Source of the DNA: Candidatus Uhrbacteria bacterium GW2011_GWE2_46_68
Lineage (GTDB): Bacteria > Patescibacteriota > Patescibacteriia > UBA9934 > GWF2-40-263
Reading direction: 5' to 3'
DNA length: 64,000 nt
Assembly: GCA_001002765.1 (NCBI GenBank)
Contig: LCMS01000004.1
Span: 68,775 to 132,774 of the forward strand
Of this stretch, positions 1 to 64,000 are shown piece by piece. Each line of letters starts with the position of its first letter. Position 1 is the first letter of the stretch. The position numbers and the translations under genes are program-made. The notes beneath the pieces are model-generated. The model did not search any database. It was not told where the DNA came from and was given only the letters and a program-made list of their open reading frames with translations.

Positions 1-858
1 TTTTTCCAAGTGGTATCACTCAAGATATCAAACAGGACGTAGCCTCGCGGGTCTCCCACCTCGTTTCCTTCCAAACAAAGATGAACCGTCTGATGCGCAT
101 CTTTCCAAAGGAAAAAAAGTTTTCCCGCCACGTCAAAAAAGGTGTTTTTTATAATGGCTCCATAGCCATCTTCTTTGCCCATAATAGATCCGTCGGCGCG
201 TAAAAGTTTACTGTTTTCCCCGGGCATTTCCGCAAAAAGAATAGGTTTACCCCCGATATTCAATATTTGTCCTTGGGAATATCCTTTCGGACTCCCCAAT
301 ACACGCCCGTGATAGCGGAAGAAAAGAGTGCGATCATTTTCAAGCGGGTGTAAAGCAAGACGGTACCCAAGTCGTCCATTGATATTTTGCAGTTTATCTA
401 TCTCCATATTCGTTTCTGGAAAGGATTCGATAAGCTGCCCATTTTGATCCACTATTTTTGCATGATCTTGATCCTCAAAGACTGCCGCGAATTTTCCTTG
501 GAGATCTTGTACTCTTACGTAAATCAAATCAGACGGAACGGGGAGCGTATATTCTTTTTCATCCACAGATTCGATGGGAAGTTCTTTATGTTCGAGCAGA
601 TATTTTATTTTGTCCATGAGGACACAGACACGTTCGAGGATCTCTATCGTAGGGGTCGGTTGTGCGGTTCCTAATTCTTTGGGGTGCTTCACTCCATGCG
701 CTTTGCAAATTTCAAGCACTTCTTCCACATACGCATTAAAAAAAGAAAGAACATCTTTTGGCATGTCTTGGCGATAACTCATGGCATATTCGGCAAAAAA
801 AACATCTGGTTGAAAAGGGGGAGACGCTTGGTGTTCTCGAGAAGAAAAATTGAACATA
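1..858 (-). CDS. hypothetical protein (partial; N-terminus at 858, runs off window start)
   Basis: Reverse-strand translation from ATG 856-858 gives a continuous protein-like ORF (MFNFSSREHQASPP...FAEMPGENSKLLRADGSIMGKEDGYG...) with no stop before position 1. It is absent from the ORF track only because it is incomplete. No confident family assignment. Confidence 0.45.
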
Positions 859-901
859 CAGAGGGTGATTCGCCTCTTATCGTACAGGAAACCGGAGGAT
901 T

Positions 902-2398
902 TTAGAATCCGATTTCTTCGGTGGGCGGGCCAAAATCGGCAGGTGATGGCTCGCCGCTTGGATGGGGATCCACAGGCGGGGGAGAGATGGGACCCATGGG
1001 AGGGGCTGGAATGGTTTGTGAAGGGCCGCGTTGTTGTGGCGCAGGAGAACGATCAAGATTAAGAAACGAAGTGCGGCGAGAATCAAAAAACATACGCACC
1101 ATGCCCGTAGGGCCGTTACGATGTTTGGCTACATGAATTTCGGCGATATTGCGTTCCTCGGGCGAGAGATCGTCTATTTGATAATTGCGATCCGAAGATT
1201 TGCGGTAGATGAACATGACCACGTCGGCATCTTGCTCAATGGAACCGGAGTCGCGAAGGTGGGAGAGACGGGGGATGGCGGGCTTGGTCATTTCCACGGC
1301 GCGTGAAAGTTGAGCAAGCGCAAGAATGGGAAGATCGAGCTCACGCGCGATTTGTTTAAGGCCGCGAGAAATTTCGGAAACTTCTTGTACGCGGTTTTCC
1401 ACGGACGAAGATCGCGAGCGACCTTCCATGAGTTGAAGATAATCAATCACAATGAGACCGAGTTTGTGTTCTGCCTTGAGTCGTCGCGCCTTGGTGCGTA
1501 ATTGCATGATATTGAGCATGCCACTATCGTCAATAAAGATCGGGGCTTCAGATAAATCGCCAAGGGCTTTTCCGATGCGGGGGAAATCATCATCGCGGTC
1601 GGAAAGCCGCCCGGTGCGCAGCTTCCACAAATCCACATTGGCTTGGGCGCAGATCATACGATCCACCAATTGTTCCTTGGACATTTCAAGAGAAAAAACC
1701 GCTACGGGTATTTTACTTTTCACACCGACATGACGGGCGATATCAAGGGCTAAACTTGTTTTTCCAACCGAAGGACGCGCAGCTAGAATTAACAAATCGG
1801 ATCGTTGCATACCACCGAGGAGATGATCGAGTTCGGTGTATCCCGTGGGAACGCCGCGTAATTTTCCTCGTTCGCGATGAAGCTCGTCAATACGTTCAAA
1901 CGCACCAGACAATACACTGCGCAAAGGAACAAAAGAATTTTTATTGAACTTTTCAGAGACGTTAAAGAGCGTATGCTCGGCCGCATCCATGGTTTGTTCG
2001 ATATCATCTTCTTCTTGAAATCCCAGTCGTGTGATTTCCGCTGCCGCGCCCAACAGTCGCCGTAAAGTTGATTTTTTTTGCACGATGTCCGCGTAGTGTG
2101 CCACATGTGCTGATGTGGGAACCATATTGCTCAACTCGACCAAATACGCGCGCCCACCGATTTTTTGCAAAATTCCTTTTTCCTCCAATCGATTTCCCAT
2201 GGCCAGAATATCCAAGGGCTCATGACGTTCGAATAGATCAAGCATGCAATCAAAAATCAACCGGTGCGCATCACGATAAAAATCTTCGGGATGCAAACGG
2301 TCGGCGATATTCATCATGCTCTCTTTATCAATCAAAATACTTCCAAGAAGAGATTGTTCAGCTTCAAGATTATGGGGAGGAATGCGCTGTGTGCTCAT
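902..2398 (-). CDS. dnaB: replicative DNA helicase DnaB, with proline-rich C-terminal tail
   Basis: N-terminus MSTQRIPPHNLEAEQSLLGSIL; Walker A GKTSLALDIARH; RecA-like core. Unusual ~45-aa Pro-rich C-terminal extension. Confidence 0.9.
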   Translation of the reverse strand: MSTQRIPPHNLEAEQSLLGSILIDKESMMNIADRLHPEDFYRDAHRLIFDCMLDLFERHEPLDILAMGNRLEEKGILQKIGGRAYLVELSNMVPTSAHVAHYADIVQKKSTLRRLLGAAAEITRLGFQEEDDIEQTMDAAEHTLFNVSEKFNKNSFVPLRSVLSGAFERIDELHRERGKLRGVPTGYTELDHLLGGMQRSDLLILAARPSVGKTSLALDIARHVGVKSKIPVAVFSLEMSKEQLVDRMICAQANVDLWKLRTGRLSDRDDDFPRIGKALGDLSEAPIFIDDSGMLNIMQLRTKARRLKAEHKLGLIVIDYLQLMEGRSRSSSVENRVQEVSEISRGLKQIARELDLPILALAQLSRAVEMTKPAIPRLSHLRDSGSIEQDADVVMFIYRKSSDRNYQIDDLSPEERNIAEIHVAKHRNGPTGMVRMFFDSRRTSFLNLDRSPAPQQRGPSQTIPAPPMGPISPPPVDPHPSGEPSPADFGPPTEEIGF

Positions 2399-2464
2399 AG
2401 TGCCCTCATCTTATCACGGCGCTCGCGCGCTTCAACCAAAAAGAGGGGATGACCTGTGATATAA

Positions 2465-3628
2465 TTGGGGAGAAGTATGTCGCCGTATTCTTTTTCTACC
2501 ATTCGAGCCGTTTTTATTTTGATTGGTTCTATCGTGGGGGCCGGTGTTTTTGGGGTTCCTTATGCTTTGGCGCAAAGCGGACTTTCTTTAGGCCTTCTTC
2601 TTTTGTTTGTTATGGGTGTTCTCATGACTGTATTGCTTCTCATGAACAGTGAAGTGATTCTTCAGACCCCCGGTCGTCATCGTATCGTCGGTTATTCCAA
2701 GATTTATCTCAAAGGTCGTTGGTGGATATTGGCGTTTTGTGGATTGGTTGCCACTGCGTGGGGGGCGATGTTGGCTTATTTGCTGGTGGGGGGGGATTTT
2801 TTGTCTTCTCTTTTTTCTTTGGGTGGATGGCAAGTTTCTCCTTTTTGGTGCGCATGGATTCTTGCGATTTGCGCAGGGTACGCCATTTTTCGGGGTCTTC
2901 GTTTTGCTTCCAAAGCGGAAGTGGTGGTCATCGGACTTATTCTTTTCCTTTTCCTTTTCGTCGTACTCGCTTCCGCTCCTTTCGTTCAAGCCCCTCATCT
3001 TTTTACCACCCATTGGTCTCAAGTTTTTTTCCCTTACGGTGTATTGCTTTTTGCTCTTTCCGGAAGCGGAGCTATTCCGGAGATCAAAGATGTATTGGGG
3101 AAAAAAGCCAAAAGTCTCATGGGTTTTGTGATTCTCAGCGGGATGGGAACCATCATTCTTTTATATGCGCTTTTCAGTTTTGCGGTTGTTGGGGTGACAG
3201 GATCTTTGACCACACCCATTGCTTTTGATGGGCTTATTCCACTATTGGGTAGTGCATTTCATTTTCTCGTGTCCTTGATAGGTTCTTTGATCACCTTGTC
3301 TATTTTTATGATGATCGGCGTAGAGATTAAACATTTGTTCCGATACGATTTTTCCATGCCCAATGGTTGGTCATGGGCACTGGCGCTCTTCCCTCCTTTT
3401 TTGTTGTATCTGGCCGGACTGCGCGAGTTTATTGCCATCATTGGATTTGTCGGAGCGGTTTTTGGTGGCATCCTTGGAATCATGAGTGTGGGGATTTATG
3501 AACGGATGCGACAAAAATTAAAAAAAGAACATCATCAGTGTTTTTGTGTTCCCAAGTGGGTGAGTGTGTTATTGATCCTCGTATTTTTATCGGGGATGGT
3601 GATGGAAATTACAAATCTTGTGCGATAA
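2465..3628 (+). CDS. amino acid permease (Trp/Tyr permease-like, ~11 TM)
   Basis: Polytopic membrane protein; N-terminal motif IGSIVGAGVFGVPYALAQSG resembles the aromatic/hydroxy amino acid permease family. Confidence 0.45.
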   Translation: MGRSMSPYSFSTIRAVFILIGSIVGAGVFGVPYALAQSGLSLGLLLLFVMGVLMTVLLLMNSEVILQTPGRHRIVGYSKIYLKGRWWILAFCGLVATAWGAMLAYLLVGGDFLSSLFSLGGWQVSPFWCAWILAICAGYAIFRGLRFASKAEVVVIGLILFLFLFVVLASAPFVQAPHLFTTHWSQVFFPYGVLLFALSGSGAIPEIKDVLGKKAKSLMGFVILSGMGTIILLYALFSFAVVGVTGSLTTPIAFDGLIPLLGSAFHFLVSLIGSLITLSIFMMIGVEIKHLFRYDFSMPNGWSWALALFPPFLLYLAGLREFIAIIGFVGAVFGGILGIMSVGIYERMRQKLKKEHHQCFCVPKWVSVLLILVFLSGMVMEITNLVR

Positions 3629-3642
3629 AAAATCTCGGAGCA

Positions 3643-4476
3643 TTATTCCGAAATTTTTTGTTGCTGATAGGCGGCAAGGACATTGATGAGAAGGAGAGCG
3701 ACGGTCATGGGTCCAACTCCTCCGGGGACAGGGGTCATCCATCCCGCAACTTCGAGGACATCGGGCATCACATCGCCCACAATTTTTTGTTCCACCTTGG
3801 TGGTTCCCACATCAATCACAACAGCTCCTGCTTTGACCATTTCTTTGGTGATGAGGCCTGGGTGACCGACGGCAGAAATAAGAATGTCAGCGGTGATCGT
3901 TTTTTGAGAGAGGTCGGAATCACTAGCGGAGATAACGAAACTTTCTATTCCATAAGTACTGAGAAGATGTGCCAGTGGTTCGCCAAACAGATGGCTTCCG
4001 ATAATTACCGCGTGTTTTTTTGGGAGATCAAGATGTGTAGCTTCGATGAGTTTCAAAATTCCCAAGGCTACAGCCGGAGCGAGGGTGGGTTTCCCTTGGC
4101 GCAAACGTTCCAGATTTTCGGGATGAAAACCATCTACATCTTTTTTGGGATCAATGGCAGTGATGAGCGGATTTGGATTTTGTCCGGGGAGAGGAAGTTG
4201 CACCAAGATACCTGTGATATCAGGACGCGCGTTTAACCGTTGTATACGATCCATGAGTTCTTGCTCACTGACAAAAGTTGGATAGGCAAACAGTTCAAAA
4301 CCAATTCCCACTTCTTGGCATGCCAGTTGTTTGAGGTGCACATAGGTGTGTGACGCCGGATCTGTACCAACTAAAATCACGGCAAGTTTTGGTTGTGTCT
4401 TGCATGATTTTATTTTTTCCATCACACGTTGCCGTTCTTGCTGAGCCAACGATTTTCCGTCAAGGAGTATACCCAT
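3643..4476 (-). CDS. folD: bifunctional methylenetetrahydrofolate dehydrogenase/cyclohydrolase
   Basis: MGILLDGKSLAQQ..., conserved YVHLK and PVPGGVGPMT motifs, 277 aa. Confidence 0.9.
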   Translation of the reverse strand: MGILLDGKSLAQQERQRVMEKIKSCKTQPKLAVILVGTDPASHTYVHLKQLACQEVGIGFELFAYPTFVSEQELMDRIQRLNARPDITGILVQLPLPGQNPNPLITAIDPKKDVDGFHPENLERLRQGKPTLAPAVALGILKLIEATHLDLPKKHAVIIGSHLFGEPLAHLLSTYGIESFVISASDSDLSQKTITADILISAVGHPGLITKEMVKAGAVVIDVGTTKVEQKIVGDVMPDVLEVAGWMTPVPGGVGPMTVALLLINVLAAYQQQKISE

Positions 4477-4532
4477 AAAGTGTGGTCATCATAACATGAC
4501 TTTTCGTTCATCTCAATGAAACAGATTAAATT

Positions 4533-4746
4533 GGTGTCAGGTCGGACTTTGGACTTTTTGTTTCTCAGTAAACAGAAAGAGAGAAAATTATTTCTAAAAA
4601 AAAGAAGGAAGATTCGCACTTTTTTAAATTCCTTTTTTGATTTCAAACATATCAAAATAACCCTTGTACACAAAATATATTTTTCATCAATTGTAGGACA
4701 ATATTTTTTGATTTTTTCAAAAAAGTCCAAAGTCCGACCTGACACC
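4533..4746. repeat. REP-related palindromic element: perfect 27-bp inverted termini (GGTGTCAGGTCGGACTTTGGACTTTTT) around an AT-rich ~160-bp core
   Basis: 4533-4559 is the exact reverse complement of 4720-4746. The terminus core GTCAGGTCG is shared with REPs at 13155, 32719 and 56388/57280. Confidence 0.7.
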
Positions 4747-4784
4747 ATAGCGTGTGACGATGGCCCTCGCAGACACCCACTGGT

Positions 4785-5948
4785 TTGAATATCTTTCCTC
4801 TTTTCCTGTATGCTGGAAGCATCTTGAGTTATTTTTTTATGAAATCACATTCTTCATTCGTCCTATTTGCTATTGTTTGCGGTATTGTTGCCGTGTTTGC
4901 CTATTTTTTGGTGTTCTGGTATCCGATGATTGCGGATCAGTTTGTTCAAGATAGGGAAGCGGAACAGACACCGGTCATAGAAACACAGGTGGAAGATATC
5001 GTGGAAGAAACAGCAGCAAGTGTTACTGATCTTTCCACATCTCGTTTTTTAAATCTCAAAGTCGTTTCTGTTTCCGAAGTGTCTGACGTGAGTGTTCGCA
5101 TGCGCACCGGATGGATCGAAAATCCCACACGCAGTGTGAGACAAAGCGTGCGCATTCACGAGCCCATGAATCTGGAATCCGAAACCTATCCAGTGGTGAT
5201 TTTTGTTCCTGGAGGTTGGAACAATGGTCGTTCGTTTGATCAGGGTCAGGATGGAGATTATTCCGACGCGGATTATTTGGCTGCCGAAGGTGTGATTGTG
5301 ATCACTTATTCTCCTTTGGGAACCGAGGAAGATGACCCCGAGCCTTTGGATTATGAAGGTTTTGCTGATCAAGATGGGCTCGCTGCCATCATCACAGCCG
5401 CTAAACAACTTACCAATGTTGATTTGGAACAAATCGGTGTGGCAAGTTTTTCTTATGGCATTACCGGTGCCGCGGGCGTTCTCTCACGCTATCCTGATTT
5501 GGGAGTGAAGTTTTTAGTGGATTGGGAAGGGCCATCGAGTCGAGAATATACGACCGTCGGATGCAAGGAGCATAAGCCCATGCCCGAGGGCGAGGAAGAT
5601 AATCGTCTCACATCTATTTCTTGTGAGGATGAATCTTTTTGGAGGGAACGTGAAGCCGCTTTGATGATTGCGACCGCCGACATAGAATATTATCTGCGCG
5701 TTCAATCCATCAAAGACCATGTGCAATCCACCTATGGGCACACGTTGGAAATGGTATCTGCCTCGGTGGGAAATATTCCTTGGGTGCGCGTCAATGACGG
5801 GGCAGTGAATGCAACCTATGAAACTGATGACGACATTCCTACGGTCTCTGAAAGTCCATCCTATTTTACCTCTTACGGTTTGTCTTTTATCTTAGAGTTG
5901 ATTGCCGCCCCTTCTACCGCAGCTGAATGGTTTGAGGAGGAGAGGTAA
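4785..5948 (+). CDS. membrane-anchored hypothetical protein, possible alpha/beta-hydrolase (esterase-like)
   Basis: N-terminal TM helix; VVIFVPGGWNNG and VASFSYG (GxSxG-like nucleophile elbow) suggest a hydrolase fold. Weak. Confidence 0.35.
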   Translation: MNIFPLFLYAGSILSYFFMKSHSSFVLFAIVCGIVAVFAYFLVFWYPMIADQFVQDREAEQTPVIETQVEDIVEETAASVTDLSTSRFLNLKVVSVSEVSDVSVRMRTGWIENPTRSVRQSVRIHEPMNLESETYPVVIFVPGGWNNGRSFDQGQDGDYSDADYLAAEGVIVITYSPLGTEEDDPEPLDYEGFADQDGLAAIITAAKQLTNVDLEQIGVASFSYGITGAAGVLSRYPDLGVKFLVDWEGPSSREYTTVGCKEHKPMPEGEEDNRLTSISCEDESFWREREAALMIATADIEYYLRVQSIKDHVQSTYGHTLEMVSASVGNIPWVRVNDGAVNATYETDDDIPTVSESPSYFTSYGLSFILELIAAPSTAAEWFEEER

Positions 5949-7290
5949 TATGTCTCTTTTTCGATCAAGTTTAGAATCTTCTCCGTCTGCTATCCCTGCG
6001 GAGGTAGGGGGCCAACGTACTTCAGCAAACCTAAGCGAGGCCATCATGGATTCGGTTTCAAGTGTCCGTGATTCTTTGCCAAAAGAACACCGCACACACT
6101 TTGAAACTCTGCGACAAGAGATCATTGATTTTACAAAAGCTCATGGGATTCCAAAAGAATCTCTTGGCAGTCCCGACCTCCTGCGCGAGGCTACAAAAAA
6201 ACTTTCTACCCAAGACCTTGAGCGACTTGCTCTCCTTCTTGAACGCTTTGAGCATCTACTTACTCACAAAGAGCCTCGTCGGGAAAAATCGGAAGCGCTT
6301 GAGTATGCCGATGAGTGGTATAACCTTTCCGAACGATACGCGTTTCAAATGAATTTTTTAAAAACACTAGGCATATACTTCCTGCATGAGAGAAACAAGA
6401 CATTCAATGAACGCATAGCAAATTTAAAGAACTTGCTTGGATCCTTATTGCCTTTTGGAAAGAAAAAACGCGAGGTGCCTTCGGCGTCTGAATCCATGGA
6501 AGATTTTTTCCTTTTGGATGTATTGGGAAGAAAGTATTCTGTTCCCACCTTGGAACAAATCGCCGCGCGTCTTTTTGAACGTCGCGAGGAACTTGAAACC
6601 AAACACGATCAAGGTTTTACTCATCTTCTTTTTGTTCCTTTTGCCGTTGAGACTGATCTTTTCATGCTTGCTTTTGGAAAATTTCTTCAAGATCGCGATA
6701 TGGAGAAAACGTTAGTGTCCCCGGTAGCTTATGCAAGTACCACTCGTTCGGTGATGTCACGCTTACGATATTTTCCGCAATCTTTTGACGCGAAAGGAGG
6801 TGATAGAGGTAAAGACAAGATGGACATTTTGAAGGAATTATCTGAACAGGCAAGCTCTTTTCTCGGGTGGAGGATCCTTCTTCTTCAAACTCCTCATGGT
6901 CAAAAAAGAGGATTCCGCGGTATCTCAAAGGATGGAGACCAAAAGAAATCATTCACCCGTCCGGAATTGGAAGTGGGGAAGACGCCTTCGGAATACCTTT
7001 CTCTCCAGAGAGACGAAACATCGCCTTATGATGGAGAATCGAGTATGGTTCTTGAAGATTGGATTTGTGCTTTTATGATTCATTATATGGAAACACGATC
7101 TTGTCTTGACGATATGGAATCCGGGGGAAATGCAGCTTCTTATTTGACAGGAGTATCACTTCCTGGGGATTTTACCGGATCTCAAATGGTGATAGCTGTA
7201 AAGTATGCACACCAAGATATCTTTTTTTATTGCCATTCTCCTCATCACAAAGATGAACAGATTGGTGCGCGTTTTGTCGTAGAGGTTTGA
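5949..7290 (+). CDS. paralog family protein of unknown function (copy 1 of 3 in window)
   Basis: Starts MSLFRSSLESS at ATG 5949, right after the upstream TAA and a GGAGG RBS. Homologous over its full length to 62365..63663 and 63675..>64000 (shared LPKEH..F..LRQEIIDF..HGIP..L..PDLLREA..L...DLERLA.LLE, LLPFGKKKR, DQGFT.LL.VPF, SPY.GE...EDWI.AFM.H, IGARF.V). Confidence 0.6.
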
Positions 7291-7343
7291 TGGGTGACCA
7301 TTATGTAGAGATGAAAAAACAAGGGTGAGAGCCCTTGTTTCGT

Positions 7344-8375
7344 TTATGCGTCGTGATCTTGGGAACAGTGGAACCAATCTGAAACCGTTTGGATATGCGT
7401 CTGGTGTACGATGAGGATCGGACATCCGGGCGCTTGCACATCATAGATGTCAATCGTGTAGGGGAGAGCCTTGAGGATGCGGTCATCTTGGATCTCCAGA
7501 CGTAGTGGAACATACCCCAGTCGCTCGCTGATACCCATGACCGGCGCCCAGTCCCATGGTTGATTGGGGTTATTACCAAGAAGCAGGACACCGCCAATCT
7601 CACCTTTCCACAGTCGAGCAAAGCTCAGTCCGATGCTTCCACCTTCGATCTCAAAGTCTTTGAAGAGATTCTGTTTGCGGTCGGCACGCGGGATGAACTT
7701 TTGGCGGATCGCGGGAGCGAATTCCCACGGATTTTTACGTACGAGGAGATATTGATCCGAAAGCGGGCGTGTGGGATCGAGAAGATCCAAACGCAGACGT
7801 GCTCCTACACGATCCATACGATGCACTTTATAAGAACCCGGACGGAAATAATAAATCTCTCCTGTCATCACATCTTCGATACAAACGCTAATGACGTGTT
7901 TTTCTTCCAGAAGTGCGATCATGGTTCCGATGCCATGCGATTGCATGCGTCCAAACGCTTTGGTGCCATCAAGCGGATCCACGATCCAGTAACGCTTAGG
8001 CCAGCTGCTCTCTTTGGGTTCAATGCGCAAGTCTTCTTCTTCAGCGACAATACCATAGCTTGGGGTGGTGGTCTGGAGCACTCCGAGAATAGCCGCTTGC
8101 GCAGCTCTGTCCGCAGACGTCACAAGATCAGTGAGGGTGCCATCATACGAACACTTTGGCTCACGTTCAAAAACAAAACGTTCCAGTCGCACAAAATTTG
8201 CCGCGCGATTGGTGGCTTCACGGATGATGAGACCAAGGGCAGCGTCAGTGAGAGTTTCACATCTTTCGGTTTTGGTCACGGGGACCTCCTGCTTTGGAAA
8301 GAACGGACTTAATTTTTTACGTGAAAGAAGACTGATTGTCAAACCCCCTTGGAAAAACGTACAATAGAACGGCAT
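7344..8375 (-). CDS. inositol monophosphatase / FBPase-family phosphatase (CysQ/SuhB-like)
   Basis: WIVDPLDGTKAF matches the IMPase metal-binding motif DPxDGT. The first ~30 codons look non-native, so the true start may be downstream or non-ATG. Confidence 0.65.
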   Translation of the reverse strand: MPFYCTFFQGGLTISLLSRKKLSPFFPKQEVPVTKTERCETLTDAALGLIIREATNRAANFVRLERFVFEREPKCSYDGTLTDLVTSADRAAQAAILGVLQTTTPSYGIVAEEEDLRIEPKESSWPKRYWIVDPLDGTKAFGRMQSHGIGTMIALLEEKHVISVCIEDVMTGEIYYFRPGSYKVHRMDRVGARLRLDLLDPTRPLSDQYLLVRKNPWEFAPAIRQKFIPRADRKQNLFKDFEIEGGSIGLSFARLWKGEIGGVLLLGNNPNQPWDWAPVMGISERLGYVPLRLEIQDDRILKALPYTIDIYDVQAPGCPILIVHQTHIQTVSDWFHCSQDHDA

Positions 8376-8407
8376 GGGAAATAAATTCCCAAATTTTCAA
8401 TTCCTCT

Positions 8408-9694
8408 ATGACCCTTCACACTATTGATCCGGAGATTGCCGCGGATTTACAAAGCGAACTTACGCGTCAGCGAGAAGGTTTGGAAATGATTCCTTCCGAG
8501 AACTTTGTCTCGCCGGCTGTGCTCGAAGCTTTGGGATCCATTGGCACCAATAAATATTCCGAAGGCTATCCCGGCCGACGCTATTATGGCGGATGCCAGT
8601 ATGTCGATCGCATTGAACAAACGGCGATTGATCGCGCTAAAAAACTTTTTGGTGTGGATCATGCCAATGTGCAACCCTATTCCGGATCTCCGGCAAATCT
8701 GGCTGTGTATTATGCGCTTTTAAATCCTGGTGACACGGTCATGGGCATGCACTTATATTTTGGCGGTCACATGACCCATGGGCTCAAGGTGAATTTTTCC
8801 GGAACATTGTATCGTTCTGTTCAATATCAAACGCGCCCGGACGGCTATTTGGATTTGGATGCCATGGATATACTTGCTCAAACGGAAAAACCAAAAATGA
8901 TTGTGGTGGGGGCAACGGCGTATCCGCGACAATTTGATTGGAAGGCGCTCAAAAATATCGCCGATCGTGCAGGAGCATTTTTGCTTGCGGATATTTCTCA
9001 TATTGCCGGACTTATTGTGGGAGGCGAGCATCCTTCTCCCGTGGGTTTTGCCGATGTGATCACCACAACTACGCACAAAACCTTGCGCGGACCTCGTGGT
9101 GCCATGATTTTATGTAACGGCAATCCGTCTACTCCGCTTAAAAAAGTGGAGCGCACACGAGAAAATTTTCCCACCTTGATTGATCGCGCGATTATTCCTG
9201 GTCTTCAAGGTGGGCCGCATAATCATCAAACCGCAGCGATTGCCGTTGCGCTCAAAGAAGCTGCTTTACCCGAGTTTAAAACATACGCTCATCAGATTGT
9301 TCTCAATGCGAAAGCACTTGCCGATCGCCTGCTTGAACATGGGTTTGACCTTGTGACCGGCGGCACGGACAATCATTTGCTTCTTGTGGATTTACGACGT
9401 AAAGGTGTGACGGGTACACAAGCGGAAAAAGCATTGGATGCATCCGGGATCACATGCAATAAAAACACCATTCCTTTTGATCCGCGCCAACCGTTTGATC
9501 CTTCGGGGATTCGATTGGGAACTCCCGCTCTCACCAGTCGTGGAATGAAGGAAGAAGAAATGAAGCAAATTGGGGATTTTATATTAGAAGTTGTGGAGCA
9601 TTGGGAAGATGCGGATCGTCTTGTATTGATTCGCAGTCGTGTAAAAGAGATGACGGATTGCTTTCCTCTTTATCAAGGAATTCATTATGTTTGA
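8408..9694 (+). CDS. glyA: serine hydroxymethyltransferase
   Basis: MTLHTIDPEIAADL...LEMIPSENFVSPAVLEA...TTTTHKTLRGPRG (PLP-Lys region). Start moved to the internal ATG at 8408 by homology with the canonical N-terminus. Confidence 0.9.
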   Translation: MTLHTIDPEIAADLQSELTRQREGLEMIPSENFVSPAVLEALGSIGTNKYSEGYPGRRYYGGCQYVDRIEQTAIDRAKKLFGVDHANVQPYSGSPANLAVYYALLNPGDTVMGMHLYFGGHMTHGLKVNFSGTLYRSVQYQTRPDGYLDLDAMDILAQTEKPKMIVVGATAYPRQFDWKALKNIADRAGAFLLADISHIAGLIVGGEHPSPVGFADVITTTTHKTLRGPRGAMILCNGNPSTPLKKVERTRENFPTLIDRAIIPGLQGGPHNHQTAAIAVALKEAALPEFKTYAHQIVLNAKALADRLLEHGFDLVTGGTDNHLLLVDLRRKGVTGTQAEKALDASGITCNKNTIPFDPRQPFDPSGIRLGTPALTSRGMKEEEMKQIGDFILEVVEHWEDADRLVLIRSRVKEMTDCFPLYQGIHYV

Positions 9695-11045
9695 TTCCAT
9701 TAACAACGTTCATTTGGTCGGAATCGGAGGGATTGGAATGTCCGCGCTTGCAAAATGGTTTTTGACACAAGGAAAACACGTGAGCGGATCTGATTTTGTT
9801 TTGTCCGCAATCACTCAAGAGCTGATGGATCGTGGCGCGCATGTTTCTGAAGGGCAAGGGGAAGATCATGTAAGCGAAGATGTGGATTTGCTTGTCTATT
9901 CTTCTGCTGTGCCAGAAGAGAATGTTGAGCGTTTGAAGGCACGTGCATTGGGGATTCCCGAAATGACCTATGCTCAAGCGCTTGGAGAAATTTCAAAACA
10001 ATACAAAACCTTGGCCGTGTCCGGCACCCATGGAAAGAGTACGACGACCGCCATGTTGGGACTGATACTGGAGGCCGCAGATTTGGACCCTACCGTGATT
10101 GTGGGATCTCGTGTGCCAACGTTTGTGGAAAAAAATCTTCGCGTGGGAAAGGGGAAATATTTTGTGGTGGAAGGGTGTGAGTATCGTGCCAATATGCTTT
10201 CCCTTCACCCCGCAATGATAGTGCTTACCAATATTGAAGAAGATCATTTGGATTATTATCGTGATCTTGATCATATTCGTGAAACGTTTCAGACCTTTGT
10301 GGATCAAGTTGGAGAGGGAATGGTTGTGTGGAATGCGGATGATCAGGAGTCGAAAAAACTTATCATGGCCCATGGCGTCAGTTATGGTTTTGGAGATGGA
10401 GCAAAGTATAAGGTAAGGAATCGACAGACAGATCAAGGAATACAAAAAGCCGAGGTGTGGAAAGGAGAACAGAAGCTTGGAGAGATCCGGTTGCGTATTC
10501 CAGGGGCGCATAATATGGCAAACGCGCTGGCGGCGACTGCAGCCGCCATGGAGGTGGGAGTGTCTTTTGATGTGTGTGTAAGAACGTTGGTGGATTTTCG
10601 TGGAATTTGGCGCAGGTTTGAGATTCTTGGGACATGGAGGGAGGCCATGGTTATTTCCGATTACGGTCATCATCCCACCGAGATCAAAGCAACCTTGCAA
10701 GCGGCACATGAATTTTACCCTGGACGACGTTTAGTTCTTTGTTTTCAACCCCATCAACATGCACGCACACGCGCACTTAAAAAAGAACTCGCTCAAGCGA
10801 TCTCAGGATTTGATTTCGTCATCGTTCCCGAGATTTATGAGGTCGCCGGGCGTACTGAAAGCGAAACTGTTTCAAGTAAAGATTTGGTGAAATTGGCTCA
10901 AAAGATTGCTCCGAAAAAAAAGTTTTTATTTGCGCAAGATTTTGTGGAAGCGCGACGTTTGCTCGAAGCCAATATCCAAAAAGATGACATAGTGATTATT
11001 CAAGGTGCTGGGGACATTGATGACCTTGCACGATCCCTTGTATGA
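9687..11045 (+). CDS. murC: UDP-N-acetylmuramate--L-alanine ligase
   Basis: VHLVGIGGIGMSALA, GTHGKSTTTAM and Mur ligase central/C-terminal domains. Overlaps the glyA stop by 8 nt. Confidence 0.9.
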   Translation: MFDSINNVHLVGIGGIGMSALAKWFLTQGKHVSGSDFVLSAITQELMDRGAHVSEGQGEDHVSEDVDLLVYSSAVPEENVERLKARALGIPEMTYAQALGEISKQYKTLAVSGTHGKSTTTAMLGLILEAADLDPTVIVGSRVPTFVEKNLRVGKGKYFVVEGCEYRANMLSLHPAMIVLTNIEEDHLDYYRDLDHIRETFQTFVDQVGEGMVVWNADDQESKKLIMAHGVSYGFGDGAKYKVRNRQTDQGIQKAEVWKGEQKLGEIRLRIPGAHNMANALAATAAAMEVGVSFDVCVRTLVDFRGIWRRFEILGTWREAMVISDYGHHPTEIKATLQAAHEFYPGRRLVLCFQPHQHARTRALKKELAQAISGFDFVIVPEIYEVAGRTESETVSSKDLVKLAQKIAPKKKFLFAQDFVEARRLLEANIQKDDIVIIQGAGDIDDLARSLV

Positions 11046-12007
11046 ATACTCTTACCCTTCAATCTGTTGTGAAGCGTCCGATCAAAGAGCAGGAGCCATT
11101 GGCTCCTTATACAAATTTTCGCATTGGCGGTCCGGCAACATGGATGGTGGAAGTCGAGGATGCAGAAGAATTGCAAGCTGTCTTGGTGATAGCAACACAA
11201 GAACAAACTCCGTACGTTATTTTGGGGGGAGGATCCAACATGCTTGTCAGCGATCGGGGATTTGAGGGGATCGTGATTCGTGTATTGTTACGTAATTATA
11301 AAATCAAAGGGAATAAAATATGGGCACAGGCTGGGTTGCCTACGGTTGCGGTTGCCCGTGCCGCAGGGGAAGCAAGACTTACCGGACTTGAATGGGCTGT
11401 GACTTTGCCCGGAACCATTGGCGGCGCCGTGCGAGGAAATGCAGGATGTTTTGGCGGAGAGATCAAGGATGTTTTGGTTTCCGCGACCTTGTTGCGAGAG
11501 GGAGAGATGGTGGAGATAGGGAAGGAAGATTTTTATTTTGGATATCGGGATTCTGTTTTAAAACACAGAAAAGATATTCTTTTGGATGTGACGTTTGAGC
11601 TTGTGCCCGGGGATCATGAGAAGATTTTGGAGAAGATGCAAGTGTGTTTGCAAAAGCGTCGCGAGTCTCAACCAACCTCTGGAGGATCTGCCGGATGTTT
11701 GTTCAAAAATTATCAGATCAAAAATGAGGGAGAGCTTGTGCGTTTGCAAAAAGTTTTAGAGCTTCCGCCCGTGACGATCGAGAAACGTTTGATCTCGACC
11801 GGATGGCTTATTGATCAAATGGGACTTAAGGGGTTACGGATTGGAGACGCTCAAATCAGCGAGCAACATGGAAATTTTTTGTTGAATATGGGAAAGGCCA
11901 CGGCAGAGGAAGTGATGCAACTCATCTCTTTTATCAAAATAAAAGCGCAAGAGAAATATGAGATCGCGCTTGAGGAAGAAATTCAGTTGATTGGGTTTGA
12001 GGGTTGA
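11042..12007 (+). CDS. murB: UDP-N-acetylenolpyruvoylglucosamine reductase
   Basis: FAD-binding N-terminus (FRIGGPA, ILGGGSNML) and MurB C-terminal domain. ATGA overlap with murC. Confidence 0.85.
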   Translation: MNTLTLQSVVKRPIKEQEPLAPYTNFRIGGPATWMVEVEDAEELQAVLVIATQEQTPYVILGGGSNMLVSDRGFEGIVIRVLLRNYKIKGNKIWAQAGLPTVAVARAAGEARLTGLEWAVTLPGTIGGAVRGNAGCFGGEIKDVLVSATLLREGEMVEIGKEDFYFGYRDSVLKHRKDILLDVTFELVPGDHEKILEKMQVCLQKRRESQPTSGGSAGCLFKNYQIKNEGELVRLQKVLELPPVTIEKRLISTGWLIDQMGLKGLRIGDAQISEQHGNFLLNMGKATAEEVMQLISFIKIKAQEKYEIALEEEIQLIGFEG

Positions 12008-12074
12008 CGATTTGTAGGGGTTTACATAGGAGTTCGTGTTACAATAAAAACAAGAATCACTAATCTTTGAATTT

Positions 12075-12419
12075 ATGCGTATCATCTCGTTTCTTGGATC
12101 CAATATGGAGATTACAGATGCGATCAGAAGTTTTGTGGAAGAAAAGGTACAGGTCTTGGAAAAAATGACAGGAAATTGGGAGCCGGCGGAATTGCGAATC
12201 GAAGTGGGAAAGACCACCAATCATCATGCCAAGGGGCCGTATTTTAAAGCCGAGATGCAGCTGAGTATTCCGGGGGAAGTATTGCGAGCCGTGGAAGAAG
12301 CGGAAGATTTGTATGAATCAATAGATAAGGTGCGTGATAGTTTGCGACGGCAACTCAAAGAATATCAAGAGCGTCAACAAGATCGCAGTCAGCGTGGAGG
12401 CCGTCCGGATAAAGAATAA
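12075..12419 (+). CDS. hpf: ribosome hibernation promoting factor (HPF/RaiA family)
   Basis: N-terminus aligns with the E. coli Hpf start (M..I.G.N.EITDAIR.FVEEK); 114 aa. Confidence 0.8.
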   Translation: MRIISFLGSNMEITDAIRSFVEEKVQVLEKMTGNWEPAELRIEVGKTTNHHAKGPYFKAEMQLSIPGEVLRAVEEAEDLYESIDKVRDSLRRQLKEYQERQQDRSQRGGRPDKE

Positions 12420-12494
12420 AAAGATCACCCTATGGATAGATGAACCGTGGAGTGTTAGGGAGAGCTCTTCTCATGTTCATTTGGAGGAAACGCT

Positions 12495-13100
12495 ATGCAT
12501 GTTCTTTTTGCAACAACGAACAAAGCAAAGTTGGGGCGCATGCGTGCTTTGATGCGGGACACGACCATTATTTTTCTTTCTCCGACCGAGGAGGGTTTGA
12601 TTGTTGATGAAACGAAAGAGGGAAGTGATATTGCGCACAATGCGTGGGTAAAAGCCTTGGCTTATTTTGGGAAAACCAAACTTCCCATCTTGGGACAAGA
12701 TGCGGCTTTCGTGATTCCCGGGGTGGATTTAGATCCCGCACAAGTCAAAAGAAATGCGCTGGGGAATCATGATGAGTTTTTGATGTCACAAGGAGAAATC
12801 GCGCAAGCCATTTTGAATTTTTATCGGGCATTGGTAAGAGAACGTGGTGGACGCATGTCAGCGTATTGGGATGACGCGTTTGCTCTCGTTTTTCCAGACG
12901 GGACGATTCGTGAGGCACAGGCGAAACGCCCGGTGATTCTTACCGACGAGATTCGTGGAGAGATGAATCCTTATTTTCCATTACGATCTTTGTATATTGT
13001 GGAGCCGACAGGGAAATATGTATGTGAGCAGACTTTGGAGGAAGAATGGTTGGAACTCCGTCCGGTTCGGGAAGCCTTGCGAACATTGTTTGATCAATGA
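12495..13100 (+). CDS. non-canonical purine NTP pyrophosphatase (Ham1/RdgB family)
   Basis: MHVLFATTNKAKL matches the RdgB start VLATGNxGKL; central and C-terminal blocks are also alignable. Confidence 0.6.
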   Translation: MHVLFATTNKAKLGRMRALMRDTTIIFLSPTEEGLIVDETKEGSDIAHNAWVKALAYFGKTKLPILGQDAAFVIPGVDLDPAQVKRNALGNHDEFLMSQGEIAQAILNFYRALVRERGGRMSAYWDDAFALVFPDGTIREAQAKRPVILTDEIRGEMNPYFPLRSLYIVEPTGKYVCEQTLEEEWLELRPVREALRTLFDQ

Positions 13101-13152
13101 TAAATGAACGTCCAGTCCAAGATTGGCGTTTTTTTTTGCATGTATGTCATGG

Positions 13153-13205
13153 TAGGGTCAGGTCGTGCTTCGTGCTTTTTATAAAACTATCTGACCCTAT
13201 GACCC
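13153..13205. repeat. REP-like palindromic unit pair (GGGTCAGGTCGTGCTTCGTGC ... CTGACCCTATGACCCC)
   Basis: Intergenic. GGGTCAG/CTGACCC inverted arms. Core identical to the REPs flanking the rayT gene. Confidence 0.6.
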
Positions 13206-13262
13206 CAAAACTCCACAAAAGAAAAAGACCCTTGGCGTAGGGGTCTTTTGGTGATGTGCTTT

Positions 13263-13793
13263 TTACTCCGGATTTTCTTTGATAGGAGAACTTGCCGCAT
13301 CTCGAATGATACGAAAAAAATTTTTTGCTTCTGCTTTGGAGCGGAAGAATGCGATGGCAAGAACGTGCGTTGAAATTGATCCTTCTCGAAACGGAAATTG
13401 CGGATAGTGCGCGATAGGACGATCATTTTCCCTAACAGGAATATCAAACCATTCTTGCCGATAGCTATTGAGAGGAGAGTCTTTCTGTGAGGCTTCAATC
13501 CATCGAGTAAATACTTTTCTTCCATCTTGTCTGATCAACAAAGAAATACCACGGATGTGGTACCAGTAGTCCTTGGAAAGAGGGAATAAAAGAGGGCGGC
13601 GCTCATGTGGCCCAGCGATTTGCGCATCTGTATTAGGGGTTTTTTGCACGCGGTAATAAAAGATAACACCCCAAGCAGGTGCGGCGCCACATCTCCCCTG
13701 ATTTTCCGCAAGTCCGTTTTCGATATCCTTTACTGCTTGTGAAGCTCTCTCAAGAACTGCAAGTGCCAACCGAAGCTCATGGTTTGGACGCAT
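13263..13793 (-). CDS. hypothetical protein
   Basis: 176-aa ORF with plausible coding composition; no recognisable motif. Confidence 0.4.
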   Translation of the reverse strand: MRPNHELRLALAVLERASQAVKDIENGLAENQGRCGAAPAWGVIFYYRVQKTPNTDAQIAGPHERRPLLFPLSKDYWYHIRGISLLIRQDGRKVFTRWIEASQKDSPLNSYRQEWFDIPVRENDRPIAHYPQFPFREGSISTHVLAIAFFRSKAEAKNFFRIIRDAASSPIKENPE

Positions 13794-13958
13794 GTAGCAC
13801 CTCGTTTTTTTGGAAGGAACAAGATCATATTTCTACATAAACCTCTGAAAAAGTAAAGGAAAAGTGTGCAAAAAGTGGAAAGCTTGATTGACACTCGGGA
13901 CAAACTTCCGTAGGGTTTCAGTAGCTCTTTCCATCACCAGTGTCCAAGGAGACTTTTC

Positions 13959-15047
13959 ATGGAATCTCAAGCACAAGACTCTGTTCGCCGTCTCATTGTC
14001 CTCTCCGGCATTCGTCCCACAGGTCCTTTGCATCTCGGGAATCACCTGGGTGCGGTCAGGGATTGGGTGGATCTCACCAATCGCGGAGAGTATGATTGCT
14101 ACTTCTTTCTTGCCAATCTGCATATGCTCACCACACGTTCTGCCGCCTTGCATACCGAAGGAAAGAAGAGCGGTGTGGATCCCAAGGAGCTCTATGATGA
14201 TCAGGTCGGATTGGTTCTTGACCTCATGGCTGCCGGGATTGATCCCAACAAGGCGCTCATCTATGCGCAAAGCACGATTCCGGAGCTGACCGAACTCATG
14301 TGGCTTCTGGCTACGTTTACGCCTGTTTCCAGACTCGAGGGCATGCATCACTTCAAGGAAAAGAAAGGCAAGCTCGAAGAAGAAGGTGTCGGTGCCAATG
14401 CAGCTCTTTTGACCTATCCGGTTCTCATGGCCGCGGATATCCTGGGTGTGCAAGCAGACATCATTCCCGTGGGGGAAGATCAAAATGCACATGTTGAGTA
14501 TGCGCGTGACATGGCCCGCGCGTTCAACCGCGAGTATGGCGATCTTTTTCCTGTGCCAGATGTGTGGCAGACAAAGGCTCTGCGTGTCCCTTCGATCGAC
14601 TGCTCAGGAAAGATGGGGAAGAGTCATCCCGAAGGATCAGTGTTCTACACGGATTCCGAAAAGGTGATTCGTCAGAAGTTCAGTAGGGCCGTGAAGGCTA
14701 CAGCGAATCCTCCGCGCACACAAAGCGATTGGAGGAATGATCCAGGAGATCCAGCCACTTGCAATGTCTTTTCTTTTTTTGACCTCGTAGGGTCATCTGA
14801 AGACAAGTCGTGGGCAGAGGCCGGATGTCGTGGTGCCACTATTTCCTGTGGAGAGTGCAAGGCACGTGTGGCTGTCTTGGTCAACGAGATCATGGCTCCA
14901 ATTCGCGAACGTCGATTGTCCCTCGAGACCGATATCGGCCGCGCACAAGCGGTTGAGATCTTGCACGAGGGTGGCAAGAAGGCGCGCGGTCGTGTCCAAG
15001 AGATCGTGACCCGTGCCAAGGAAATGGTGGGGATCCCTGCGTTCTAG
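13959..15047 (+). CDS. trpS: tryptophan--tRNA ligase
   Basis: Class I aaRS: LSGIRPTGPLHLGNHLGA (HIGH-type) and SGKMGKS (KMSKS); length and motif spacing typical of TrpRS. Confidence 0.8.
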   Translation: MESQAQDSVRRLIVLSGIRPTGPLHLGNHLGAVRDWVDLTNRGEYDCYFFLANLHMLTTRSAALHTEGKKSGVDPKELYDDQVGLVLDLMAAGIDPNKALIYAQSTIPELTELMWLLATFTPVSRLEGMHHFKEKKGKLEEEGVGANAALLTYPVLMAADILGVQADIIPVGEDQNAHVEYARDMARAFNREYGDLFPVPDVWQTKALRVPSIDCSGKMGKSHPEGSVFYTDSEKVIRQKFSRAVKATANPPRTQSDWRNDPGDPATCNVFSFFDLVGSSEDKSWAEAGCRGATISCGECKARVAVLVNEIMAPIRERRLSLETDIGRAQAVEILHEGGKKARGRVQEIVTRAKEMVGIPAF

Positions 15048-15068
15048 CTCGCTTTTGCGAGCTTTTTT
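15046..15068 (+). terminator. rho-independent terminator after trpS
   Basis: AGCTCGC-tttt-GCGAGCT hairpin followed by a T-run. Confidence 0.6.
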
Positions 15069-15199
15069 GTACGCTATTTTCTGAACACATTTTGGTTTCA
15101 AGATAGGATCGTTGGGGATAGCTCGATTGACTTTTTCATCTCGCGTCGTACCATCTAGCCAGTTCCTTTCAACCTCTCTCCTTAAGGAAGGAGTCCATC

Positions 15200-16606
15200 A
15201 TGTCCGAAGCTCAAGGTGATGCGTGGCGTTGGCCCCTTGAAGGTTCTTGTGACCAAGCGCGCATCGCGCGCATCGAACACATCACTTCCCCCTATGAGAG
15301 CAGTCCTCCGCCCATCTGCTACCCAGGCACCCCGCTTGATCGCGAGATGATCGCGATGGTTCCCGAACTCATGCGAAAGCAGTTGAATGGCATCGGGTTT
15401 CACACTCCCAATGGCATCGGGGAAGGCGGGTTTGATTCGACTCAGAAGATGGAAAGCGCCGCCGTTCACATGGTCGCCGGCATGCTTGGGGGCACACCCC
15501 AAACCGTGGATGGCTACTTCTGCGGCGGCGGAACTGAGGCAAATTTGGAAGGGCTGTATATCGGCCGTCAATGGCTTCGTTGCTTCGCTGATCCACAAAA
15601 AAAGGGAATCGCCGTTCTCTGCACCCCTCTTGCACACTATTCCATCTTTTTTAAGGGGACCAATATCCTGGGACTGACCAATCAGTTCCGATGGACCGAG
15701 TGTCCCAAGTGTCATCGAGCCCACAAATTGCCCAAAAACGAAAACACCGAGCATCTGCGTTTGGTGGGGGTAGATATCAATGGCAAGATGCATTTGCCAT
15801 CTTTGGAACAGATTTTTCTCAAGGCCTACGAGGAAGGGTATCGTCAGTTTCTTCTGGTAGCGACAGCGGGTACCTGCCTCATGGGTTCGATTGACCCCAT
15901 TTCCGAGATCGGCCAGTGGATGAAACGCACGAAGCGTGAATATCACGTAGAATTCTATTTTCATGTGGACGCCTCATTTGGCGGTTTTACCATTCCTTTT
16001 GCAAGTGAAGGTAAAGAACATATCGGATTTGATGTTCCAGAAGTCATGTCTGTAACCGTGGACGCGGACAAGATGGGCCATCTTCCATACCCGGCTGGTG
16101 TTTTCCTGTGCCGTAAGGGGTTGCAGGAGCATGTCGGACTGGAAGTCGCCTATATCCGCGGGCATGGAGATTACACCATTTCTGGTTCACGCAGTGCGAT
16201 TGCTCCTGTTCTCGCGTGGGACTATTACCAACGTTTGGGTGTGGATGGTCAGACACGGTATGTGAATGCGTGTTTGGAAGCTCGTGACCATCTGCTCCGG
16301 AAAATTTTGGAACGATTTGAGAGAAACAATCATGTGTATCCGCTTTCATGTTCTCCTTTCGTGAACTTCCTTCCTTTGGTCATCGACCTTGTGGACGGAA
16401 GTGTGCCCGAAGATCAGATTGAGCATGGGCCACTGGCTCCCTATCATCTGCGTAGTGATGGAATTCCCACCGAACGGATGGATCCACTAAGCTGTCCCAT
16501 GATTGCCTACAAGTTGTGCATCATGCCGCACACTTTCGGCTTTCTTGATCGTTTCGTGGATGACCTCGAGACGGTTGTCCGCGCGGCCGGAAAATTCGGC
16601 TCCTAA
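15200..16606 (+). CDS. PLP-dependent amino acid decarboxylase (group II; MfnA/GadB/aromatic decarboxylase-like)
   Basis: GYFCGGGTEANLEGL is a group II decarboxylase signature. Candidate PLP lysine in TVDADKMGHLPYPAGV. Strong AAGGAAGGAG RBS. Confidence 0.7.
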   Translation: MSEAQGDAWRWPLEGSCDQARIARIEHITSPYESSPPPICYPGTPLDREMIAMVPELMRKQLNGIGFHTPNGIGEGGFDSTQKMESAAVHMVAGMLGGTPQTVDGYFCGGGTEANLEGLYIGRQWLRCFADPQKKGIAVLCTPLAHYSIFFKGTNILGLTNQFRWTECPKCHRAHKLPKNENTEHLRLVGVDINGKMHLPSLEQIFLKAYEEGYRQFLLVATAGTCLMGSIDPISEIGQWMKRTKREYHVEFYFHVDASFGGFTIPFASEGKEHIGFDVPEVMSVTVDADKMGHLPYPAGVFLCRKGLQEHVGLEVAYIRGHGDYTISGSRSAIAPVLAWDYYQRLGVDGQTRYVNACLEARDHLLRKILERFERNNHVYPLSCSPFVNFLPLVIDLVDGSVPEDQIEHGPLAPYHLRSDGIPTERMDPLSCPMIAYKLCIMPHTFGFLDRFVDDLETVVRAAGKFGS

Positions 16607-16610
16607 CGAA

Positions 16611-16633
16611 CCTGCCCCACAACGGCAGGTTTT
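16611..16633 (+). terminator. rho-independent terminator after decarboxylase
   Basis: CCTGCC-ccacaa-CGGCAGG followed by TTTT. Confidence 0.6.
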
Positions 16634-16653
16634 CTGTTTATCAACACCCCCGG

Positions 16654-16682
16654 TTGACCGCAAAAAAATATCTCGATAGAGT
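16654..16682 (+). promoter_or_regulatory. sigma70-type promoter (TTGACC-17 nt-TAGAGT) driving the T-box leader
   Basis: Near-consensus -35 and -10 with 17-nt spacer immediately upstream of the leader. Confidence 0.55.
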
Positions 16683-16689
16683 AAAGGCA

Positions 16690-16975
16690 CAACATCGTTG
16701 ATCCAGGAAGAAGTACCTTTGGCAAAACCGGTAGAAGCGAGCAGGGGATCGTGAAAGCCCTGTACGGCACCGAAGCGAAATTGGGCCTGGTGAGATGCTT
16801 GCTGCACTACGTGGCAAGCCGGAGAGCCTCCGTCATCATGGGCAAACGCATATCCTTTGGGAGTGCGCACAAGCGCCTATCTTTGAAGATAGGAAGAGAG
16901 GTGGTACCGCGAGCATGAGTCCTCGTCCTCTCAAGTCTGTTTTGTATACAGACTTGTGAAGACGAGGCCTTTTTG
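16690..16975 (+). promoter_or_regulatory. T-box riboswitch leader, probable Trp (UGG) specifier
   Basis: T-box core AGAGGUGGUACCGCGAG at 16897-16913 (consensus AGGGUGGNACCGCG). Stem I elements GAUCCAGGAAGAAGUAC, an AGCGA bulge and distal CGUGAAAGC (compare B. subtilis glyQS). Specifier-loop 3' side AAU-UGG-G closed by a CCAGG/CCUGG helix. Terminator CCTCGTC...GACGAGG+TTTTT at 16921-16975, which can alternate with an antiterminator involving the T-box. Confidence 0.6.
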
Positions 16976-16983
16976 TTAGGGTC

Positions 16984-18402
16984 TTGAAGCCGTTCTTTCC
17001 ATCTACACAGGAGTTTCACACCATGGGGCGTCCACTCACGCAGGTTCATTTGGGCGAAGGGTATTCGGGGAAGATTCGTATGCGCGAGGCGCTGTACACC
17101 GAACCCATTTTGACCGATGCTCATCGGCGATTTTTCGATGAAGGGCGAGCCTATACTTATCGTGGTCTTACGGCAGCTTCTCTGCAGAGATCCCTCAAGG
17201 TCAAAGAAGCGTTCATTCTTATGTGTTATGCCCTTCGAGCAACCAATGGTCGTTTGGCAGATGGTCTTCTTTCTGATCTGGAGTCTTTCGGAGCAGAGGG
17301 TGATCGTATGGCAGCCAGAGAATTTCTCTCCGGCTATGCCGTGAAGGAAGCATGGGCCGGGATTACCCCCAAAGAAGTGGCAGGCATGGTGACAGCCACG
17401 ATGCTTGATATCATGCGGTTTCCTGAATATGGCAAGCGCGTGATTGAAACGTGCGGAATGGGAGGTGATCGAGGAGTTATTGTTGATGGGGAAGGCAAGG
17501 CTCGCAAGACCATCAATGGTTCCACTCTTTCCGCTCTTGTTCTGGCAAGCCTTGGAGTGGTGACAGCCAAACACGGATCTTATGGAAACACTTCGCCTGT
17601 AGGGTCTACCAATGCGATTGAAGATTTGGGAGTGGTCGTAGATATTCCAGATGTGCTTATTCAGCAACGATTGACAGAGGAGGGATTTCATTTTACGGAT
17701 GCGCATGCATGGAAGACGGTTCATGATCTCTCTCATCTGCAGCCGCGTCGCGAGACGATCAACCACGTAGTGGGTCCTATGACTCCGCCGATCTCTCCAA
17801 GCACACGTTTGGACAAGATTTTGGGAGTGAATGACAAGTTGCCTCCGTGGATTGTGGCTGAAGCCTACGTCATTCTTGCAAATATCGGTGTCTTCAATGT
17901 TGGAAATGTTGCCGTGGTCGCTGGACTCATTGATCGTCCTCATGAGGAAGGGATCATCGAATCTCGCGAATGGTTGCGTGACAACATCCGCCTGGATGAA
18001 TTGTCGCCCGTCGCTTCAGCAGTGTCATTTGTCCACGGGAGCCGTTTTCTCGGAACCCACTTGCTTATCCCCGGTGATTTTGGTCTTGAATTTTGGCATC
18101 CCCATGCCCCCTATATTCCCAATGAGAGAGAGGCGATCCGTGAAGCAAATGAGCAAACGCTTCGGGGGGAAATGGATAATCGACAACTGGTAGAACTCCT
18201 GTCTATGAATGCTGCCCTGGGATTGTATCTCGTACAATACATGGACGATGATACGACGCTCGAGGATCAGGGACCTGATCGTGATGCGCTTAAGGATTGT
18301 TATCAACGCTGTCTCGATCAAGTGGCAAGCGGAAGGGTATTTACTTACCTGGAGGCTTATGCCAGACGCACGCGAGATTTCGCAAGGGGCGTGTCCATGT
18401 GA
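16984..18402 (+). CDS. anthranilate phosphoribosyltransferase family protein (TrpD/glycosyltransferase family 3) with N-terminal extension
   Basis: TCGMGGDRG...INGSTLSALVLASLGVVTAKHGSYGNTSPVGSTNAIEDLGV matches the TrpD motifs GTGGD / KHGNR..SS.GSAD.LE.LG. Confidence 0.7.
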   Translation: MKPFFPSTQEFHTMGRPLTQVHLGEGYSGKIRMREALYTEPILTDAHRRFFDEGRAYTYRGLTAASLQRSLKVKEAFILMCYALRATNGRLADGLLSDLESFGAEGDRMAAREFLSGYAVKEAWAGITPKEVAGMVTATMLDIMRFPEYGKRVIETCGMGGDRGVIVDGEGKARKTINGSTLSALVLASLGVVTAKHGSYGNTSPVGSTNAIEDLGVVVDIPDVLIQQRLTEEGFHFTDAHAWKTVHDLSHLQPRRETINHVVGPMTPPISPSTRLDKILGVNDKLPPWIVAEAYVILANIGVFNVGNVAVVAGLIDRPHEEGIIESREWLRDNIRLDELSPVASAVSFVHGSRFLGTHLLIPGDFGLEFWHPHAPYIPNEREAIREANEQTLRGEMDNRQLVELLSMNAALGLYLVQYMDDDTTLEDQGPDRDALKDCYQRCLDQVASGRVFTYLEAYARRTRDFARGVSM

Positions 18403-18436
18403 CGCCCTTTTTTCATAAAAACAAAAAATTTATTGT

Positions 18437-19261
18437 ATGGTATTTCATGCTCCCACTTTTTCTGTCATAGGCATGATTCATTTTTCTCCTTTGGAAGGAG
18501 CACAGGGGTATACTGACCGCGATAATGTGTTTAAAAGAGCGACTCAAGATTTGAACGCTCTTTTACAAGGAGGAGTTGACGCGGTTATGTTTGAGAATAA
18601 TTTTGATACTCCTAAATTTGCACAGCTGCCCGCATCGAACGCTCTTCATTTCGAAGAGCTGGTGGCAGCTTTGGCACCACAGACAACCGTTCCTTGGGGA
18701 CTTTCTCCTTTATGGAATGATTATCGTTTGGGATTTCGTTTGTGTAAAAAATATGGTGGGCAGATGGTACGTGTTCCTGTGTTCGTGGATTCTGTGGAAA
18801 CCGTGTATGGAGTATTTGAAGCAGATCCGCAGTCTGTTCTCAAAGCTAGAGAAGAAGAAAATGCAAAAGAGATTCAATTATGGGCAGACGTGCAAGTAAA
18901 ACATGCGAAAATGCTTCATCCGCGTCCGTTTATTGAATCAGTGACAGATGCTATGACCCAAGGAGCCGATGGAGTGATTGTGACGGGAAATTGGACAGGC
19001 GATCCTCCCTGTATTGAACAATGCAAGGAAGCGTACGAAACAGTTCAAGGACGTGTCGCTATTTTGACAGGAAGTGGAATGACGCCGGAAAACATTTTTT
19101 CTTTTCGTCCATATTTGAACGGATGTATTGTTGGAACAGCATTTAAAGAAGATACTTTCATTACCGATCATCAAGGTCCGAATATTGTAGGTCCAGAAGT
19201 GCGGTATGATGAGCGAAAGATCCAGAAGTTTGTGGAGGCTGCACACAAAAAATCCCCCTAG
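18437..19261 (+). CDS. BtpA/SgcQ family TIM-barrel protein
   Basis: IGMIHFSPLEGAQGY...GVDAVMFENNFDTP matches the BtpA family N-terminal signature (MIHL.PLPGSP ... EN..D.P). Confidence 0.65.
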   Translation: MVFHAPTFSVIGMIHFSPLEGAQGYTDRDNVFKRATQDLNALLQGGVDAVMFENNFDTPKFAQLPASNALHFEELVAALAPQTTVPWGLSPLWNDYRLGFRLCKKYGGQMVRVPVFVDSVETVYGVFEADPQSVLKAREEENAKEIQLWADVQVKHAKMLHPRPFIESVTDAMTQGADGVIVTGNWTGDPPCIEQCKEAYETVQGRVAILTGSGMTPENIFSFRPYLNGCIVGTAFKEDTFITDHQGPNIVGPEVRYDERKIQKFVEAAHKKSP

Positions 19262-20232
19262 AGTAAGGGGGGAGTCGGGAGTCGTCGTTTGACTCCAGCA
19301 AAGAGCGTGACGATGATGGCGCCGACTACGGTCAGAACAAGACCAATGTAGTGTCTTGATACAAGATGTTGGTGTGACATCGTAAAGAAGGAAAGGGGAA
19401 TCATTCCTATGCCTAAAGTGAAAAATGGTCCCAGACAATTGATACTTTGTGTGATAGGAATGGAGAGCGAATCTTCTGCCTTGTTAAAAAGGATATTTGC
19501 AATAGCCGTTGGCACGATTCCAAGGTATATCACAGCGATCCATTCCCTTGTGGTGAGCCATGGAGAAACACGATGCATTGATATATCGATAAGCACCCAA
19601 CACAGTGAGAAGATAACCGCGGCAGTGAAGGTACTGCGAACAGCATTTGCCGGATCGACATGAAACGTATTGCGATAACGTTTACGCACCGTTGCATCTA
19701 TAGAACTAAGAACGGTTGCACAAAGGCTAAACATTGTCACGGCATCCAGAGAATTTCCTTTCCATTCCCGCAACAAGTCAAGACGATAAAGGATGAGGCC
19801 AAACAAAGCGAGTGTCGTTCCTATCCAATAGGCTGACCATCTTTGGCAGGAATCTCCAGCAATGAAATATCCCACTATTGTTGTGAGGGGAGCACGGAGA
19901 ATCATGATAGCGATAACAGTAAGAGCTACTCCTGTCTGTTGTTGCTTGAGTGCGGTGAGCGTACAGGAGAATGAACAGCAATAGAGTAGAATGTCGGTTA
20001 GAAGCCACCTATAGCCACCTTGGTGCAGAGACTCTGTCCATTTCTGTTTCGGGTGGAAGAATGCCCAGCTGGCAAGGCAAGCAAAACAGGAAAACCAGAA
20101 GAAGCTCACACTTGCAGGAAGTCGCCGTGTTTCATTGGCAAAGACAAGATAGGCGCTGCTGAAGAATGCGACAGCCAGAAGAGCCAATCCAACACCACGT
20201 AAACGGTTGGAAACAAAAAGATTCGTTTTCAT
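19258..20232 (-). CDS. EamA/DMT-family membrane transporter (10 TM)
   Basis: Polytopic membrane protein with two repeated 5-TM halves. Start set at internal MKTNLF (ATG rc 20230-20232). Confidence 0.45.
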   Translation of the reverse strand: MKTNLFVSNRLRGVGLALLAVAFFSSAYLVFANETRRLPASVSFFWFSCFACLASWAFFHPKQKWTESLHQGGYRWLLTDILLYCCSFSCTLTALKQQQTGVALTVIAIMILRAPLTTIVGYFIAGDSCQRWSAYWIGTTLALFGLILYRLDLLREWKGNSLDAVTMFSLCATVLSSIDATVRKRYRNTFHVDPANAVRSTFTAAVIFSLCWVLIDISMHRVSPWLTTREWIAVIYLGIVPTAIANILFNKAEDSLSIPITQSINCLGPFFTLGIGMIPLSFFTMSHQHLVSRHYIGLVLTVVGAIIVTLFAGVKRRLPTPPLL

Positions 20233-20335
20233 GAAGTCACCTTTTTTTGGAAAGAACACCAAGGTCTTTGTAAATGTTAAGTGATCATTTGTCAATGAGG
20301 TTATAAAAATCGTAAACTATTCTTGGAGGAGTTCT

Positions 20336-21328
20336 ATGTCTTCATTTTCTCTCCCTTCCCATATCTGTCATCTCAAAGGTGTAAATCAAGATGGTCCTAC
20401 GGTGGTCATTTTGGGTGGCACCCATGGTGATGAACGAACGGGAGTTGTGCTTGTCAAACGTCTTTTAAGCGATCTTGATCTTTCCACCGAAATACCAAGT
20501 GGCGAACATCTTCGTGCAGATATCATCGGAAATCTCTATCTGGGTTTTGGAAATCCAAAAGCCATGGACATTGAGAATCGTATGGCTTCGGATCGACGAG
20601 ATTTGAATCGCTCTTTTCAAACAACCGATCTTTTCGATTCGTCCCAAATTTGGGAAGATCTTGAGCGTGCGCGTGAACTGGTTCCACTTTTCGTGCATAC
20701 GGATTATCTTTTCGATATTCACGCTACCAATTTTGATTCCCCACCTTTTGTGTGTTTTGGACATGATGATCCAGAACATCGCGAACTCTATCAGCATATT
20801 CCTGTACCCTTTGTGTTGACCGATCCAGATACACGACTATCCGCAGACATGGGACTCACGGAACTTGCGACCACAGATTATTTTGTAGATACCTTTGGAG
20901 GAAGCGCTTGGGGCGAGAAAAAATTCGGACGCAAGCGTGGAGTGGGGCTGTGTTATGAAACAGGACAGCAACAAGATTTGAGCCGTGTGGAAGCCGCACT
21001 TCGAACCATGCTTCAGCTTATGTTGCAAGTAGGAGCGATCACTTCGGAATTTTTGGAAGCGATTCATGAGACTCCTTCACATAATCCACCTGTGATGCCC
21101 AAAGTCCATGCTCTTACTACGGGAGAAATTACCAGAGATTGTCCATTTAGTTATGACCAGGGAATGAATCAAGGATGGGTGCCGATTACCAAAGGGACAC
21201 GGGTAGGAGTATATCAGGATGGACAAGAGGTTTTTGCAAAAGAAGATGGTATGCTCATCTTGCAGCGCGCGCCGGAGAAAATGATTCCCGGTCATCGCAT
21301 GTTTTTTGTGGCCAAAAGAATCGGTTAA
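20336..21328 (+). CDS. succinylglutamate desuccinylase/aspartoacylase family zinc hydrolase
   Basis: VVILGGTHGDERTGV matches the AstE/AspA zinc-binding motif (GGxHGNE). Confidence 0.65.
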   Translation: MSSFSLPSHICHLKGVNQDGPTVVILGGTHGDERTGVVLVKRLLSDLDLSTEIPSGEHLRADIIGNLYLGFGNPKAMDIENRMASDRRDLNRSFQTTDLFDSSQIWEDLERARELVPLFVHTDYLFDIHATNFDSPPFVCFGHDDPEHRELYQHIPVPFVLTDPDTRLSADMGLTELATTDYFVDTFGGSAWGEKKFGRKRGVGLCYETGQQQDLSRVEAALRTMLQLMLQVGAITSEFLEAIHETPSHNPPVMPKVHALTTGEITRDCPFSYDQGMNQGWVPITKGTRVGVYQDGQEVFAKEDGMLILQRAPEKMIPGHRMFFVAKRIG

Positions 21329-21610
21329 AACAGAAACGATATCCTCGGTGAGATCCGGGGATTTTTTTGTTGAAAAAGAAAAAGCCTTCTCAAAGGAGAA
21401 GGCCGCGTGGCTCGAGACGAGCGAAGGGGCGATGGGAAAAAGGACAAAAAAGCTCAGTGGCAGGAAGGCTCATGGCAGGAAGGGAAGGAACAGGGGCACA
21501 AGGACCAAAATGGTCCGTAGAGGAACGAGAGGATGGGAAGAGATCCTCTCACCGCAGTTGAGCTTGGGGGAAGAGGGTGTGAAACCCAGCGTGCGGTGAG
21601 GGGATGGGGG

Positions 21611-21687
21611 TGGCGGGCGTGACAGGAATCGAACCCGCAGCCTTCGGATTTGGAATCCGCTGCTCCACCTAATTGAGCTACACGCCC
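21611..21687 (-). tRNA. tRNA-Trp (CCA)
   Basis: Reverse complement folds as GGGCGTG-TA-GCTC-aattaggtg-GAGC-a-GCGGA-TTCCAAA-TCCGA-aggct-GCGGG-TTCGATT-CCTGT-CACGCCC-G-CCA. Anticodon CCA, discriminator G, encoded CCA end. Confidence 0.9.
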
Positions 21688-21808
21688 ACCAAAACGGAAA
21701 ACAAGGAAATGAACGTGCCAAAACAGTAGTCTTCCAGGTTTTTTTTGTCAACAGCTTTTGATCGTTTTTATTGCTTTTTCGCATAAAAAAAGGCATACTT
21801 TTTGGCAT

Positions 21809-24568
21809 ATGGCATCTTTACTTCAACGTCTTTTCGGAGATCCAAACGCAAAAGTGCTTACACAATTGCGTGAGGAAGTTGAGCGAATTAATGCCCTCGA
21901 ACCATACATTCAATCGCTTTCCGATGAGGGATTGAGGGATAAAACAAAGGAGTTTCAATCACGTCTTAGTCAAAAAGAAGATAAGGAATCCATGGTCCAT
22001 GAGGCGTTTGCAGTTGTGCGCGAAGCGGCTCGTCGTACCTTGGGGCAAAGGCATTTTGATGTACAGCTTATGGGAGGGTTGGTTTTGCATCGAGGAGGCA
22101 TTGCCGAAATGCGCACAGGAGAAGGAAAAACTCTGACTTCCACCGCACCTATTTATGTGAACGCGCTGACAGGGAAAGGCGTTCATGTCGTAACCGTCAA
22201 CGATTACCTCGCTCGTCGCGATACCGTCTGGATGGGTCAGATTTATCATGCCCTCGGACTTACCGTGGGATGTATTCAGCATGAAGGCGGGTTTGTCTAT
22301 GACCCGACGTTTTTACATGTACAAAAAACCGAAGAGGAAAAAGATACAGAGCGCGACACCACGGGTTCCTTCCGTGTTCAGACAGATTTTTTACGTCCGG
22401 TTTCTCGTCGTGAAGCCTACGAGACAGATGTCACGTATGGCACAAACAATGAATTCGGTTTTGATTATCTTCGTGACAACATGGCACCGGTTATGGAAGA
22501 GCGTGTCATGCGTGAACATCTTGCCTACGCGATTATCGATGAAGTGGATTCCATTTTGATTGATGAGGCACGCACTCCGCTTATCATTTCCGCTCCGGCG
22601 GAAGCGTCCAATCAGCTTTATCAGCAATTTGCGCAAATCGTTCGATCACTCACCGAAAATGAAGATTATAATATTGATGAGAAAATGCGTGCGGCAACGT
22701 TTACCGAATCCGGCATCGCCAAAATAGAAAAAGCACTGGGGATTGAAAATTTGTATGCGGTTGGAGGAAATAATTTACAACACTTTGCCGAGTCAGCGCT
22801 TCGCGCGCGCGCTCTCTATCAACGTGATGTACATTATGTGATTCGCGAGGGAGAGATCATGATTGTCGATGAGTTTACCGGACGCCTGATGCCTGGCCGA
22901 CGATTTTCCGAAGGTATCCATCAAGCGATTGAGGCTAAAGAAGGCGTGCAAGTTAAACGCGAAAGTCAAACGCTCGCCACGATCACATTTCAAAACTATT
23001 TTCGTATGTACGAGAAGCTCGCGGGTATGACCGGTACGGCCGTGACCGAAGCGGAAGAGTTTGGAAAAACCTATGGACTTGAGGTGACCGCCATTCCCAC
23101 GCACAAACCATCCACGCGTTTGGATCTTCCTGATCGTGTGTATAAAAACGAAACAGGAAAATTCAAAGCTGTGATTCGTGAGATTAAAGAACGCCAAACA
23201 AAAGGACAACCTGTGCTTGTAGGAACAATTTCCGTGGAAAAGAATGAATTGTTGAGTGCGCTATTGTTGCAAGCCGGAGTGAAACATGAAATTTTGAATG
23301 CGAAAAATCACGCGCGTGAAGCCGAGATTATTGCACAAGCCGGGCATCGAGGATCAGTCACGATCGCCACCAATATGGCCGGTCGTGGAGTGGACATTGT
23401 CCTTGGAGGAAACCCTGTAGATCCCAAAGAGGCGGAAGAAGTCAAAGCGCTTGGGGGGTTACATGTGATCGGCACCGAACGTCATGAGTCGCGTCGTATC
23501 GATAATCAATTACGCGGACGTTCTGCCCGTCAGGGTGATTCCGGTTCTACTCAATTTTATGTGTCCATGGAAGATGATGTGATGCGTATTTTTGGATCCG
23601 ATCGTGTCAAAGGCATTATGGATAAGCTTGGGATTCCCGATGATATGCCCATTGAAAACAGCATGGTCACTGGTTCGATCGAAAAAGCACAGCAGCGTGT
23701 GGAAGGGCATTACTTTGATATTCGTAAACACCTGCTTGAGTATGATGATGTGCTCAATAAACATCGCGAAGTTGTGTATGGTCGTCGTCGTCAGTTACTT
23801 GAGTTGTATCGTGATCAACCGATGGAACTTAAAGATCATCTTTTGCGTTTGATCGAAAACGAGGTGGAACAAGTGGTGTTGTTTCACACAGGAGAGGAGA
23901 TGCAGGAAGGAAAGGAAAAGAAGGTGGGGGATTGGAACCCCAAAGAAATTGTGGAGGTCGTGCATTCCATTGTGACATTGACCGATGCACAGCGTGATGC
24001 TCTTATGCAAATGAGTTTTGCACTTTCCAAAGATAAGTTAAACACGATTGAACAGCGTACGGCGATCATTGAACGTGTGATGGAACTTGTGCGTGAGGAA
24101 TACACCAAGGTGGAACAAGGATTTTCTGAGCCCACCATGTTGCCGAACATTACGCGCGCGGTGATGCTTCATTCAATTGATACATTATGGATTGATCATC
24201 TGGATGCTATGAGTCAGTTGCGCCAAGGGATTGGGCTTCGCGGATATGGTCAACAAGATCCGCTTGTAGAGTACAAGAAAGAATCGTATTTCATGTTCCA
24301 ACATTTGCTCACGAGCATTGACCATGAGATTGTTTATTTCTTTTTTAAGCAAGCCAAACACGCGCTGAACTATAAGATTCAACAAGAAATGGTGAACCGA
24401 TCATTGTTGCGGCGTATCGGGATGCAAATGAGTGGAGCCGTGAAAAAAGTCGGCGAACCGTCAGTGCCCGGTTCTGCCGGCGTGTCTGCCGAACCCAAAA
24501 TTGGCCGCAACGACCCCTGCCCCTGTGGATCTGGGAAGAAGTATAAGAAGTGTTGCGGGGAAGCATAA
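21809..24568 (+). CDS. secA: preprotein translocase ATPase SecA
   Basis: MASLLQRLFGDPNAKVL start (internal ATG of ORF 21758); DEAD motor motifs; C-terminal zinc finger CPCGSGKKYKKCCG. Confidence 0.9.
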   Translation: MASLLQRLFGDPNAKVLTQLREEVERINALEPYIQSLSDEGLRDKTKEFQSRLSQKEDKESMVHEAFAVVREAARRTLGQRHFDVQLMGGLVLHRGGIAEMRTGEGKTLTSTAPIYVNALTGKGVHVVTVNDYLARRDTVWMGQIYHALGLTVGCIQHEGGFVYDPTFLHVQKTEEEKDTERDTTGSFRVQTDFLRPVSRREAYETDVTYGTNNEFGFDYLRDNMAPVMEERVMREHLAYAIIDEVDSILIDEARTPLIISAPAEASNQLYQQFAQIVRSLTENEDYNIDEKMRAATFTESGIAKIEKALGIENLYAVGGNNLQHFAESALRARALYQRDVHYVIREGEIMIVDEFTGRLMPGRRFSEGIHQAIEAKEGVQVKRESQTLATITFQNYFRMYEKLAGMTGTAVTEAEEFGKTYGLEVTAIPTHKPSTRLDLPDRVYKNETGKFKAVIREIKERQTKGQPVLVGTISVEKNELLSALLLQAGVKHEILNAKNHAREAEIIAQAGHRGSVTIATNMAGRGVDIVLGGNPVDPKEAEEVKALGGLHVIGTERHESRRIDNQLRGRSARQGDSGSTQFYVSMEDDVMRIFGSDRVKGIMDKLGIPDDMPIENSMVTGSIEKAQQRVEGHYFDIRKHLLEYDDVLNKHREVVYGRRRQLLELYRDQPMELKDHLLRLIENEVEQVVLFHTGEEMQEGKEKKVGDWNPKEIVEVVHSIVTLTDAQRDALMQMSFALSKDKLNTIEQRTAIIERVMELVREEYTKVEQGFSEPTMLPNITRAVMLHSIDTLWIDHLDAMSQLRQGIGLRGYGQQDPLVEYKKESYFMFQHLLTSIDHEIVYFFFKQAKHALNYKIQQEMVNRSLLRRIGMQMSGAVKKVGEPSVPGSAGVSAEPKIGRNDPCPCGSGKKYKKCCGEA

Positions 24569-24576
24569 TAAGGAAT

Positions 24577-25080
24577 ATGCGAAAAAAGGAAAATAATTTC
24601 GCTTTCATTGATAGTCAGAATTTGAATCTTAGTATTCGCGCTCAAGGTTGGAAATTAGATTTCAAACGTTTCCGAACATATTTACTCGATAAATATAACG
24701 TGAAAAAGGCATATCTCTTTATTGGTTATATTAGTGGAAATCAGGCGCTGTATGCAACGCTGCAAGACGCAGGTTTTACTTGTATATTCAAGCCAACATT
24801 ACAATACAAGGACGGGACGACCAAAGGGAATTGTGATGCAGAACTTGTTCTTTGGTCCATGATCGATTTTTTTCAATATGAAAAAGCGGTGATCGTCACG
24901 GGCGATGGCGATTTCCATTGCCTCATCGATTATCTGTTAAAACAAGAGAAACTCAAATGTGTCTTGATTCCAGATCGAAATCGATTTTCAGGATTGTTAA
25001 AGCTTAAGCAATTCCGTCCCAACCTTCGATACATGAATGATTTACAAGGAAGACTCTCAAAAAAAGAAAAGGCCCTATAA
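24577..25080 (+). CDS. NYN domain (LabA-like) predicted RNase
   Basis: FAFIDSQNL...AYLFIGY...VIVTGDGDF...IPD matches the NYN/PIN-like nuclease signature. Confidence 0.6.
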   Translation: MRKKENNFAFIDSQNLNLSIRAQGWKLDFKRFRTYLLDKYNVKKAYLFIGYISGNQALYATLQDAGFTCIFKPTLQYKDGTTKGNCDAELVLWSMIDFFQYEKAVIVTGDGDFHCLIDYLLKQEKLKCVLIPDRNRFSGLLKLKQFRPNLRYMNDLQGRLSKKEKAL

Positions 25081-25134
25081 GGACGGAACCTTAGAGGGCT
25101 TGTTTTCCATTGGTGATATCTGAATAATATCAAG

Positions 25135-25488
25135 TTGTACCGACTTTTGTCAATTTTTCATCTTCGTATGCTCAAAACACATTCTTCCACAGTTTATCAT
25201 GTTGTGTTTGTTCTTGTGTGCGGTTTTTTGTTCACTCTTTTTGCCTCGTTCGTTCCTGTTGGAACAGAATGGGCACTGACAGGATTTTGTGACGATGGAT
25301 GTTTTGAAAAGATGACAAAGCTGGGATTTCCTTTTGTTGTTTTTCACCCCGACGGTCTTAATTCGGTTTCATGGTTTTTTTCCGAATGGGCATTTGTTGC
25401 AAATTTTATCCTTTTTGTTTGCGTTGTCCACACGGTTATCTCTCTTATTGCCTACGGAATCAAACAAATAAGTCAGAAGAAAATATGA
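25135..25488 (+). CDS. small membrane protein (3 TM), hypothetical
   Basis: Hydrophobic 117-aa ORF; ATGA overlap with the next ORF. Confidence 0.3.
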   Translation: MYRLLSIFHLRMLKTHSSTVYHVVFVLVCGFLFTLFASFVPVGTEWALTGFCDDGCFEKMTKLGFPFVVFHPDGLNSVSWFFSEWAFVANFILFVCVVHTVISLIAYGIKQISQKKI

Positions 25489-25958
25489 GAAAAATATTAT
25501 CACGGTGTTTATTTATTTTTTTAGCAGCACTCATTCTTGTTGTACTGGCCGCATTTTTTCCATGGCCGGGCACATATTCTTTTGAAGGAGCTTGGCGCTA
25601 CGATGCAAGTGAGAATCGTTATTGTTCGGGAGATCGCATCTATCTTTCTTTTAGAGATGAAACATTTTTTTATCGTGTGTCAGATGGCGGAACAAGCCCT
25701 TGCAGTTTTTTGTCAACAAATCCATTAGCCATTCCTTATGTCCTCAATTCTCAATCAGAAGAGAAGGAAGGACCTTCCACCTATGTCCTTACTTTGGATG
25801 CAATGGATGTACCTTCGCCGCTGGAATTAACTTTTTGGCCTGGTAGCGATTCACTTAATGTTTTCGGTTGCTCTTTTAAAAGGCTTACTCTTTTGGAAGA
25901 AATTTTGATAAAAATTTTGCCCACGACCCTTGGAGGGGCCATGATTTTTACGCCGTAA
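25485..25958 (+). CDS. secreted hypothetical protein
   Basis: Start at MRKILSRCLFIFLAALILVVLAAF (signal peptide/TM), internal ATG of ORF 25371. Confidence 0.35.
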   Translation: MRKILSRCLFIFLAALILVVLAAFFPWPGTYSFEGAWRYDASENRYCSGDRIYLSFRDETFFYRVSDGGTSPCSFLSTNPLAIPYVLNSQSEEKEGPSTYVLTLDAMDVPSPLELTFWPGSDSLNVFGCSFKRLTLLEEILIKILPTTLGGAMIFTP

Positions 25959-25988
25959 TTTTTATAGAAAGAAAATGGAAAATGATCT

Positions 25989-26354
25989 ATGGAAGAATCC
26001 GCATCGTTTCAATTAGCTAAACAATTTTTGGGAAAAGAGGTAGAGGTTTTGATGGATAGGCCTTTGGGCAGTCTTCACCCAAAATACGGTTTTGTGTATG
26101 AGGCGAACTATGGATATCTTCAGGGGGTAAAGGCTCCGGATGGTGAAGATTTGGATGCGTATTATTTGGGAGTGGACCAACCGATAGAAAAAGGGAAAGG
26201 GATTGTCAGAGCGATCATTCATCGTTTGGAAGATGATGACGATAAACTGGTTGTTTTTCCCGAAGGGGTTACCATGACGGACGAAGAAATAGAAAAAGCG
26301 GTCGCGTTTCAAGAACAATATTTTATACACGAGATTTTAAGAGATCATTCATAA
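25989..26354 (+). CDS. short inorganic pyrophosphatase-like protein
   Basis: YEANYGYLQGVKAPDGEDLDAYYLG resembles the family I PPase core (Y.NYGFIP.T...DGDPLD), but 121 aa is shorter than canonical Ppa. Confidence 0.4.
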   Translation: MEESASFQLAKQFLGKEVEVLMDRPLGSLHPKYGFVYEANYGYLQGVKAPDGEDLDAYYLGVDQPIEKGKGIVRAIIHRLEDDDDKLVVFPEGVTMTDEEIEKAVAFQEQYFIHEILRDHS

Positions 26355-26355
26355 T

Positions 26356-26682
26356 ATGTCCCTTACTCCAGATCAAGAATGCGCGTTGATCGCCGCAGCA
26401 GAGGAAGGCGTGCGACATGCGTATACCGAGCATCAAAGCCCGGATGATTTTCGTATTGGCGCTGCTGTTCTTGCAGAGAAAGGTCATATTTTTTCCTCGG
26501 GTCAATATCGATCGGATAGCGGATCACTCACCCTTCATGCCGAGCAATGTGCGCTTGCCTATGCCTCTGCACATGGAGAATATGGTATCGTTGCGCTTGC
26601 AGTGACGTGGAACGAAAAGGCCGCTTCAAAAAGCGAAGGGGAGTCCATATATCCTTGTCACATGTGTAAGCAACTTTTATGA
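26356..26682 (+). CDS. cytidine/deoxycytidylate deaminase family protein, C-terminally truncated duplicate
   Basis: HAEQCAL...PCHMCKQLL zinc-binding motifs. About 95% nt identity to 27703-28030, but the stop falls right after CKQLL, where the inserted gene begins. Confidence 0.6.
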   Translation: MSLTPDQECALIAAAEEGVRHAYTEHQSPDDFRIGAAVLAEKGHIFSSGQYRSDSGSLTLHAEQCALAYASAHGEYGIVALAVTWNEKAASKSEGESIYPCHMCKQLL

Positions 26683-27659
26683 AAAATTCTTATAATAAAA
26701 TTTTGATTATTTTTAGCGGTTTAGTGGTTTTAGGTTGTTTGTTTTTTGTCGGTTCGGCTTATTTTTTACCGTCCGCTTCTCAGGCCGACATCCAGACAGT
26801 TCCGGCCATTCTTTATTTAACCACTATGACCCATTTAGAAGACGCTTGGGGAGAGGCGGCCACGCAAGAAATGTATTTTAAGAGGGTGGCCGAGGAAGTG
26901 CGTTATGGAATGGATTTGGCCGAAGACTATGACGCTATTTTGACTATTGAAACCGGTCTGCCGTTTGCCGAAGGGTGTGTTAATTTTAATGATAATGTTA
27001 TGGCCGAAGTTTTAGAACGAGGTCATGGAGTTGGTGTTCATCCTGATTTGCCGGCTAAAAAAGTTTTACCAATCGAATTAGCGACCGATTTTATTAAAAA
27101 ACGGATCGACGCCTTAAAAAATCTGGTTGACACTGATATTATCGGTTGTTCTGGGGTTAGTGCAAAATCCGATTGGTATACCGCCAGTCTTCAAGCCGGT
27201 TGTAGTTTTGTTGATGGGACGGTGGCTTTCGCTTATCTTTCCATGCCCATGGCCCCGCTTGGTGACGAACGCTTTTATCCTTTTTGGATAAATTCATGCG
27301 AAGATTTTGTTCCAGACGAAGACGGTGATTTACTTTTGGGTTCCGGAGAAACTTTTAGTCTTGCCATGTATGCCGAGATCGGTGATCGTAACGGTGTCCA
27401 CCCGGAGTGTGGCAACGAATGCCCTCTAACGACGGACGACGTCGAAATTTTTGTCAGAGAAATTACCGATTTTGCCAACGGTCGTGATACGGCGAGAATC
27501 GCAAAATTTAATGTGTACTTTCCGGCGAATCTTTTTGTCCCGGAAAATAAAAAAGTTTTAGAGCTTTTTTTCAAAGAAGCTCAAAAATTACAAAACAGCG
27601 GAGTTCTTCAATGGGCCAGTCAGGCCAAAATTTATGAAGTCATGGTAGCTGACAGATAG
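26679..27659 (+). CDS. exported hypothetical protein (compositionally atypical; possible NodB/deacetylase-like)
   Basis: N-terminal TM/signal. Codon usage (CCG, GCC, TTA, GGT rich) differs from neighbours. HGVGVHP and KSDWY weakly recall polysaccharide deacetylase motifs. Confidence 0.45.
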   Translation: MKNSYNKILIIFSGLVVLGCLFFVGSAYFLPSASQADIQTVPAILYLTTMTHLEDAWGEAATQEMYFKRVAEEVRYGMDLAEDYDAILTIETGLPFAEGCVNFNDNVMAEVLERGHGVGVHPDLPAKKVLPIELATDFIKKRIDALKNLVDTDIIGCSGVSAKSDWYTASLQAGCSFVDGTVAFAYLSMPMAPLGDERFYPFWINSCEDFVPDEDGDLLLGSGETFSLAMYAEIGDRNGVHPECGNECPLTTDDVEIFVREITDFANGRDTARIAKFNVYFPANLFVPENKKVLELFFKEAQKLQNSGVLQWASQAKIYEVMVADR

Positions 27660-27702
27660 AAAATTTTAAGATGCAGATAAAAATCATAGAGGAATTCATG
27701 AT

Positions 27703-28143
27703 ATGTCTCTTACTTCAGATCAAAAACTCGCACTGATTGCTGCGGCAGAGGAAGGCGTGCGACATGCGTATACCGAGCATCAAAGCCCGGATGATTTTCG
27801 TATTGGCGCTGCTGTTCTTACAGAGAAAGGTCATATTTTTTCCTCGGGTCAATATCGATCGGATAGCGGATCACTCACCCTTCATGCTGAGCAATGTGCG
27901 CTTGCCCATGCCTCTGCACATGGAGAATATGGCATTGTTGCGCTTGCGGTGACGTGGAACGAAAAGGCCGCTTCAAAAAGCGAAGGGGAGTCCATATATC
28001 CCTGTCACATGTGCAAGCAACTTTTGTGGGAAAGTCATTTGCATTCAGGATTGGATATGGAAATTTTGATTGTGGAGAAGGGGGAAGTTCTGGAACAGAT
28101 CCATTTACAAAAACTTGTCGGCGACTACACCTGGCCGAAATAA
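27703..28143 (+). CDS. cdd: cytidine deaminase (full length)
   Basis: 146 aa; H-A-E and PCxxC zinc ligands; full-length copy of the duplicated gene. Confidence 0.7.
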   Translation: MSLTSDQKLALIAAAEEGVRHAYTEHQSPDDFRIGAAVLTEKGHIFSSGQYRSDSGSLTLHAEQCALAHASAHGEYGIVALAVTWNEKAASKSEGESIYPCHMCKQLLWESHLHSGLDMEILIVEKGEVLEQIHLQKLVGDYTWPK

Positions 28144-28158
28144 CAACACCAATTTTTT

Positions 28159-28692
28159 ATGGATCCACTTTCATGGAAAGAATTGTCACGCGAGATTGCC
28201 TATAGTGGGCCTCGAGAAAAAATTATTGAGAAAGTGATGTACGAACTTCCCAACGGTAAGGTATCAGATTTTTATCTTCGTCGCGTAAAAAATACGGTCG
28301 TTGTCCTGGCGCTTACCACGGATCATCAGGTTGTTTTGGCCAAACAATTTCGTCCGGGGAAAAAGAGAGTTTTATTGGAGCTTCCCGGTGGTAGTATCGA
28401 GGAAGGACAAACACCGGAGCAAGCCATTCATCACGAGCTTTTGCAAGAGACGGGTTATGAGGGAAACCTTCACTTTGTGGCAGAATCTTTGCGCGACGGA
28501 TATTCAAACTGGATCTCCTATTGTTTTGTCGCTACAGATTGTAAAAAAGTTTCCGCACAACAACTTGATCCGCATGAATGTATTGACGTGACTCTTTTAT
28601 CTTTGGAGGATTTTAAAAAACTCGTCCGTTCTGGCCAAATGACAGACATTGATGCGGCGATGCTGGGTTTGGATTATCTGGAATTGCTGTAA
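28159..28692 (+). CDS. NUDIX hydrolase
   Basis: Nudix box PGGSIEEGQTPEQAIHHELLQETGYE. Confidence 0.75.
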   Translation: MDPLSWKELSREIAYSGPREKIIEKVMYELPNGKVSDFYLRRVKNTVVVLALTTDHQVVLAKQFRPGKKRVLLELPGGSIEEGQTPEQAIHHELLQETGYEGNLHFVAESLRDGYSNWISYCFVATDCKKVSAQQLDPHECIDVTLLSLEDFKKLVRSGQMTDIDAAMLGLDYLELL

Positions 28693-28746
28693 GAATGAGA
28701 TAAGCTTTTCTGCTATACTATTCTCAAGACTCCTTATTCTTTTTTT

Positions 28747-28962
28747 ATGATCGAGCCAGGGATTTACAAACATTACAAAGGCAATGAATATCAAGTCCTT
28801 GGGGTGGCGAAACATTCCGAGACGCTTGAGGAATTAGTGGTGTATCAGGCGCTCTACGGCAGCGAGGAGATGTGGGTGCGTCCATCGGCGATGTTTGAAG
28901 AACAGGTGGAATGGAATGGAAAGCGTGTGCCAAGATTTCAATGGGTCGGACGCGGAGTGTAA
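28747..28962 (+). CDS. DUF1653 domain protein
   Basis: YKHYKGNEYQVLGVAKHSETLEELVVY...WVRPSAMF matches the DUF1653 signature. TGCTATACT extended -10 lies ~25 nt upstream. Confidence 0.55.
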   Translation: MIEPGIYKHYKGNEYQVLGVAKHSETLEELVVYQALYGSEEMWVRPSAMFEEQVEWNGKRVPRFQWVGRGV

Positions 28963-28964
28963 CT

Positions 28965-29387
28965 ATGTCTGATTCTCACGCAACATTTTCCGCCGGAGGA
29001 GTGGTTCTTAATGTGCAAGGGCAGATTTTAGTGGTGAATCAAAAACATAATTCTTGGTCTTTGCCCAAAGGTCACATTGATCCAGGAGAAACTCTCATAG
29101 CTGCAGCGAAGCGGGAAATTTACGAAGAGTCCGGTCTTTGCGATCTGGTGATGATACGAGAACTCGGAACGTATCAGCGTTTCAAAATCGGCAAAGATGG
29201 AGTAGGGGAAGATCAAAGCGAATGGAAAACGATCACCTTCTTTTTATTTCGTACATCAGAACAAAACCTCGTTCCTGTGGATCCTGAAAATCCTGAAGCG
29301 CGATGGGTGAATAAAGAAGATGTGGTTGTTCTCCTCACTCATCCCAAAGACAAAGAATTTTTCTTGAAGATCAAAGAAACAATATGA
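28965..29387 (+). CDS. NUDIX hydrolase
   Basis: Nudix box LPKGHIDPGETLIAAAKREIYEESGL. Start ATG 28965 follows the upstream TAA. Confidence 0.75.
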   Translation: MSDSHATFSAGGVVLNVQGQILVVNQKHNSWSLPKGHIDPGETLIAAAKREIYEESGLCDLVMIRELGTYQRFKIGKDGVGEDQSEWKTITFFLFRTSEQNLVPVDPENPEARWVNKEDVVVLLTHPKDKEFFLKIKETI

Positions 29388-29782
29388 CCCGAGCATTATT
29401 AGAACAAGTGCGCAATTTGCAGATTCCTTTGGGATCGTATGTCTTGTTTGGTAGCGCACCTATGGGGGTGCGGGGTATGAGGGAAATAAAGGGCGTTGAC
29501 ATAGTTGTGATTCCCGAAGTATTTGAAGATTTTAAAAAAAAGCCAGATTGGGTTTTTGAAATAAAGCCAAACGGATCAGAATGTTTGCGTCAAGGATCGC
29601 TCGAGATGTTTCATGGATGGTGGCCGGGGGAGTGGGATGTGGCAAAACTCATTGCCGAGGCTGATCTATTGGAAGGGTTGCCATTTGTGCGATTGGAAGA
29701 AGTGAAACGATGGAAGCAGATGAGAAATTCCGATAAAGATAAAGTTGATCTTCAGCTCATCGCGTCTTATCAAGGTCTATGA
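29384..29782 (+). CDS. nucleotidyltransferase-fold protein (hypothetical)
   Basis: LFGSAPMGVRGMREIKGVDIVVI resembles the hG[GS]...D.D minimal NTase motif. Weak. Confidence 0.35.
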   Translation: MTRALLEQVRNLQIPLGSYVLFGSAPMGVRGMREIKGVDIVVIPEVFEDFKKKPDWVFEIKPNGSECLRQGSLEMFHGWWPGEWDVAKLIAEADLLEGLPFVRLEEVKRWKQMRNSDKDKVDLQLIASYQGL

Positions 29783-30222
29783 AAATTACGATTTGCGGGA
29801 GCATCGCTTTTTTTGAGGAGATGTTAGTTGCCAAAGCGCAACTCGAAACAAGCGGACATGAAGTGAAAATGCCACCCACTCATGTGGCGGATGAAAACGG
29901 TTCTCTGATTCCCATTGCTGAATACTATCGCCTCCGTAAAGCCGATCATCCTGCTGATTGGATTTGGGAGCGCAAGTGTGAAGCCATGAAGTGGCACTTT
30001 GAAAAAATAATGTGGGCTGATGCCGTTCTTGTGCTTAACCATGAAAAGAAAGGAATTCCGGGTTATGTGGGTGCTAATACACTCATTGAAATGGGACTTG
30101 CCATGTATCTTGATAAACCCATTTATTTGCTTCATCCGATCCCGGAGATGGACAGTAAAGAAGAACTATTAGGCATGAAGCCCATTATTTTAAATGGCAT
30201 ACTATCTTCCCTATGCGTGTAG
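29779..30222 (+). CDS. nucleoside 2-deoxyribosyltransferase-like protein
   Basis: MKITICGS start and overall pattern resemble the NDT/Rcl-like fold. Weak. Confidence 0.35.
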   Translation: MKITICGSIAFFEEMLVAKAQLETSGHEVKMPPTHVADENGSLIPIAEYYRLRKADHPADWIWERKCEAMKWHFEKIMWADAVLVLNHEKKGIPGYVGANTLIEMGLAMYLDKPIYLLHPIPEMDSKEELLGMKPIILNGILSSLCV

Positions 30223-30479
30223 TCCATAAAAAAGTTTGGCCTGTTTATTTTGAAAGCCTTTTGTCCGGTAAAAAAACGTTTGAGTTACGGTTGAATGATT
30301 TTGAAATCGAAGAAGGTGACACCTTGGTCTTGGAAGAATGGGATCCGCAAACAAAAACATATACTGGTCGCACTTTGGAAAAAGTCGTGACTTATGTGGG
30401 GAAATTCCGTATAGACGATTTGTTCTGGCCCAAAGAGGAGATTGAAGAAAAGGGATTGCAGATCATTTCCCTTCAATAA
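30213..30479 (+). CDS. ASCH-like DUF3850 domain protein
   Basis: HKKVWPVYFESLLSGKKTFELRLNDFEIEEGDTLVLEE matches DUF3850 (ASCH superfamily). Confidence 0.5.
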   Translation: MRVVHKKVWPVYFESLLSGKKTFELRLNDFEIEEGDTLVLEEWDPQTKTYTGRTLEKVVTYVGKFRIDDLFWPKEEIEEKGLQIISLQ

Positions 30480-30482
30480 AAA

Positions 30483-30518
30483 AACACCCCGATTGATAAG
30501 TCGGAGTGTTTTTTTTGT
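30483..30518. terminator. bidirectional rho-independent terminator (nucleotide operon / copA)
   Basis: AAAAACACCCCGA-ttgataag-TCGGAGTGTTTTTTTT; A-run and T-run flank the hairpin. Confidence 0.65.
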
Positions 30519-30541
30519 TTTCCAAGACGAACAACACTTTT

Positions 30542-32713
30542 TTATCTTCGTAGTCGCAGCGAATTAAGCACAACGGAGACCGAAGAAAATGCCATGGCTG
30601 CGGAGGCGATGATCGGGGTCAAAAATCCAAGCGCTGCAAAGGGAATCGCCAACACATTATAGAGAAACGCCCAAAAAAGATTTTGTTTGATGATGCGATA
30701 AGTGCGTTGCGCCAGAACGATTGCTTGCGGAACTTTTAAAGGATCGCTTCCGATAATCACCATGTGTCCGGCTTCAAGCGCGATATCGGTTCCACTTCCC
30801 ATGGCGATCCCCAAATCCGCTTGTGTGAGCGCAGGCGCATCATTGATTCCATCTCCCACGAAGGCCACATGTTTTCCCTGTGCCTGCGCTTGCTTTACCA
30901 GATCAAGTTTTTGTTCGGGAAAAACTTGAGCGAAAATATGCGTCATACCCAATGGTTGTGCAATCGCTTCCGCGACTTCTTTTTTGTCGCCTGTCAACAT
31001 AGCTGTCTCGATATGACGCGTGTGTAATTCTTGCACCGTTTTTATCGCGGTGTCCCTGATCTGATCGCGAAGCGCAAAGAGACCGGCAATTTCTTGTTCT
31101 TTTGCAAAAATAAGAACGGTGCATCCTTCTTTGTGCCAGGCGCGTATGGTTTTTTCCAAAGCGGGAAGGATCGGGATTCCCATTTCTTCCATCCATGCGC
31201 GTTGCCCTAAGTGATAGAGATTATTTTGTATATTTCCCTGCACGCCCTTGGCTGTGACAGACAAGAAATGGTCGACAGGAAGCAGTGAAATTTTCTCTTT
31301 TTGTGCATGAGAGGCCAATGCCAAAGAAAGCGGATGAGAGGAGAAATGTGCAAGACTTGCAGCGTGCTGCAGAAGATCAGAGTCAGATCCCCGGAGGGTT
31401 TGCACGTGTACGATTGTGGGTTTTCCTTGGGTAAGTGTGCCCGTTTTATCAAAGAACACTTTTGAAATGTTTCGCGCGCGTTCAAGCGCCTCGCCGCTTT
31501 TGATAAGTATTCCTTGTCGCGCTCCATGTCCGGTTCCAACCAAGATGGCTGTGGGGGTGGCAAGACCCAAGGCACAAGGACAAGCGATAACCAAGACGGC
31601 AATGGCAGGAATCAAAGATGTGGTCACATCTTTTGTGATAAAAAACCAAACAATAAATGTCGAAAACGCAAGACCTAAAACCACGGGGACAAAGACAGCA
31701 GACACACGATCTGCGAGTGCTTGAATGGGCGCGCGTTTCATTTGCGCGTCTTGCATGAGTTTTACAATGCGCGCCATCAGGGTTTCTCCTGCGGGTTTTG
31801 TCACTTCTAAGGTCAGACTTCCGTCTTGATTGATTGTGGATGCAAAAACAGTATCCCCGATCTGTTTTGTTACGGGAATACTTTCGCCAGTGAGAGCAGA
31901 TTCATCCACGTTTGAGACTCCGGATTGCACCACAGCATCGGAAGGAATTTTCTCTCCGGGTTTGACCAACACACGATCTCCCACACGAATTTGTTCGGGT
32001 GGAATATCTCGTGTGCTACCATCCTGTTCAAGTAGATGTGCTTGCTTGGCTCCCAAAGAAAGGAGACCTTGCAAGGCTTCGCCAGCCTTTCCTTTGCTGC
32101 GGGCCTCCAGGGCTTTTCCCAGTAAGATGAAAAAAGTGATGATGGCCGCGGTTTCAAAATAGCGATGTGTCTCCACAAAAACCGCCCACCAACTTGAGAC
32201 AAGAGAAACAAGGGTGCCCAGCGAAATCAGAGCATCCATGCCGGCCGTGAATCGTCGCGCTTGTTGGAAAGCGACTTTATGAAAGATAAATCCCGTTCCA
32301 AGAACCGCAACAGAAGCGAGTATTCCTTCAAACCAAGGAAGGATCATTGAGGGGAGAGGAAGAAACCCCATAGCAGAAAGAAAAACGGGGAGAGCGAGTA
32401 TTCCCGAGAGTAAAGCGCGGCGATCGGCTTGTCTGCGCTCGCGTGCAAACGGGACGGCTCCATGATCATGTCCTTCCATGCCCGTATGTTTTTCTTGCGA
32501 AGCGGAATGAGAAGGAACTTGATATCCTTCTTGCTCGACTATTTTGTGTAATGCATGAATGTCTACGTTATCGTCTGCGTTGACTTGAGCTTGTTGCAAG
32601 GCATAATTTACACGTGCTTCTTTTATACCAGGATGTTTGGAGAGTTGTTGTTGAATGCGCACAGCACAAGAAGCGCAGTGCATACCTTCAATGGGAAAGT
32701 TGTAAGTTTTCAT
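30542..32713 (-). CDS. copA: copper-translocating P-type ATPase
   Basis: N-terminal HMA (GMHCASCAVRI), CPC motif (ACPCALGLATP), DKTGTLT, GDGINDAPAL. Confidence 0.9.
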   Translation of the reverse strand: MKTYNFPIEGMHCASCAVRIQQQLSKHPGIKEARVNYALQQAQVNADDNVDIHALHKIVEQEGYQVPSHSASQEKHTGMEGHDHGAVPFARERRQADRRALLSGILALPVFLSAMGFLPLPSMILPWFEGILASVAVLGTGFIFHKVAFQQARRFTAGMDALISLGTLVSLVSSWWAVFVETHRYFETAAIITFFILLGKALEARSKGKAGEALQGLLSLGAKQAHLLEQDGSTRDIPPEQIRVGDRVLVKPGEKIPSDAVVQSGVSNVDESALTGESIPVTKQIGDTVFASTINQDGSLTLEVTKPAGETLMARIVKLMQDAQMKRAPIQALADRVSAVFVPVVLGLAFSTFIVWFFITKDVTTSLIPAIAVLVIACPCALGLATPTAILVGTGHGARQGILIKSGEALERARNISKVFFDKTGTLTQGKPTIVHVQTLRGSDSDLLQHAASLAHFSSHPLSLALASHAQKEKISLLPVDHFLSVTAKGVQGNIQNNLYHLGQRAWMEEMGIPILPALEKTIRAWHKEGCTVLIFAKEQEIAGLFALRDQIRDTAIKTVQELHTRHIETAMLTGDKKEVAEAIAQPLGMTHIFAQVFPEQKLDLVKQAQAQGKHVAFVGDGINDAPALTQADLGIAMGSGTDIALEAGHMVIIGSDPLKVPQAIVLAQRTYRIIKQNLFWAFLYNVLAIPFAALGFLTPIIASAAMAFSSVSVVLNSLRLRR

Positions 32714-32718
32714 AAAAA

Positions 32719-32740
32719 GGGGTCAGGTCGTGAATCGTAG
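32719..32740 (+). repeat. REP element GGGGTCAGGTCGTGAATCGTAG (identical to rayT left flank)
   Basis: Exact 22-nt match to 56388-56409, in the 37-nt gap between copA and the HMA protein gene. Confidence 0.8.
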
Positions 32741-32750
32741 CGTTTATGTT

Positions 32751-34031
32751 TTAATCTTCGACGATAAGCGTCCCGCGCACCATGCCCATAGAGCAACTAA
32801 AGGTAAATGTTCCGGTACGATCCGGAGTAAAGGTGATAGTGTTTACTCCTTTTTGCAGGGGCATAAAGATATCGAAGGCAGAGAGGATAAGAGAATCTGC
32901 ACACCCTACGCGATCCGCGCGATCAATTTCCCATACCACGGGAATATTTTTTTTCACGGTGAATACATCGGGGTCATAGCTGCCATACGGAGTCACTTTC
33001 ATACGAATGGTTTGTGTCTCTTCCGTTTGTATCGCTGTTGTCGTTTCTCCCCATGTGGGCCAAGCGCTTAGGAGCAATAAACCGTTTTGCGCAGTTTGAA
33101 TGCTCAATGCCAGCGCGATTGCTCCGGCTCCTAACGTTGCCCACACGCGCACACTTCCCTTGATAGAGGTAAAAAAGATCCCAATTCCAAGGAGTGCCGG
33201 AAGCGTTCCCAAGACAAAAAGCCCAAGAGCAAGAGCTGAGAGCCACGGATTCCCAAGTGATAACGCATAGAGCTGCATGGCTTGAGTGAATCCGCAAGGA
33301 AGGAAAAAAGTGAGCGCTCCGGCCATCCATGCTCCTTTTGGATGCCCCAAAGGAAAGAGGCGTTTGATAAACATAGGGAAGGATGCAGGAGTTTTGAGGT
33401 GAAAAGACGGAGGCAACCACTGTACCAAGCGCAAACCGAGAAAGAACAAAAGAATGGCGATTCCAATGAGAAGAAAGCCGTTGATCGTTGGAGAGAGATG
33501 CACGGTAGATCCCAACGTGCCAATCAAAAATCCAAAAAAGACAAAGCTTGTCAGACGGCCTGCATGAAATTTAAGATGGAATTTCCACGGATGATTGAAC
33601 TTTGAGGCGGATCCCATGGCACTCGAGAGACTGGCAAGAATCCCTGCAAGCAAGGCGGAACAGGTGGAGAAAGAAGCGAGGATTCCTATACCAAGAATGC
33701 TTAATAACGGAAGAGTCCGTGATGGATCAAGAGAAGGAGAGGAAGTAAACGGAAGGAGAAACCAAAGAACGATCAAAGCCAGAACAAAAAGAATTCGTTT
33801 TGGCGATACGCGAAATTTTACGGGCGCGTTTGAGAGACGATACCCAAGAGGGGACAAGAGAGATTCAATCTCCTTTGATGTGTACACACGATCTGCTGTG
33901 AGATGAATTTGCTGAGTGTGAAGATTGACCGTAATTTCTTGAACGCTTGAAAGTGCACGCAAGGTTTGCGCGATGGTAATCTCGCAGCTGGAACAATGCA
34001 TGCCTTGGACATGAAAGATTTGTTTGGACAT
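32751..34031 (-). CDS. heavy-metal-associated (HMA) domain membrane protein with C-terminal cupredoxin-like domain
   Basis: N-terminal GMHCSSCEITI HMA motif, ~8 TM helices, C-terminal beta-rich VTPYGSYDPDVFTVKKNIPVVWEI...FSCSMGM cupredoxin-like module. Confidence 0.55.
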   Translation of the reverse strand: MSKQIFHVQGMHCSSCEITIAQTLRALSSVQEITVNLHTQQIHLTADRVYTSKEIESLLSPLGYRLSNAPVKFRVSPKRILFVLALIVLWFLLPFTSSPSLDPSRTLPLLSILGIGILASFSTCSALLAGILASLSSAMGSASKFNHPWKFHLKFHAGRLTSFVFFGFLIGTLGSTVHLSPTINGFLLIGIAILLFFLGLRLVQWLPPSFHLKTPASFPMFIKRLFPLGHPKGAWMAGALTFFLPCGFTQAMQLYALSLGNPWLSALALGLFVLGTLPALLGIGIFFTSIKGSVRVWATLGAGAIALALSIQTAQNGLLLLSAWPTWGETTTAIQTEETQTIRMKVTPYGSYDPDVFTVKKNIPVVWEIDRADRVGCADSLILSAFDIFMPLQKGVNTITFTPDRTGTFTFSCSMGMVRGTLIVED

Positions 34032-34493
34032 AAAAATGAATAGAAAAAAATAAAGATGCGCCCTTTTTTCTATTCACGTTTTTGAATCGCTAAATGACGA
34101 GAGAGAGTTGAAAGTGGCGGGGGGACGGCATCGGTAAAAAGAGGATCGAGCAAAGGAAGAAACGCATGGTGGAATACGACAGAAAATATCGAAGTTCTTT
34201 GGAAGAGGTGGAGGAGGACATCCGCTTGAGGAGGATTTTGATAGTCTTGAGAAAGACAATGAAAGAGACAATTCGTCGCCGGAGAAGGAGGTGGAGGGGT
34301 GTTTGATGTTTGGTGGCAAGAAGAAATGGGAGGAGGGGTTTGTGTATCTGCCGGGGCAGAGGCGGGAATCACTAAAAACCATCCTGCAAGATGCAGAGTA
34401 AAAGCCAAACAAAGAATCCAAGAGGTGTGGCGCATAAACAGAATTATATCGCAGAGAACGGTGAATGAAAAACGGAGCGTAAGTTTTGCTCTA

Positions 34494-34672
34494 TAGTCCT
34501 CACATCATGAAACAGGATTTATCCATCCAGAGGGATGGCGGTCTGCTTGTCTTTCGCGTAGAAAAATTCTCAATGTATCTACGGATACATCTGCGGTTTT
34601 TCTACGCTCCAAGACGGCGCATCCCATCCATTCCTCTGGCGTCTAAAGTCCCGTTTCATAATGTGAGGACTA
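34494..34672. repeat. 179-nt rod-like palindromic element (20-bp terminal inverted repeat, nested 11-bp inverted repeat, multiple complementary internal segments)
   Basis: TAGTCCTCACATCATGAAAC (34494-34513) vs GTTTCATAATGTGAGGACTA (34653-34672), 19/20 complementary. GCGTAGAAAAA (34556-34566) vs TTTTTCTACGC (34597-34607). GGGATGGCGGTCTGCTTG on the left pairs with CAAGACGGCGCATCCC on the right. Confidence 0.6.
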
Positions 34673-34709
34673 TGGAATTATTCCTCCCAGTTCGCTATGC
34701 TGGCAGCGT

Positions 34710-35906
34710 ATGAATACACAAACGTATCCAACGATCAGGCTGCGCGCAGAGCGCGAACGCAGCACCTTGGCCAGGCACCCATGGATTTTTTCACAAGCCG
34801 TCCATTCTTTGGATACCGAAGTGAGACACGGCGATCTTGTACAAGTGGAATCCTGGGAAGGAGAAGTGATTGGAGTGGGAACATTTTCCGAATCCTCTTC
34901 GATTGTCGTGAGGATTTTTTCTTTTACTCCCTGTACGATCGATGAAACGTGGATGGAGGAAAAGATTTTGGAAGCGGATGCGCGGCGCAAAAAAGCAGGG
35001 GTGACGGGTGAACACACCGACGGATATCGTGTGGTATTTGGAGAGGCCGACGATCTTCCGGGAATCGTTATTGACCGGTATCGCACGGTGTGTGTGTTGC
35101 AACTTTCAACTGCCGGAGCGGATCGTTTGCGCGAGATGATCGTGCAAGCACTTGAGAAAATATTTCATCCCGCAGCGATCGTAGAGCGCAGTGATATGCC
35201 TTCGCGTAAAGAGGAACGACTGGAACCCGTTGTTTCCGTTCTCCACGGGACACTTCCCAAGAAAATTCTTTTTTCTGAAGAGGGAATTGAATATCTGGCC
35301 GATCCCTTGGAAGGACAAAAAACAGGATTTTTTTTAGATCAACGACCTTTACGCACCTGGCTTCTTCAAAACGCTCATGGTCGTGTGCTTAATCTTTTCA
35401 GTTATTCCGGCGCGTTAGGCATTGCCGCGATCAAAGGTGGAGCAGCGTCTGTGTTGAACGTTGATGTCAGTGCTTCGGCTTTGGAACTCTGTAAAAAACA
35501 GGCGAAGCTCCACAAAATTGATCCGGACGTTTTTCAAACTGAAGAAGCGGACGTGTTCCAATACCTCGGAAAAACCACAGACGAGCTTTTTGATATGGTC
35601 GTTTTGGATCCGCCGGCGCTCATCAAATCACGTAAAGATATGGAGGAAGGACGTAAGGCCTATCACTTTCTCAATCGCGCGGCTATGCGCTTGGTCAAAC
35701 CCGGAGGCATCTTTCTTTCCTCGAGTTGTTCCTATTATTTTTCTTTTGAAGATATGTTTACAACTCTTCGTCGCGCTTCGCTTCAAAATAAACGCACGTT
35801 TCATATTTTTTCTTCCTTTCCTCAACCTGCAGATCATCCCGCTTCACTGTATTTTCCCGAGTCCGCTTATCTCAAAACGATTATGGGAGAGATGGGGGAG
35901 AGTTGA
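34710..35906 (+). CDS. rlmI: 23S rRNA m5C methyltransferase RlmI-like (PUA + class I SAM MTase)
   Basis: N-terminal PUA-like region; VLNLFSYSGALGIAAIKGG SAM-binding; DPPA motif (VLDPPALIKS). Confidence 0.7.
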   Translation: MNTQTYPTIRLRAERERSTLARHPWIFSQAVHSLDTEVRHGDLVQVESWEGEVIGVGTFSESSSIVVRIFSFTPCTIDETWMEEKILEADARRKKAGVTGEHTDGYRVVFGEADDLPGIVIDRYRTVCVLQLSTAGADRLREMIVQALEKIFHPAAIVERSDMPSRKEERLEPVVSVLHGTLPKKILFSEEGIEYLADPLEGQKTGFFLDQRPLRTWLLQNAHGRVLNLFSYSGALGIAAIKGGAASVLNVDVSASALELCKKQAKLHKIDPDVFQTEEADVFQYLGKTTDELFDMVVLDPPALIKSRKDMEEGRKAYHFLNRAAMRLVKPGGIFLSSSCSYYFSFEDMFTTLRRASLQNKRTFHIFSSFPQPADHPASLYFPESAYLKTIMGEMGES

Positions 35907-35951
35907 GAGAATGGGAGAAATAAAATTTTCAATTTTTAATATTCAATTTTT

Positions 35952-36275
35952 ATGAAAAAACTTTCTTTTCCTCTGACGGGGTTTTTGCAGGCATTGGGTG
36001 TGGTTGGTTATATCGCGCTTGTAGGTAGTTTTATACATCTTTTAGAATCCACCAACGTATCACAGACCCCTCCCGCCTTTATCGGTATCATGTTGATGTT
36101 ATTGCTGCTCGTTTTCTCCGCAGGAATCACGGGAACCCTTGTCTTTGGATATCCTGTCTATCTTGCTTTGCAAAAGCAGTGGAAGGAAGCTGTCTTGGTT
36201 ACTGCCTACACATTCGCCTCTTTATTCCTCATGGGTTTTTTGCTTGTGATATCCATGTTTTTATTTTGGTCTTAA
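35952..36275 (+). CDS. small membrane protein (3 TM), hypothetical
   Basis: Hydrophobic 107-aa ORF upstream of the ZIP transporter. Confidence 0.35.
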   Translation: MKKLSFPLTGFLQALGVVGYIALVGSFIHLLESTNVSQTPPAFIGIMLMLLLLVFSAGITGTLVFGYPVYLALQKQWKEAVLVTAYTFASLFLMGFLLVISMFLFWS

Positions 36276-36278
36276 TCT

Positions 36279-37064
36279 ATGCTCATCTCCATTCTTTTGG
36301 CTACGCTTGCGATCAGCTTTCTTTCTTTGATCGGCGTTTTGACTTTGGTGGTTTCCAAAACATCTCTGGATCGTCTTTTGCTTTTTTTGATCGCACTTGC
36401 GGCCGGAGGACTCATGGGTGGCGCGTTTCTTCATTTGATTCCCGAATCCATAGAACTCGCAGAGGAGATGACAGGAAACTCTCATGCTGCACTCGAGCAA
36501 GTGTTTCTTTTTTTAATCGGCGGGTTTTGTTTATTTCTTTTTTTGGAACAAGGCCTGCATTGGCACCATCAACATGGTCGCGTCCATGAAGGACATACGT
36601 GTGATAAAAAACCGCTTTCTTATCTTATTTTGTTTGGAGACGGGGTACACAATTTGATTGACGGGCTTGTCATTGCCGCTTCTTTTTTAGTGAGTCCTTT
36701 GACCGGATGGATCACAACCGTCGCGGTCGCTTTGCACGAAATTCCTCAAGAAATGGGAGATTTTGGTGTATTGGTGTATGGAGGATTCAAACGTTCGCGC
36801 GCGTTATTTTTTAATCTTCTTTCCGGTTTGACCGCGGTCTTGGGTGGAGTGATCGGTTATTTTTTTGCCGGACGATCAGAAGCTTTCATGCTCTATCTTC
36901 TTCCTGTGGCTGCCGGAGGATTCTTATATCTGGCGGCATCTGATTTGATACCCGAAATCAAGCATGAACATCAAGAAGGAAAGAAAGTGTTTGCTTATTT
37001 TTTGACGTTTCTTTTAGGGATCGCCATTGTTTGGATGATGCGATTTCTTCCGATCGAACATTAG
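36279..37064 (+). CDS. ZIP family zinc/iron transporter (ZupT-like)
   Basis: GDGVHNLIDGLVIAASF and HEIPQEMGDFGVL are ZIP signature regions. Confidence 0.75.
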   Translation: MLISILLATLAISFLSLIGVLTLVVSKTSLDRLLLFLIALAAGGLMGGAFLHLIPESIELAEEMTGNSHAALEQVFLFLIGGFCLFLFLEQGLHWHHQHGRVHEGHTCDKKPLSYLILFGDGVHNLIDGLVIAASFLVSPLTGWITTVAVALHEIPQEMGDFGVLVYGGFKRSRALFFNLLSGLTAVLGGVIGYFFAGRSEAFMLYLLPVAAGGFLYLAASDLIPEIKHEHQEGKKVFAYFLTFLLGIAIVWMMRFLPIEH

Positions 37065-37080
37065 CGTATAATAGTGACGT

Positions 37081-38973
37081 ATGTTTATACGTTCTTGGAT
37101 GCGTCATTGGTGGTTTTGGACCATGATCGTTGCGATCGCTCTTGTGAGCGTTGGTATCGTGTACGCATTTGTAAAACCGCAAGATGTTTCTTGGCAAACA
37201 CATCGCATCACTTTGAGCACATTCACTCAAACCGTGGAAGTTTCCGGAGAGCTTGAATCCATTGATGAAGTTGAGCTCTCTTTTGATTTATCCGGTACGC
37301 TCGATCAGGCTGTGGTGCGGGTGGGTGATGAAGTCCAAGCCGGAGATCTTTTGGCGTATTTGGAAAGCGATGAGTTGATTGCAGATGTGCAAAGCGCTTA
37401 TCAAGCCGTGCTGGTGGCGCAAGCAAACCTTACACAAAAACAAGCCGGTTCCACATCAGAGGCTATTGCCTTGGCACAGGCAAATGTGGTTTCTGCGGAA
37501 GCCGTGCAACAAGCCGCGCAAGTCGCTTTAGAAAATGCACTGGTGGATTTGATTCATGCGCAAGCGAAAGCCGCAGCTACGATCGCGAGCGCAGAGGCTG
37601 CGCTTCAGACAGCGACCGATACTTACACAAACACGGTAGACTCTTTGGAAGAAGATGTGGATCAATCCTATGAGGATATGGTGAATGCGCTCTGGTCTTC
37701 GATGATTGAGGTGCGTAATGCCATCTCGGATGCCGATGAAGTGTTGGGGGTGCAAAACTCTACAGGCAATGATGATTATGAATTGGCGCTTGGTGTTCTT
37801 GATTTGCAAACCGTGGGGGATGCGGAAACAGCGTTTTATTATGCGCAGGAAAGTCGCGATGCGATTGAGTCTACGGTTTTTTCTTTGACGTTTGACAGTG
37901 ATCGAGTGTTGATCGATTCCATGATTTTTTCTGTGCAAGAAGCGCTTGAGGATGCCGGGCTTTTGCTTTGGCACACCCGTCAGGTTTTAGAGGCCACCGT
38001 ACCGACCGCGGATTTTACAGCTGCCGAACTTTCCGCTCTTAAAGATACGATTGATGCCAGTCGCAATGCGATTCAAACCGATCAATCCGCACTTCTTGTT
38101 GCGGATCAAGCTTTGCAAAGCGCGCTGATCGCACAAGAGTCTGATAGGGAGGCTTCACAAAACGCATTAACCGAGGCGAAGCGTAATGAAGAAAGCGTGC
38201 GTGTTACGCAAGAAGGCGCAGTGGCGACAGCCGAGGCCGCTGTGCGAACATCCGAGGCAACGCTTGCGATACGCACAGCAGATGTGCTTTCCGCAAAAGC
38301 GTCTTTGGCACAAACTGAGGCACTTCCTCGCTCGATTGATCTGGCTGCCTTGGGGTCTGAAGTGGAGCGCGCACAGGCAACCTATCAGGCGGCCGAAGCA
38401 CGTTTGGCTAAAGCCGAGATTCGTTCTCCTATTGATGGAAAAGTAAGCGATATTGCGTATAAAAATGGCGAGCAAGTTCTCGCCGCTTCGGGGGTCGTGA
38501 CCGTGCAGACGGTGGGCGATCAATACCGTGTGGTGGCTTCAGTGACGGAATCTGATATTTCAAAAATTGAAATAGGAGATCGGGCACAGGTAACGTTTGA
38601 TGCGCTGGGAAATGATATTTTTTCTTCCGCAACCGTGACCGAAATTGATCCTGCAGAGACGATGATCGAGGGGGTGGTCTATTATGAGGTGACTTTGTAC
38701 CTCAACGACGATGCCTCTGCGTTTGCATTAAAACCGGGTATGTCGGTGGATATGGATATTCGTACTTTGGAAGAAACCGATGCGATTGCTGTTCCTCAGC
38801 GCGCGGTTTTAACAAAGACGACAGGAGAAAAATATGTACGCGTGGTGATAGGATCGGGATCCTATGAAGAGCGCGTGGTTACAACAGGTTCTTTGGGAGA
38901 TGCGGGAATGATTCGCGTTTTGTTTGGTCTATCCGCAGGAGAAGAAATCATCCTCAAGCTCAATGGAAAATAA
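37081..38973 (+). CDS. HlyD-family periplasmic adaptor (membrane fusion protein) with extended coiled-coil
   Basis: N-terminal TM, long Ala/Gln-rich coiled-coil, C-terminal beta-barrel (VTFDALG..., PGMSVDMDIRT). Operonic with the MacB-type ABC genes. Confidence 0.6.
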   Translation: MFIRSWMRHWWFWTMIVAIALVSVGIVYAFVKPQDVSWQTHRITLSTFTQTVEVSGELESIDEVELSFDLSGTLDQAVVRVGDEVQAGDLLAYLESDELIADVQSAYQAVLVAQANLTQKQAGSTSEAIALAQANVVSAEAVQQAAQVALENALVDLIHAQAKAAATIASAEAALQTATDTYTNTVDSLEEDVDQSYEDMVNALWSSMIEVRNAISDADEVLGVQNSTGNDDYELALGVLDLQTVGDAETAFYYAQESRDAIESTVFSLTFDSDRVLIDSMIFSVQEALEDAGLLLWHTRQVLEATVPTADFTAAELSALKDTIDASRNAIQTDQSALLVADQALQSALIAQESDREASQNALTEAKRNEESVRVTQEGAVATAEAAVRTSEATLAIRTADVLSAKASLAQTEALPRSIDLAALGSEVERAQATYQAAEARLAKAEIRSPIDGKVSDIAYKNGEQVLAASGVVTVQTVGDQYRVVASVTESDISKIEIGDRAQVTFDALGNDIFSSATVTEIDPAETMIEGVVYYEVTLYLNDDASAFALKPGMSVDMDIRTLEETDAIAVPQRAVLTKTTGEKYVRVVIGSGSYEERVVTTGSLGDAGMIRVLFGLSAGEEIILKLNGK

Positions 38974-38976
38974 TAC

Positions 38977-39693
38977 ATGTCTGTACCTCTCATTCAATTT
39001 CAAAATGTCACAAAGGAATTTGTGAATGGGGAAGTGGTGACGCCCGCAATTCGTGGCGTCACTTTTTCCATAGACAAAGGAGAATTTATTTCTATCATGG
39101 GACCTTCGGGATCGGGAAAGTCGACCCTTATGCATATCATGGGTTTTTTGGATGTGCTTTCAAGCGGTATGTATTTGTTTGGAGGAAAAGATGTGAGTCG
39201 CTTGAGCGAGGACGAGCTTGCACTTATGCGCCGCAAGGAAGTGGGATTTATTTTTCAGACATTTAATTTGCTCGCAAAATCCACGGTGATTGATAATGTT
39301 ATTTTGCCCATGGTGTATGTCGGTGTTTCCAAAACAGAACGAATGCGAAAAGCAAAAGCCGCACTTGAAGAGGTTGGACTTGGACATCGTCTCTCTCATT
39401 TTTCCAATCAACTTTCAGGGGGAGAACGACAACGCGTAGCGATCGCCCGCGCGTTTATTAATAAACCGTCGGTTGTATTTGCTGACGAGCCTACGGGAAA
39501 TTTGGATACAAAATCTGGGACGTTGATTTTGCAGAAGCTTCAAGAAATGAACGAGCAAGGTCACACTATTGTGATGGTGACGCATGAGGAGGAAGCGGCA
39601 CATTATAGTCGGCGTATTTTGCGCGTACGTGACGGAGAAATTTTAAGTGATATCCAAAACGGTCAGCCGCGCCACGGGGAATATCACAAATAA
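38977..39693 (+). CDS. ABC transporter ATP-binding protein (MacB/LolD-like)
   Basis: Walker [11 protein letters not shown], signature [14 protein letters not shown], Walker [13 protein letters not shown]. Confidence 0.85.
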
Positions 39694-39694
39694 T

Positions 39695-40927
39695 ATGAAA
39701 GCTCGCGATCTTCTCAAAACCAGTTCGGAATCGTTGTTGCGCAACAAATCGCGCACGTTATTGACGATTTTGGGAATCGTGATTGGGATCGCTTCGGTGA
39801 TTTTGATGTTGGCGATCGGACAAGGAGCCCAGGGAATTATTTTGAGTCAGGTCGCGGATTTGGGATCTGATCTCGTATTTGTGGAACCAAGTTCCGGAGA
39901 TCCGACATCAGGTCCACCCAATCCGTATATCGAACAAACCATCACTTTGGATGATGTGGGGGCGATTGAGAAGACAGATTATTTTTCTGTGGTGAGTCCT
40001 ATTTTGATGACCACCTATGCCGTCACTTGGGGAGATGAGAGCCAATTTGTGCAAGTGGAAGGATCCAATGAAGGGTATCCTTATATTTTTCCTGCGGATT
40101 TTTTGTATGGACGTTATTACACCGAGGCCGAGGTGGATTCTTATGCACGCGTGGCAGTCCTGGGAAATGAAATTGCGGAAGATTTATTTGGGGATCAATA
40201 CCCCATTGATCAAACGATCAAGATCAATAAAATGTCTTTTCGCGTCGTGGGAGTGTTGGATGAACAGGGGACGCGTTTTTTTCAAAATATCGACAAGTTT
40301 ATTTCCGTTCCCATTACCGTGTTGCAAAGGGATCTTATGGGAGTGGATCATGTCACCTATATTGTGATGCGTGCCAAAGGAGATGTGGATGAGGCAAAAG
40401 AGGAGGTACGCTTTGCTTTGCGTGCCACACATCACATTGATAATCCCGAGCAGGTGCAGGAAAAAGATGATTTTTTTGTTTCCTCTCAAGATGATGCTGT
40501 AGAAATCATCGGGGTTGTGGGAGGGGTGCTCACCATTTTACTTTCTTCAATCGCGGCGATTTCTTTGGTTGTTGGAGGTATTGGGATCATGAATATCATG
40601 CTTGTGTCTGTGACCGAGCGCACGCGCGAGATCGGACTGCGTAAAGCCATTGGCGCTACGCGACGAGAGATTTTAATTCAATTTTTGATGGAGGCCGTGA
40701 TGATCACCATGCTTGGGGGATTATTGGGGGTTTTGATTGGGGTGGTGATGTCTTTACTGACAGCAGTGGTGATGTCTCATTTTGTAGAAGGGTGGGATAC
40801 CGTGATCCCGATCGATGCGATTGTATGGGGAATCGTGGTTTCCACCACGGTTGGGTTGGTTTTCGGTATCTATCCCGCTCGTCGCGCGGCAAAATTGAAT
40901 CCGATTGATGCATTGCGGTACGAATAA
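39695..40927 (+). CDS. ABC transporter permease (FtsX/MacB-type)
   Basis: N-terminal TM, large periplasmic domain, C-terminal FtsX-like 3-TM region (GIMNIMLVSVTERTREIGLRKAIGA). Start ATG 39695 after TAA. Confidence 0.8.
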   Translation: MKARDLLKTSSESLLRNKSRTLLTILGIVIGIASVILMLAIGQGAQGIILSQVADLGSDLVFVEPSSGDPTSGPPNPYIEQTITLDDVGAIEKTDYFSVVSPILMTTYAVTWGDESQFVQVEGSNEGYPYIFPADFLYGRYYTEAEVDSYARVAVLGNEIAEDLFGDQYPIDQTIKINKMSFRVVGVLDEQGTRFFQNIDKFISVPITVLQRDLMGVDHVTYIVMRAKGDVDEAKEEVRFALRATHHIDNPEQVQEKDDFFVSSQDDAVEIIGVVGGVLTILLSSIAAISLVVGGIGIMNIMLVSVTERTREIGLRKAIGATRREILIQFLMEAVMITMLGGLLGVLIGVVMSLLTAVVMSHFVEGWDTVIPIDAIVWGIVVSTTVGLVFGIYPARRAAKLNPIDALRYE

Positions 40928-41070
40928 TTTTGTTGAGATTTTTCCTCACTTTTTGGAAGTTCATCAGGAGAATGACAGGGAGAAAATAACAGCTGAATGA
41001 TGACGAATTCGGATCAAGGAAACACAACAACCAATCATACGTTTTAGTCGTAGAAGGAAAAAATAAAAAA

Positions 41071-41101
41071 CACCCCATCTTTTGATCGGGGTATTTTTTT
41101 T
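41071..41101. terminator. bidirectional rho-independent terminator
   Basis: AAAAAACACCCCATC-ttttgatc-GGGGTATTTTTTTT. Confidence 0.6.
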
Positions 41102-41442
41102 GCTCCGTCGGCGAGACGAATGATCTGGCTCTCGTGATAGTTGGGAGGTCCCTTCTATGTGACCCGCATGAGCCTATACGGTCATCTAGTCGAAACCGGA
41201 TCGCCGTATCGGCCTTGTGCATTCTTCGCTTACGCAAAGAGGTTACCGCGGGGCTTTTACGCGCTCACCTCGGTGAACGCGGTTCTAAGCCCAAATCGTT
41301 CGTTAGCCCAAATTCGAATCGCCGTGGAGCATCTTTATCATAGCATGGGAAAGAGGGATGAGAAAAGGAAAGAGGGGGAGGAAAAAATCACCGATGGTTT
41401 TGGGACGATCTTTACTATTTATAATAACTTCAAAAAAGCAAA

Positions 41443-41847
41443 TCATCTACTTTCTAAAGCAGAAATATAGTAATGATCAGATGTTTCCAAGGCTTGAAGA
41501 AGTCTCCAAGACAGATCTTTTTTACCGTCTTCGTGTAGCGTCTCAGCGGTTTTTAAAATAGAATTTCTATACTTTTCTCGAGCTTCTTTGTCGGCCATCA
41601 CTTGCATGTATGCTTCCAAAATTTGAAAATCAACTAATCTTTCTTTTCCGAGTACAGAAACGGTTTCTACACCTGATCCGGCAATACGTAAATCAGTATC
41701 CAGTTGTTCTGCAAGCAAAGCAATTTTTTCAGGATCCGGATGAGCACTAAAATCGACCCTTACCTTTGGTAGATTTTCGCATCCAATAGTCAAAGCGGCC
41801 ACCGTCGTTGCTATTGCCATCTCTGGACCAAATCTTTTTGCGTACAT
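41443..41847 (-). CDS. hypothetical protein
   Basis: 134-aa ORF, no motif recognised. Confidence 0.35.
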   Translation of the reverse strand: MYAKRFGPEMAIATTVAALTIGCENLPKVRVDFSAHPDPEKIALLAEQLDTDLRIAGSGVETVSVLGKERLVDFQILEAYMQVMADKEAREKYRNSILKTAETLHEDGKKDLSWRLLQALETSDHYYISALESR

Positions 41848-41947
41848 ATTTTTGAGATTAAAATTTTTCCAAATCCATCTTACCCCCCCCTGTAAAATTA
41901 CAATTTTTTATGTGGGTAACTCGGTGATCTTTGTGTGAGTAAAGGGA

Positions 41948-42733
41948 TTAGGCGATTTTTCTTTTTGTGAATTTTTTTTGATTTTGAGGAAGGAGACTTG
42001 CCAGACACTCTCGCAGCATATCCGCTCCTTTTTGAAAGCGAATCCCCGCATTGAGCAGTTGTTCTTGTTCAATTTTGGAAAACTGTTCCCAAAGTTTTTT
42101 TTGCGTATCAGTTGATTGAAACCAAGCGCGATAGGCTTCGCTGTCTACGACATAATGGGTAGCACCTAAAGCGTCATTGAATTGTTGTGTTTCCGTATCT
42201 TTTGCCAGATACACGCGCAAGCGATTTTCAAAAGAAATCGTTTCACTTTCTTTGAGTTTTCCTTCGGTTTTCTGTGCAATTTCATCAATTGTTCGACCGA
42301 TTTCCACAATTTCACCAATGAGATTAACCGCTCTTTGCAAGGTTGCGGCATCCACGAACGTTTCCCATTGACGTTCCAAATTCACAAGCGCCTCGATGGT
42401 TTGTCCTGCGCTTAGGTGTCCGCTCAATATGCCGTCACGCATGACATTGATTTTTGTTTCCAAAAATTTCCGTTTTTCTCCCGCAGATCCTGGGGAATTT
42501 TTTAAGGATCCATATCTTTCCAAATAGGTTTCATATGCGCTATGGCGAGGATCAGATTGAGAAGACCCAAACCATTCTTTCTTTGTGACGCTAGCAGGAG
42601 ACGTCCCTTCCGCTTTGTCAAAAGGTTGTGAACGATCCACGCGATCGGGCAGTCTTGTTTGCACATCAGGAGCGGCTTGCTTTGGAGTTTTTCCAAACCC
42701 AAGGGTTGCGCTGAATTTTTCAAAAAATCCCAT
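41948..42733 (-). CDS. hypothetical protein
   Basis: 261-aa ORF, no motif recognised. Confidence 0.4.
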   Translation of the reverse strand: MGFFEKFSATLGFGKTPKQAAPDVQTRLPDRVDRSQPFDKAEGTSPASVTKKEWFGSSQSDPRHSAYETYLERYGSLKNSPGSAGEKRKFLETKINVMRDGILSGHLSAGQTIEALVNLERQWETFVDAATLQRAVNLIGEIVEIGRTIDEIAQKTEGKLKESETISFENRLRVYLAKDTETQQFNDALGATHYVVDSEAYRAWFQSTDTQKKLWEQFSKIEQEQLLNAGIRFQKGADMLRECLASLLPQNQKKFTKRKIA

Positions 42734-42840
42734 ACATGATTTGTGAAGGCTTCTTCTTTGATAAGAAGAGCGTGTTTAGTATTTTGTCCTTTATTATACC
42801 CACCTTGCGATTCGTTTGCACGCACGTGACAGGTGAGGAG

Positions 42841-44103
42841 TTAAGAAAAATATTTCCTATTTTTGAGAGACGGGGGAAGATACTCTTGTTTGGCATCGTT
42901 TGTATTTTCAAAGTCCGGCGTGTATTTATAGCCTTTGCTATAGCCAAGATTTTTCATGAGGTTAGTGGGAGCGTTTCGCAGATGAAGAGGAACAGGCTCG
43001 GTTGGCGTTTCTTGAATGTCTTTTTGTACAGCCATGTAGGCAGTATAGAGAGCATTGGATTTTGGCGCTTTTGCAAGATAGAGAACGCTTTGAGCCAGAC
43101 AGACATTACATTCAGGCATGCCAAGGAAATGGGCGGCTTGATAAGAAGCGATGGTTTGAACAAGCGCTTGGGGATCGGCAAGACCTATATCTTCGCTGGC
43201 AAAGCGTACAAGACGACGGGCGATATAGAGCGGATCTTCTCCAGCTTCGAGCATGCGTCCCAACCAATAAAGCGCAGCATTGGCATCCGATCCGCGCATG
43301 GATTTATGAAGAGCAGAAATAATATTGTAATGTTCCTCGCCCGCACGATCGTAGACGAGGTGCGTGCGCTGGAGCGCTTGTTTGATGGTTTCTTCATCAA
43401 CACACACCTGCCCATTAGCGCTCGCTTCGGATGATTGGACCGCAAGTTCCAGTGCATTGAGTGCTGTGCGCACATCGCCATTGGCCGCTTGAGCAAGAAA
43501 TGTGATCAGCTCATCGCTGATGGAAACCGACAGATTTCCCAAACCTTTTTTTTCATTTTTGAGCGCGTGCTTCAAGATGGTTTCAATATGATCAGAAGTA
43601 AGAGCCATCAGAACAAAAACGCGACAACGAGAAAGAAGAGCTGCATTGATTTCAAACGAAGGATTTTCCGTGGTGGCACCAATTAAAATAATGGTGCCGT
43701 TTTCGACCGAGGAAAGAAACGCATCTTGCTGACGTTTATCAAATCGATGAATCTCATCGACAAAAAGAATGGTGCGTTTTTGATAAAATTTTTGTTGTTC
43801 CTCCGCTTCCTTAATAATCTCGCGCACTTCTTTGACACCGTTGTGCACCGCGGAGAAATGGACAAAATGCGCATGGGTTTTTTGAGCAATGAGATGAGCC
43901 AGTGTTGTTTTGCCTGTCCCGGGTGGCCCCCATAAAATCATCGAAGGCACTTCGTCTTTTTCAATGGCTTTTCGTAAAACCGTTCCAGGACCGATAATCT
44001 GATCTTGGCCTAGGTAATCCCCAAAATCCTTAGGCCTCACCCGATCCGCCAGAGGAGAAGATCGAAAGCGATGTTCTTCTTGTTTGTGAGAAAAGAGGTC
44101 CAT
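42841..44103 (-). CDS. rarA: replication-associated recombination protein A (AAA+ ATPase)
   Basis: GPPGTGKTTLA Walker A, DEIHRF Walker B, MgsA C-terminal domain. Start set at MDLFSHKQ to avoid overlap with the upstream gene. Confidence 0.85.
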   Translation of the reverse strand: MDLFSHKQEEHRFRSSPLADRVRPKDFGDYLGQDQIIGPGTVLRKAIEKDEVPSMILWGPPGTGKTTLAHLIAQKTHAHFVHFSAVHNGVKEVREIIKEAEEQQKFYQKRTILFVDEIHRFDKRQQDAFLSSVENGTIILIGATTENPSFEINAALLSRCRVFVLMALTSDHIETILKHALKNEKKGLGNLSVSISDELITFLAQAANGDVRTALNALELAVQSSEASANGQVCVDEETIKQALQRTHLVYDRAGEEHYNIISALHKSMRGSDANAALYWLGRMLEAGEDPLYIARRLVRFASEDIGLADPQALVQTIASYQAAHFLGMPECNVCLAQSVLYLAKAPKSNALYTAYMAVQKDIQETPTEPVPLHLRNAPTNLMKNLGYSKGYKYTPDFENTNDAKQEYLPPSLKNRKYFS

Positions 44104-44108
44104 AATGG

Positions 44109-45014
44109 TTAGGTCGGAAGAAAGAGACGATGATGTTTTAGAGCGATCAATCCCTCCTTTTGCAGACGCACTATCATGGCTTTGATCCAAGCTTGATCCA
44201 GAGACAGATCAAAATGGGGATCAATCATGGGGCCGATTGTTTTGAGAAATGTCTCCGGATGTTCGCGAACAAATTTTAGAATTTTCCCGCGGTAGATACG
44301 ATCAGGATAAGGTTTATTTCTATGTCGAGATTCTTTTGCTTTTTTGATCATGATTTTTGGGATGCGGACGTGACCGGAGAGAAATCGAGGAGCCGATTTA
44401 CAGATGGCCTTCAGCGGGCAGGATGCACAGGCCGGAACTTTTGTGCAGGTGGATGTTGCCAGATCAAAGAGGGCTTGAGGTACATCATAAAATGCTCCGC
44501 GTTTTGGCAAGACAAAATCGGCAGATTGAACAATTTTTTTATCCATCTTTAAAGTTGGGTAGGGAATTCCAAATAAGACTCGTCCAAGAACGCGTCGAAT
44601 ATTGGTATCAATAGGGAGCGTTCGTTGATGTAGAGCAAAAGCACAGATGGCCGCGGCCGTGTAAGGACCAACCCCTTTGATTTTTTCCCAAGCTTCAGGA
44701 GTAGAAGGAACACCGTGCGCTATGATGTGTTTTGCAATATCTCGCAAGACTAAAGATCGACGATTATAGCCAAGTCCTGACCAGACCATGATCACCTGCC
44801 CATTGGTGGCTTCGGCGAGAGATTCCCAGGTTGGAAATTGTGTAAGCCAGCGTTTGTAAAAAATCATGACGCGCGAGACTTGGGTTTGTTGAAGCATGAT
44901 TTCGCTTACCAAAATTCGGTAAGGATCACGAGTTTGGCGCCAAGGCAAATCACGTCCGTGTTGACGGTACCATCGTAAAAGCGTGCTACTCAATCGTGGG
45001 GACATAAATGACAC
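44109..45014 (-). CDS. A/G-specific adenine glycosylase / endonuclease III family (HhH-GPD, 4Fe-4S)
   Basis: HhH-GPD region (IKGVGPYTAAAICAFA) and Cys cluster CTKVPACASCPLKAIC. Confidence 0.7.
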   Translation of the reverse strand: MSFMSPRLSSTLLRWYRQHGRDLPWRQTRDPYRILVSEIMLQQTQVSRVMIFYKRWLTQFPTWESLAEATNGQVIMVWSGLGYNRRSLVLRDIAKHIIAHGVPSTPEAWEKIKGVGPYTAAAICAFALHQRTLPIDTNIRRVLGRVLFGIPYPTLKMDKKIVQSADFVLPKRGAFYDVPQALFDLATSTCTKVPACASCPLKAICKSAPRFLSGHVRIPKIMIKKAKESRHRNKPYPDRIYRGKILKFVREHPETFLKTIGPMIDPHFDLSLDQAWIKAMIVRLQKEGLIALKHHRLFLPT

Positions 45015-45597
45015 CAGCGTCTACGAGTGCTTTATAGTGCTCTGGCGAATGGCGATACAGATACTCCAAAAGTTTTCCGCGAATATAATCAATCGAAAAT
45101 CCTTTACCTACGGCGTAGTCCACGAGTTTTTTTGCGGCTTCTTCTTTTTGATTTTCTTCGGTCATAATCTCTATTTCCGCCACTAAATAAGGATGACCAT
45201 CTCCAAGGTCACAGGAATCAAGATCAATGGAATAAGGTTCATCCTGATAGCGTTTTCGTGTGGTCGTGATGGTGCTAAAGGGGGCGTATCCGGCTTGCGC
45301 GAGAATCTCGTTTGTGAGCGTGCAGGGAGGAAGGTGAAGAACCTCACAAGTCTCTTCGTCCGTCTCGATTTCACGATATTGGGTGAGAGCCATTTTGTTT
45401 CCCAGAACATGGAGAGGAGTTTTGATTTCAAATCGACCGTTACGATTGCGCAGCCATATGTCTTTGCAAGTGAGAACAAAATCCAAAGTGTCGTAGTAGG
45501 TATCGGTTTGAATTTTTTCCCCAAGAAACGTGGCGCTTGCGATGATTTTTGCTTCTTGCTCTGGAGTAAAGTGAAACTTTTTCTCGATCTCGATCAT
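44986..45597 (-). CDS. CYTH domain protein (triphosphate tunnel metalloenzyme)
   Basis: MIEIEKKF start carries the CYTH ExExK motif. The longer track ORF up to 45783 would run through the tRNA exon and is rejected. Confidence 0.6.
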   Translation of the reverse strand: MIEIEKKFHFTPEQEAKIIASATFLGEKIQTDTYYDTLDFVLTCKDIWLRNRNGRFEIKTPLHVLGNKMALTQYREIETDEETCEVLHLPPCTLTNEILAQAGYAPFSTITTTRKRYQDEPYSIDLDSCDLGDGHPYLVAEIEIMTEENQKEEAAKKLVDYAVGKGFSIDYIRGKLLEYLYRHSPEHYKALVDAGVIYVPTIE

Positions 45598-45739
45598 AGG
45601 GGATATTGTTAAGGACGGGTTGATTGTAACATGACCATTGGTGCCTTGCACGGCATAGATTTCTTTGTTATGCTTTTGCCACGTTCTTTGGAAAAAAGAA
45701 TTATTCCGGGGTAGCTCAGTGGTTAGAGCGGCTGGCTGT

Positions 45740-46318
45740 GGCACACGCTTATAGGTATTATAGAATTCTATGGAATCCAACAAGCGATCCTATGCCCGAC
45801 GCGCGGAATATCTCAAAAAAGCAGTTGTACGCAGAAGGCGTGAAGTTCGAGAGAAGGCGATTGCTCACTTAGGTGGTCAATGTCAGATATGTGGTTATAA
45901 ACGTTGTGAGCAGGCTCTCGATTTTCATCACCGCAACCATAAGGAAAAAACATTCGGCATTTCCCAAAAAGGATATACAAGATCTTGGGAAAGAGTAAAA
46001 GAAGAACTAAAAGGTTGTGTCTTTCTTTGTGCAAATTGTCATCGAGAAATTCACGCAGGGTATACGCAGCTTCTGACAGAGATGTCAGAATGATCATAGG
46101 GTGAACTTCTGGAAGCCTACATCCGAAAGGATATGGTAATCAGAAGCCAAGCCCCACGAAGTTTAAGACAAGTGGGGAAGGTTCAGAGACTATCCGTTAT
46201 GACCCTCAAAAGAGAGGGGAGGAGTACCTCGCCAAAAGGCGGGGGAAGCGCCCTACATCCTCGCAATATGCAGGATGATGATATAGTCCACCCCTTTGGG
46301 AAACCAAAGGATGATGTG
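45740..46318 (+). ncRNA. group I self-splicing intron in tRNA-Asn anticodon loop (between nt 36 and 37)
   Basis: Catalytic-core element R (GTTCAGAGACTATCC, 46181-46195) and element S (GATATAGTCC, 46280-46289) form P7. 5' splice after U, terminal omega-G at 46318. Contains an HNH ORF. Confidence 0.7.
45770..46093 (+). CDS. HNH homing endonuclease (intron-encoded)
   Basis: CQICGYKRCEQALDFHHRNHKEK...CVFLCANCHREIHAG carries the HNH/zinc-finger motif. Located inside the intron 5' region. Confidence 0.75.
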   Translation: MESNKRSYARRAEYLKKAVVRRRREVREKAIAHLGGQCQICGYKRCEQALDFHHRNHKEKTFGISQKGYTRSWERVKEELKGCVFLCANCHREIHAGYTQLLTEMSE

Positions 46319-46382
46319 TAACCAGTAGGTCGTGGGTTCAAGTCCCACCCCCGGAGCCACAAAGATCCCTAGCAATTTGCTA

Positions 46383-46465
46383 GGGATTTTTGTTATCCGT
46401 GATAGAATGATCGTGAAGTTTCCGTGTGTACAAACAGAAAAGTCCGATGTCCGGACTTGACCCTG
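46383..46465 (+). repeat. 83-bp direct repeat copy A (T-tract + extended -10 promoter TGATAGAAT + 5'UTR with REP-like core)
   Basis: Identical over ~74 nt to 47925-48008. Preceded by hairpin CCCTAGCAA-tt-TGCTAGGG at 46367-46385. Contains GTCCGGACTTGACCC, related to REP rc CGACCTGACCC. Confidence 0.8.
46400..46408 (+). promoter_or_regulatory. extended -10 promoter box TGATAGAAT (within repeat A)
   Basis: TGnTAnAAT extended -10. The same 21-nt box T(T/G)TCCGTGATAGAATGA(T/C)CGT also occurs at 47942 and 49483. Confidence 0.5.
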
Positions 46466-46504
46466 TTTTCCATTGCCTCAAACGAGAACCATAACAATTC
46501 CACT

Positions 46505-47200
46505 ATGCAAAATCGTCCACATACAACACTTTTCATGCTCATGTCGATAGATGGCAAAATTACAAGCGGAGATTCGGACAGTCTTGACTCAGATCGTGAT
46601 TGGAAGCGTATTTGTGGCGTGAAGGAAGGGCTTTATCAATATTATGATCTAGAGAAACAAACCGATTTTTGTTTTCTACAAAGCGGTCGCGTTTTCGAAA
46701 AAATTGGCATGAATAATCGAGGACCATCAGTTGAAAAGATCCCTGTGACCGGGGTAGTCATAGACAACAAGCCGCATCTCAATGCAAAAGGCCTGCGCCA
46801 TCTTTCAACCTGGTTAGACCGAGTGATTATCGCCACAACAAATCCAAACCATTCCGCACATACTTTTGGAGGAAACGTACAGGTCATTCAATACAACAAC
46901 ACGATTGATTTCTCCGCTTTACTGACAGAGTTAAAAGAGAATTTTGACGTTGACCGAGTCACCATCCAAACCGGCGGTACATTGAATGGTCTTTTATTGC
47001 GTCAGGGACTCATTGACGAATTATCAATCATCGTAGCCCCACTTGCTGTTGGAGGAAAGGGAGTATCAACACTTATCGACGGTGAGGCAATCCATTCCGT
47101 TAATGATTTGAACAAGTTAAAGGCACTCGAACTTACATCCTGTGACGTATTGAAACATTCATTCCTTCATCTTCGTTATACAGTTTTAAACTATTCGTGA
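46505..47200 (+). CDS. dihydrofolate reductase-like / RibD C-terminal domain family protein
   Basis: MQNRPHTTLFMLMSIDGKITSG... with C-terminal GGTLNGLLLRQGLIDELSIIVAPLAVGG, typical of the RibD_C/DHFR-like fold. Start at internal ATG 46505, downstream of the repeat. Confidence 0.55.
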   Translation: MQNRPHTTLFMLMSIDGKITSGDSDSLDSDRDWKRICGVKEGLYQYYDLEKQTDFCFLQSGRVFEKIGMNNRGPSVEKIPVTGVVIDNKPHLNAKGLRHLSTWLDRVIIATTNPNHSAHTFGGNVQVIQYNNTIDFSALLTELKENFDVDRVTIQTGGTLNGLLLRQGLIDELSIIVAPLAVGGKGVSTLIDGEAIHSVNDLNKLKALELTSCDVLKHSFLHLRYTVLNYS

Positions 47201-47838
47201 TGAGGGTTGAAACTGTATACTGTTCAGGTATGAAGAAAGAAATAAAATTTCCGACAAAACAAGAAGTTGATGTCCACATAAATCAGAACAGGACGGAACT
47301 TTTTTCTGACCCAGACTTTCGGGAATATGAGGAAGTGGATATTATTTTTCTCGAACCAACACAACTTATTGCTTTGAGAGATTACCCTCCTCTGCACAGT
47401 CCCGAAGCTTTTACGGTGTATCGCAAGAAATTTGTAGCAGGTGAGAGAGTTGAACCCATTGTTGTTATTCCATCTCGAATTGTTATTGAATATTTAAAGA
47501 AGAATGAAGTTCGTGCTCATACGTACAGACAAGAACTTGAGCTGTTTCTTAATACACACCCACGAGCCACATACTTTATGCTCGGTGGCAAACATCGTTC
47601 GGCTGCAGCAACGATATTAGGTGTAAGAATTCCTTGCCTTGTGATCAGCAACGATGCTGATGTCGCTAAAATTAACGCTCTTATGGCGGAAGGTAAACTG
47701 ACAGGCATGCCGAGTGTTGGAGAAAATTTTAAAAGGACACTTTCCGAATTAGATGATCATTATTTTGAACACAAAGTTTTTTGGACCATGGATGAAAAAA
47801 CAAAAGCAATGATAGATCACGGGGACATTTCTCTTTAA
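47197..47838 (+). CDS. ParB/Srx-like nuclease domain protein
   Basis: LGGKHRSAAATILGVRIPCLVI resembles the ParB N-terminal domain core (GG.HR). ATGA overlap with the upstream gene. Confidence 0.45.
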   Translation: MMRVETVYCSGMKKEIKFPTKQEVDVHINQNRTELFSDPDFREYEEVDIIFLEPTQLIALRDYPPLHSPEAFTVYRKKFVAGERVEPIVVIPSRIVIEYLKKNEVRAHTYRQELELFLNTHPRATYFMLGGKHRSAAATILGVRIPCLVISNDADVAKINALMAEGKLTGMPSVGENFKRTLSELDDHYFEHKVFWTMDEKTKAMIDHGDISL

Positions 47839-47924
47839 AGTCAAATGAAAAAAATTTAGCGCTCGAATGGCTGTTTTTGAATGACTCATAACAGGGAATC
47901 GGCAAAATTCTTCAGCGAAGGCTG

Positions 47925-48008
47925 GGGATTTTTGTTATCCGTGATAGAATGATCGTGAAGTTTCCGTGTGTACAAACAGAAAAGTCCGATGTCCGGACCT
48001 GACCCTGT
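47925..48008 (+). repeat. 83-bp direct repeat copy B (T-tract + extended -10 promoter + 5'UTR)
   Basis: Identical to 46383-46465 except 1-2 nt. Preceded by hairpin CAGC-gaag-GCTG. Promoter box TGATAGAAT at 47942-47950. Confidence 0.8.
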
Positions 48009-48035
48009 CCTCCACCGTTTTCCTTTGGTCTCATT

Positions 48036-48233
48036 ATGAAAAAATTTCATGGAAAAATATTTTATTTTGTCTTCACCATATTGTTTGGTGCATTCACGTT
48101 CCTCTATGGGGAATTTGATGATAGCCCCGGTGGCCAATTGATAGGATTGGCGGCGGTTATTATTGGCATCATAGGTTCGATGCGTTCATTGCGCGCGGCA
48201 AGCCGCATGGGACGAACGAACAAAAAGTCATAA
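48036..48233 (+). CDS. small membrane protein (2 TM)
   Basis: 65-aa hydrophobic ORF immediately downstream of repeat B. Confidence 0.3.
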   Translation: MKKFHGKIFYFVFTILFGAFTFLYGEFDDSPGGQLIGLAAVIIGIIGSMRSLRAASRMGRTNKKS

Positions 48234-48240
48234 TAGTTTT

Positions 48241-49371
48241 ATGAAAATTGCAACAAACATTGGACGTGATGCTTTTGGTGGAATCACTATTTCCAACCTT
48301 GCCCTTTTTGATTGGCTCGAAGACAAAGAGGATACTATTGTTGGTATTGAATACGTAACTTCAAGACATTTTTTAGGGGCGGTAATCTTTCGTCGTTACC
48401 TTCCCTCGTTTTTCAGTCATCACATTATTAACGGTATAGATATTATTCCCCGTTTTTCTTGGGAGAAAAGTGGCAATCTCAGAAAACGTTGGAATATCTT
48501 AGTCGAGACAACAAAAAATGTTTTACGACAAGAAGCACCAGATATCGTTTTGATTAATGGGACATATTTTGCCCCTTGGATACTCGCTATTGCAGCACAC
48601 GAGCTCGGTATTCCCATTGTTTTACGATATGCGGGTGTGTTACAAAGAGAAGTAGGTCATAGACCTTTTTTTATTAAAAGACGTCTTTTGTCTTATGAAA
48701 GATGGTTGGCATCAGCGGCCAACTCTATCATTTTTCCCTCAACTCTTTGTCAGATGGTCGTAGAAAAGGAAATAGTAGGACATGCTGTGAGACACAGTGT
48801 CGTAATACCAAATCCAGCCACATCAGGTTTATTGCGCCATCAAAAACCAAACAGTCGTTATGTTATAGCCGCAGTCGGTCGTTGGTCACGAATAAAAAAC
48901 TTTCAGGCTTTTATCACGCTTCATCAATCGTTGTTAGAAAAGAAGTTTCCACACCAAGCAATCATGGTTACTTCGTATTGGGACAAAAAGTTCGGTATTC
49001 CAGAAACCATTGAATGTAAAGATCCCATGAGTCAAGAAGATCTTCAAAAGTTTTATCGATCAGTTGATCTTCTGATTGTTCCTTCACTTTTTGAAACTTT
49101 TTGTAATGTTGCGGCCGAAGCATTGGTGAATGGAAGTTCCGTTCTGGTTTCTAAAAATGTGGGTTTTGCCGAAATACTCATCAAGGCTGGACTTAAACGT
49201 ATGGTGATTGATTCGTTTGATTGTCCTGAAAAAGTTGTATTAGCGATAAAACGATTGGCTAAAATAAAACTTTCAGAAAAAGAAAGAAAAAGGGTCGTCG
49301 CTTTGCTCAATCCGCAAGAAATACATCAAGACATTCTTAAGACGCTTGTCGGAGTTGTGAAAGGAAAATGA
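48241..49371 (+). CDS. glycosyltransferase family 4 (GT-B fold)
   Basis: C-terminal IVPSLFETFCNVAAEALVNGSSVLVS matches the GT4 E-x7-E region. Confidence 0.65.
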   Translation: MKIATNIGRDAFGGITISNLALFDWLEDKEDTIVGIEYVTSRHFLGAVIFRRYLPSFFSHHIINGIDIIPRFSWEKSGNLRKRWNILVETTKNVLRQEAPDIVLINGTYFAPWILAIAAHELGIPIVLRYAGVLQREVGHRPFFIKRRLLSYERWLASAANSIIFPSTLCQMVVEKEIVGHAVRHSVVIPNPATSGLLRHQKPNSRYVIAAVGRWSRIKNFQAFITLHQSLLEKKFPHQAIMVTSYWDKKFGIPETIECKDPMSQEDLQKFYRSVDLLIVPSLFETFCNVAAEALVNGSSVLVSKNVGFAEILIKAGLKRMVIDSFDCPEKVVLAIKRLAKIKLSEKERKRVVALLNPQEIHQDILKTLVGVVKGK

Positions 49372-49482
49372 TGAATTGTATGAAAAAATATTTTTTAGCA
49401 CTCCCGAGTCACTGTTTTCAAATCACTTGCGATGTGGGTCCAGGAAAATTTTTCAGATTCGTCTGGAGATTTTCATTGTCCG

Positions 49483-49491
49483 TGATAGAAT
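49483..49491 (+). promoter_or_regulatory. extended -10 promoter box TGATAGAAT (third copy of conserved 21-nt box)
   Basis: TTGTCCGTGATAGAATGACCGT, preceded by a small hairpin plus T-tract, 30 nt upstream of the 49522 start. Confidence 0.45.
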
Positions 49492-49521
49492 GACCGTAAG
49501 TATTTTTAACCCATTTTTCCT

Positions 49522-50088
49522 ATGTCTAAACGCATCTTCTTTATTCCGCTCCTGGTTTTAGTTTTGATCGGTGCCGGATGCCAGACAAACACCATTCAAG
49601 ATGATAGCGACACCGAAACAACTCTGGGAATCACATCAGAAACATTTGAAAGTGAACAGGGAGATTTTTCTTATACACTTACGTGGAACACAGGCCTTCT
49701 TTCTTTATCTGAAAAAGTCTCTACCGAAGCTTCAGAGCATGCCCCTTCTTTTGCCGTTGTCGGCGGCGGAAACATTACGGTGGTCACAGGCCTCATGGAT
49801 TCGCCCGAATATCAAATGTCCACCTTTATCAATGATATGTATTATGAGGGGGATCGAGAAAAAATTTGGTTATCTGAAGTCGTTCCCTCAGAAGCCGGTA
49901 TGAATAATCCCGTTTATTTTTTCTCCCAACCAGTTGATTGGAACCCTGCATGTATCGTTCAATACGGTGCTATCAAAGGGTTGAACGAAGCCTTATTAAT
50001 ACGTTTGGAAGATTGTGAGGGCAATGATATGAAATCAAGTGAAGCATTTCATGATCTCTTGAGCGATCTGATTATCACGAGAAAATAA
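49522..50088 (+). CDS. putative lipoprotein
   Basis: Signal peptide MSKRIFFIPLLVLVLIGAGCQ with lipobox-like GAGC. Confidence 0.4.
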   Translation: MSKRIFFIPLLVLVLIGAGCQTNTIQDDSDTETTLGITSETFESEQGDFSYTLTWNTGLLSLSEKVSTEASEHAPSFAVVGGGNITVVTGLMDSPEYQMSTFINDMYYEGDREKIWLSEVVPSEAGMNNPVYFFSQPVDWNPACIVQYGAIKGLNEALLIRLEDCEGNDMKSSEAFHDLLSDLIITRK

Positions 50089-50225
50089 GTTTTACGAGAC
50101 AGGACACCACATGAGGTTCTCTTGGTGTGGAAAAAAGGACTGTGGAAAAAGCTGAAGGGGGTATTGTTGAGTTCATAGTATCTATGCTCTATGCTAAAAG
50201 CATTGAAAATGTATTATAAATCATA

Positions 50226-50600
50226 ATGATGAATTTTATGTTTAGAGAAAGAATGGTCACACAGGATTTGGGCTCAGAGATACCACACCATGATGTGGTC
50301 GATAGAAATTTAGAGTGTGGGGGAGGAGACGATAACGCAATCAGACGAATAAGAGAATTGATTCAGATCTATAATAATTTCAGTGATACTCAAAAGGGAG
50401 AAGAAGATATCAACAAAAATCCTGATTATCATGCAAAGCCCGGTGCAGAGCACGTAGATGAGATTTTGCGACTTATTGCCGGATTAGATAAGTCTTTGAA
50501 AAATGCAGAATCAATAGTCCTTGAACTCAAACGAGGAAATATTATGCCGCTTGACAGTTTATTGAATCCACGAGAAGTCCAGGGGCCAACCGAATTATAA
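50226..50600 (+). CDS. hypothetical protein
   Basis: 124-aa acidic ORF, no motif. Confidence 0.3.
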   Translation: MMNFMFRERMVTQDLGSEIPHHDVVDRNLECGGGDDNAIRRIRELIQIYNNFSDTQKGEEDINKNPDYHAKPGAEHVDEILRLIAGLDKSLKNAESIVLELKRGNIMPLDSLLNPREVQGPTEL

Positions 50601-50626
50601 TTTTTTTGTTTTATTATCCGAATGGT

Positions 50627-50653
50627 AAAAACACCGAACTAGTCGGTGTTTTT
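50627..50653. terminator. bidirectional rho-independent terminator
   Basis: AAAAACACCGA-actag-TCGGTGTTTTT. Confidence 0.6.
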
Positions 50654-50764
50654 ACGTAAGGATCCGAAAATGATTTATGCGGTGCGGGAGATATCTTCAA
50701 TAAAGGGAATTCCTTTTGCTTTGCAAATTTCTTTTTCCAAAGCGATACAAAGACGCGGATCCAT

Positions 50765-52237
50765 TCATGATGACACCTCGTCTTTGATGAGGGTGCCGAG
50801 ATCAAGGACGCTATCAAAGTGAATTTGTTTTACGAAGTCTTCGCTGTGACTTACAACAATCATGCAGCCTTTGTAGTCATTGAGCGCACGAGCGATGACA
50901 GGTAAATGGCGAAAGTTAATGTGATTGGTTGGCTCATCAAAAATAAGGAGATGTGGTTTTTGTAAAACGAATCGTGCAAAACAAAGCAACCCTTTTTGTC
51001 CTTCAGATAAGGCACCAATGGGGGTTGCAAGGACATCACCATTGAGAAGAAATTTTGCTCCTGTTCGGCGAATGGTTTCATTGTCCGGCACATCCATCGC
51101 GGTACACAGCGAGTCATAAGCGGTTTGTGTAAAATCGAGTCCTGAAAAATCCTGTTTATAATAACCCGTCTTTACACCTTCTGTGATAAGAGCTCCGGGA
51201 TTTTTTTCTTCGGCAAGCGCGCGAAGAAGCGTGCTTTTTCCAATTCCGTTTGGACCGGTAATGAGGAGATGATGACCGCGTCGGAGTATAAGATCAACGT
51301 TTACACAATGGGCTTCGTGATGACGAATTACTTTGACCGAGGTAAGACGCACGATAGGTTCAATGAAGGGTTCGGCAGGAATGGTAAAATCATCAATCGT
51401 ACGGTCATCGCGTCGTACATCCACCATATTTTCTTCCGCTTCCGCCACTTCCTCTTTTAATTTGCTTGCCAGTTTTCGCATCTTTCCTCCTTTGTGAGCA
51501 AAAAAGTTTACTTTGTCTTTGCGATCTTGAATGGTTTTGAGCAGTTGTGCATTTTTTGCACGATCACGCTCCACCCGAGCGGATATTTCTTCCACTGCAT
51601 CACAATAATTTCCATCATACTTTTCCACCTTGCCCGTAAAGATATCGAGATGTAAGACACCTTCGGTAAAACAGTTTAAAAAATCCGCATCATGAGAAAT
51701 GACCAATGCGGTTTTAGGATACAAGATAAGAAAGGCGGTGAGATGCTCGATGCCATCGCTATCAAGGTTGTTTGTCGGTTCATCCAGAAGCAAAATATCC
51801 GGCTCTTGAATAAGCGCATAGGCAAGAAGAAGCCTGGCTTGTTGACCGCCAGATAAACTACCGACGGTTTTATCAAGAGGTGTGGAAAAATTGACAGCTT
51901 CCAAAACATCATGAATGCGCTTGTCAAGATTGTAGGGAACCTGTGCAAACGCATGGGCAAAATAATCTCGTATGGTTTCGGGAAGATGTTCACGGGCCAT
52001 GACTTGTTTTGCAGTCGCGAGTGTCGCTCCTGGTAAAAGATGGATTTTTCCATGATGAGGTTTGAGCTCTTGGGTCATCAGTTTAAAGATGGTACTTTTC
52101 CCTGCGCCGTTTTGTCCCATGAGGGCGAATTTTGTATTTTCTCGCATGGAAAAACTCGCCTCATCTAACATAAGATTTTCCGCAGAGTAACCGAAAGAAA
52201 CTTCTTCAAAACGAATCACCACATTGTTTGATGTCAT
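50765..52237 (-). CDS. ABC-F family ATPase (EttA/Uup-like, two ABC domains)
   Basis: Two Walker A (GQNGAGKST, GPNGIGKST), two signature motifs (LSGGQQARL, LSEGQKGLL) and no TM domain. Start set at MTSNNVVIRFEEVSF. Confidence 0.85.
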   Translation of the reverse strand: MTSNNVVIRFEEVSFGYSAENLMLDEASFSMRENTKFALMGQNGAGKSTIFKLMTQELKPHHGKIHLLPGATLATAKQVMAREHLPETIRDYFAHAFAQVPYNLDKRIHDVLEAVNFSTPLDKTVGSLSGGQQARLLLAYALIQEPDILLLDEPTNNLDSDGIEHLTAFLILYPKTALVISHDADFLNCFTEGVLHLDIFTGKVEKYDGNYCDAVEEISARVERDRAKNAQLLKTIQDRKDKVNFFAHKGGKMRKLASKLKEEVAEAEENMVDVRRDDRTIDDFTIPAEPFIEPIVRLTSVKVIRHHEAHCVNVDLILRRGHHLLITGPNGIGKSTLLRALAEEKNPGALITEGVKTGYYKQDFSGLDFTQTAYDSLCTAMDVPDNETIRRTGAKFLLNGDVLATPIGALSEGQKGLLCFARFVLQKPHLLIFDEPTNHINFRHLPVIARALNDYKGCMIVVSHSEDFVKQIHFDSVLDLGTLIKDEVSS

Positions 52238-52325
52238 AGAAGGCCCAAAATCTATCATATAAACGTAAAAAAGACGAGAACACACTTGGAGAAACACCTA
52301 TCCAACCAAGCGCATTTATTTTTTG

Positions 52326-52334
52326 TGATAGAAT
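52326..52334 (+). promoter_or_regulatory. extended -10 promoter box TGATAGAAT upstream of GATase gene
   Basis: tttttGTGATAGAATaat. Confidence 0.4.
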
Positions 52335-52558
52335 AATAAAGTTAAACAAGACGAACGACGATTCCATGATTTTAAAATAATTTAGTCTTAATGCGTTTTT
52401 ATGGCCAAAGGAAAAGATGCGCGGAAGGAAGTAAAGAAACCAAAGAAGGATAAAAAGAAATAAGATGTTTGCGTGAGGAACTTCAGAAGCAGATTCAAAA
52501 AATCTCCTCGGTCAACACGAGGAGATTTTTTATGATAGACTGCCATTATCTCATTTTT

Positions 52559-53320
52559 ATGCGCATTTTACTGATACAAATTAGACAAGATGCAATTTTA
52601 CAGCACGAATATAAGGCGATTATGGAAAAAATGCAGTTGCGATCTTCCGAGTTGATTTCGTGGAATATTTTTATGTCATTGACTCCTCCGGAACCGATCG
52701 AAACATTTCAAGCCATTCTCATAGGGGGGAGTGGCGCTTATTGCGTTTCGCTGTGGAATATTCCACAGGAGCTCGAGGCGATTACTCAAGTTGTGCGGAT
52801 AGCTTATGCGCGAGGGATACCGGTGCTGGGTATTTGTTTTGGATGTCATTTGCTTGCTCACATATTCGGGGGAGAAGTACAGATGGATTCTTTTCGACAG
52901 GAAGTGGGCACTTTTGAAATAACGAGTACAACCATTGCGACAAGCGATACATTATTTTCTCAATTACCAAAAAAGTTTTGGGCTCAAGAAGGACACAAAG
53001 ATCATGTGGTGCGTCTTCCAAAAGGAGCTATTCATTTAGCTTCCAGTGCGCTATCAAAATATCAAGCGTTTAGATTATCGGAGGGGTGTCTCTATGGAGT
53101 ACAATTTCATCCCGAACTTTCCAAACAAGACGTTCTCGTTCGGTATCAGATGTATCATCAAGATTATCAAAAAAATCAGCATGATGGTTTTGTCTCTGAT
53201 GCAGGATCTTCAGATGGGCAGAATGATCTCAATAGTTTGGCAATGGGAATATGTGAGGCGCCTGATGCCGAACGTTTTTTGTTGCTTTTTAAAAAAAACA
53301 TTGGGAAAAAGTTTTTTTAA
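52559..53320 (+). CDS. class I glutamine amidotransferase-like protein
   Basis: MRILLIQIRQD start; GICFGCHLLAHIFGG catalytic Cys elbow; downstream His (VQFHPE). Confidence 0.65.
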   Translation: MRILLIQIRQDAILQHEYKAIMEKMQLRSSELISWNIFMSLTPPEPIETFQAILIGGSGAYCVSLWNIPQELEAITQVVRIAYARGIPVLGICFGCHLLAHIFGGEVQMDSFRQEVGTFEITSTTIATSDTLFSQLPKKFWAQEGHKDHVVRLPKGAIHLASSALSKYQAFRLSEGCLYGVQFHPELSKQDVLVRYQMYHQDYQKNQHDGFVSDAGSSDGQNDLNSLAMGICEAPDAERFLLLFKKNIGKKFF

Positions 53321-53345
53321 AATATTTTTGATCCATGTCCTCTCT

Positions 53346-53969
53346 ATGAAAAAAATAAGTGCGATCGGATTTGATTGGGGTGGGGTGATTCTTCAACACA
53401 TTGACGGAAGTTTTGCCCATGTGGCCGCTGAGTATCTCCATGTGGATCATGAGTGTTTTCGACGCGCCTATTTTCTTCATAATCACATGATCAATAAAGG
53501 AGCCCAGAGCAAAGCGTTTGATCAAGCGACGGAAATGTGGCAAAAGATTTTGTTGGAACTTGATCGGGTTGATCAGTTGGATGCTTTTATGACATTTGTT
53601 CAAAGTCGGCCTAAAGGTGACGTCAGTCAGGAAATGATCGCATTGATTCAACAATTGAAGAATCAAGGGTGGAAGCTGGGACTTTTAAGCAATGCTTCCT
53701 CTGAAGGTGCACAACGCATAAGAAATCACGCATGTCTTGCTTTATTTGATGTCGCACTTTTTTCCGCAGAGATGGATTGTATGAAACCGGAACCCGAGGC
53801 GTTTCAAAAGTTCACTTCCGCGCTTGGCGTTCCATCACCTGAACTTGTTTTTATCGATGACTCAACCTACAGTCTTTCCACAGCAGAGGAGATCGGATAC
53901 ATTCCCATTCTTTTTCAAAACACCAGCCTCTTGAAAGATCAACTAAAAGCGCTGGGCATTAGCGTGTAA
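53346..53969 (+). CDS. HAD superfamily hydrolase
   Basis: MKKISAIGFDWGGVI (motif I DxDG-like); LLSNAS (motif II); FIDDS (motif IV). The N-terminal 100 codons of track ORF 53046 overlap the GATase gene and are rejected. Confidence 0.6.
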   Translation: MKKISAIGFDWGGVILQHIDGSFAHVAAEYLHVDHECFRRAYFLHNHMINKGAQSKAFDQATEMWQKILLELDRVDQLDAFMTFVQSRPKGDVSQEMIALIQQLKNQGWKLGLLSNASSEGAQRIRNHACLALFDVALFSAEMDCMKPEPEAFQKFTSALGVPSPELVFIDDSTYSLSTAEEIGYIPILFQNTSLLKDQLKALGISV

Positions 53970-54019
53970 AATCAAAAATCAAAGGTGGGGACAGAAGCGT
54001 CCCTGCTTTTGTTTTGGCG

Positions 54020-54028
54020 TGATAGAAT
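54020..54028 (+). promoter_or_regulatory. extended -10 promoter box TGATAGAAT
   Basis: ggcGTGATAGAATtaa, 23 nt upstream of ATG 54051 (short leader). Confidence 0.4.
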
Positions 54029-54050
54029 TAAAACAAGATCAAAAATCAAT

Positions 54051-55355
54051 ATGACGGAACAATCACACGAAGGAAGAGGAAATTTACCCGAGAGAGCTGA
54101 TGGAGACACTCGCCAAAAACGTCTTGCATTTTTGCGAGAAAAAATGGAAAGACTTTTTGAAGGAGAAAAAAATAGCGAATTGCGTCAGCAGATAGAACGC
54201 TCATTTTCGGTTCCGCAATATGGGGAGTACCACAAGGAAGGTTTGTTCATGGATAGTCATTTGCGACTTATCTTTCATACGATAGAGGCCGTGCGACAAG
54301 GAAATATTCCCGATACAGTATCTGAAGCAACGGCCACATCGTTGCAAAAAGCGCTTGTGCAAGATCCGGATATGGTAGAGCGTTATGTTTTTTTACATGA
54401 TATCGCCAAAGCGGATTGTCTCACTGTGAAATTTGCGTCTCTTCAGGCGGCTCAAGAAGCAGAGAGAACAACGGAAACGCAGGAAGTGTGTATGACATGG
54501 GCGCAATGGAAGGACTTTTTGGGTCAGGATGAAGTGGAGGCGAAAGTGATGGAAGAAGACGAACGCGCTATGCAAGACTACCTCGATTCCAAAGAAGTCA
54601 TGGGCATTTCTTACTATCATCCAGATCGTAAACATGGGGATGCCGGATCACAGATGCTCCGAGAGTTGTACCCAGGGGTTGAGGCAACCACACTCATAGC
54701 TATCGAGCATCATGAGGATGCGTTTCAATTTCAAAAAGTGGACACCGAACGATATCTGTTGATGTATGAGGCTATGAATAAAGAGGAGCGCGATTTTGCT
54801 CTCCTGGCAAGTTATGTAGACACGGCTTCCTCTTTTCGTTCCGATGGACAGCCCGACCTTTTGAATTTTTTAGCGCTCTCCGCGTCAAAAGAAAAAGTTG
54901 GTGCTTTTATGCGTGTACTGGAAGGGTTAGATGCTTCCACTCAAATGATTGAAGAAGCTTTTCGTATTTTTGTAAAAAATCGTTTGGAGAAGCGTAATAA
55001 TCCTCGTGAACCTATCACACAATTGCTGAAAGCATTGGCACAAGGACGTTTTGATGCAAATAAACTTATCAAGACGTTTGATGATTGGTTTTTTGGTGAT
55101 CAGCCCGTCCGAATGGAAGAAGTTCCATTGTTCATAGAACGATGGAACAAAGAGTGTACGCTTCCTTCTTTTGATCGAGAACGATTGAAACATGGTTTTT
55201 TGACTCTTGTGGAAGGCGCCTTTACACAAGAAGACGCGATCACATTAACCGAACTGGCCTTGATGGACGCAAGTCAAATCGGAAGACAATTCGGAAAAAA
55301 ACTTGGATCCCGCATGGCACACGTGCGGGAAATTCTTGAGCAATCAAAAAAATAG
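54051..55355 (+). CDS. HD-domain containing hypothetical protein
   Basis: LIFHTIEAV ... YVFLHDIAK suggests an HD phosphohydrolase-like H...HD motif. Start at internal MTEQSH. Confidence 0.4.
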   Translation: MTEQSHEGRGNLPERADGDTRQKRLAFLREKMERLFEGEKNSELRQQIERSFSVPQYGEYHKEGLFMDSHLRLIFHTIEAVRQGNIPDTVSEATATSLQKALVQDPDMVERYVFLHDIAKADCLTVKFASLQAAQEAERTTETQEVCMTWAQWKDFLGQDEVEAKVMEEDERAMQDYLDSKEVMGISYYHPDRKHGDAGSQMLRELYPGVEATTLIAIEHHEDAFQFQKVDTERYLLMYEAMNKEERDFALLASYVDTASSFRSDGQPDLLNFLALSASKEKVGAFMRVLEGLDASTQMIEEAFRIFVKNRLEKRNNPREPITQLLKALAQGRFDANKLIKTFDDWFFGDQPVRMEEVPLFIERWNKECTLPSFDRERLKHGFLTLVEGAFTQEDAITLTELALMDASQIGRQFGKKLGSRMAHVREILEQSKK

Positions 55356-55369
55356 TAATCAAGTCCATT

Positions 55370-55822
55370 ATGAAACTTCCTTTTTCTTTTTTCCTCCTTC
55401 TCCCTCTGATTTTTCTTGGCGTCGGGTGCACCGAAGATCTTCCCGAAGATCAACAGATTGATTACGAGGAAGATGTGAAACCACTTATTGAAGAGACACA
55501 TCCCACAACCAAGGTGCGTGGAAGCTGCAATGTGATCGCAACAGCGAGTCATTGCGAGGATTATATCGGATCCATTTGGACAGATCAGCAAATGCAATTG
55601 CATTGCGGTGGGACAGGGACATTTAGTTTTGATGCATGTCCCTATAGCGAAAATGGTGGTTGCCGCACAGGGGCGGAAACAATCGCGGAAAATATGATTT
55701 GGTCATACAACTATGGTGGTCAGCCGATCACAGGAGAGGATTTATATTATGAATCTCAATCCTGCGATATTTTGGAAGGCGCCGAGTGGGTGCTGCCCGA
55801 AGATCTTTTGCATAAGCCGTAG
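55370..55822 (+). CDS. lipoprotein, Cys-rich
   Basis: MKLPFSFFLLLPLIFLGVGCTEDL (lipobox LGVGC); 8 Cys in the mature part. Confidence 0.45.
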   Translation: MKLPFSFFLLLPLIFLGVGCTEDLPEDQQIDYEEDVKPLIEETHPTTKVRGSCNVIATASHCEDYIGSIWTDQQMQLHCGGTGTFSFDACPYSENGGCRTGAETIAENMIWSYNYGGQPITGEDLYYESQSCDILEGAEWVLPEDLLHKP

Positions 55823-55860
55823 ACACACAACGCTTATCTTTTTTTACGAAATTTTAAAAT

Positions 55861-56388
55861 ATGGAAGGTGCAGAGCGACATCAAGAGGTCACAGAACGTG
55901 AATCTGTGCAGGAGAAAACAGTAGCCGCTATTTTATCAACGGCTGTTTTTGAACATGATGAGAATAATCCGCGTATATTTCGTGTGCATCTTGCATATGG
56001 AAGCAAGCGACTTGATTGTTATGTGCTTAAAGACACAAAAGTGGCCGGAGCCATGATCGAAAGCGAACAAACGAAAGAAAAAAAAGAGGGAGAAACCTCT
56101 CTTCTTTACCGTGCGTTGTATCATGTATTGCGTGGGGTGGCGAATCGTCTGGGAGAAGCTTTATCCTATACGTTTGTCACGGAAAATGAAAAATTGATTG
56201 CTTGGGCAAACACGCACGGGAATGAAATTTTTCACTGGAAAAAAACAACGGTGGATCACGAAAGCTCGCTTGGATCTTTCTCTTGTGAGATTTTTCCAAC
56301 AGTGTCAAAAAGAAAGGCTCAACAACGAAAAACACATCAGAAGACAGAAATTCTTTTATGGGAAGTGCGAGAATATTTTCCTGGCTAG
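55861..56388 (+). CDS. hypothetical protein
   Basis: 175-aa ORF; its stop overlaps the left REP of the REPtron. Confidence 0.35.
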   Translation: MEGAERHQEVTERESVQEKTVAAILSTAVFEHDENNPRIFRVHLAYGSKRLDCYVLKDTKVAGAMIESEQTKEKKEGETSLLYRALYHVLRGVANRLGEALSYTFVTENEKLIAWANTHGNEIFHWKKTTVDHESSLGSFSCEIFPTVSKRKAQQRKTHQKTEILLWEVREYFPG

Positions 56389-57301
56389 GGGGTCAGGTCG
56401 TGAATCGTAGTGTTCAACATTTATTTTTCTATGACAAGACCACTTCGCATTGAATATCCTGGAGCATTTTATCACATCATCTCCCGCGGAAACGCGCATC
56501 AAGATATTTATCTTGACAATAAAGATCGACAAAATTTTTTAATGAATCTTCAGCATTGCCTCCGGTCGCACTCTCTCCGATGTCATGCTTATTGTTTGAT
56601 GAACAATCACTATCATTTACTTTTAGAAACGCCTAGAGGGAATTTATCTCAAGCCATGCGTGACATCAACGGTCTCTACACTCAAAAATTTAACAAGAGA
56701 CATAAACGTATTGGCCATGTTCTTCAAGGGCGTTACAAAGCTTTCCTTGTTGAAAAGGACGCTTATCTTTTACAAATTGCTCGTTATATTGTCCTCAATC
56801 CACTAAAAGCCGGTATAGTCAATCATCCAAAAAAATGGAGGTGGAGCAGCTATTCCATTACAGCTGGTCTTAGAGAGTCTCCAACTTGGTTTGACTCAAG
56901 TGTTATTCTTGCTCTTTTTACATCAAATAAAAAAAGAGCACAAAAGTACTATCGTCGATTTGTATATGAAGGTGAAAATGAACCTTTTCTTTACGAGAAA
57001 GGAAAGGGGGGTGTGATTTTGGGTAGCCAAGAATTTGCAGATCAGATTCGGAGAGAGTTTAAAAATAAGAAAAGTTCAAAAGAAGTTGTCATTTCTGAAA
57101 GAGTGATCAGTCGTCCAAGTTTAGAAGATTTATTTTTTCAGATAGATAATCAAGAAGAACGGAACAAGATGATAAAATTAGCTAGAATAAAAGCCTTTTA
57201 TTCCGTTACAGAAATCGCGAATCATTTAGGTTTACACAGAACAACCGTCAGTAAAATTTTTAACGATAAAACATGAATGCTACGATTCACGACCTGACCC
57301 C
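56388..57301 (+). mobile_element. REPtron: IS200-like Y1 (RayT-like) transposase gene flanked by inverted 22-bp REPs
   Basis: Left GGGGTCAGGTCGTGAATCGTAG (56388-56409) and right CTACGATTCACGACCTGACCCC (57280-57301) are perfect reverse complements. The same REP occurs at 32719 and relatives at 13155, 4533/4720 and 46451/47991. Confidence 0.8.
56431..57276 (+). CDS. rayT: REP-associated tyrosine transposase (IS200/IS605-like Y1 HUH transposase)
   Basis: YHIISRGN...HAYCLMNNHYHLLLETP (HuH) and RYKAFL (catalytic Tyr region) match the Y1_Tnp (PF01797) pattern. ATG 56431 chosen over the GTG at 56410. Confidence 0.8.
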   Translation: MTRPLRIEYPGAFYHIISRGNAHQDIYLDNKDRQNFLMNLQHCLRSHSLRCHAYCLMNNHYHLLLETPRGNLSQAMRDINGLYTQKFNKRHKRIGHVLQGRYKAFLVEKDAYLLQIARYIVLNPLKAGIVNHPKKWRWSSYSITAGLRESPTWFDSSVILALFTSNKKRAQKYYRRFVYEGENEPFLYEKGKGGVILGSQEFADQIRREFKNKKSSKEVVISERVISRPSLEDLFFQIDNQEERNKMIKLARIKAFYSVTEIANHLGLHRTTVSKIFNDKT

Positions 57302-57306
57302 TTTTT

Positions 57307-58689
57307 ATGTCTAAACTTTTTCCTCCTCCGTTATCACTTCGCAAACTCATTGGCCCTAGTTTTTTGATTCTCGCGCTCGGGCTTGGATCGGGCGAAGTGA
57401 TCCTCTGGCCTTATCTTGCCTCCAACTATGGGCTGGGCATCGCTTGGGGGGCGCTCATCGGCATCACGTTTCAGTATTTCATCAATATGGAAATCGAACG
57501 CTATGCGCTTGTGAAAGGCGAAAGCGTGTTTGTGGGATTTACAAAAAAATGGAGCTGGACACCCTATTGGTTCATTCTTTCCACTTTTGTTGGATTTGGA
57601 TTGCCGGGGATTATCGCCGCTTCGGCAAAGGTGTTCAGTGCGATGGTCGGGGTTGAAGATTTTCGTTTCATCGCCATTCTTTTTCTCCTCTTGATCGGTT
57701 TCATTTTGAGCGCGGGTAAAACCGTGTACGGACTTATGGAACGGCTCACAAAGATCGTTATTCTTTGCGGTGTCCCATTTATTTTTTTATTGGCGATCGT
57801 GTTGAGCGATCCACAGGATTGGTTCATCCTTGGAAGAGGAATTTTGGGAATAGGGGAGGGATATCGTTTTCTTCCGGAAGGAATTATTCTCGCCACCTTC
57901 TTTGGGGCGTTTGCTTATTCCGGTGCGGGTGGAAATCTTAATCTCACCCAATCCATCTACGTAAAAGAAGAAGGCTATGGCATGGGGAAGTATGCGCAAA
58001 AAATTTCCGGACTTTTCAAACACCAGACAGTGCAAGAAATGAAACTGGAAGGAGAGACCTTTCCAATGAATGCCGAAGCAAAGAAAAATTTTTTCGGATG
58101 GTGGAGAAAAATTTCCCTAGAACATGCATTGGTGTTTTGGTTTGTGGGAGCACTCTCAATTTTTCTTCTCATGCTCCTTTCTTTCGTGACCTCGTTTGGT
58201 AATCCGGAAAATGCACAAGGGATCAGTTTTGTGATCACCGAAGGAGCTGCCATTGGAAGCCGAATTTTTCCCTGGGTCGGCACACTCTTCCTTCTGGTCG
58301 TTTCTATCATGCTCTTTCAGACTCAACTGGGAGTGATGGATTCCACTTCTCGTATTATGGCCGAGAATGCGGCGCTTCTCATCATGAAACATAAGCGCAC
58401 ACAGACAATCGCTCTTTCTAAAATCTATTTTTCATTTCTGTGGGCGCAAATAGCTTTTGGTATTTTGCTTTTCCTTCTGGGTATTTCCGAACCTAAAACC
58501 TTGATTGTGCTTGGTGCTTGTCTCAATGCCGTTGCCATGTTTGTCCATGTGGGACTTGTTCAAGTGCTTAATCATCATGCGCTTCCTAAAGTTTTTCGTC
58601 CTCGTGTGTGGAGAAAAATACTCTTGGCCGGCATTTTTCTTTTTTTTGGCGTCTTCAGCGCAATCGTTTTTATCGATCAGCTGTTCTAG
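57307..58689 (+). CDS. mntH: Nramp family divalent metal cation transporter
   Basis: N-terminal LGPSFLILALGLGSGEVILWPYLASNYGLGIAWGAL is the Nramp signature region; 11-12 TM. Confidence 0.75.
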   Translation: MSKLFPPPLSLRKLIGPSFLILALGLGSGEVILWPYLASNYGLGIAWGALIGITFQYFINMEIERYALVKGESVFVGFTKKWSWTPYWFILSTFVGFGLPGIIAASAKVFSAMVGVEDFRFIAILFLLLIGFILSAGKTVYGLMERLTKIVILCGVPFIFLLAIVLSDPQDWFILGRGILGIGEGYRFLPEGIILATFFGAFAYSGAGGNLNLTQSIYVKEEGYGMGKYAQKISGLFKHQTVQEMKLEGETFPMNAEAKKNFFGWWRKISLEHALVFWFVGALSIFLLMLLSFVTSFGNPENAQGISFVITEGAAIGSRIFPWVGTLFLLVVSIMLFQTQLGVMDSTSRIMAENAALLIMKHKRTQTIALSKIYFSFLWAQIAFGILLFLLGISEPKTLIVLGACLNAVAMFVHVGLVQVLNHHALPKVFRPRVWRKILLAGIFLFFGVFSAIVFIDQLF

Positions 58690-58692
58690 TCC

Positions 58693-59223
58693 GTGCTATA
58701 CTATTCCTATATGAGAAAAAAAACATCAAAAAAAATGGCAGAGCCCTTACGGGAAAGTTTGACAGAAAGTATTTTTACGTCTCGTATGAAGCGACAACGC
58801 ACTTTGACCGAACGTTGTGCAGATAGGCTGACCGATTCTTTTGGAACGATTTTTTTTCTGAATTTCAATCTTGCATTTTTTCTCATTTGGATCGTTTGGA
58901 ATATGGGGTGGATCCCCGGATTCCCCTTATTTGATCCTTATCCCTTTGTCTTGCTCATCACGGTTGTTTCTCTTGAAGCGATCACCCTTTCCACCATTGT
59001 GCTTATCAGTCAAAGGCGTGCAGCGAAAACCGCAGACATTCGATCCGAGGTGGATCTGCAAATCAATATCCAATCCGAAAAACAAATCGCCAAAGTGCTT
59101 GAGGAATTGCAAGAAATGCAAAATCGCATGAAGTTTGTTTTTCCCAATGACCCCGAGCTCGAGCGTTTAAAAAATCCGATGAACGTTGCTGAACTAGAAC
59201 GCAATGTGACGAAGAACCTATGA
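58693..59223 (+). CDS. DUF1003 membrane protein
   Basis: FGTIFFLNF...FDPYPFVLLITVVSLEAITLSTIVLISQRR matches the DUF1003 signature. Confidence 0.6.
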   Translation: MLYYSYMRKKTSKKMAEPLRESLTESIFTSRMKRQRTLTERCADRLTDSFGTIFFLNFNLAFFLIWIVWNMGWIPGFPLFDPYPFVLLITVVSLEAITLSTIVLISQRRAAKTADIRSEVDLQINIQSEKQIAKVLEELQEMQNRMKFVFPNDPELERLKNPMNVAELERNVTKNL

Positions 59224-59861
59224 AATCCCATCACGTTCCGTTTCGCCATTATTTTCTTTTGAACATCAATTTCGTCATTCGAATGCTCATCCTTTCTGAT
59301 GTGATTTGGGGCGGGGCGATCGGACTGTTGGGGCCCATCTTTGCCATTTTTATTGTGGACTTTATCGAAGGGGGAAATGCGGCTGTCGCTGGCGTCGCCA
59401 CGGCCATCTATCTGGTCATTAAAAGCGTGATGCAAATTCCGGCGGCATCCATTATTGATAAAATTCGCGGAGAAAAAGATGATTTTTGGATATTGTTTAT
59501 AGGCTCAATTCTCGGCGCTTTTATTCCTCTTTTGTATTTGGTCATTCACACCCCCGTGCAACTCTATCTGGTGGAGGCTTTTTACGGACTCGTCATCGCC
59601 TTTACCTTTCCTTCATACATGGCCATTTACACCCGTCATATTGATAAGGAAAAAGAAGCGACCTCCTGGGGCATGTATTTTACTTTGAATGATTTTTCCG
59701 CGGCGATCGCGGCTTCGATTGGCGGAATTGTTGCGGAATTAGTTGGCTTTCAGCCTCTGATCATTGGGGTTGTTTTCTTCAGTATCCTTGGTGTGCTTTT
59801 GATTTTTCCGATTCGTCCGTACATGCGTATGCCAAAAACGTCTTCTCAAAAAGGGGTATGA
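59220..59861 (+). CDS. 6-TM MFS-like (half-size) membrane protein
   Basis: Six predicted TM helices with MFS-like loop motifs. Weak. Confidence 0.35.
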   Translation: MKSHHVPFRHYFLLNINFVIRMLILSDVIWGGAIGLLGPIFAIFIVDFIEGGNAAVAGVATAIYLVIKSVMQIPAASIIDKIRGEKDDFWILFIGSILGAFIPLLYLVIHTPVQLYLVEAFYGLVIAFTFPSYMAIYTRHIDKEKEATSWGMYFTLNDFSAAIAASIGGIVAELVGFQPLIIGVVFFSILGVLLIFPIRPYMRMPKTSSQKGV

Positions 59862-60316
59862 AACGTCTTTTCTTTTTTTTCACATTGATTTTTTTGTTGG
59901 GGATTTTTTTCGCTTGGCACAGCCTGTCTACAAAAGAGTTCCCGCTAGACGTTTCAGAAATTTCCGGAGAAATTTATTATTCCAATACGTCGGAGGACGA
60001 AATTATTTTAGAAAATATTCATCCGGGAGAAATTATTTCTTCCCCACTTCTTCTCACCGGACGCGCACGCGGTTCTTGGTTTTTTGAAGCATCTGCTCCG
60101 GTCGTCCTTACTGATTGGGATGGACGTATCATTGCCGAAGGCACGATCCATACAACCGAAGATTGGATGACCACCGAGTTTGTTCCCTTTGAGGGAACCC
60201 TCACGTTTGAAACTCCATCCTATGGAGACATCGGTTCGCTCATTTTACAAAATGATAATCCCTCCGGTCTTCCCGCCTATGATAAGGCAATCGAGATCCC
60301 CATTCGTTATCGTTAA
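59858..60316 (+). CDS. Gmad2 immunoglobulin-like domain protein (secreted)
   Basis: GRARGSWFFEASAPVVLTDWDGRIIAEG...WMTTEFVPFEG matches the Gmad2/GerMN-type Ig-like domain. N-terminal TM. Confidence 0.5.
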   Translation: MKRLFFFFTLIFLLGIFFAWHSLSTKEFPLDVSEISGEIYYSNTSEDEIILENIHPGEIISSPLLLTGRARGSWFFEASAPVVLTDWDGRIIAEGTIHTTEDWMTTEFVPFEGTLTFETPSYGDIGSLILQNDNPSGLPAYDKAIEIPIRYR

Positions 60317-60319
60317 CGT

Positions 60320-60964
60320 ATGATTTCTCGTGCGTGGAAAAATAGTTTTCTCGTTATTTCCGGAGCCTTTGTGCTTCTGATTTTATTTTTTCCCTGTTTT
60401 GTTCTTTTCAAAACTTCTCGCCACATTTTCACCGAAGTGGTTTCCGCACCCATAACGACGGTTGCCATTGTCTTTGGCGCCGGACTTAATGCACTAGGTG
60501 GCCCTTCAGATGTTTTACAAGATCGTCTCACCGTGGCCGCAGATTTATATTATCAAGGAAAAATACAAACGATTTTGGTTTCTGGAGATAATCGTGTGGA
60601 AGGGTACAATGAACCACAGGTGATGTTTGAAACCTTGACGGAAGATTTTTACATTCCTATCGAAGATGTGAAGATTGATTATGCCGGACGTCGTACCTAC
60701 GACACGTGTGCGCGAGCAAAAAGTATTTGGGGTGTGGACCATGCGCTTCTTGTCACCCAGGCTTATCATCTTCCGCGCGCATTGTGGACATGCACAACCT
60801 TGGGGATCGAAAGCCAGGGGGTCTCTGCCACCTTGCAACCCTATCTTAAAGATCTTTGGTTTCGCGTGCGAGAACTCGGAGCGCTTTATCAAATGGCATT
60901 TGATCTGTATTTTTCCTCCCCATCATTTATCGGTGGCGATCCGATCATCGACCTCGATCTCTAA
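60320..60964 (+). CDS. DUF218 (SanA/YdcF/ElyC-like) protein
   Basis: TILVSGDNRVEGYNEPQVM...YDTCARAK...LLVTQAYHLPRAL is the DUF218 core. N-terminal TM. Confidence 0.6.
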   Translation: MISRAWKNSFLVISGAFVLLILFFPCFVLFKTSRHIFTEVVSAPITTVAIVFGAGLNALGGPSDVLQDRLTVAADLYYQGKIQTILVSGDNRVEGYNEPQVMFETLTEDFYIPIEDVKIDYAGRRTYDTCARAKSIWGVDHALLVTQAYHLPRALWTCTTLGIESQGVSATLQPYLKDLWFRVRELGALYQMAFDLYFSSPSFIGGDPIIDLDL

Positions 60965-61018
60965 AAAAATAGAATTTTCTACCCGCTTTTAAAATCACTT
61001 GAACATAATACAACGATT

Positions 61019-62233
61019 ATGCGTCCACTTTTCAGCACGCGTCTTGGTTTGATCATGATCGGGGTTTTTGCCACGCTTCTCCTTTTTTTGCCTGTGAGAC
61101 TTTATCAAACCTTTCCTTCCTTTTTTTCTTCCCTGTTTTATTCTTCTGATCGTTCAGTTATTACTTTGGGGAGTTCGGCATTCGGCAGTTTGGTGGCAAC
61201 CGACGAACCACAAACCGGTGACACCCTTGGCATGGGAGGAGGAAAGGAAATAACAAGTGAAGAGGCCGTGTTATCGAATGGTCTTTTGCCTGCGGAGTAC
61301 TATCCGACCATTTCGTATCGTTATGTGTATGAAGGAACCTTGCCCGATTTTTCCACGTTCCCAAGTTTTGTGTATAAACGTTCATCCATGATCGAAGCTC
61401 CCGAATCGATTGCGCGAGCCGTGAGTTCATCCACCATCGGTTCTTTTGATTTTTCTCGCCTCGGCAATCTCACGTTACAAAATATGTATTTGGCACAGGA
61501 AGGAGATAAGGGGTATGCCGTGGGCGTGGATTTCACTTATGGCAGTTTGTATATTAATCAAAATTGGAATACATGGACCGAGGATGTGTATACGCCGCTT
61601 GCTTTTTCCGATCTTCCGCCTTTTGAACAAGTGATCGCTGTCGCGGATGCATTTCTTGCCGACTTTGGATTGGATCGCACGGGGTATGGCAGCGGAGTGA
61701 TTACAGATGCGGATCTTTTTACGGAAAACTCATTGTATATCCCCGATGAGGCCACCGTGGTGTATCCAAAAAATTTGGAAGGCTACACGGTTTGGGATTT
61801 GTACGGTACTCCGCAAGGAATGATGGTGGGCGTAAATTTGCGTACATTGCAAGCGACACGCTTGAGTGTGGGATTGGATGGGCAGTTTGCGTCTTCTTCC
61901 TACCCCATGGTCACAGACGAAGCGTTGGTGCGTGGAGTGATCGAACGCGGGGGACTTTACGGTTGGAGTGATCCCTCCGCAGATACGATCTACACAGTGA
62001 AGGTGGGGGATCCGGTGTATGGACTTGCCCACTACTTTTTATATCAGGACGGAAAGACTGAGTATTTATATTTGCCGGCTTTGTATTTTCCGGTGATTGA
62101 AGTGCCCGAAGGAGCCGAGGTTTGGCAAGATGCAGTTGTTGTTCCGCTTGCGGAGGAAGTGTTGCGCGAGGTGGAGGAAGGGTATCCGATTTTATACGAC
62201 AAGTCCGTAGTCGAACTTATTACCGAAGAATAA
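61019..62233 (+). CDS. secreted hypothetical protein
   Basis: N-terminal TM/signal, 404 aa, no motif recognised. Confidence 0.4.
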   Translation: MRPLFSTRLGLIMIGVFATLLLFLPVRLYQTFPSFFSSLFYSSDRSVITLGSSAFGSLVATDEPQTGDTLGMGGGKEITSEEAVLSNGLLPAEYYPTISYRYVYEGTLPDFSTFPSFVYKRSSMIEAPESIARAVSSSTIGSFDFSRLGNLTLQNMYLAQEGDKGYAVGVDFTYGSLYINQNWNTWTEDVYTPLAFSDLPPFEQVIAVADAFLADFGLDRTGYGSGVITDADLFTENSLYIPDEATVVYPKNLEGYTVWDLYGTPQGMMVGVNLRTLQATRLSVGLDGQFASSSYPMVTDEALVRGVIERGGLYGWSDPSADTIYTVKVGDPVYGLAHYFLYQDGKTEYLYLPALYFPVIEVPEGAEVWQDAVVVPLAEEVLREVEEGYPILYDKSVVELITEE

Positions 62234-62364
62234 AAGAACGCCCCGTATGGGGCTTCTTTTGTGTATAAACAGGTCGCTTCCAATAGGAGGGTGCGCTATG
62301 ATGGTGTTGATCTATGAAACGTTTGTCTTTAGAGTCCGCTCCCTCCTTTCCCATTGAAATGCGC

Positions 62365-63663
62365 ATGGCTTCTTTTTCACGATCCTCTCTTCCCGAGCCT
62401 TATCGTGATCAATTTGATTTTCTTCGTCAGGAGATCATTGATTTTGCAGCATCTCACGGGATTCCAAGAGAGGCGCTTGCCAAACCCGATCTTCTCCGCG
62501 AGGCTGCAAACAAACTCCCCACCCCAGACCTCGAGCGACTAGCTGTTCTTCTTGAGCGTTTTAAACACCTCATCGTTCATCGTGAACCCTACAGAGAAAC
62601 ACAGGCTGAAATTTTGGAATACGCGGAAACATTTTATAACTTGAGAGAACAATACACACTCCAATGTGATTTGTTCAAACGTCTGAAGCTTTTACAGGTA
62701 GGGTATTTGTCAGAACCTGTAGACACGGAGCGCACACAAGGATTGTCCGCTCTTTTTCGCTCCCTGTTGCCTTTTGGGAAAAAGAAAAGGGTGCGCAAAG
62801 AGCCTCCAAAAAAAGGCAAAGAATTTTTCTTTGTCTACGGAATAGATGGAAAACAATATACGTTTCCCACCTTGGAAGAAGTGGCGGAGCGTCTTTATCG
62901 TCAACAAGAACGTTTGCATATCAAGCGCGATCAAGGTTTTACCAAACTCCTCCTTGTTCCTTTTGGCATGAGACTTGAAGATTTATTCTCTATTTATTTC
63001 AGAAAATTTTTAACCGGGTATCAAGAGGCTCATCCGAATTTCGGTCTCAAAGGAGATGGACTTATGAGCGGATATGACGATTTTGTCCATGTGGACAGAG
63101 GAAGTAATCCCCGTCTTTTTTATTACCCAAGGTTTTTTCGAGAAACGGATCATCAAGGAAAAACAAAACCTCAGATTTTAAGAGAACGAGTAGCACAAGG
63201 TGTCTCTTGTCCCGGATGGAATATCAGTCTTTTTCAACCGCTTGAACCTGATGACCTTTACTCCAAAGGGTTTGCTTCCATTAGCAGGCATGATTATACC
63301 CAAGGCAAAGAGTGCCTCCGTCCTTGTTTAAGCGTCGGTCGTCCTCCACACGAATATCTTTCCTTGCTCGAAGATGCTAAAGCAAATCCTGATTCTCCTT
63401 ATCATGGCGAAACGGGGATGACTCCCGAAGATTGGATAACCGCTTTTATGGTGCACCTTGAAGAAACAGGAAGACCACTTGATGATTTTCTAGGTCCTGG
63501 GGAATCTGAAGCTTATCTTTTGGGTTCCTTTTTTCCGGCGAATTATTGTTTTATGCCTTATGCGCGTTGGGATAACCATTTCGGCAAACCGGGAATGTCG
63601 AAGGGGACTATGCCCGCTGAATCATATGAAAATATAGGCGCTCGTTTTTTAGTGCAGATTTGA
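62365..63663 (+). CDS. paralog family protein of unknown function (copy 2)
   Basis: Start MASFSRSS (internal ATG). Homologous throughout to 5949..7290. Confidence 0.6.
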   Translation: MASFSRSSLPEPYRDQFDFLRQEIIDFAASHGIPREALAKPDLLREAANKLPTPDLERLAVLLERFKHLIVHREPYRETQAEILEYAETFYNLREQYTLQCDLFKRLKLLQVGYLSEPVDTERTQGLSALFRSLLPFGKKKRVRKEPPKKGKEFFFVYGIDGKQYTFPTLEEVAERLYRQQERLHIKRDQGFTKLLLVPFGMRLEDLFSIYFRKFLTGYQEAHPNFGLKGDGLMSGYDDFVHVDRGSNPRLFYYPRFFRETDHQGKTKPQILRERVAQGVSCPGWNISLFQPLEPDDLYSKGFASISRHDYTQGKECLRPCLSVGRPPHEYLSLLEDAKANPDSPYHGETGMTPEDWITAFMVHLEETGRPLDDFLGPGESEAYLLGSFFPANYCFMPYARWDNHFGKPGMSKGTMPAESYENIGARFLVQI

Positions 63664-63674
63664 TGTTTGATTTT

Positions 63675-64000
63675 ATGTCTTCTTTTTCTCGCTCATCTCC
63701 CGAATCCGTCCCATCTATTACTTTTCACGAAGCCACCCCCACGGAGGTGGGGGTCCAACGTACTTCGGAAATCTTAAATGAAGCCATCCTCTCTTCAGTT
63801 TCAAGTGTCCGTGATTCTTTGCCCAAAGAACATCATGGGCACTTTGACACTCTCCGACAAGAGATTATTGATTTTACAAAAGCTCATGGGATTTCCAAAG
63901 ATGCACTTTCCAATCCCAGCCTCCTTCGTGAGGTGACCGACAAACTCTCCATCCCAGACCTCGAACGACTCGCTCTCCTTCTCGAGCACTTTGAGTATTT
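63675..64000 (+). CDS. paralog family protein of unknown function (copy 3, partial at window end)
   Basis: MSSFSRSSPESVPS...VSSVRDSLPKEHHGHFDTLRQEIIDFTKAHGI. The 5' region is ~85% nt-identical to 5949-6200. Confidence 0.55.
   Translation, partial: MSSFSRSSPESVPSITFHEATPTEVGVQRTSEILNEAILSSVSSVRDSLPKEHHGHFDTLRQEIIDFTKAHGISKDALSNPSLLREVTDKLSIPDLERLALLLEHFEY

What the first reader, a model, noticed from the sequence alone, without database searches (positions are those of the whole stretch)
56388..57301. REPtron: RayT-like HUH transposase bracketed by inverted REPs; same REP family dispersed across the window
The Y1/HUH transposase (HYHLL motif) is flanked by perfect inverted 22-bp copies of GGGGTCAGGTCGTGAATCGTAG. 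An identical unit sits between copA and the HMA gene (32719-32740). Diverged relatives occur at 13153-13205, at 4533/4720 as a 27-bp inverted pair, and inside the duplicated promoter repeats at ~46451 and ~47991. This is the REP/RayT architecture, in which the transposase is thought to mobilise the short palindromic repeats. It gives this genome's REP consensus directly.
Basis: seen in the sequence. Interest (0 to 1): 0.7.

Follow-up and report, generated by a model that had tools for sequence, protein, structure and literature searches.

The report
TIRtron: tyrosine transposase with inverted ends
A RayT-like single-strand DNA transposase gene in a Candidatus Uhrbacteria genome is bracketed by perfect 22-bp inverted repeats that are not hairpin REPs, which makes it a member of the already described but untested "TIRtron" class rather than a REPtron.

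Summary
GGGGTCAGGTCGTGAATCGTAG lies at 56389-56410 (+), 57280-57301 (-) and 32719-32740 (+), with 0 matches expected by chance. It brackets an intact 281-aa Y1/HUH gene (56431-57276).

The REPtron reading is only partly right. The 22-mer does not fold (-0.5 kcal/mol), so it is a terminal inverted repeat, not a REP. The protein carries the motifs of TnpA-Y1 subclass 2.1 (NHYH, YIVLNP, WSS, C-terminal HTH). The repeat begins with the published TIRYT signature GGGGWSAS. The element is therefore a TIRtron (Di Nocera 2013; Quentin 2018).

Additional results:
- Among 97 homologous genes from other organisms, 88 have the core GGGTCAGGTC upstream and 77 have it inverted downstream.
- The inner, variable half of the repeat co-varies with the C-terminal HTH domain (r 0.56, against 0.35 for the catalytic domain). 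This suggests recognition by two domains.
- A sister genome with the same gene order lacks the gene but keeps the right-end unit, with the 22-mer identical at 22 of 22 bases.
- Eight core-bearing copies, in four subfamilies, lie in intergenic DNA of the window.

It is a new member of a known kind. Transposition has not been shown.

The parts
56389..56410 (+). Left terminal inverted repeat (TIR-L). It has an outer invariant core, GGGGTCAGGTC, and an inner variable part, GTGAATCGTAG. It starts directly after the TAG stop of the upstream 175-aa ORF and ends 20 nt before the ATG.
   Evidence: Exact match; inverted pair I3; no self-hairpin.
56431..57276 (+). TIRYT gene, 281 aa. The N-terminal Y1/HUH nuclease domain carries H60-Y-H62 and the catalytic Y119 in YIVLNP, then W138-S-S. 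A variable middle region follows, then a C-terminal three-helix HTH at about residues 241-278.
   Evidence: Pfam and NCBIfam hits; alignments A1/A2; AF2 pLDDT 84.5; Foldseek best hit 4er8_A.
57280..57301 (-). Right terminal inverted repeat (TIR-R), 22/22 complementary to TIR-L. It starts 3 nt after the TGA stop, and its outer end lies 5 nt before the ATG of the Nramp-like gene (57307).
32714..32750 (-). Solo right-end unit. It comprises the exact 22-mer (32719-32740) plus inner bases that resemble the TIRYT 3' end, and the same outer TTTTT-ATG. The right-end-like similarity runs 32711-32753, overlapping the stop codon of the upstream gene. The unit fills the 37-nt gap between the HMA-DsbD-cupredoxin gene and the CopA-type ATPase gene.
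   Evidence: 43 nt, 95% identical to 57267-57309 (I1); flanking genes from Pfam.
4532..4747 (.). Gene-less TIR pair of subfamily C. Two 28-bp perfect inverted repeats, TGGTGTCAGGTCGGACTTTGGACTTTTT, are separated by 160 nt. The pair lies between divergent genes (3643-4476 on the minus strand, 4785-5948 on the plus strand).
   Evidence: (I4). It is also present in other assemblies of the organism.
13153..13199 (+). Subfamily B copy, TAGGGTCAGGTCGTGCTTCGTGCTTTTT, with a 9-nt inverted core fragment CTGACCCTA 30 nt away. It looks like a collapsed pair and lies between convergent genes.
   Evidence: fold -10.2 kcal/mol, z -2.8.
46437..46463 (-). Subfamily D copy, GGGTCAAGTCCGGACATCGGACTTTTC, inside a duplicated promoter-like repeat upstream of the RibD_C-domain gene.
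   Evidence: (D4).
47979..48005 (-). Second subfamily D copy, GGGTCAGGTCCGGACATCGGACTTTTC, in the second copy of the 94-nt repeat.
   Evidence: (D4).

Best explanation
Positions 56389-57301 are a TIRtron. A single-copy gene for a TIR-associated tyrosine (Y1/HUH) transposase sits between 22-bp terminal inverted repeats. The protein corresponds to TIRYT, to TnpA-Y1 subclass 2.1 with a C-terminal HTH, and by Quentin's published mapping to Bertels RAYT group 1. The host is a Candidatus Uhrbacteria (CPR/Patescibacteria) genome.

**Shown**
- The enzyme has the TnpA-REP/IS200 fold with intact HUH and Tyr residues.
- Each repeat has two parts: an outer 10-11 nt core (G)GGGTCAGGTC that is nearly constant across the family in many phyla, and an inner part of about 11-16 nt that is specific to each element and matches between the two ends.
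- The inner part co-varies with the HTH domain, not with the catalytic or middle domain.
- The gene is present or absent at one and the same locus in close relatives, while the right-end unit stays.
- Solo, paired and collapsed repeats lie in intergenic DNA.

**Inferred mechanism**
- The HTH reads the inner half of the repeat as duplex DNA.
- The conserved HUH/Tyr domain recognises and cuts at the invariant core.
- On single-stranded DNA (for example the lagging-strand template) the two inverted ends, or two closely spaced inverted copies, can pair into a stem. This would play the role that the REP/REPIN hairpin plays for RayT.
- Cleavage and rejoining at the foot of that stem would excise or copy the unit. 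This would leave solo ends and gene-less pairs.
- In most family members the inner half of the left repeat coincides with a -35-like hexamer (TTGAAT, TTGAAA or TTGCAA) 35 nt before the ATG. Binding there would also auto-regulate the gene.

The confidence given (0.8) is for the classification as a TIRtron/TIRYT. The inferred mechanism is less certain, at about 0.4.
For: **Protein**
- Pfam Y1_Tnp 2.3e-11 and NCBIfam REP_Tyr_transpos 84.7 bits against a cut-off of 80.
- H60, H62, Y119, N123 and W138 are invariant; S139 and S140 are at least 90% conserved.
- The motifs match Quentin Table 1 for subclass 2.1: NH[YF]H, Y[IV]xLNP, SS.
- AF2 pLDDT 84.5. Foldseek best hit is 4er8_A (E 2.1e-7, TMt 0.79), followed by ISDra2 and IS608 TnpA.

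**Repeats**
- Exact 22-bp inverted copies that do not fold on their own.
- GGGGTCAG fits the published GGGGWSAS.
- 88 of 97 homologous genes have the core upstream, most often 35 nt before the ATG. 77 of 97 have it inverted downstream. The two arms of one element are usually identical over 20-28 nt, while elements differ from each other.
- The variant GGGGTCAGGTCGTGAATCGTGAA flanks homologues in a Gammaproteobacteria MAG (L035) and in L081. It occurs at least 32 times in one Acidobacteriota MAG, largely as hairpin-forming inverted pairs (one folded example -42.8 kcal/mol).

**Co-variation (80 elements)**
- Correlation of inner-repeat distance with protein distance: HTH 0.557, catalytic 0.347, middle 0.357. 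The middle domain is equally divergent (mean p-distance 0.61 against 0.62).
- Partial r(HTH | catalytic) is 0.472, permutation p 0.001. The reverse partial is 0.087.
- Control DNA next to the ATG or outside the core shows no HTH-specific signal.

**Polymorphism**
- L208/L209 have flanks 84-85% identical in DNA and an Nramp protein 93% identical, with the same gene order. They lack the gene but keep GAATAAAATAGAAACG + CTACGATTCACGACCTGACCCC, the 22-mer at 22/22.
Against: - No transposition, binding or cleavage has been shown for any member of this class, here or in the literature I could search.
- Only one extra exact copy of the 22-mer was found in about 79 kb of the organism.
- The direction of the presence/absence difference (gene deleted or gene inserted) is unresolved. 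The outgroups had different neighbours.
- The co-variation test is not corrected for phylogeny. Partial Mantel tests are liberal.
- A strand-specific ssDNA nuclease would see different sequences at the two ends unless they pair. That pairing is inferred only.
- The simple sigma-70 scan found no good promoter between TIR-L and the ATG in this copy. The spacing here is 31 nt, not 35.
Confidence: 0.8

Rival explanations
1. A classical REPtron. A RayT gene is flanked by REP hairpins that it mobilises, and the 22-mer is this genome's REP.
For: - NCBIfam REP_Tyr_transpos passes its cut-off narrowly, 84.7 against 80.
- The best structural match is E. coli TnpA-REP.
- The flanking copies are inverted, and related copies are intergenic.
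- The 22-mer contains GTAG.
Against: - The 22-mer and its flanks form no significant hairpin (-0.5 to -3.4 kcal/mol, z between -0.2 and -1.8).
- GTAG sits at the inner end of an unstructured repeat, not 5' of a palindrome.
- The protein has the subclass 2.1 motifs and an HTH tail. That subclass was reported to lack REPs.
- Sequence similarity to 4er8 is negligible (E 0.61).
- The core is shared across phyla rather than being genome-specific.
Confidence: 0.06
2. An autonomous insertion sequence of the IS200/IS605 superfamily that moves as a whole unit (gene plus both ends). On this view it is not a single-copy helper of short repeats, and the solo ends are decay products only.
For: - The whole gene is present or absent at one locus between close relatives.
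- The ORF is intact and the ends are perfect.
- Bertels et al. found group 1 RAYTs the most IS-like of the RAYT groups, with 6.3% duplicates and some on plasmids.
- Solo units retain about 16 nt that resemble the gene's 3' end.
Against: - There is one gene copy in about 79 kb.
- Homologues keep the same neighbours across independent assemblies.
- The Y motif is Y-x-x-x-N-P, not the Y-x-x-x-Q of IS200. There are no subterminal hairpins and no tnpB.
- In other genomes the repeats greatly outnumber the genes, with at least 32 copies in one Acidobacteriota MAG and no gene nearby.
Confidence: 0.12
3. A domesticated DNA-binding protein whose repeats are operators. The HTH binds the repeats to regulate its own gene and neighbouring genes, and no DNA is moved any longer.
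For: - The HTH co-varies with the inner repeat.
- The left repeat overlaps a -35-like hexamer at a fixed distance from the ATG in most homologues.
- Both outer ends of the exact family lie 5 nt upstream of the ATG of a metal transporter, CopA and the Nramp-like gene.
- RAYTs in general behave like vertically inherited host genes.
Against: - The HUH histidines and the catalytic Tyr are invariant across 46-47 homologues, which argues for retained nuclease activity.
- Gene-less pairs, collapsed pairs and dozens of hairpin doublets in other genomes look like products of DNA processing.
- The sister genome keeps the repeat upstream of the Nramp gene without the adjacent gene.
Confidence: 0.1

Closest known systems
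TIRtron / TIRYT (TIR-associated tyrosine transposase), Di Nocera, De Gregorio and Rocco 2013, BMC Genomics 14:522 (PMC3733652)
   Same: - A RayT-like Y1 gene flanked by terminal inverted repeats instead of REPs.
- The repeats begin with GGGGWSAS (here GGGGTCAG) and lie at similar distances from the coding sequence.
- The repeats also occur elsewhere as singles, dimers or groups.
- The HUH motif and catalytic Tyr are conserved.
   Different: - The 2013 set was 26 examples, mainly from cultured Proteobacteria, Acidobacteria and similar groups. This one is in a CPR (Uhrbacteria) genome.
- The family is now seen to be very large, with 4904 hits at E<=1e-10.
- Here the conserved motif extends to 10-11 nt.
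- The two-part structure and its co-variation with the HTH are not in the texts I could read. Their Figure 9 was not available to me.
TnpA-Y1 subclass 2.1 (subgroup 2.1.2), Quentin, Siguier, Chandler and Fichant 2018, BMC Genomics 19:475 (PMC6006769); mapped there to Bertels RAYT group 1 (PMC5581495)
   Same: - Key motifs NH[YF]H, Y[IV]xLNP and the SS tail motif.
- A long protein with a C-terminal HTH-like domain.
- No REP nearby and a low copy number.
- A patchy, wide taxonomic spread.
   Different: - Quentin et al. doubted that the C-terminal domain recognises the repeats, because GGGGWSAS is unlike a DnaA box. The co-variation found here points to the inner half of the repeat, not the GGGG core, as the part the HTH follows.
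- In this protein the 'FQ' position reads LQ.
REPtron: RayT/TnpA-REP with REP/BIME/REPIN (Nunvar 2010; Ton-Hoang 2012; Messing 2012, PDB 4er8; Bertels and Rainey 2011)
   Same: - The same fold and catalytic residues.
- A single gene bracketed by inverted copies of a short repeat that is also dispersed in intergenic DNA.
- In other genomes the TIR occurs as hairpin-forming doublets like REPINs.
   Different: - The individual repeat is not a palindrome.
- It has no GTAG-tagged hairpin.
- The protein has an extra HTH domain.
- The outer repeat core is shared across phyla instead of being lineage-specific.
IS200/IS605 TnpA (IS608, ISDra2)
   Same: The HUH/Y1 fold (Foldseek E about 1e-4). By analogy, ssDNA cleavage and joining chemistry.
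   Different: - No subterminal hairpins and no tnpB.
- The Y motif ends in NP, not Q.
- The protein is twice as long.
- The ends are inverted repeats.

Membership tests
TIRtron / TIRYT (Di Nocera 2013) | Y1 transposase with a conserved HUH motif and catalytic tyrosine | tested here: met
   H60-Y-H62 and Y119 are invariant in A1/A2. The fold matches 4er8.
TIRtron / TIRYT (Di Nocera 2013) | Gene flanked by terminal inverted repeats that are not REP hairpins | tested here: met
   22/22 inverted copies. MFE -0.5 kcal/mol, z -0.6.
TIRtron / TIRYT (Di Nocera 2013) | TIR carries the GGGGWSAS motif | tested here: met
   GGGGTCAG at the outer end of both repeats.
TIRtron / TIRYT (Di Nocera 2013) | TIR copies elsewhere in the genome as singles, dimers or groups (present in some members only) | tested here: inconclusive
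   One exact solo copy, plus five copies of three other subfamilies, in 64 kb. None in a further 14.7 kb. The whole genome was not available.
TnpA-Y1 subclass 2.1 (Quentin 2018) | Motifs NH[YF]H, FQ or W[EQ], Y[IV]xLNP, SS | tested here: met
   NHYH, YIVLNP and W138-S139-S140 are present. The FQ position is LQ here and FQ in most homologues.
TnpA-Y1 subclass 2.1 (Quentin 2018) | C-terminal HTH-like domain (Bac_DnaA_C, HTH_23 or HTH_28) | tested here: inconclusive
   Only sub-threshold Pfam HTH hits at residues 248-281 (E about 0.007). AF2 predicts three helices at 241-278 with pLDDT of about 80-90. Some homologues carry a precomputed PF13384 (HTH_23) hit.
REPtron / RAYT (Nunvar 2010; Ton-Hoang 2012) | Flanking repeats are REPs, meaning imperfect palindromes that form a hairpin, typically with a GTAG tag at the 5' foot | tested here: not met
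   No hairpin in the 22-mer or in 51-56 nt contexts.
REPtron / RAYT (Nunvar 2010; Ton-Hoang 2012) | The same REP is present at high copy number in the genome | not testable with these tools
   The source genome was not recovered by the truncated scan. Only about 79 kb was seen.
REPtron / RAYT (NCBIfam NF047646 REP_Tyr_transpos) | Score above the curated cut-off | tested here: met
   84.7 bits against 80. This is marginal, and the model evidently also covers TIRYTs.
IS200/IS605 | Y-x-x-x-Q tyrosine motif, subterminal hairpins, often tnpB | tested here: not met
   The motif is YIVLNP. No hairpins. The neighbours are a 175-aa ORF and an Nramp-like gene.

The most novel reading that the evidence does not exclude
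TIRYT ends may be two-part recognition sites read by two domains. A 10-11 nt outer core (GGGGTCAGGTC) is kept almost unchanged across thousands of elements in unrelated phyla and would be read by the conserved HUH/Tyr domain. An inner, element-specific half would be read by the fast-evolving C-terminal HTH. If so, the HTH sets which ends an enzyme acts on, and several subfamilies could coexist in one genome without cross-talk. Four subfamilies occur in this 64-kb window. This would answer the question Quentin et al. left open about what the DnaA-like tail does. It would also give a simple, testable specificity code for an uncharacterised class of ssDNA enzymes.
Probability: 0.4. Interest if true: 0.55.

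Novelty: new member of a known kind. Interest (0 to 1): 0.38.

Why it matters
- TIRYT/subclass 2.1 is the largest RayT-like group. I found no experimental work on it in the library searched.
- This locus shows that the class extends into the small genomes of CPR bacteria.
- It offers a clean natural comparison: full element against right-end-only at the same site in two close relatives.
- Together with 97 homologous loci, it gives a concrete hypothesis for how the ends are recognised (core plus an HTH-specified inner half).
- For annotation, the gene is mislabelled in public records as a RelE-family toxin, and the repeats should not be called REPs.
- The near-invariance of an 11-nt DNA motif across phyla is a useful search handle for finding these elements.

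Tried and rejected
- **Tandem-heptamer idea.** Several repeats look like core plus two co-varying 7-mers (GTGAATC GTGAAT; GGACTTT GGACTTT; CCGGCTT CCGGCTT). Period 7 is the strongest period. However, within-element identity (0.43 and 0.46) exceeds the between-element control (0.41 and 0.43) by only 1.8-1.9 sd. It mostly reflects the family consensus TTGAATT TTGACAT. I kept it as a weak observation only.
- **Rfam.** Nothing at any repeat copy. The only hits were a tRNA and a group I intron elsewhere.
- **Literature search for the sequence itself.** Only chance primer matches.
- **PDB search by sequence.** 4er8 only at E 0.61. Fold comparison was needed.
- **Sigma-70 and terminator scan of 56250-57400.** No promoter between TIR-L and the ATG, and no terminator.
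- **Outgroups to polarise the gene presence/absence.** L210-L212 have different upstream genes and no repeat, so they are uninformative.
- **Extending the window.** 10 kb to the left and 4.7 kb to the right gave no further core copies.
- **First structure job.** It ran after I removed that row.
Full report
**1. The observation**

The 22-mer GGGGTCAGGTCGTGAATCGTAG occurs exactly three times in the window: 56389-56410 (+), 57280-57301 (-) and 32719-32740 (+). None of 100 dinucleotide-preserving shuffles gave a match, even with three mismatches allowed. The two flanking copies extend as an imperfect 36-nt inverted repeat (86%, I3).

Between them lies one ORF. Its mechanical start is GTG 56410. 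Homologue N-termini (M-A/T-R-P-L-R-I/V-E-Y-P-G) place the real start at ATG 56431, which gives 281 aa ending at 57276.

The 'diverged relatives' exist but share only the core GGGTCAGGTC:
- 13155-13164;
- a 28-bp perfect inverted pair at 4532-4559/4720-4747 with a 160-nt spacer;
- two minus-strand copies at 46454-46463 and 47996-48005, inside a 94-nt direct repeat.

The core with up to one mismatch is found 9 times against 2.15 expected. Eight of the nine are intergenic, counting the 4534/4736 pair by the ORF table; the crude ATG-only ORF map labelled that pair genic. About 89% of the window is coding by that crude map.

**2. The protein**

- Pfam gives Y1_Tnp (2.3e-11). NCBIfam gives REP_Tyr_transpos at 84.7 bits, just over its cut-off of 80.
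- In alignments of 46-47 homologues (47-62% identical), H60, H62 (N-H-Y-H-L-L), Y119 (A-R-Y-I-V-L-N-P), N123 and W138 are invariant. S139 and S140 are at least 90% conserved.
- An AlphaFold2 model (pLDDT 84.5) matches E. coli TnpA-REP bound to a REP hairpin best (4er8_A, E 2.1e-7, TM 0.79 on the target). ISDra2, IS608 and IS200 transposases follow.
- By sequence alone 4er8 is barely detectable (E 0.61).
- The last roughly 45 residues form three helices, with only sub-threshold Pfam HTH hits.
- The closest database entry is 100% identical, from a Candidatus Uhrbacteria (CPR) MAG, and is labelled a RelE-family toxin. Nothing here supports that label.
- The family is very large, with 4904 proteins at E<=1e-10.

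**3. The repeats are not REPs**

Folded as single-stranded DNA, the 22-mer gives -0.5 kcal/mol (z -0.6; 45 of 200 shuffles fold as well). Contexts of 51-56 nt around the three exact copies give z between -0.2 and -1.4. A REP is by definition an imperfect palindrome, and this sequence is not one.

**4. What is already known**

Quentin et al. 2018 (PMC6006769) divide Y1 proteins into classes. Their subclass 2.1 has:
- the motifs NH[YF]H, FQ or W[EQ], Y[IV]xLNP and an SS tail motif;
- a C-terminal Bac_DnaA_C/HTH_23/HTH_28-like domain;
- no REPs nearby.

By their mapping it equals RAYT group 1 of Bertels et al. 2017. They equate it with the TIRYTs of Di Nocera et al. 2013 (PMC3733652). Those are RayT-like genes flanked by terminal inverted repeats ('TIRtrons'), many sharing GGGGWSAS, with repeat copies sometimes dispersed as singles, dimers or groups.

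The window's protein has NHYH, YIVLNP, WSS and the HTH tail, and its repeat begins GGGGTCAG. The element is therefore a TIRtron. I found no later or experimental work on this class.

**5. Comparison with other loci**

A scan of one genome per species for GGGTCAGGTCGTGNNTCGT was truncated and contained much chance matching in GC-rich coding DNA. It still showed the nearly identical GGGGTCAGGTCGTGAATCGTGAA in several places:
- flanking, in inverted orientation, a 48%-identical homologue in a Gammaproteobacteria MAG (L035) and a 47%-identical one in L081;
- singly in Patescibacteria, Uhrbacteria and Opitutaceae MAGs;
- at least 32 times in one Acidobacteriota MAG, largely as inverted pairs. The one folded (L053) forms a strong hairpin of -42.8 kcal/mol, z -13.5.

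I then fetched loci for homologues through exact-protein look-ups and a metagenome scan.
- Of 97 genes, 88 have GGGTCA[AG][AG][TC]C upstream and 77 have it inverted downstream. Several of the rest have flanks that are too short.
- The core ends most often 35 nt before the ATG, and mostly 31-45 nt.
- The consensus is GGGGTCAGGTC-TTGAATTTTGACATTT.
- The core is near-invariant. This is partly by construction of the search pattern, but the hit rate and fixed position are not by construction.
- The next 12-16 nt differ between elements yet match between the two ends of one element.
- The hexamer just after the core is usually TTGAAT, TTGAAA or TTGCAA. With the 35-nt spacing this fits a -35 element of the gene's own promoter and a leaderless or near-leaderless mRNA. 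This is an inference.
- In the window's copy the spacing is 31 nt, and the simple scan finds no promoter there.

**6. Co-variation with the HTH**

For 80 distinct elements I compared pairwise distances of the 14 nt after the core with protein distances by domain.

| Protein region | Correlation with inner-repeat distance |
|---|---|
| HTH (residues 236-278) | 0.557 |
| Catalytic domain (1-145) | 0.347 |
| Middle region (146-235) | 0.357 |

- The middle region is equally divergent (mean p-distance 0.61 against 0.62), so divergence alone does not explain the difference.
- The partial correlation with the HTH given the catalytic domain is 0.472 (permutation p 0.001). The reverse partial is 0.087 (p 0.06).
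- Control DNA shows no HTH-specific signal. The 14 nt before the ATG give 0.20-0.27 for all domains. The 14 nt outside the core give 0.03-0.14.
- Recognition-helix types track the inner halves. For example, H-Y-T-T-V-S-K goes with TTGAAAT or TTGAATT, H-Y-A-T-V-S-R with TTGCAAT, and (H/D)-R-(T/S)-T-V-S-K with GTGAATC.
- The test is not corrected for phylogeny, so I treat it as suggestive.
- It bears on Quentin's remark that the tail may not recognise the repeats. The part that follows the HTH is the inner half, not the GGGG core.

**7. Presence/absence at the same site**

A close relative (L208/L209, GCA_900218215.1) has the same gene order: 150-aa ORF, 175-aa ORF, Nramp-like gene, DUF1003 and so on. 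Its Nramp-like protein is 93% identical and its flanks are 84-85% identical in DNA.

It has no TIRYT gene. Between the TAG of the 175-aa ORF and the ATG of the transporter it has TAAGA-GAATAAAATAGAAACG-CTACGATTCACGACCTGACCCC plus 25 nt. The 22-mer is identical at 22 of 22 bases. At 85% flank identity and independent sites, that would be expected about 3% of the time.

The bases just inside the repeat resemble the 3' end of the TIRYT gene (GATAAAACATGAATG). So do those of the solo copy at 32719, read on the minus strand (GATTAAAACATAAACG). That copy also shares the outer TTTTT-ATG with the window's right end (43 nt, 95%, I1).

The solo copies are therefore right-end units. They are either what remains after loss of the left end and gene, or sites beside which the gene-bearing part inserts. 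Outgroups did not settle the direction.

The solo unit at 32714-32750 fills the gap between an HMA-DsbD-cupredoxin gene and a CopA-type ATPase gene.

**8. Mechanism**

- Shown: an intact HUH/Tyr enzyme of the TnpA-REP fold; two-part inverted ends; HTH-inner-half co-variation; gene gain or loss at a fixed site with end retention; solo, paired and collapsed copies in intergenic DNA.
- Inferred: the HTH binds the inner half as duplex DNA, and the HUH domain acts at the conserved core. On single-stranded DNA the two ends, or a closely spaced doublet, pair to form the stem that a REP or REPIN hairpin provides for RayT. Cutting and rejoining at the foot of the stem moves or deletes the unit. Binding at the left end also represses the gene's own promoter.
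- Not shown: any transposition, binding or cleavage.

**9. Rivals**

- A true REPtron is contradicted by the folding result and by the subclass assignment.
- A whole-element IS remains possible, given the presence/absence at one site. However, the gene is single-copy here, it lacks IS200 hallmarks, and in other genomes it is far outnumbered by its repeats.
- A purely regulatory, immobile protein is possible but fits poorly with the invariant catalytic residues.

**10. Verdict**

The element is a new member, in CPR bacteria, of a known but uncharacterised kind (TIRtron/TIRYT).

The extra value lies in three things: the extended cross-phylum core, the HTH-repeat co-variation, and the natural full-element versus solo-end pair. 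Interest is moderate.

Noticed in passing
window 45705-46357: A tRNA gene appears to be split by a group I intron. The 5' half, TCCGGGGTAGCTCAGTGGTTAGAGCGGCTGG, starts at 45705. The Rfam Intron_gpI hit covers 45999-46310 (87.6 bits). The 3' half, CCAGTAGGTCGTGGGTTCAAGTCCCACCCCCGGAGCCA, ends near 46357. In-silico splicing yields a tRNA for 345 of 550 boundary choices. The identity is ambiguous, His(GTG) or Thr(TGT).
   Followed up: partly
window 46362-46414, 47904-47956, 49445-49497: A promoter-like repeat (GTGATAGAAT, an extended -10 look-alike) occurs three times at a spacing of about 1.54 kb, upstream of consecutive genes. The first two copies continue into a 94-nt repeat that carries a subfamily D TIR in the predicted 5' UTR (D4 and D5).
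   Followed up: partly
window 26347-26646 and 27694-27993: A 300-nt direct repeat, 94% identical, with 1347 nt from start to start (D1).
   Followed up: no
window 34490-34538 / 34628-34676: A 49-nt imperfect inverted repeat (78%) with 89 nt between the arms. It lies between the copper-related gene cluster and the gene starting at 34710 and could be a regulatory site (I2).
   Followed up: no
window 5989-6255 vs 63732-63998 and 62410-62570: Gene-internal direct repeats at 77-80% identity, indicating paralogous genes at both ends of the window (D2, D3, D11, D13).
   Followed up: no
window 32714-32718 and 57302-57306: The outer ends of the two right-end-type copies of the exact 22-mer (TIR-R and the solo copy) each lie 5 nt (TTTTT) upstream of the ATG of a metal transporter gene: the CopA-type ATPase and the Nramp-like gene. 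No Shine-Dalgarno sequence lies between. The outer end of TIR-L instead abuts the stop codon of the upstream ORF. I did not test whether the metal-transporter placement is coincidence.
   Followed up: partly
P0001 (the window protein in public records): One public source names this protein 'Toxin-antitoxin system, toxin component, RelE family'. Pfam, NCBIfam and the fold all say Y1/HUH transposase, so the name is an annotation error.
   Followed up: yes
L053, L019, L030, L038, L040, L078, L091, L095, L099, L104 (Acidobacteriota MAG MFD04850.bin.2.120): At least 32 copies of GGGGTCAGGTCGTGAATCGTGAA, largely as head-to-head pairs. The one pair I folded (L053) forms a strong hairpin of -42.8 kcal/mol. 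No TIRYT gene lies in the 8-kb pieces fetched. This is a REPIN-like population built from TIRs.
   Followed up: partly
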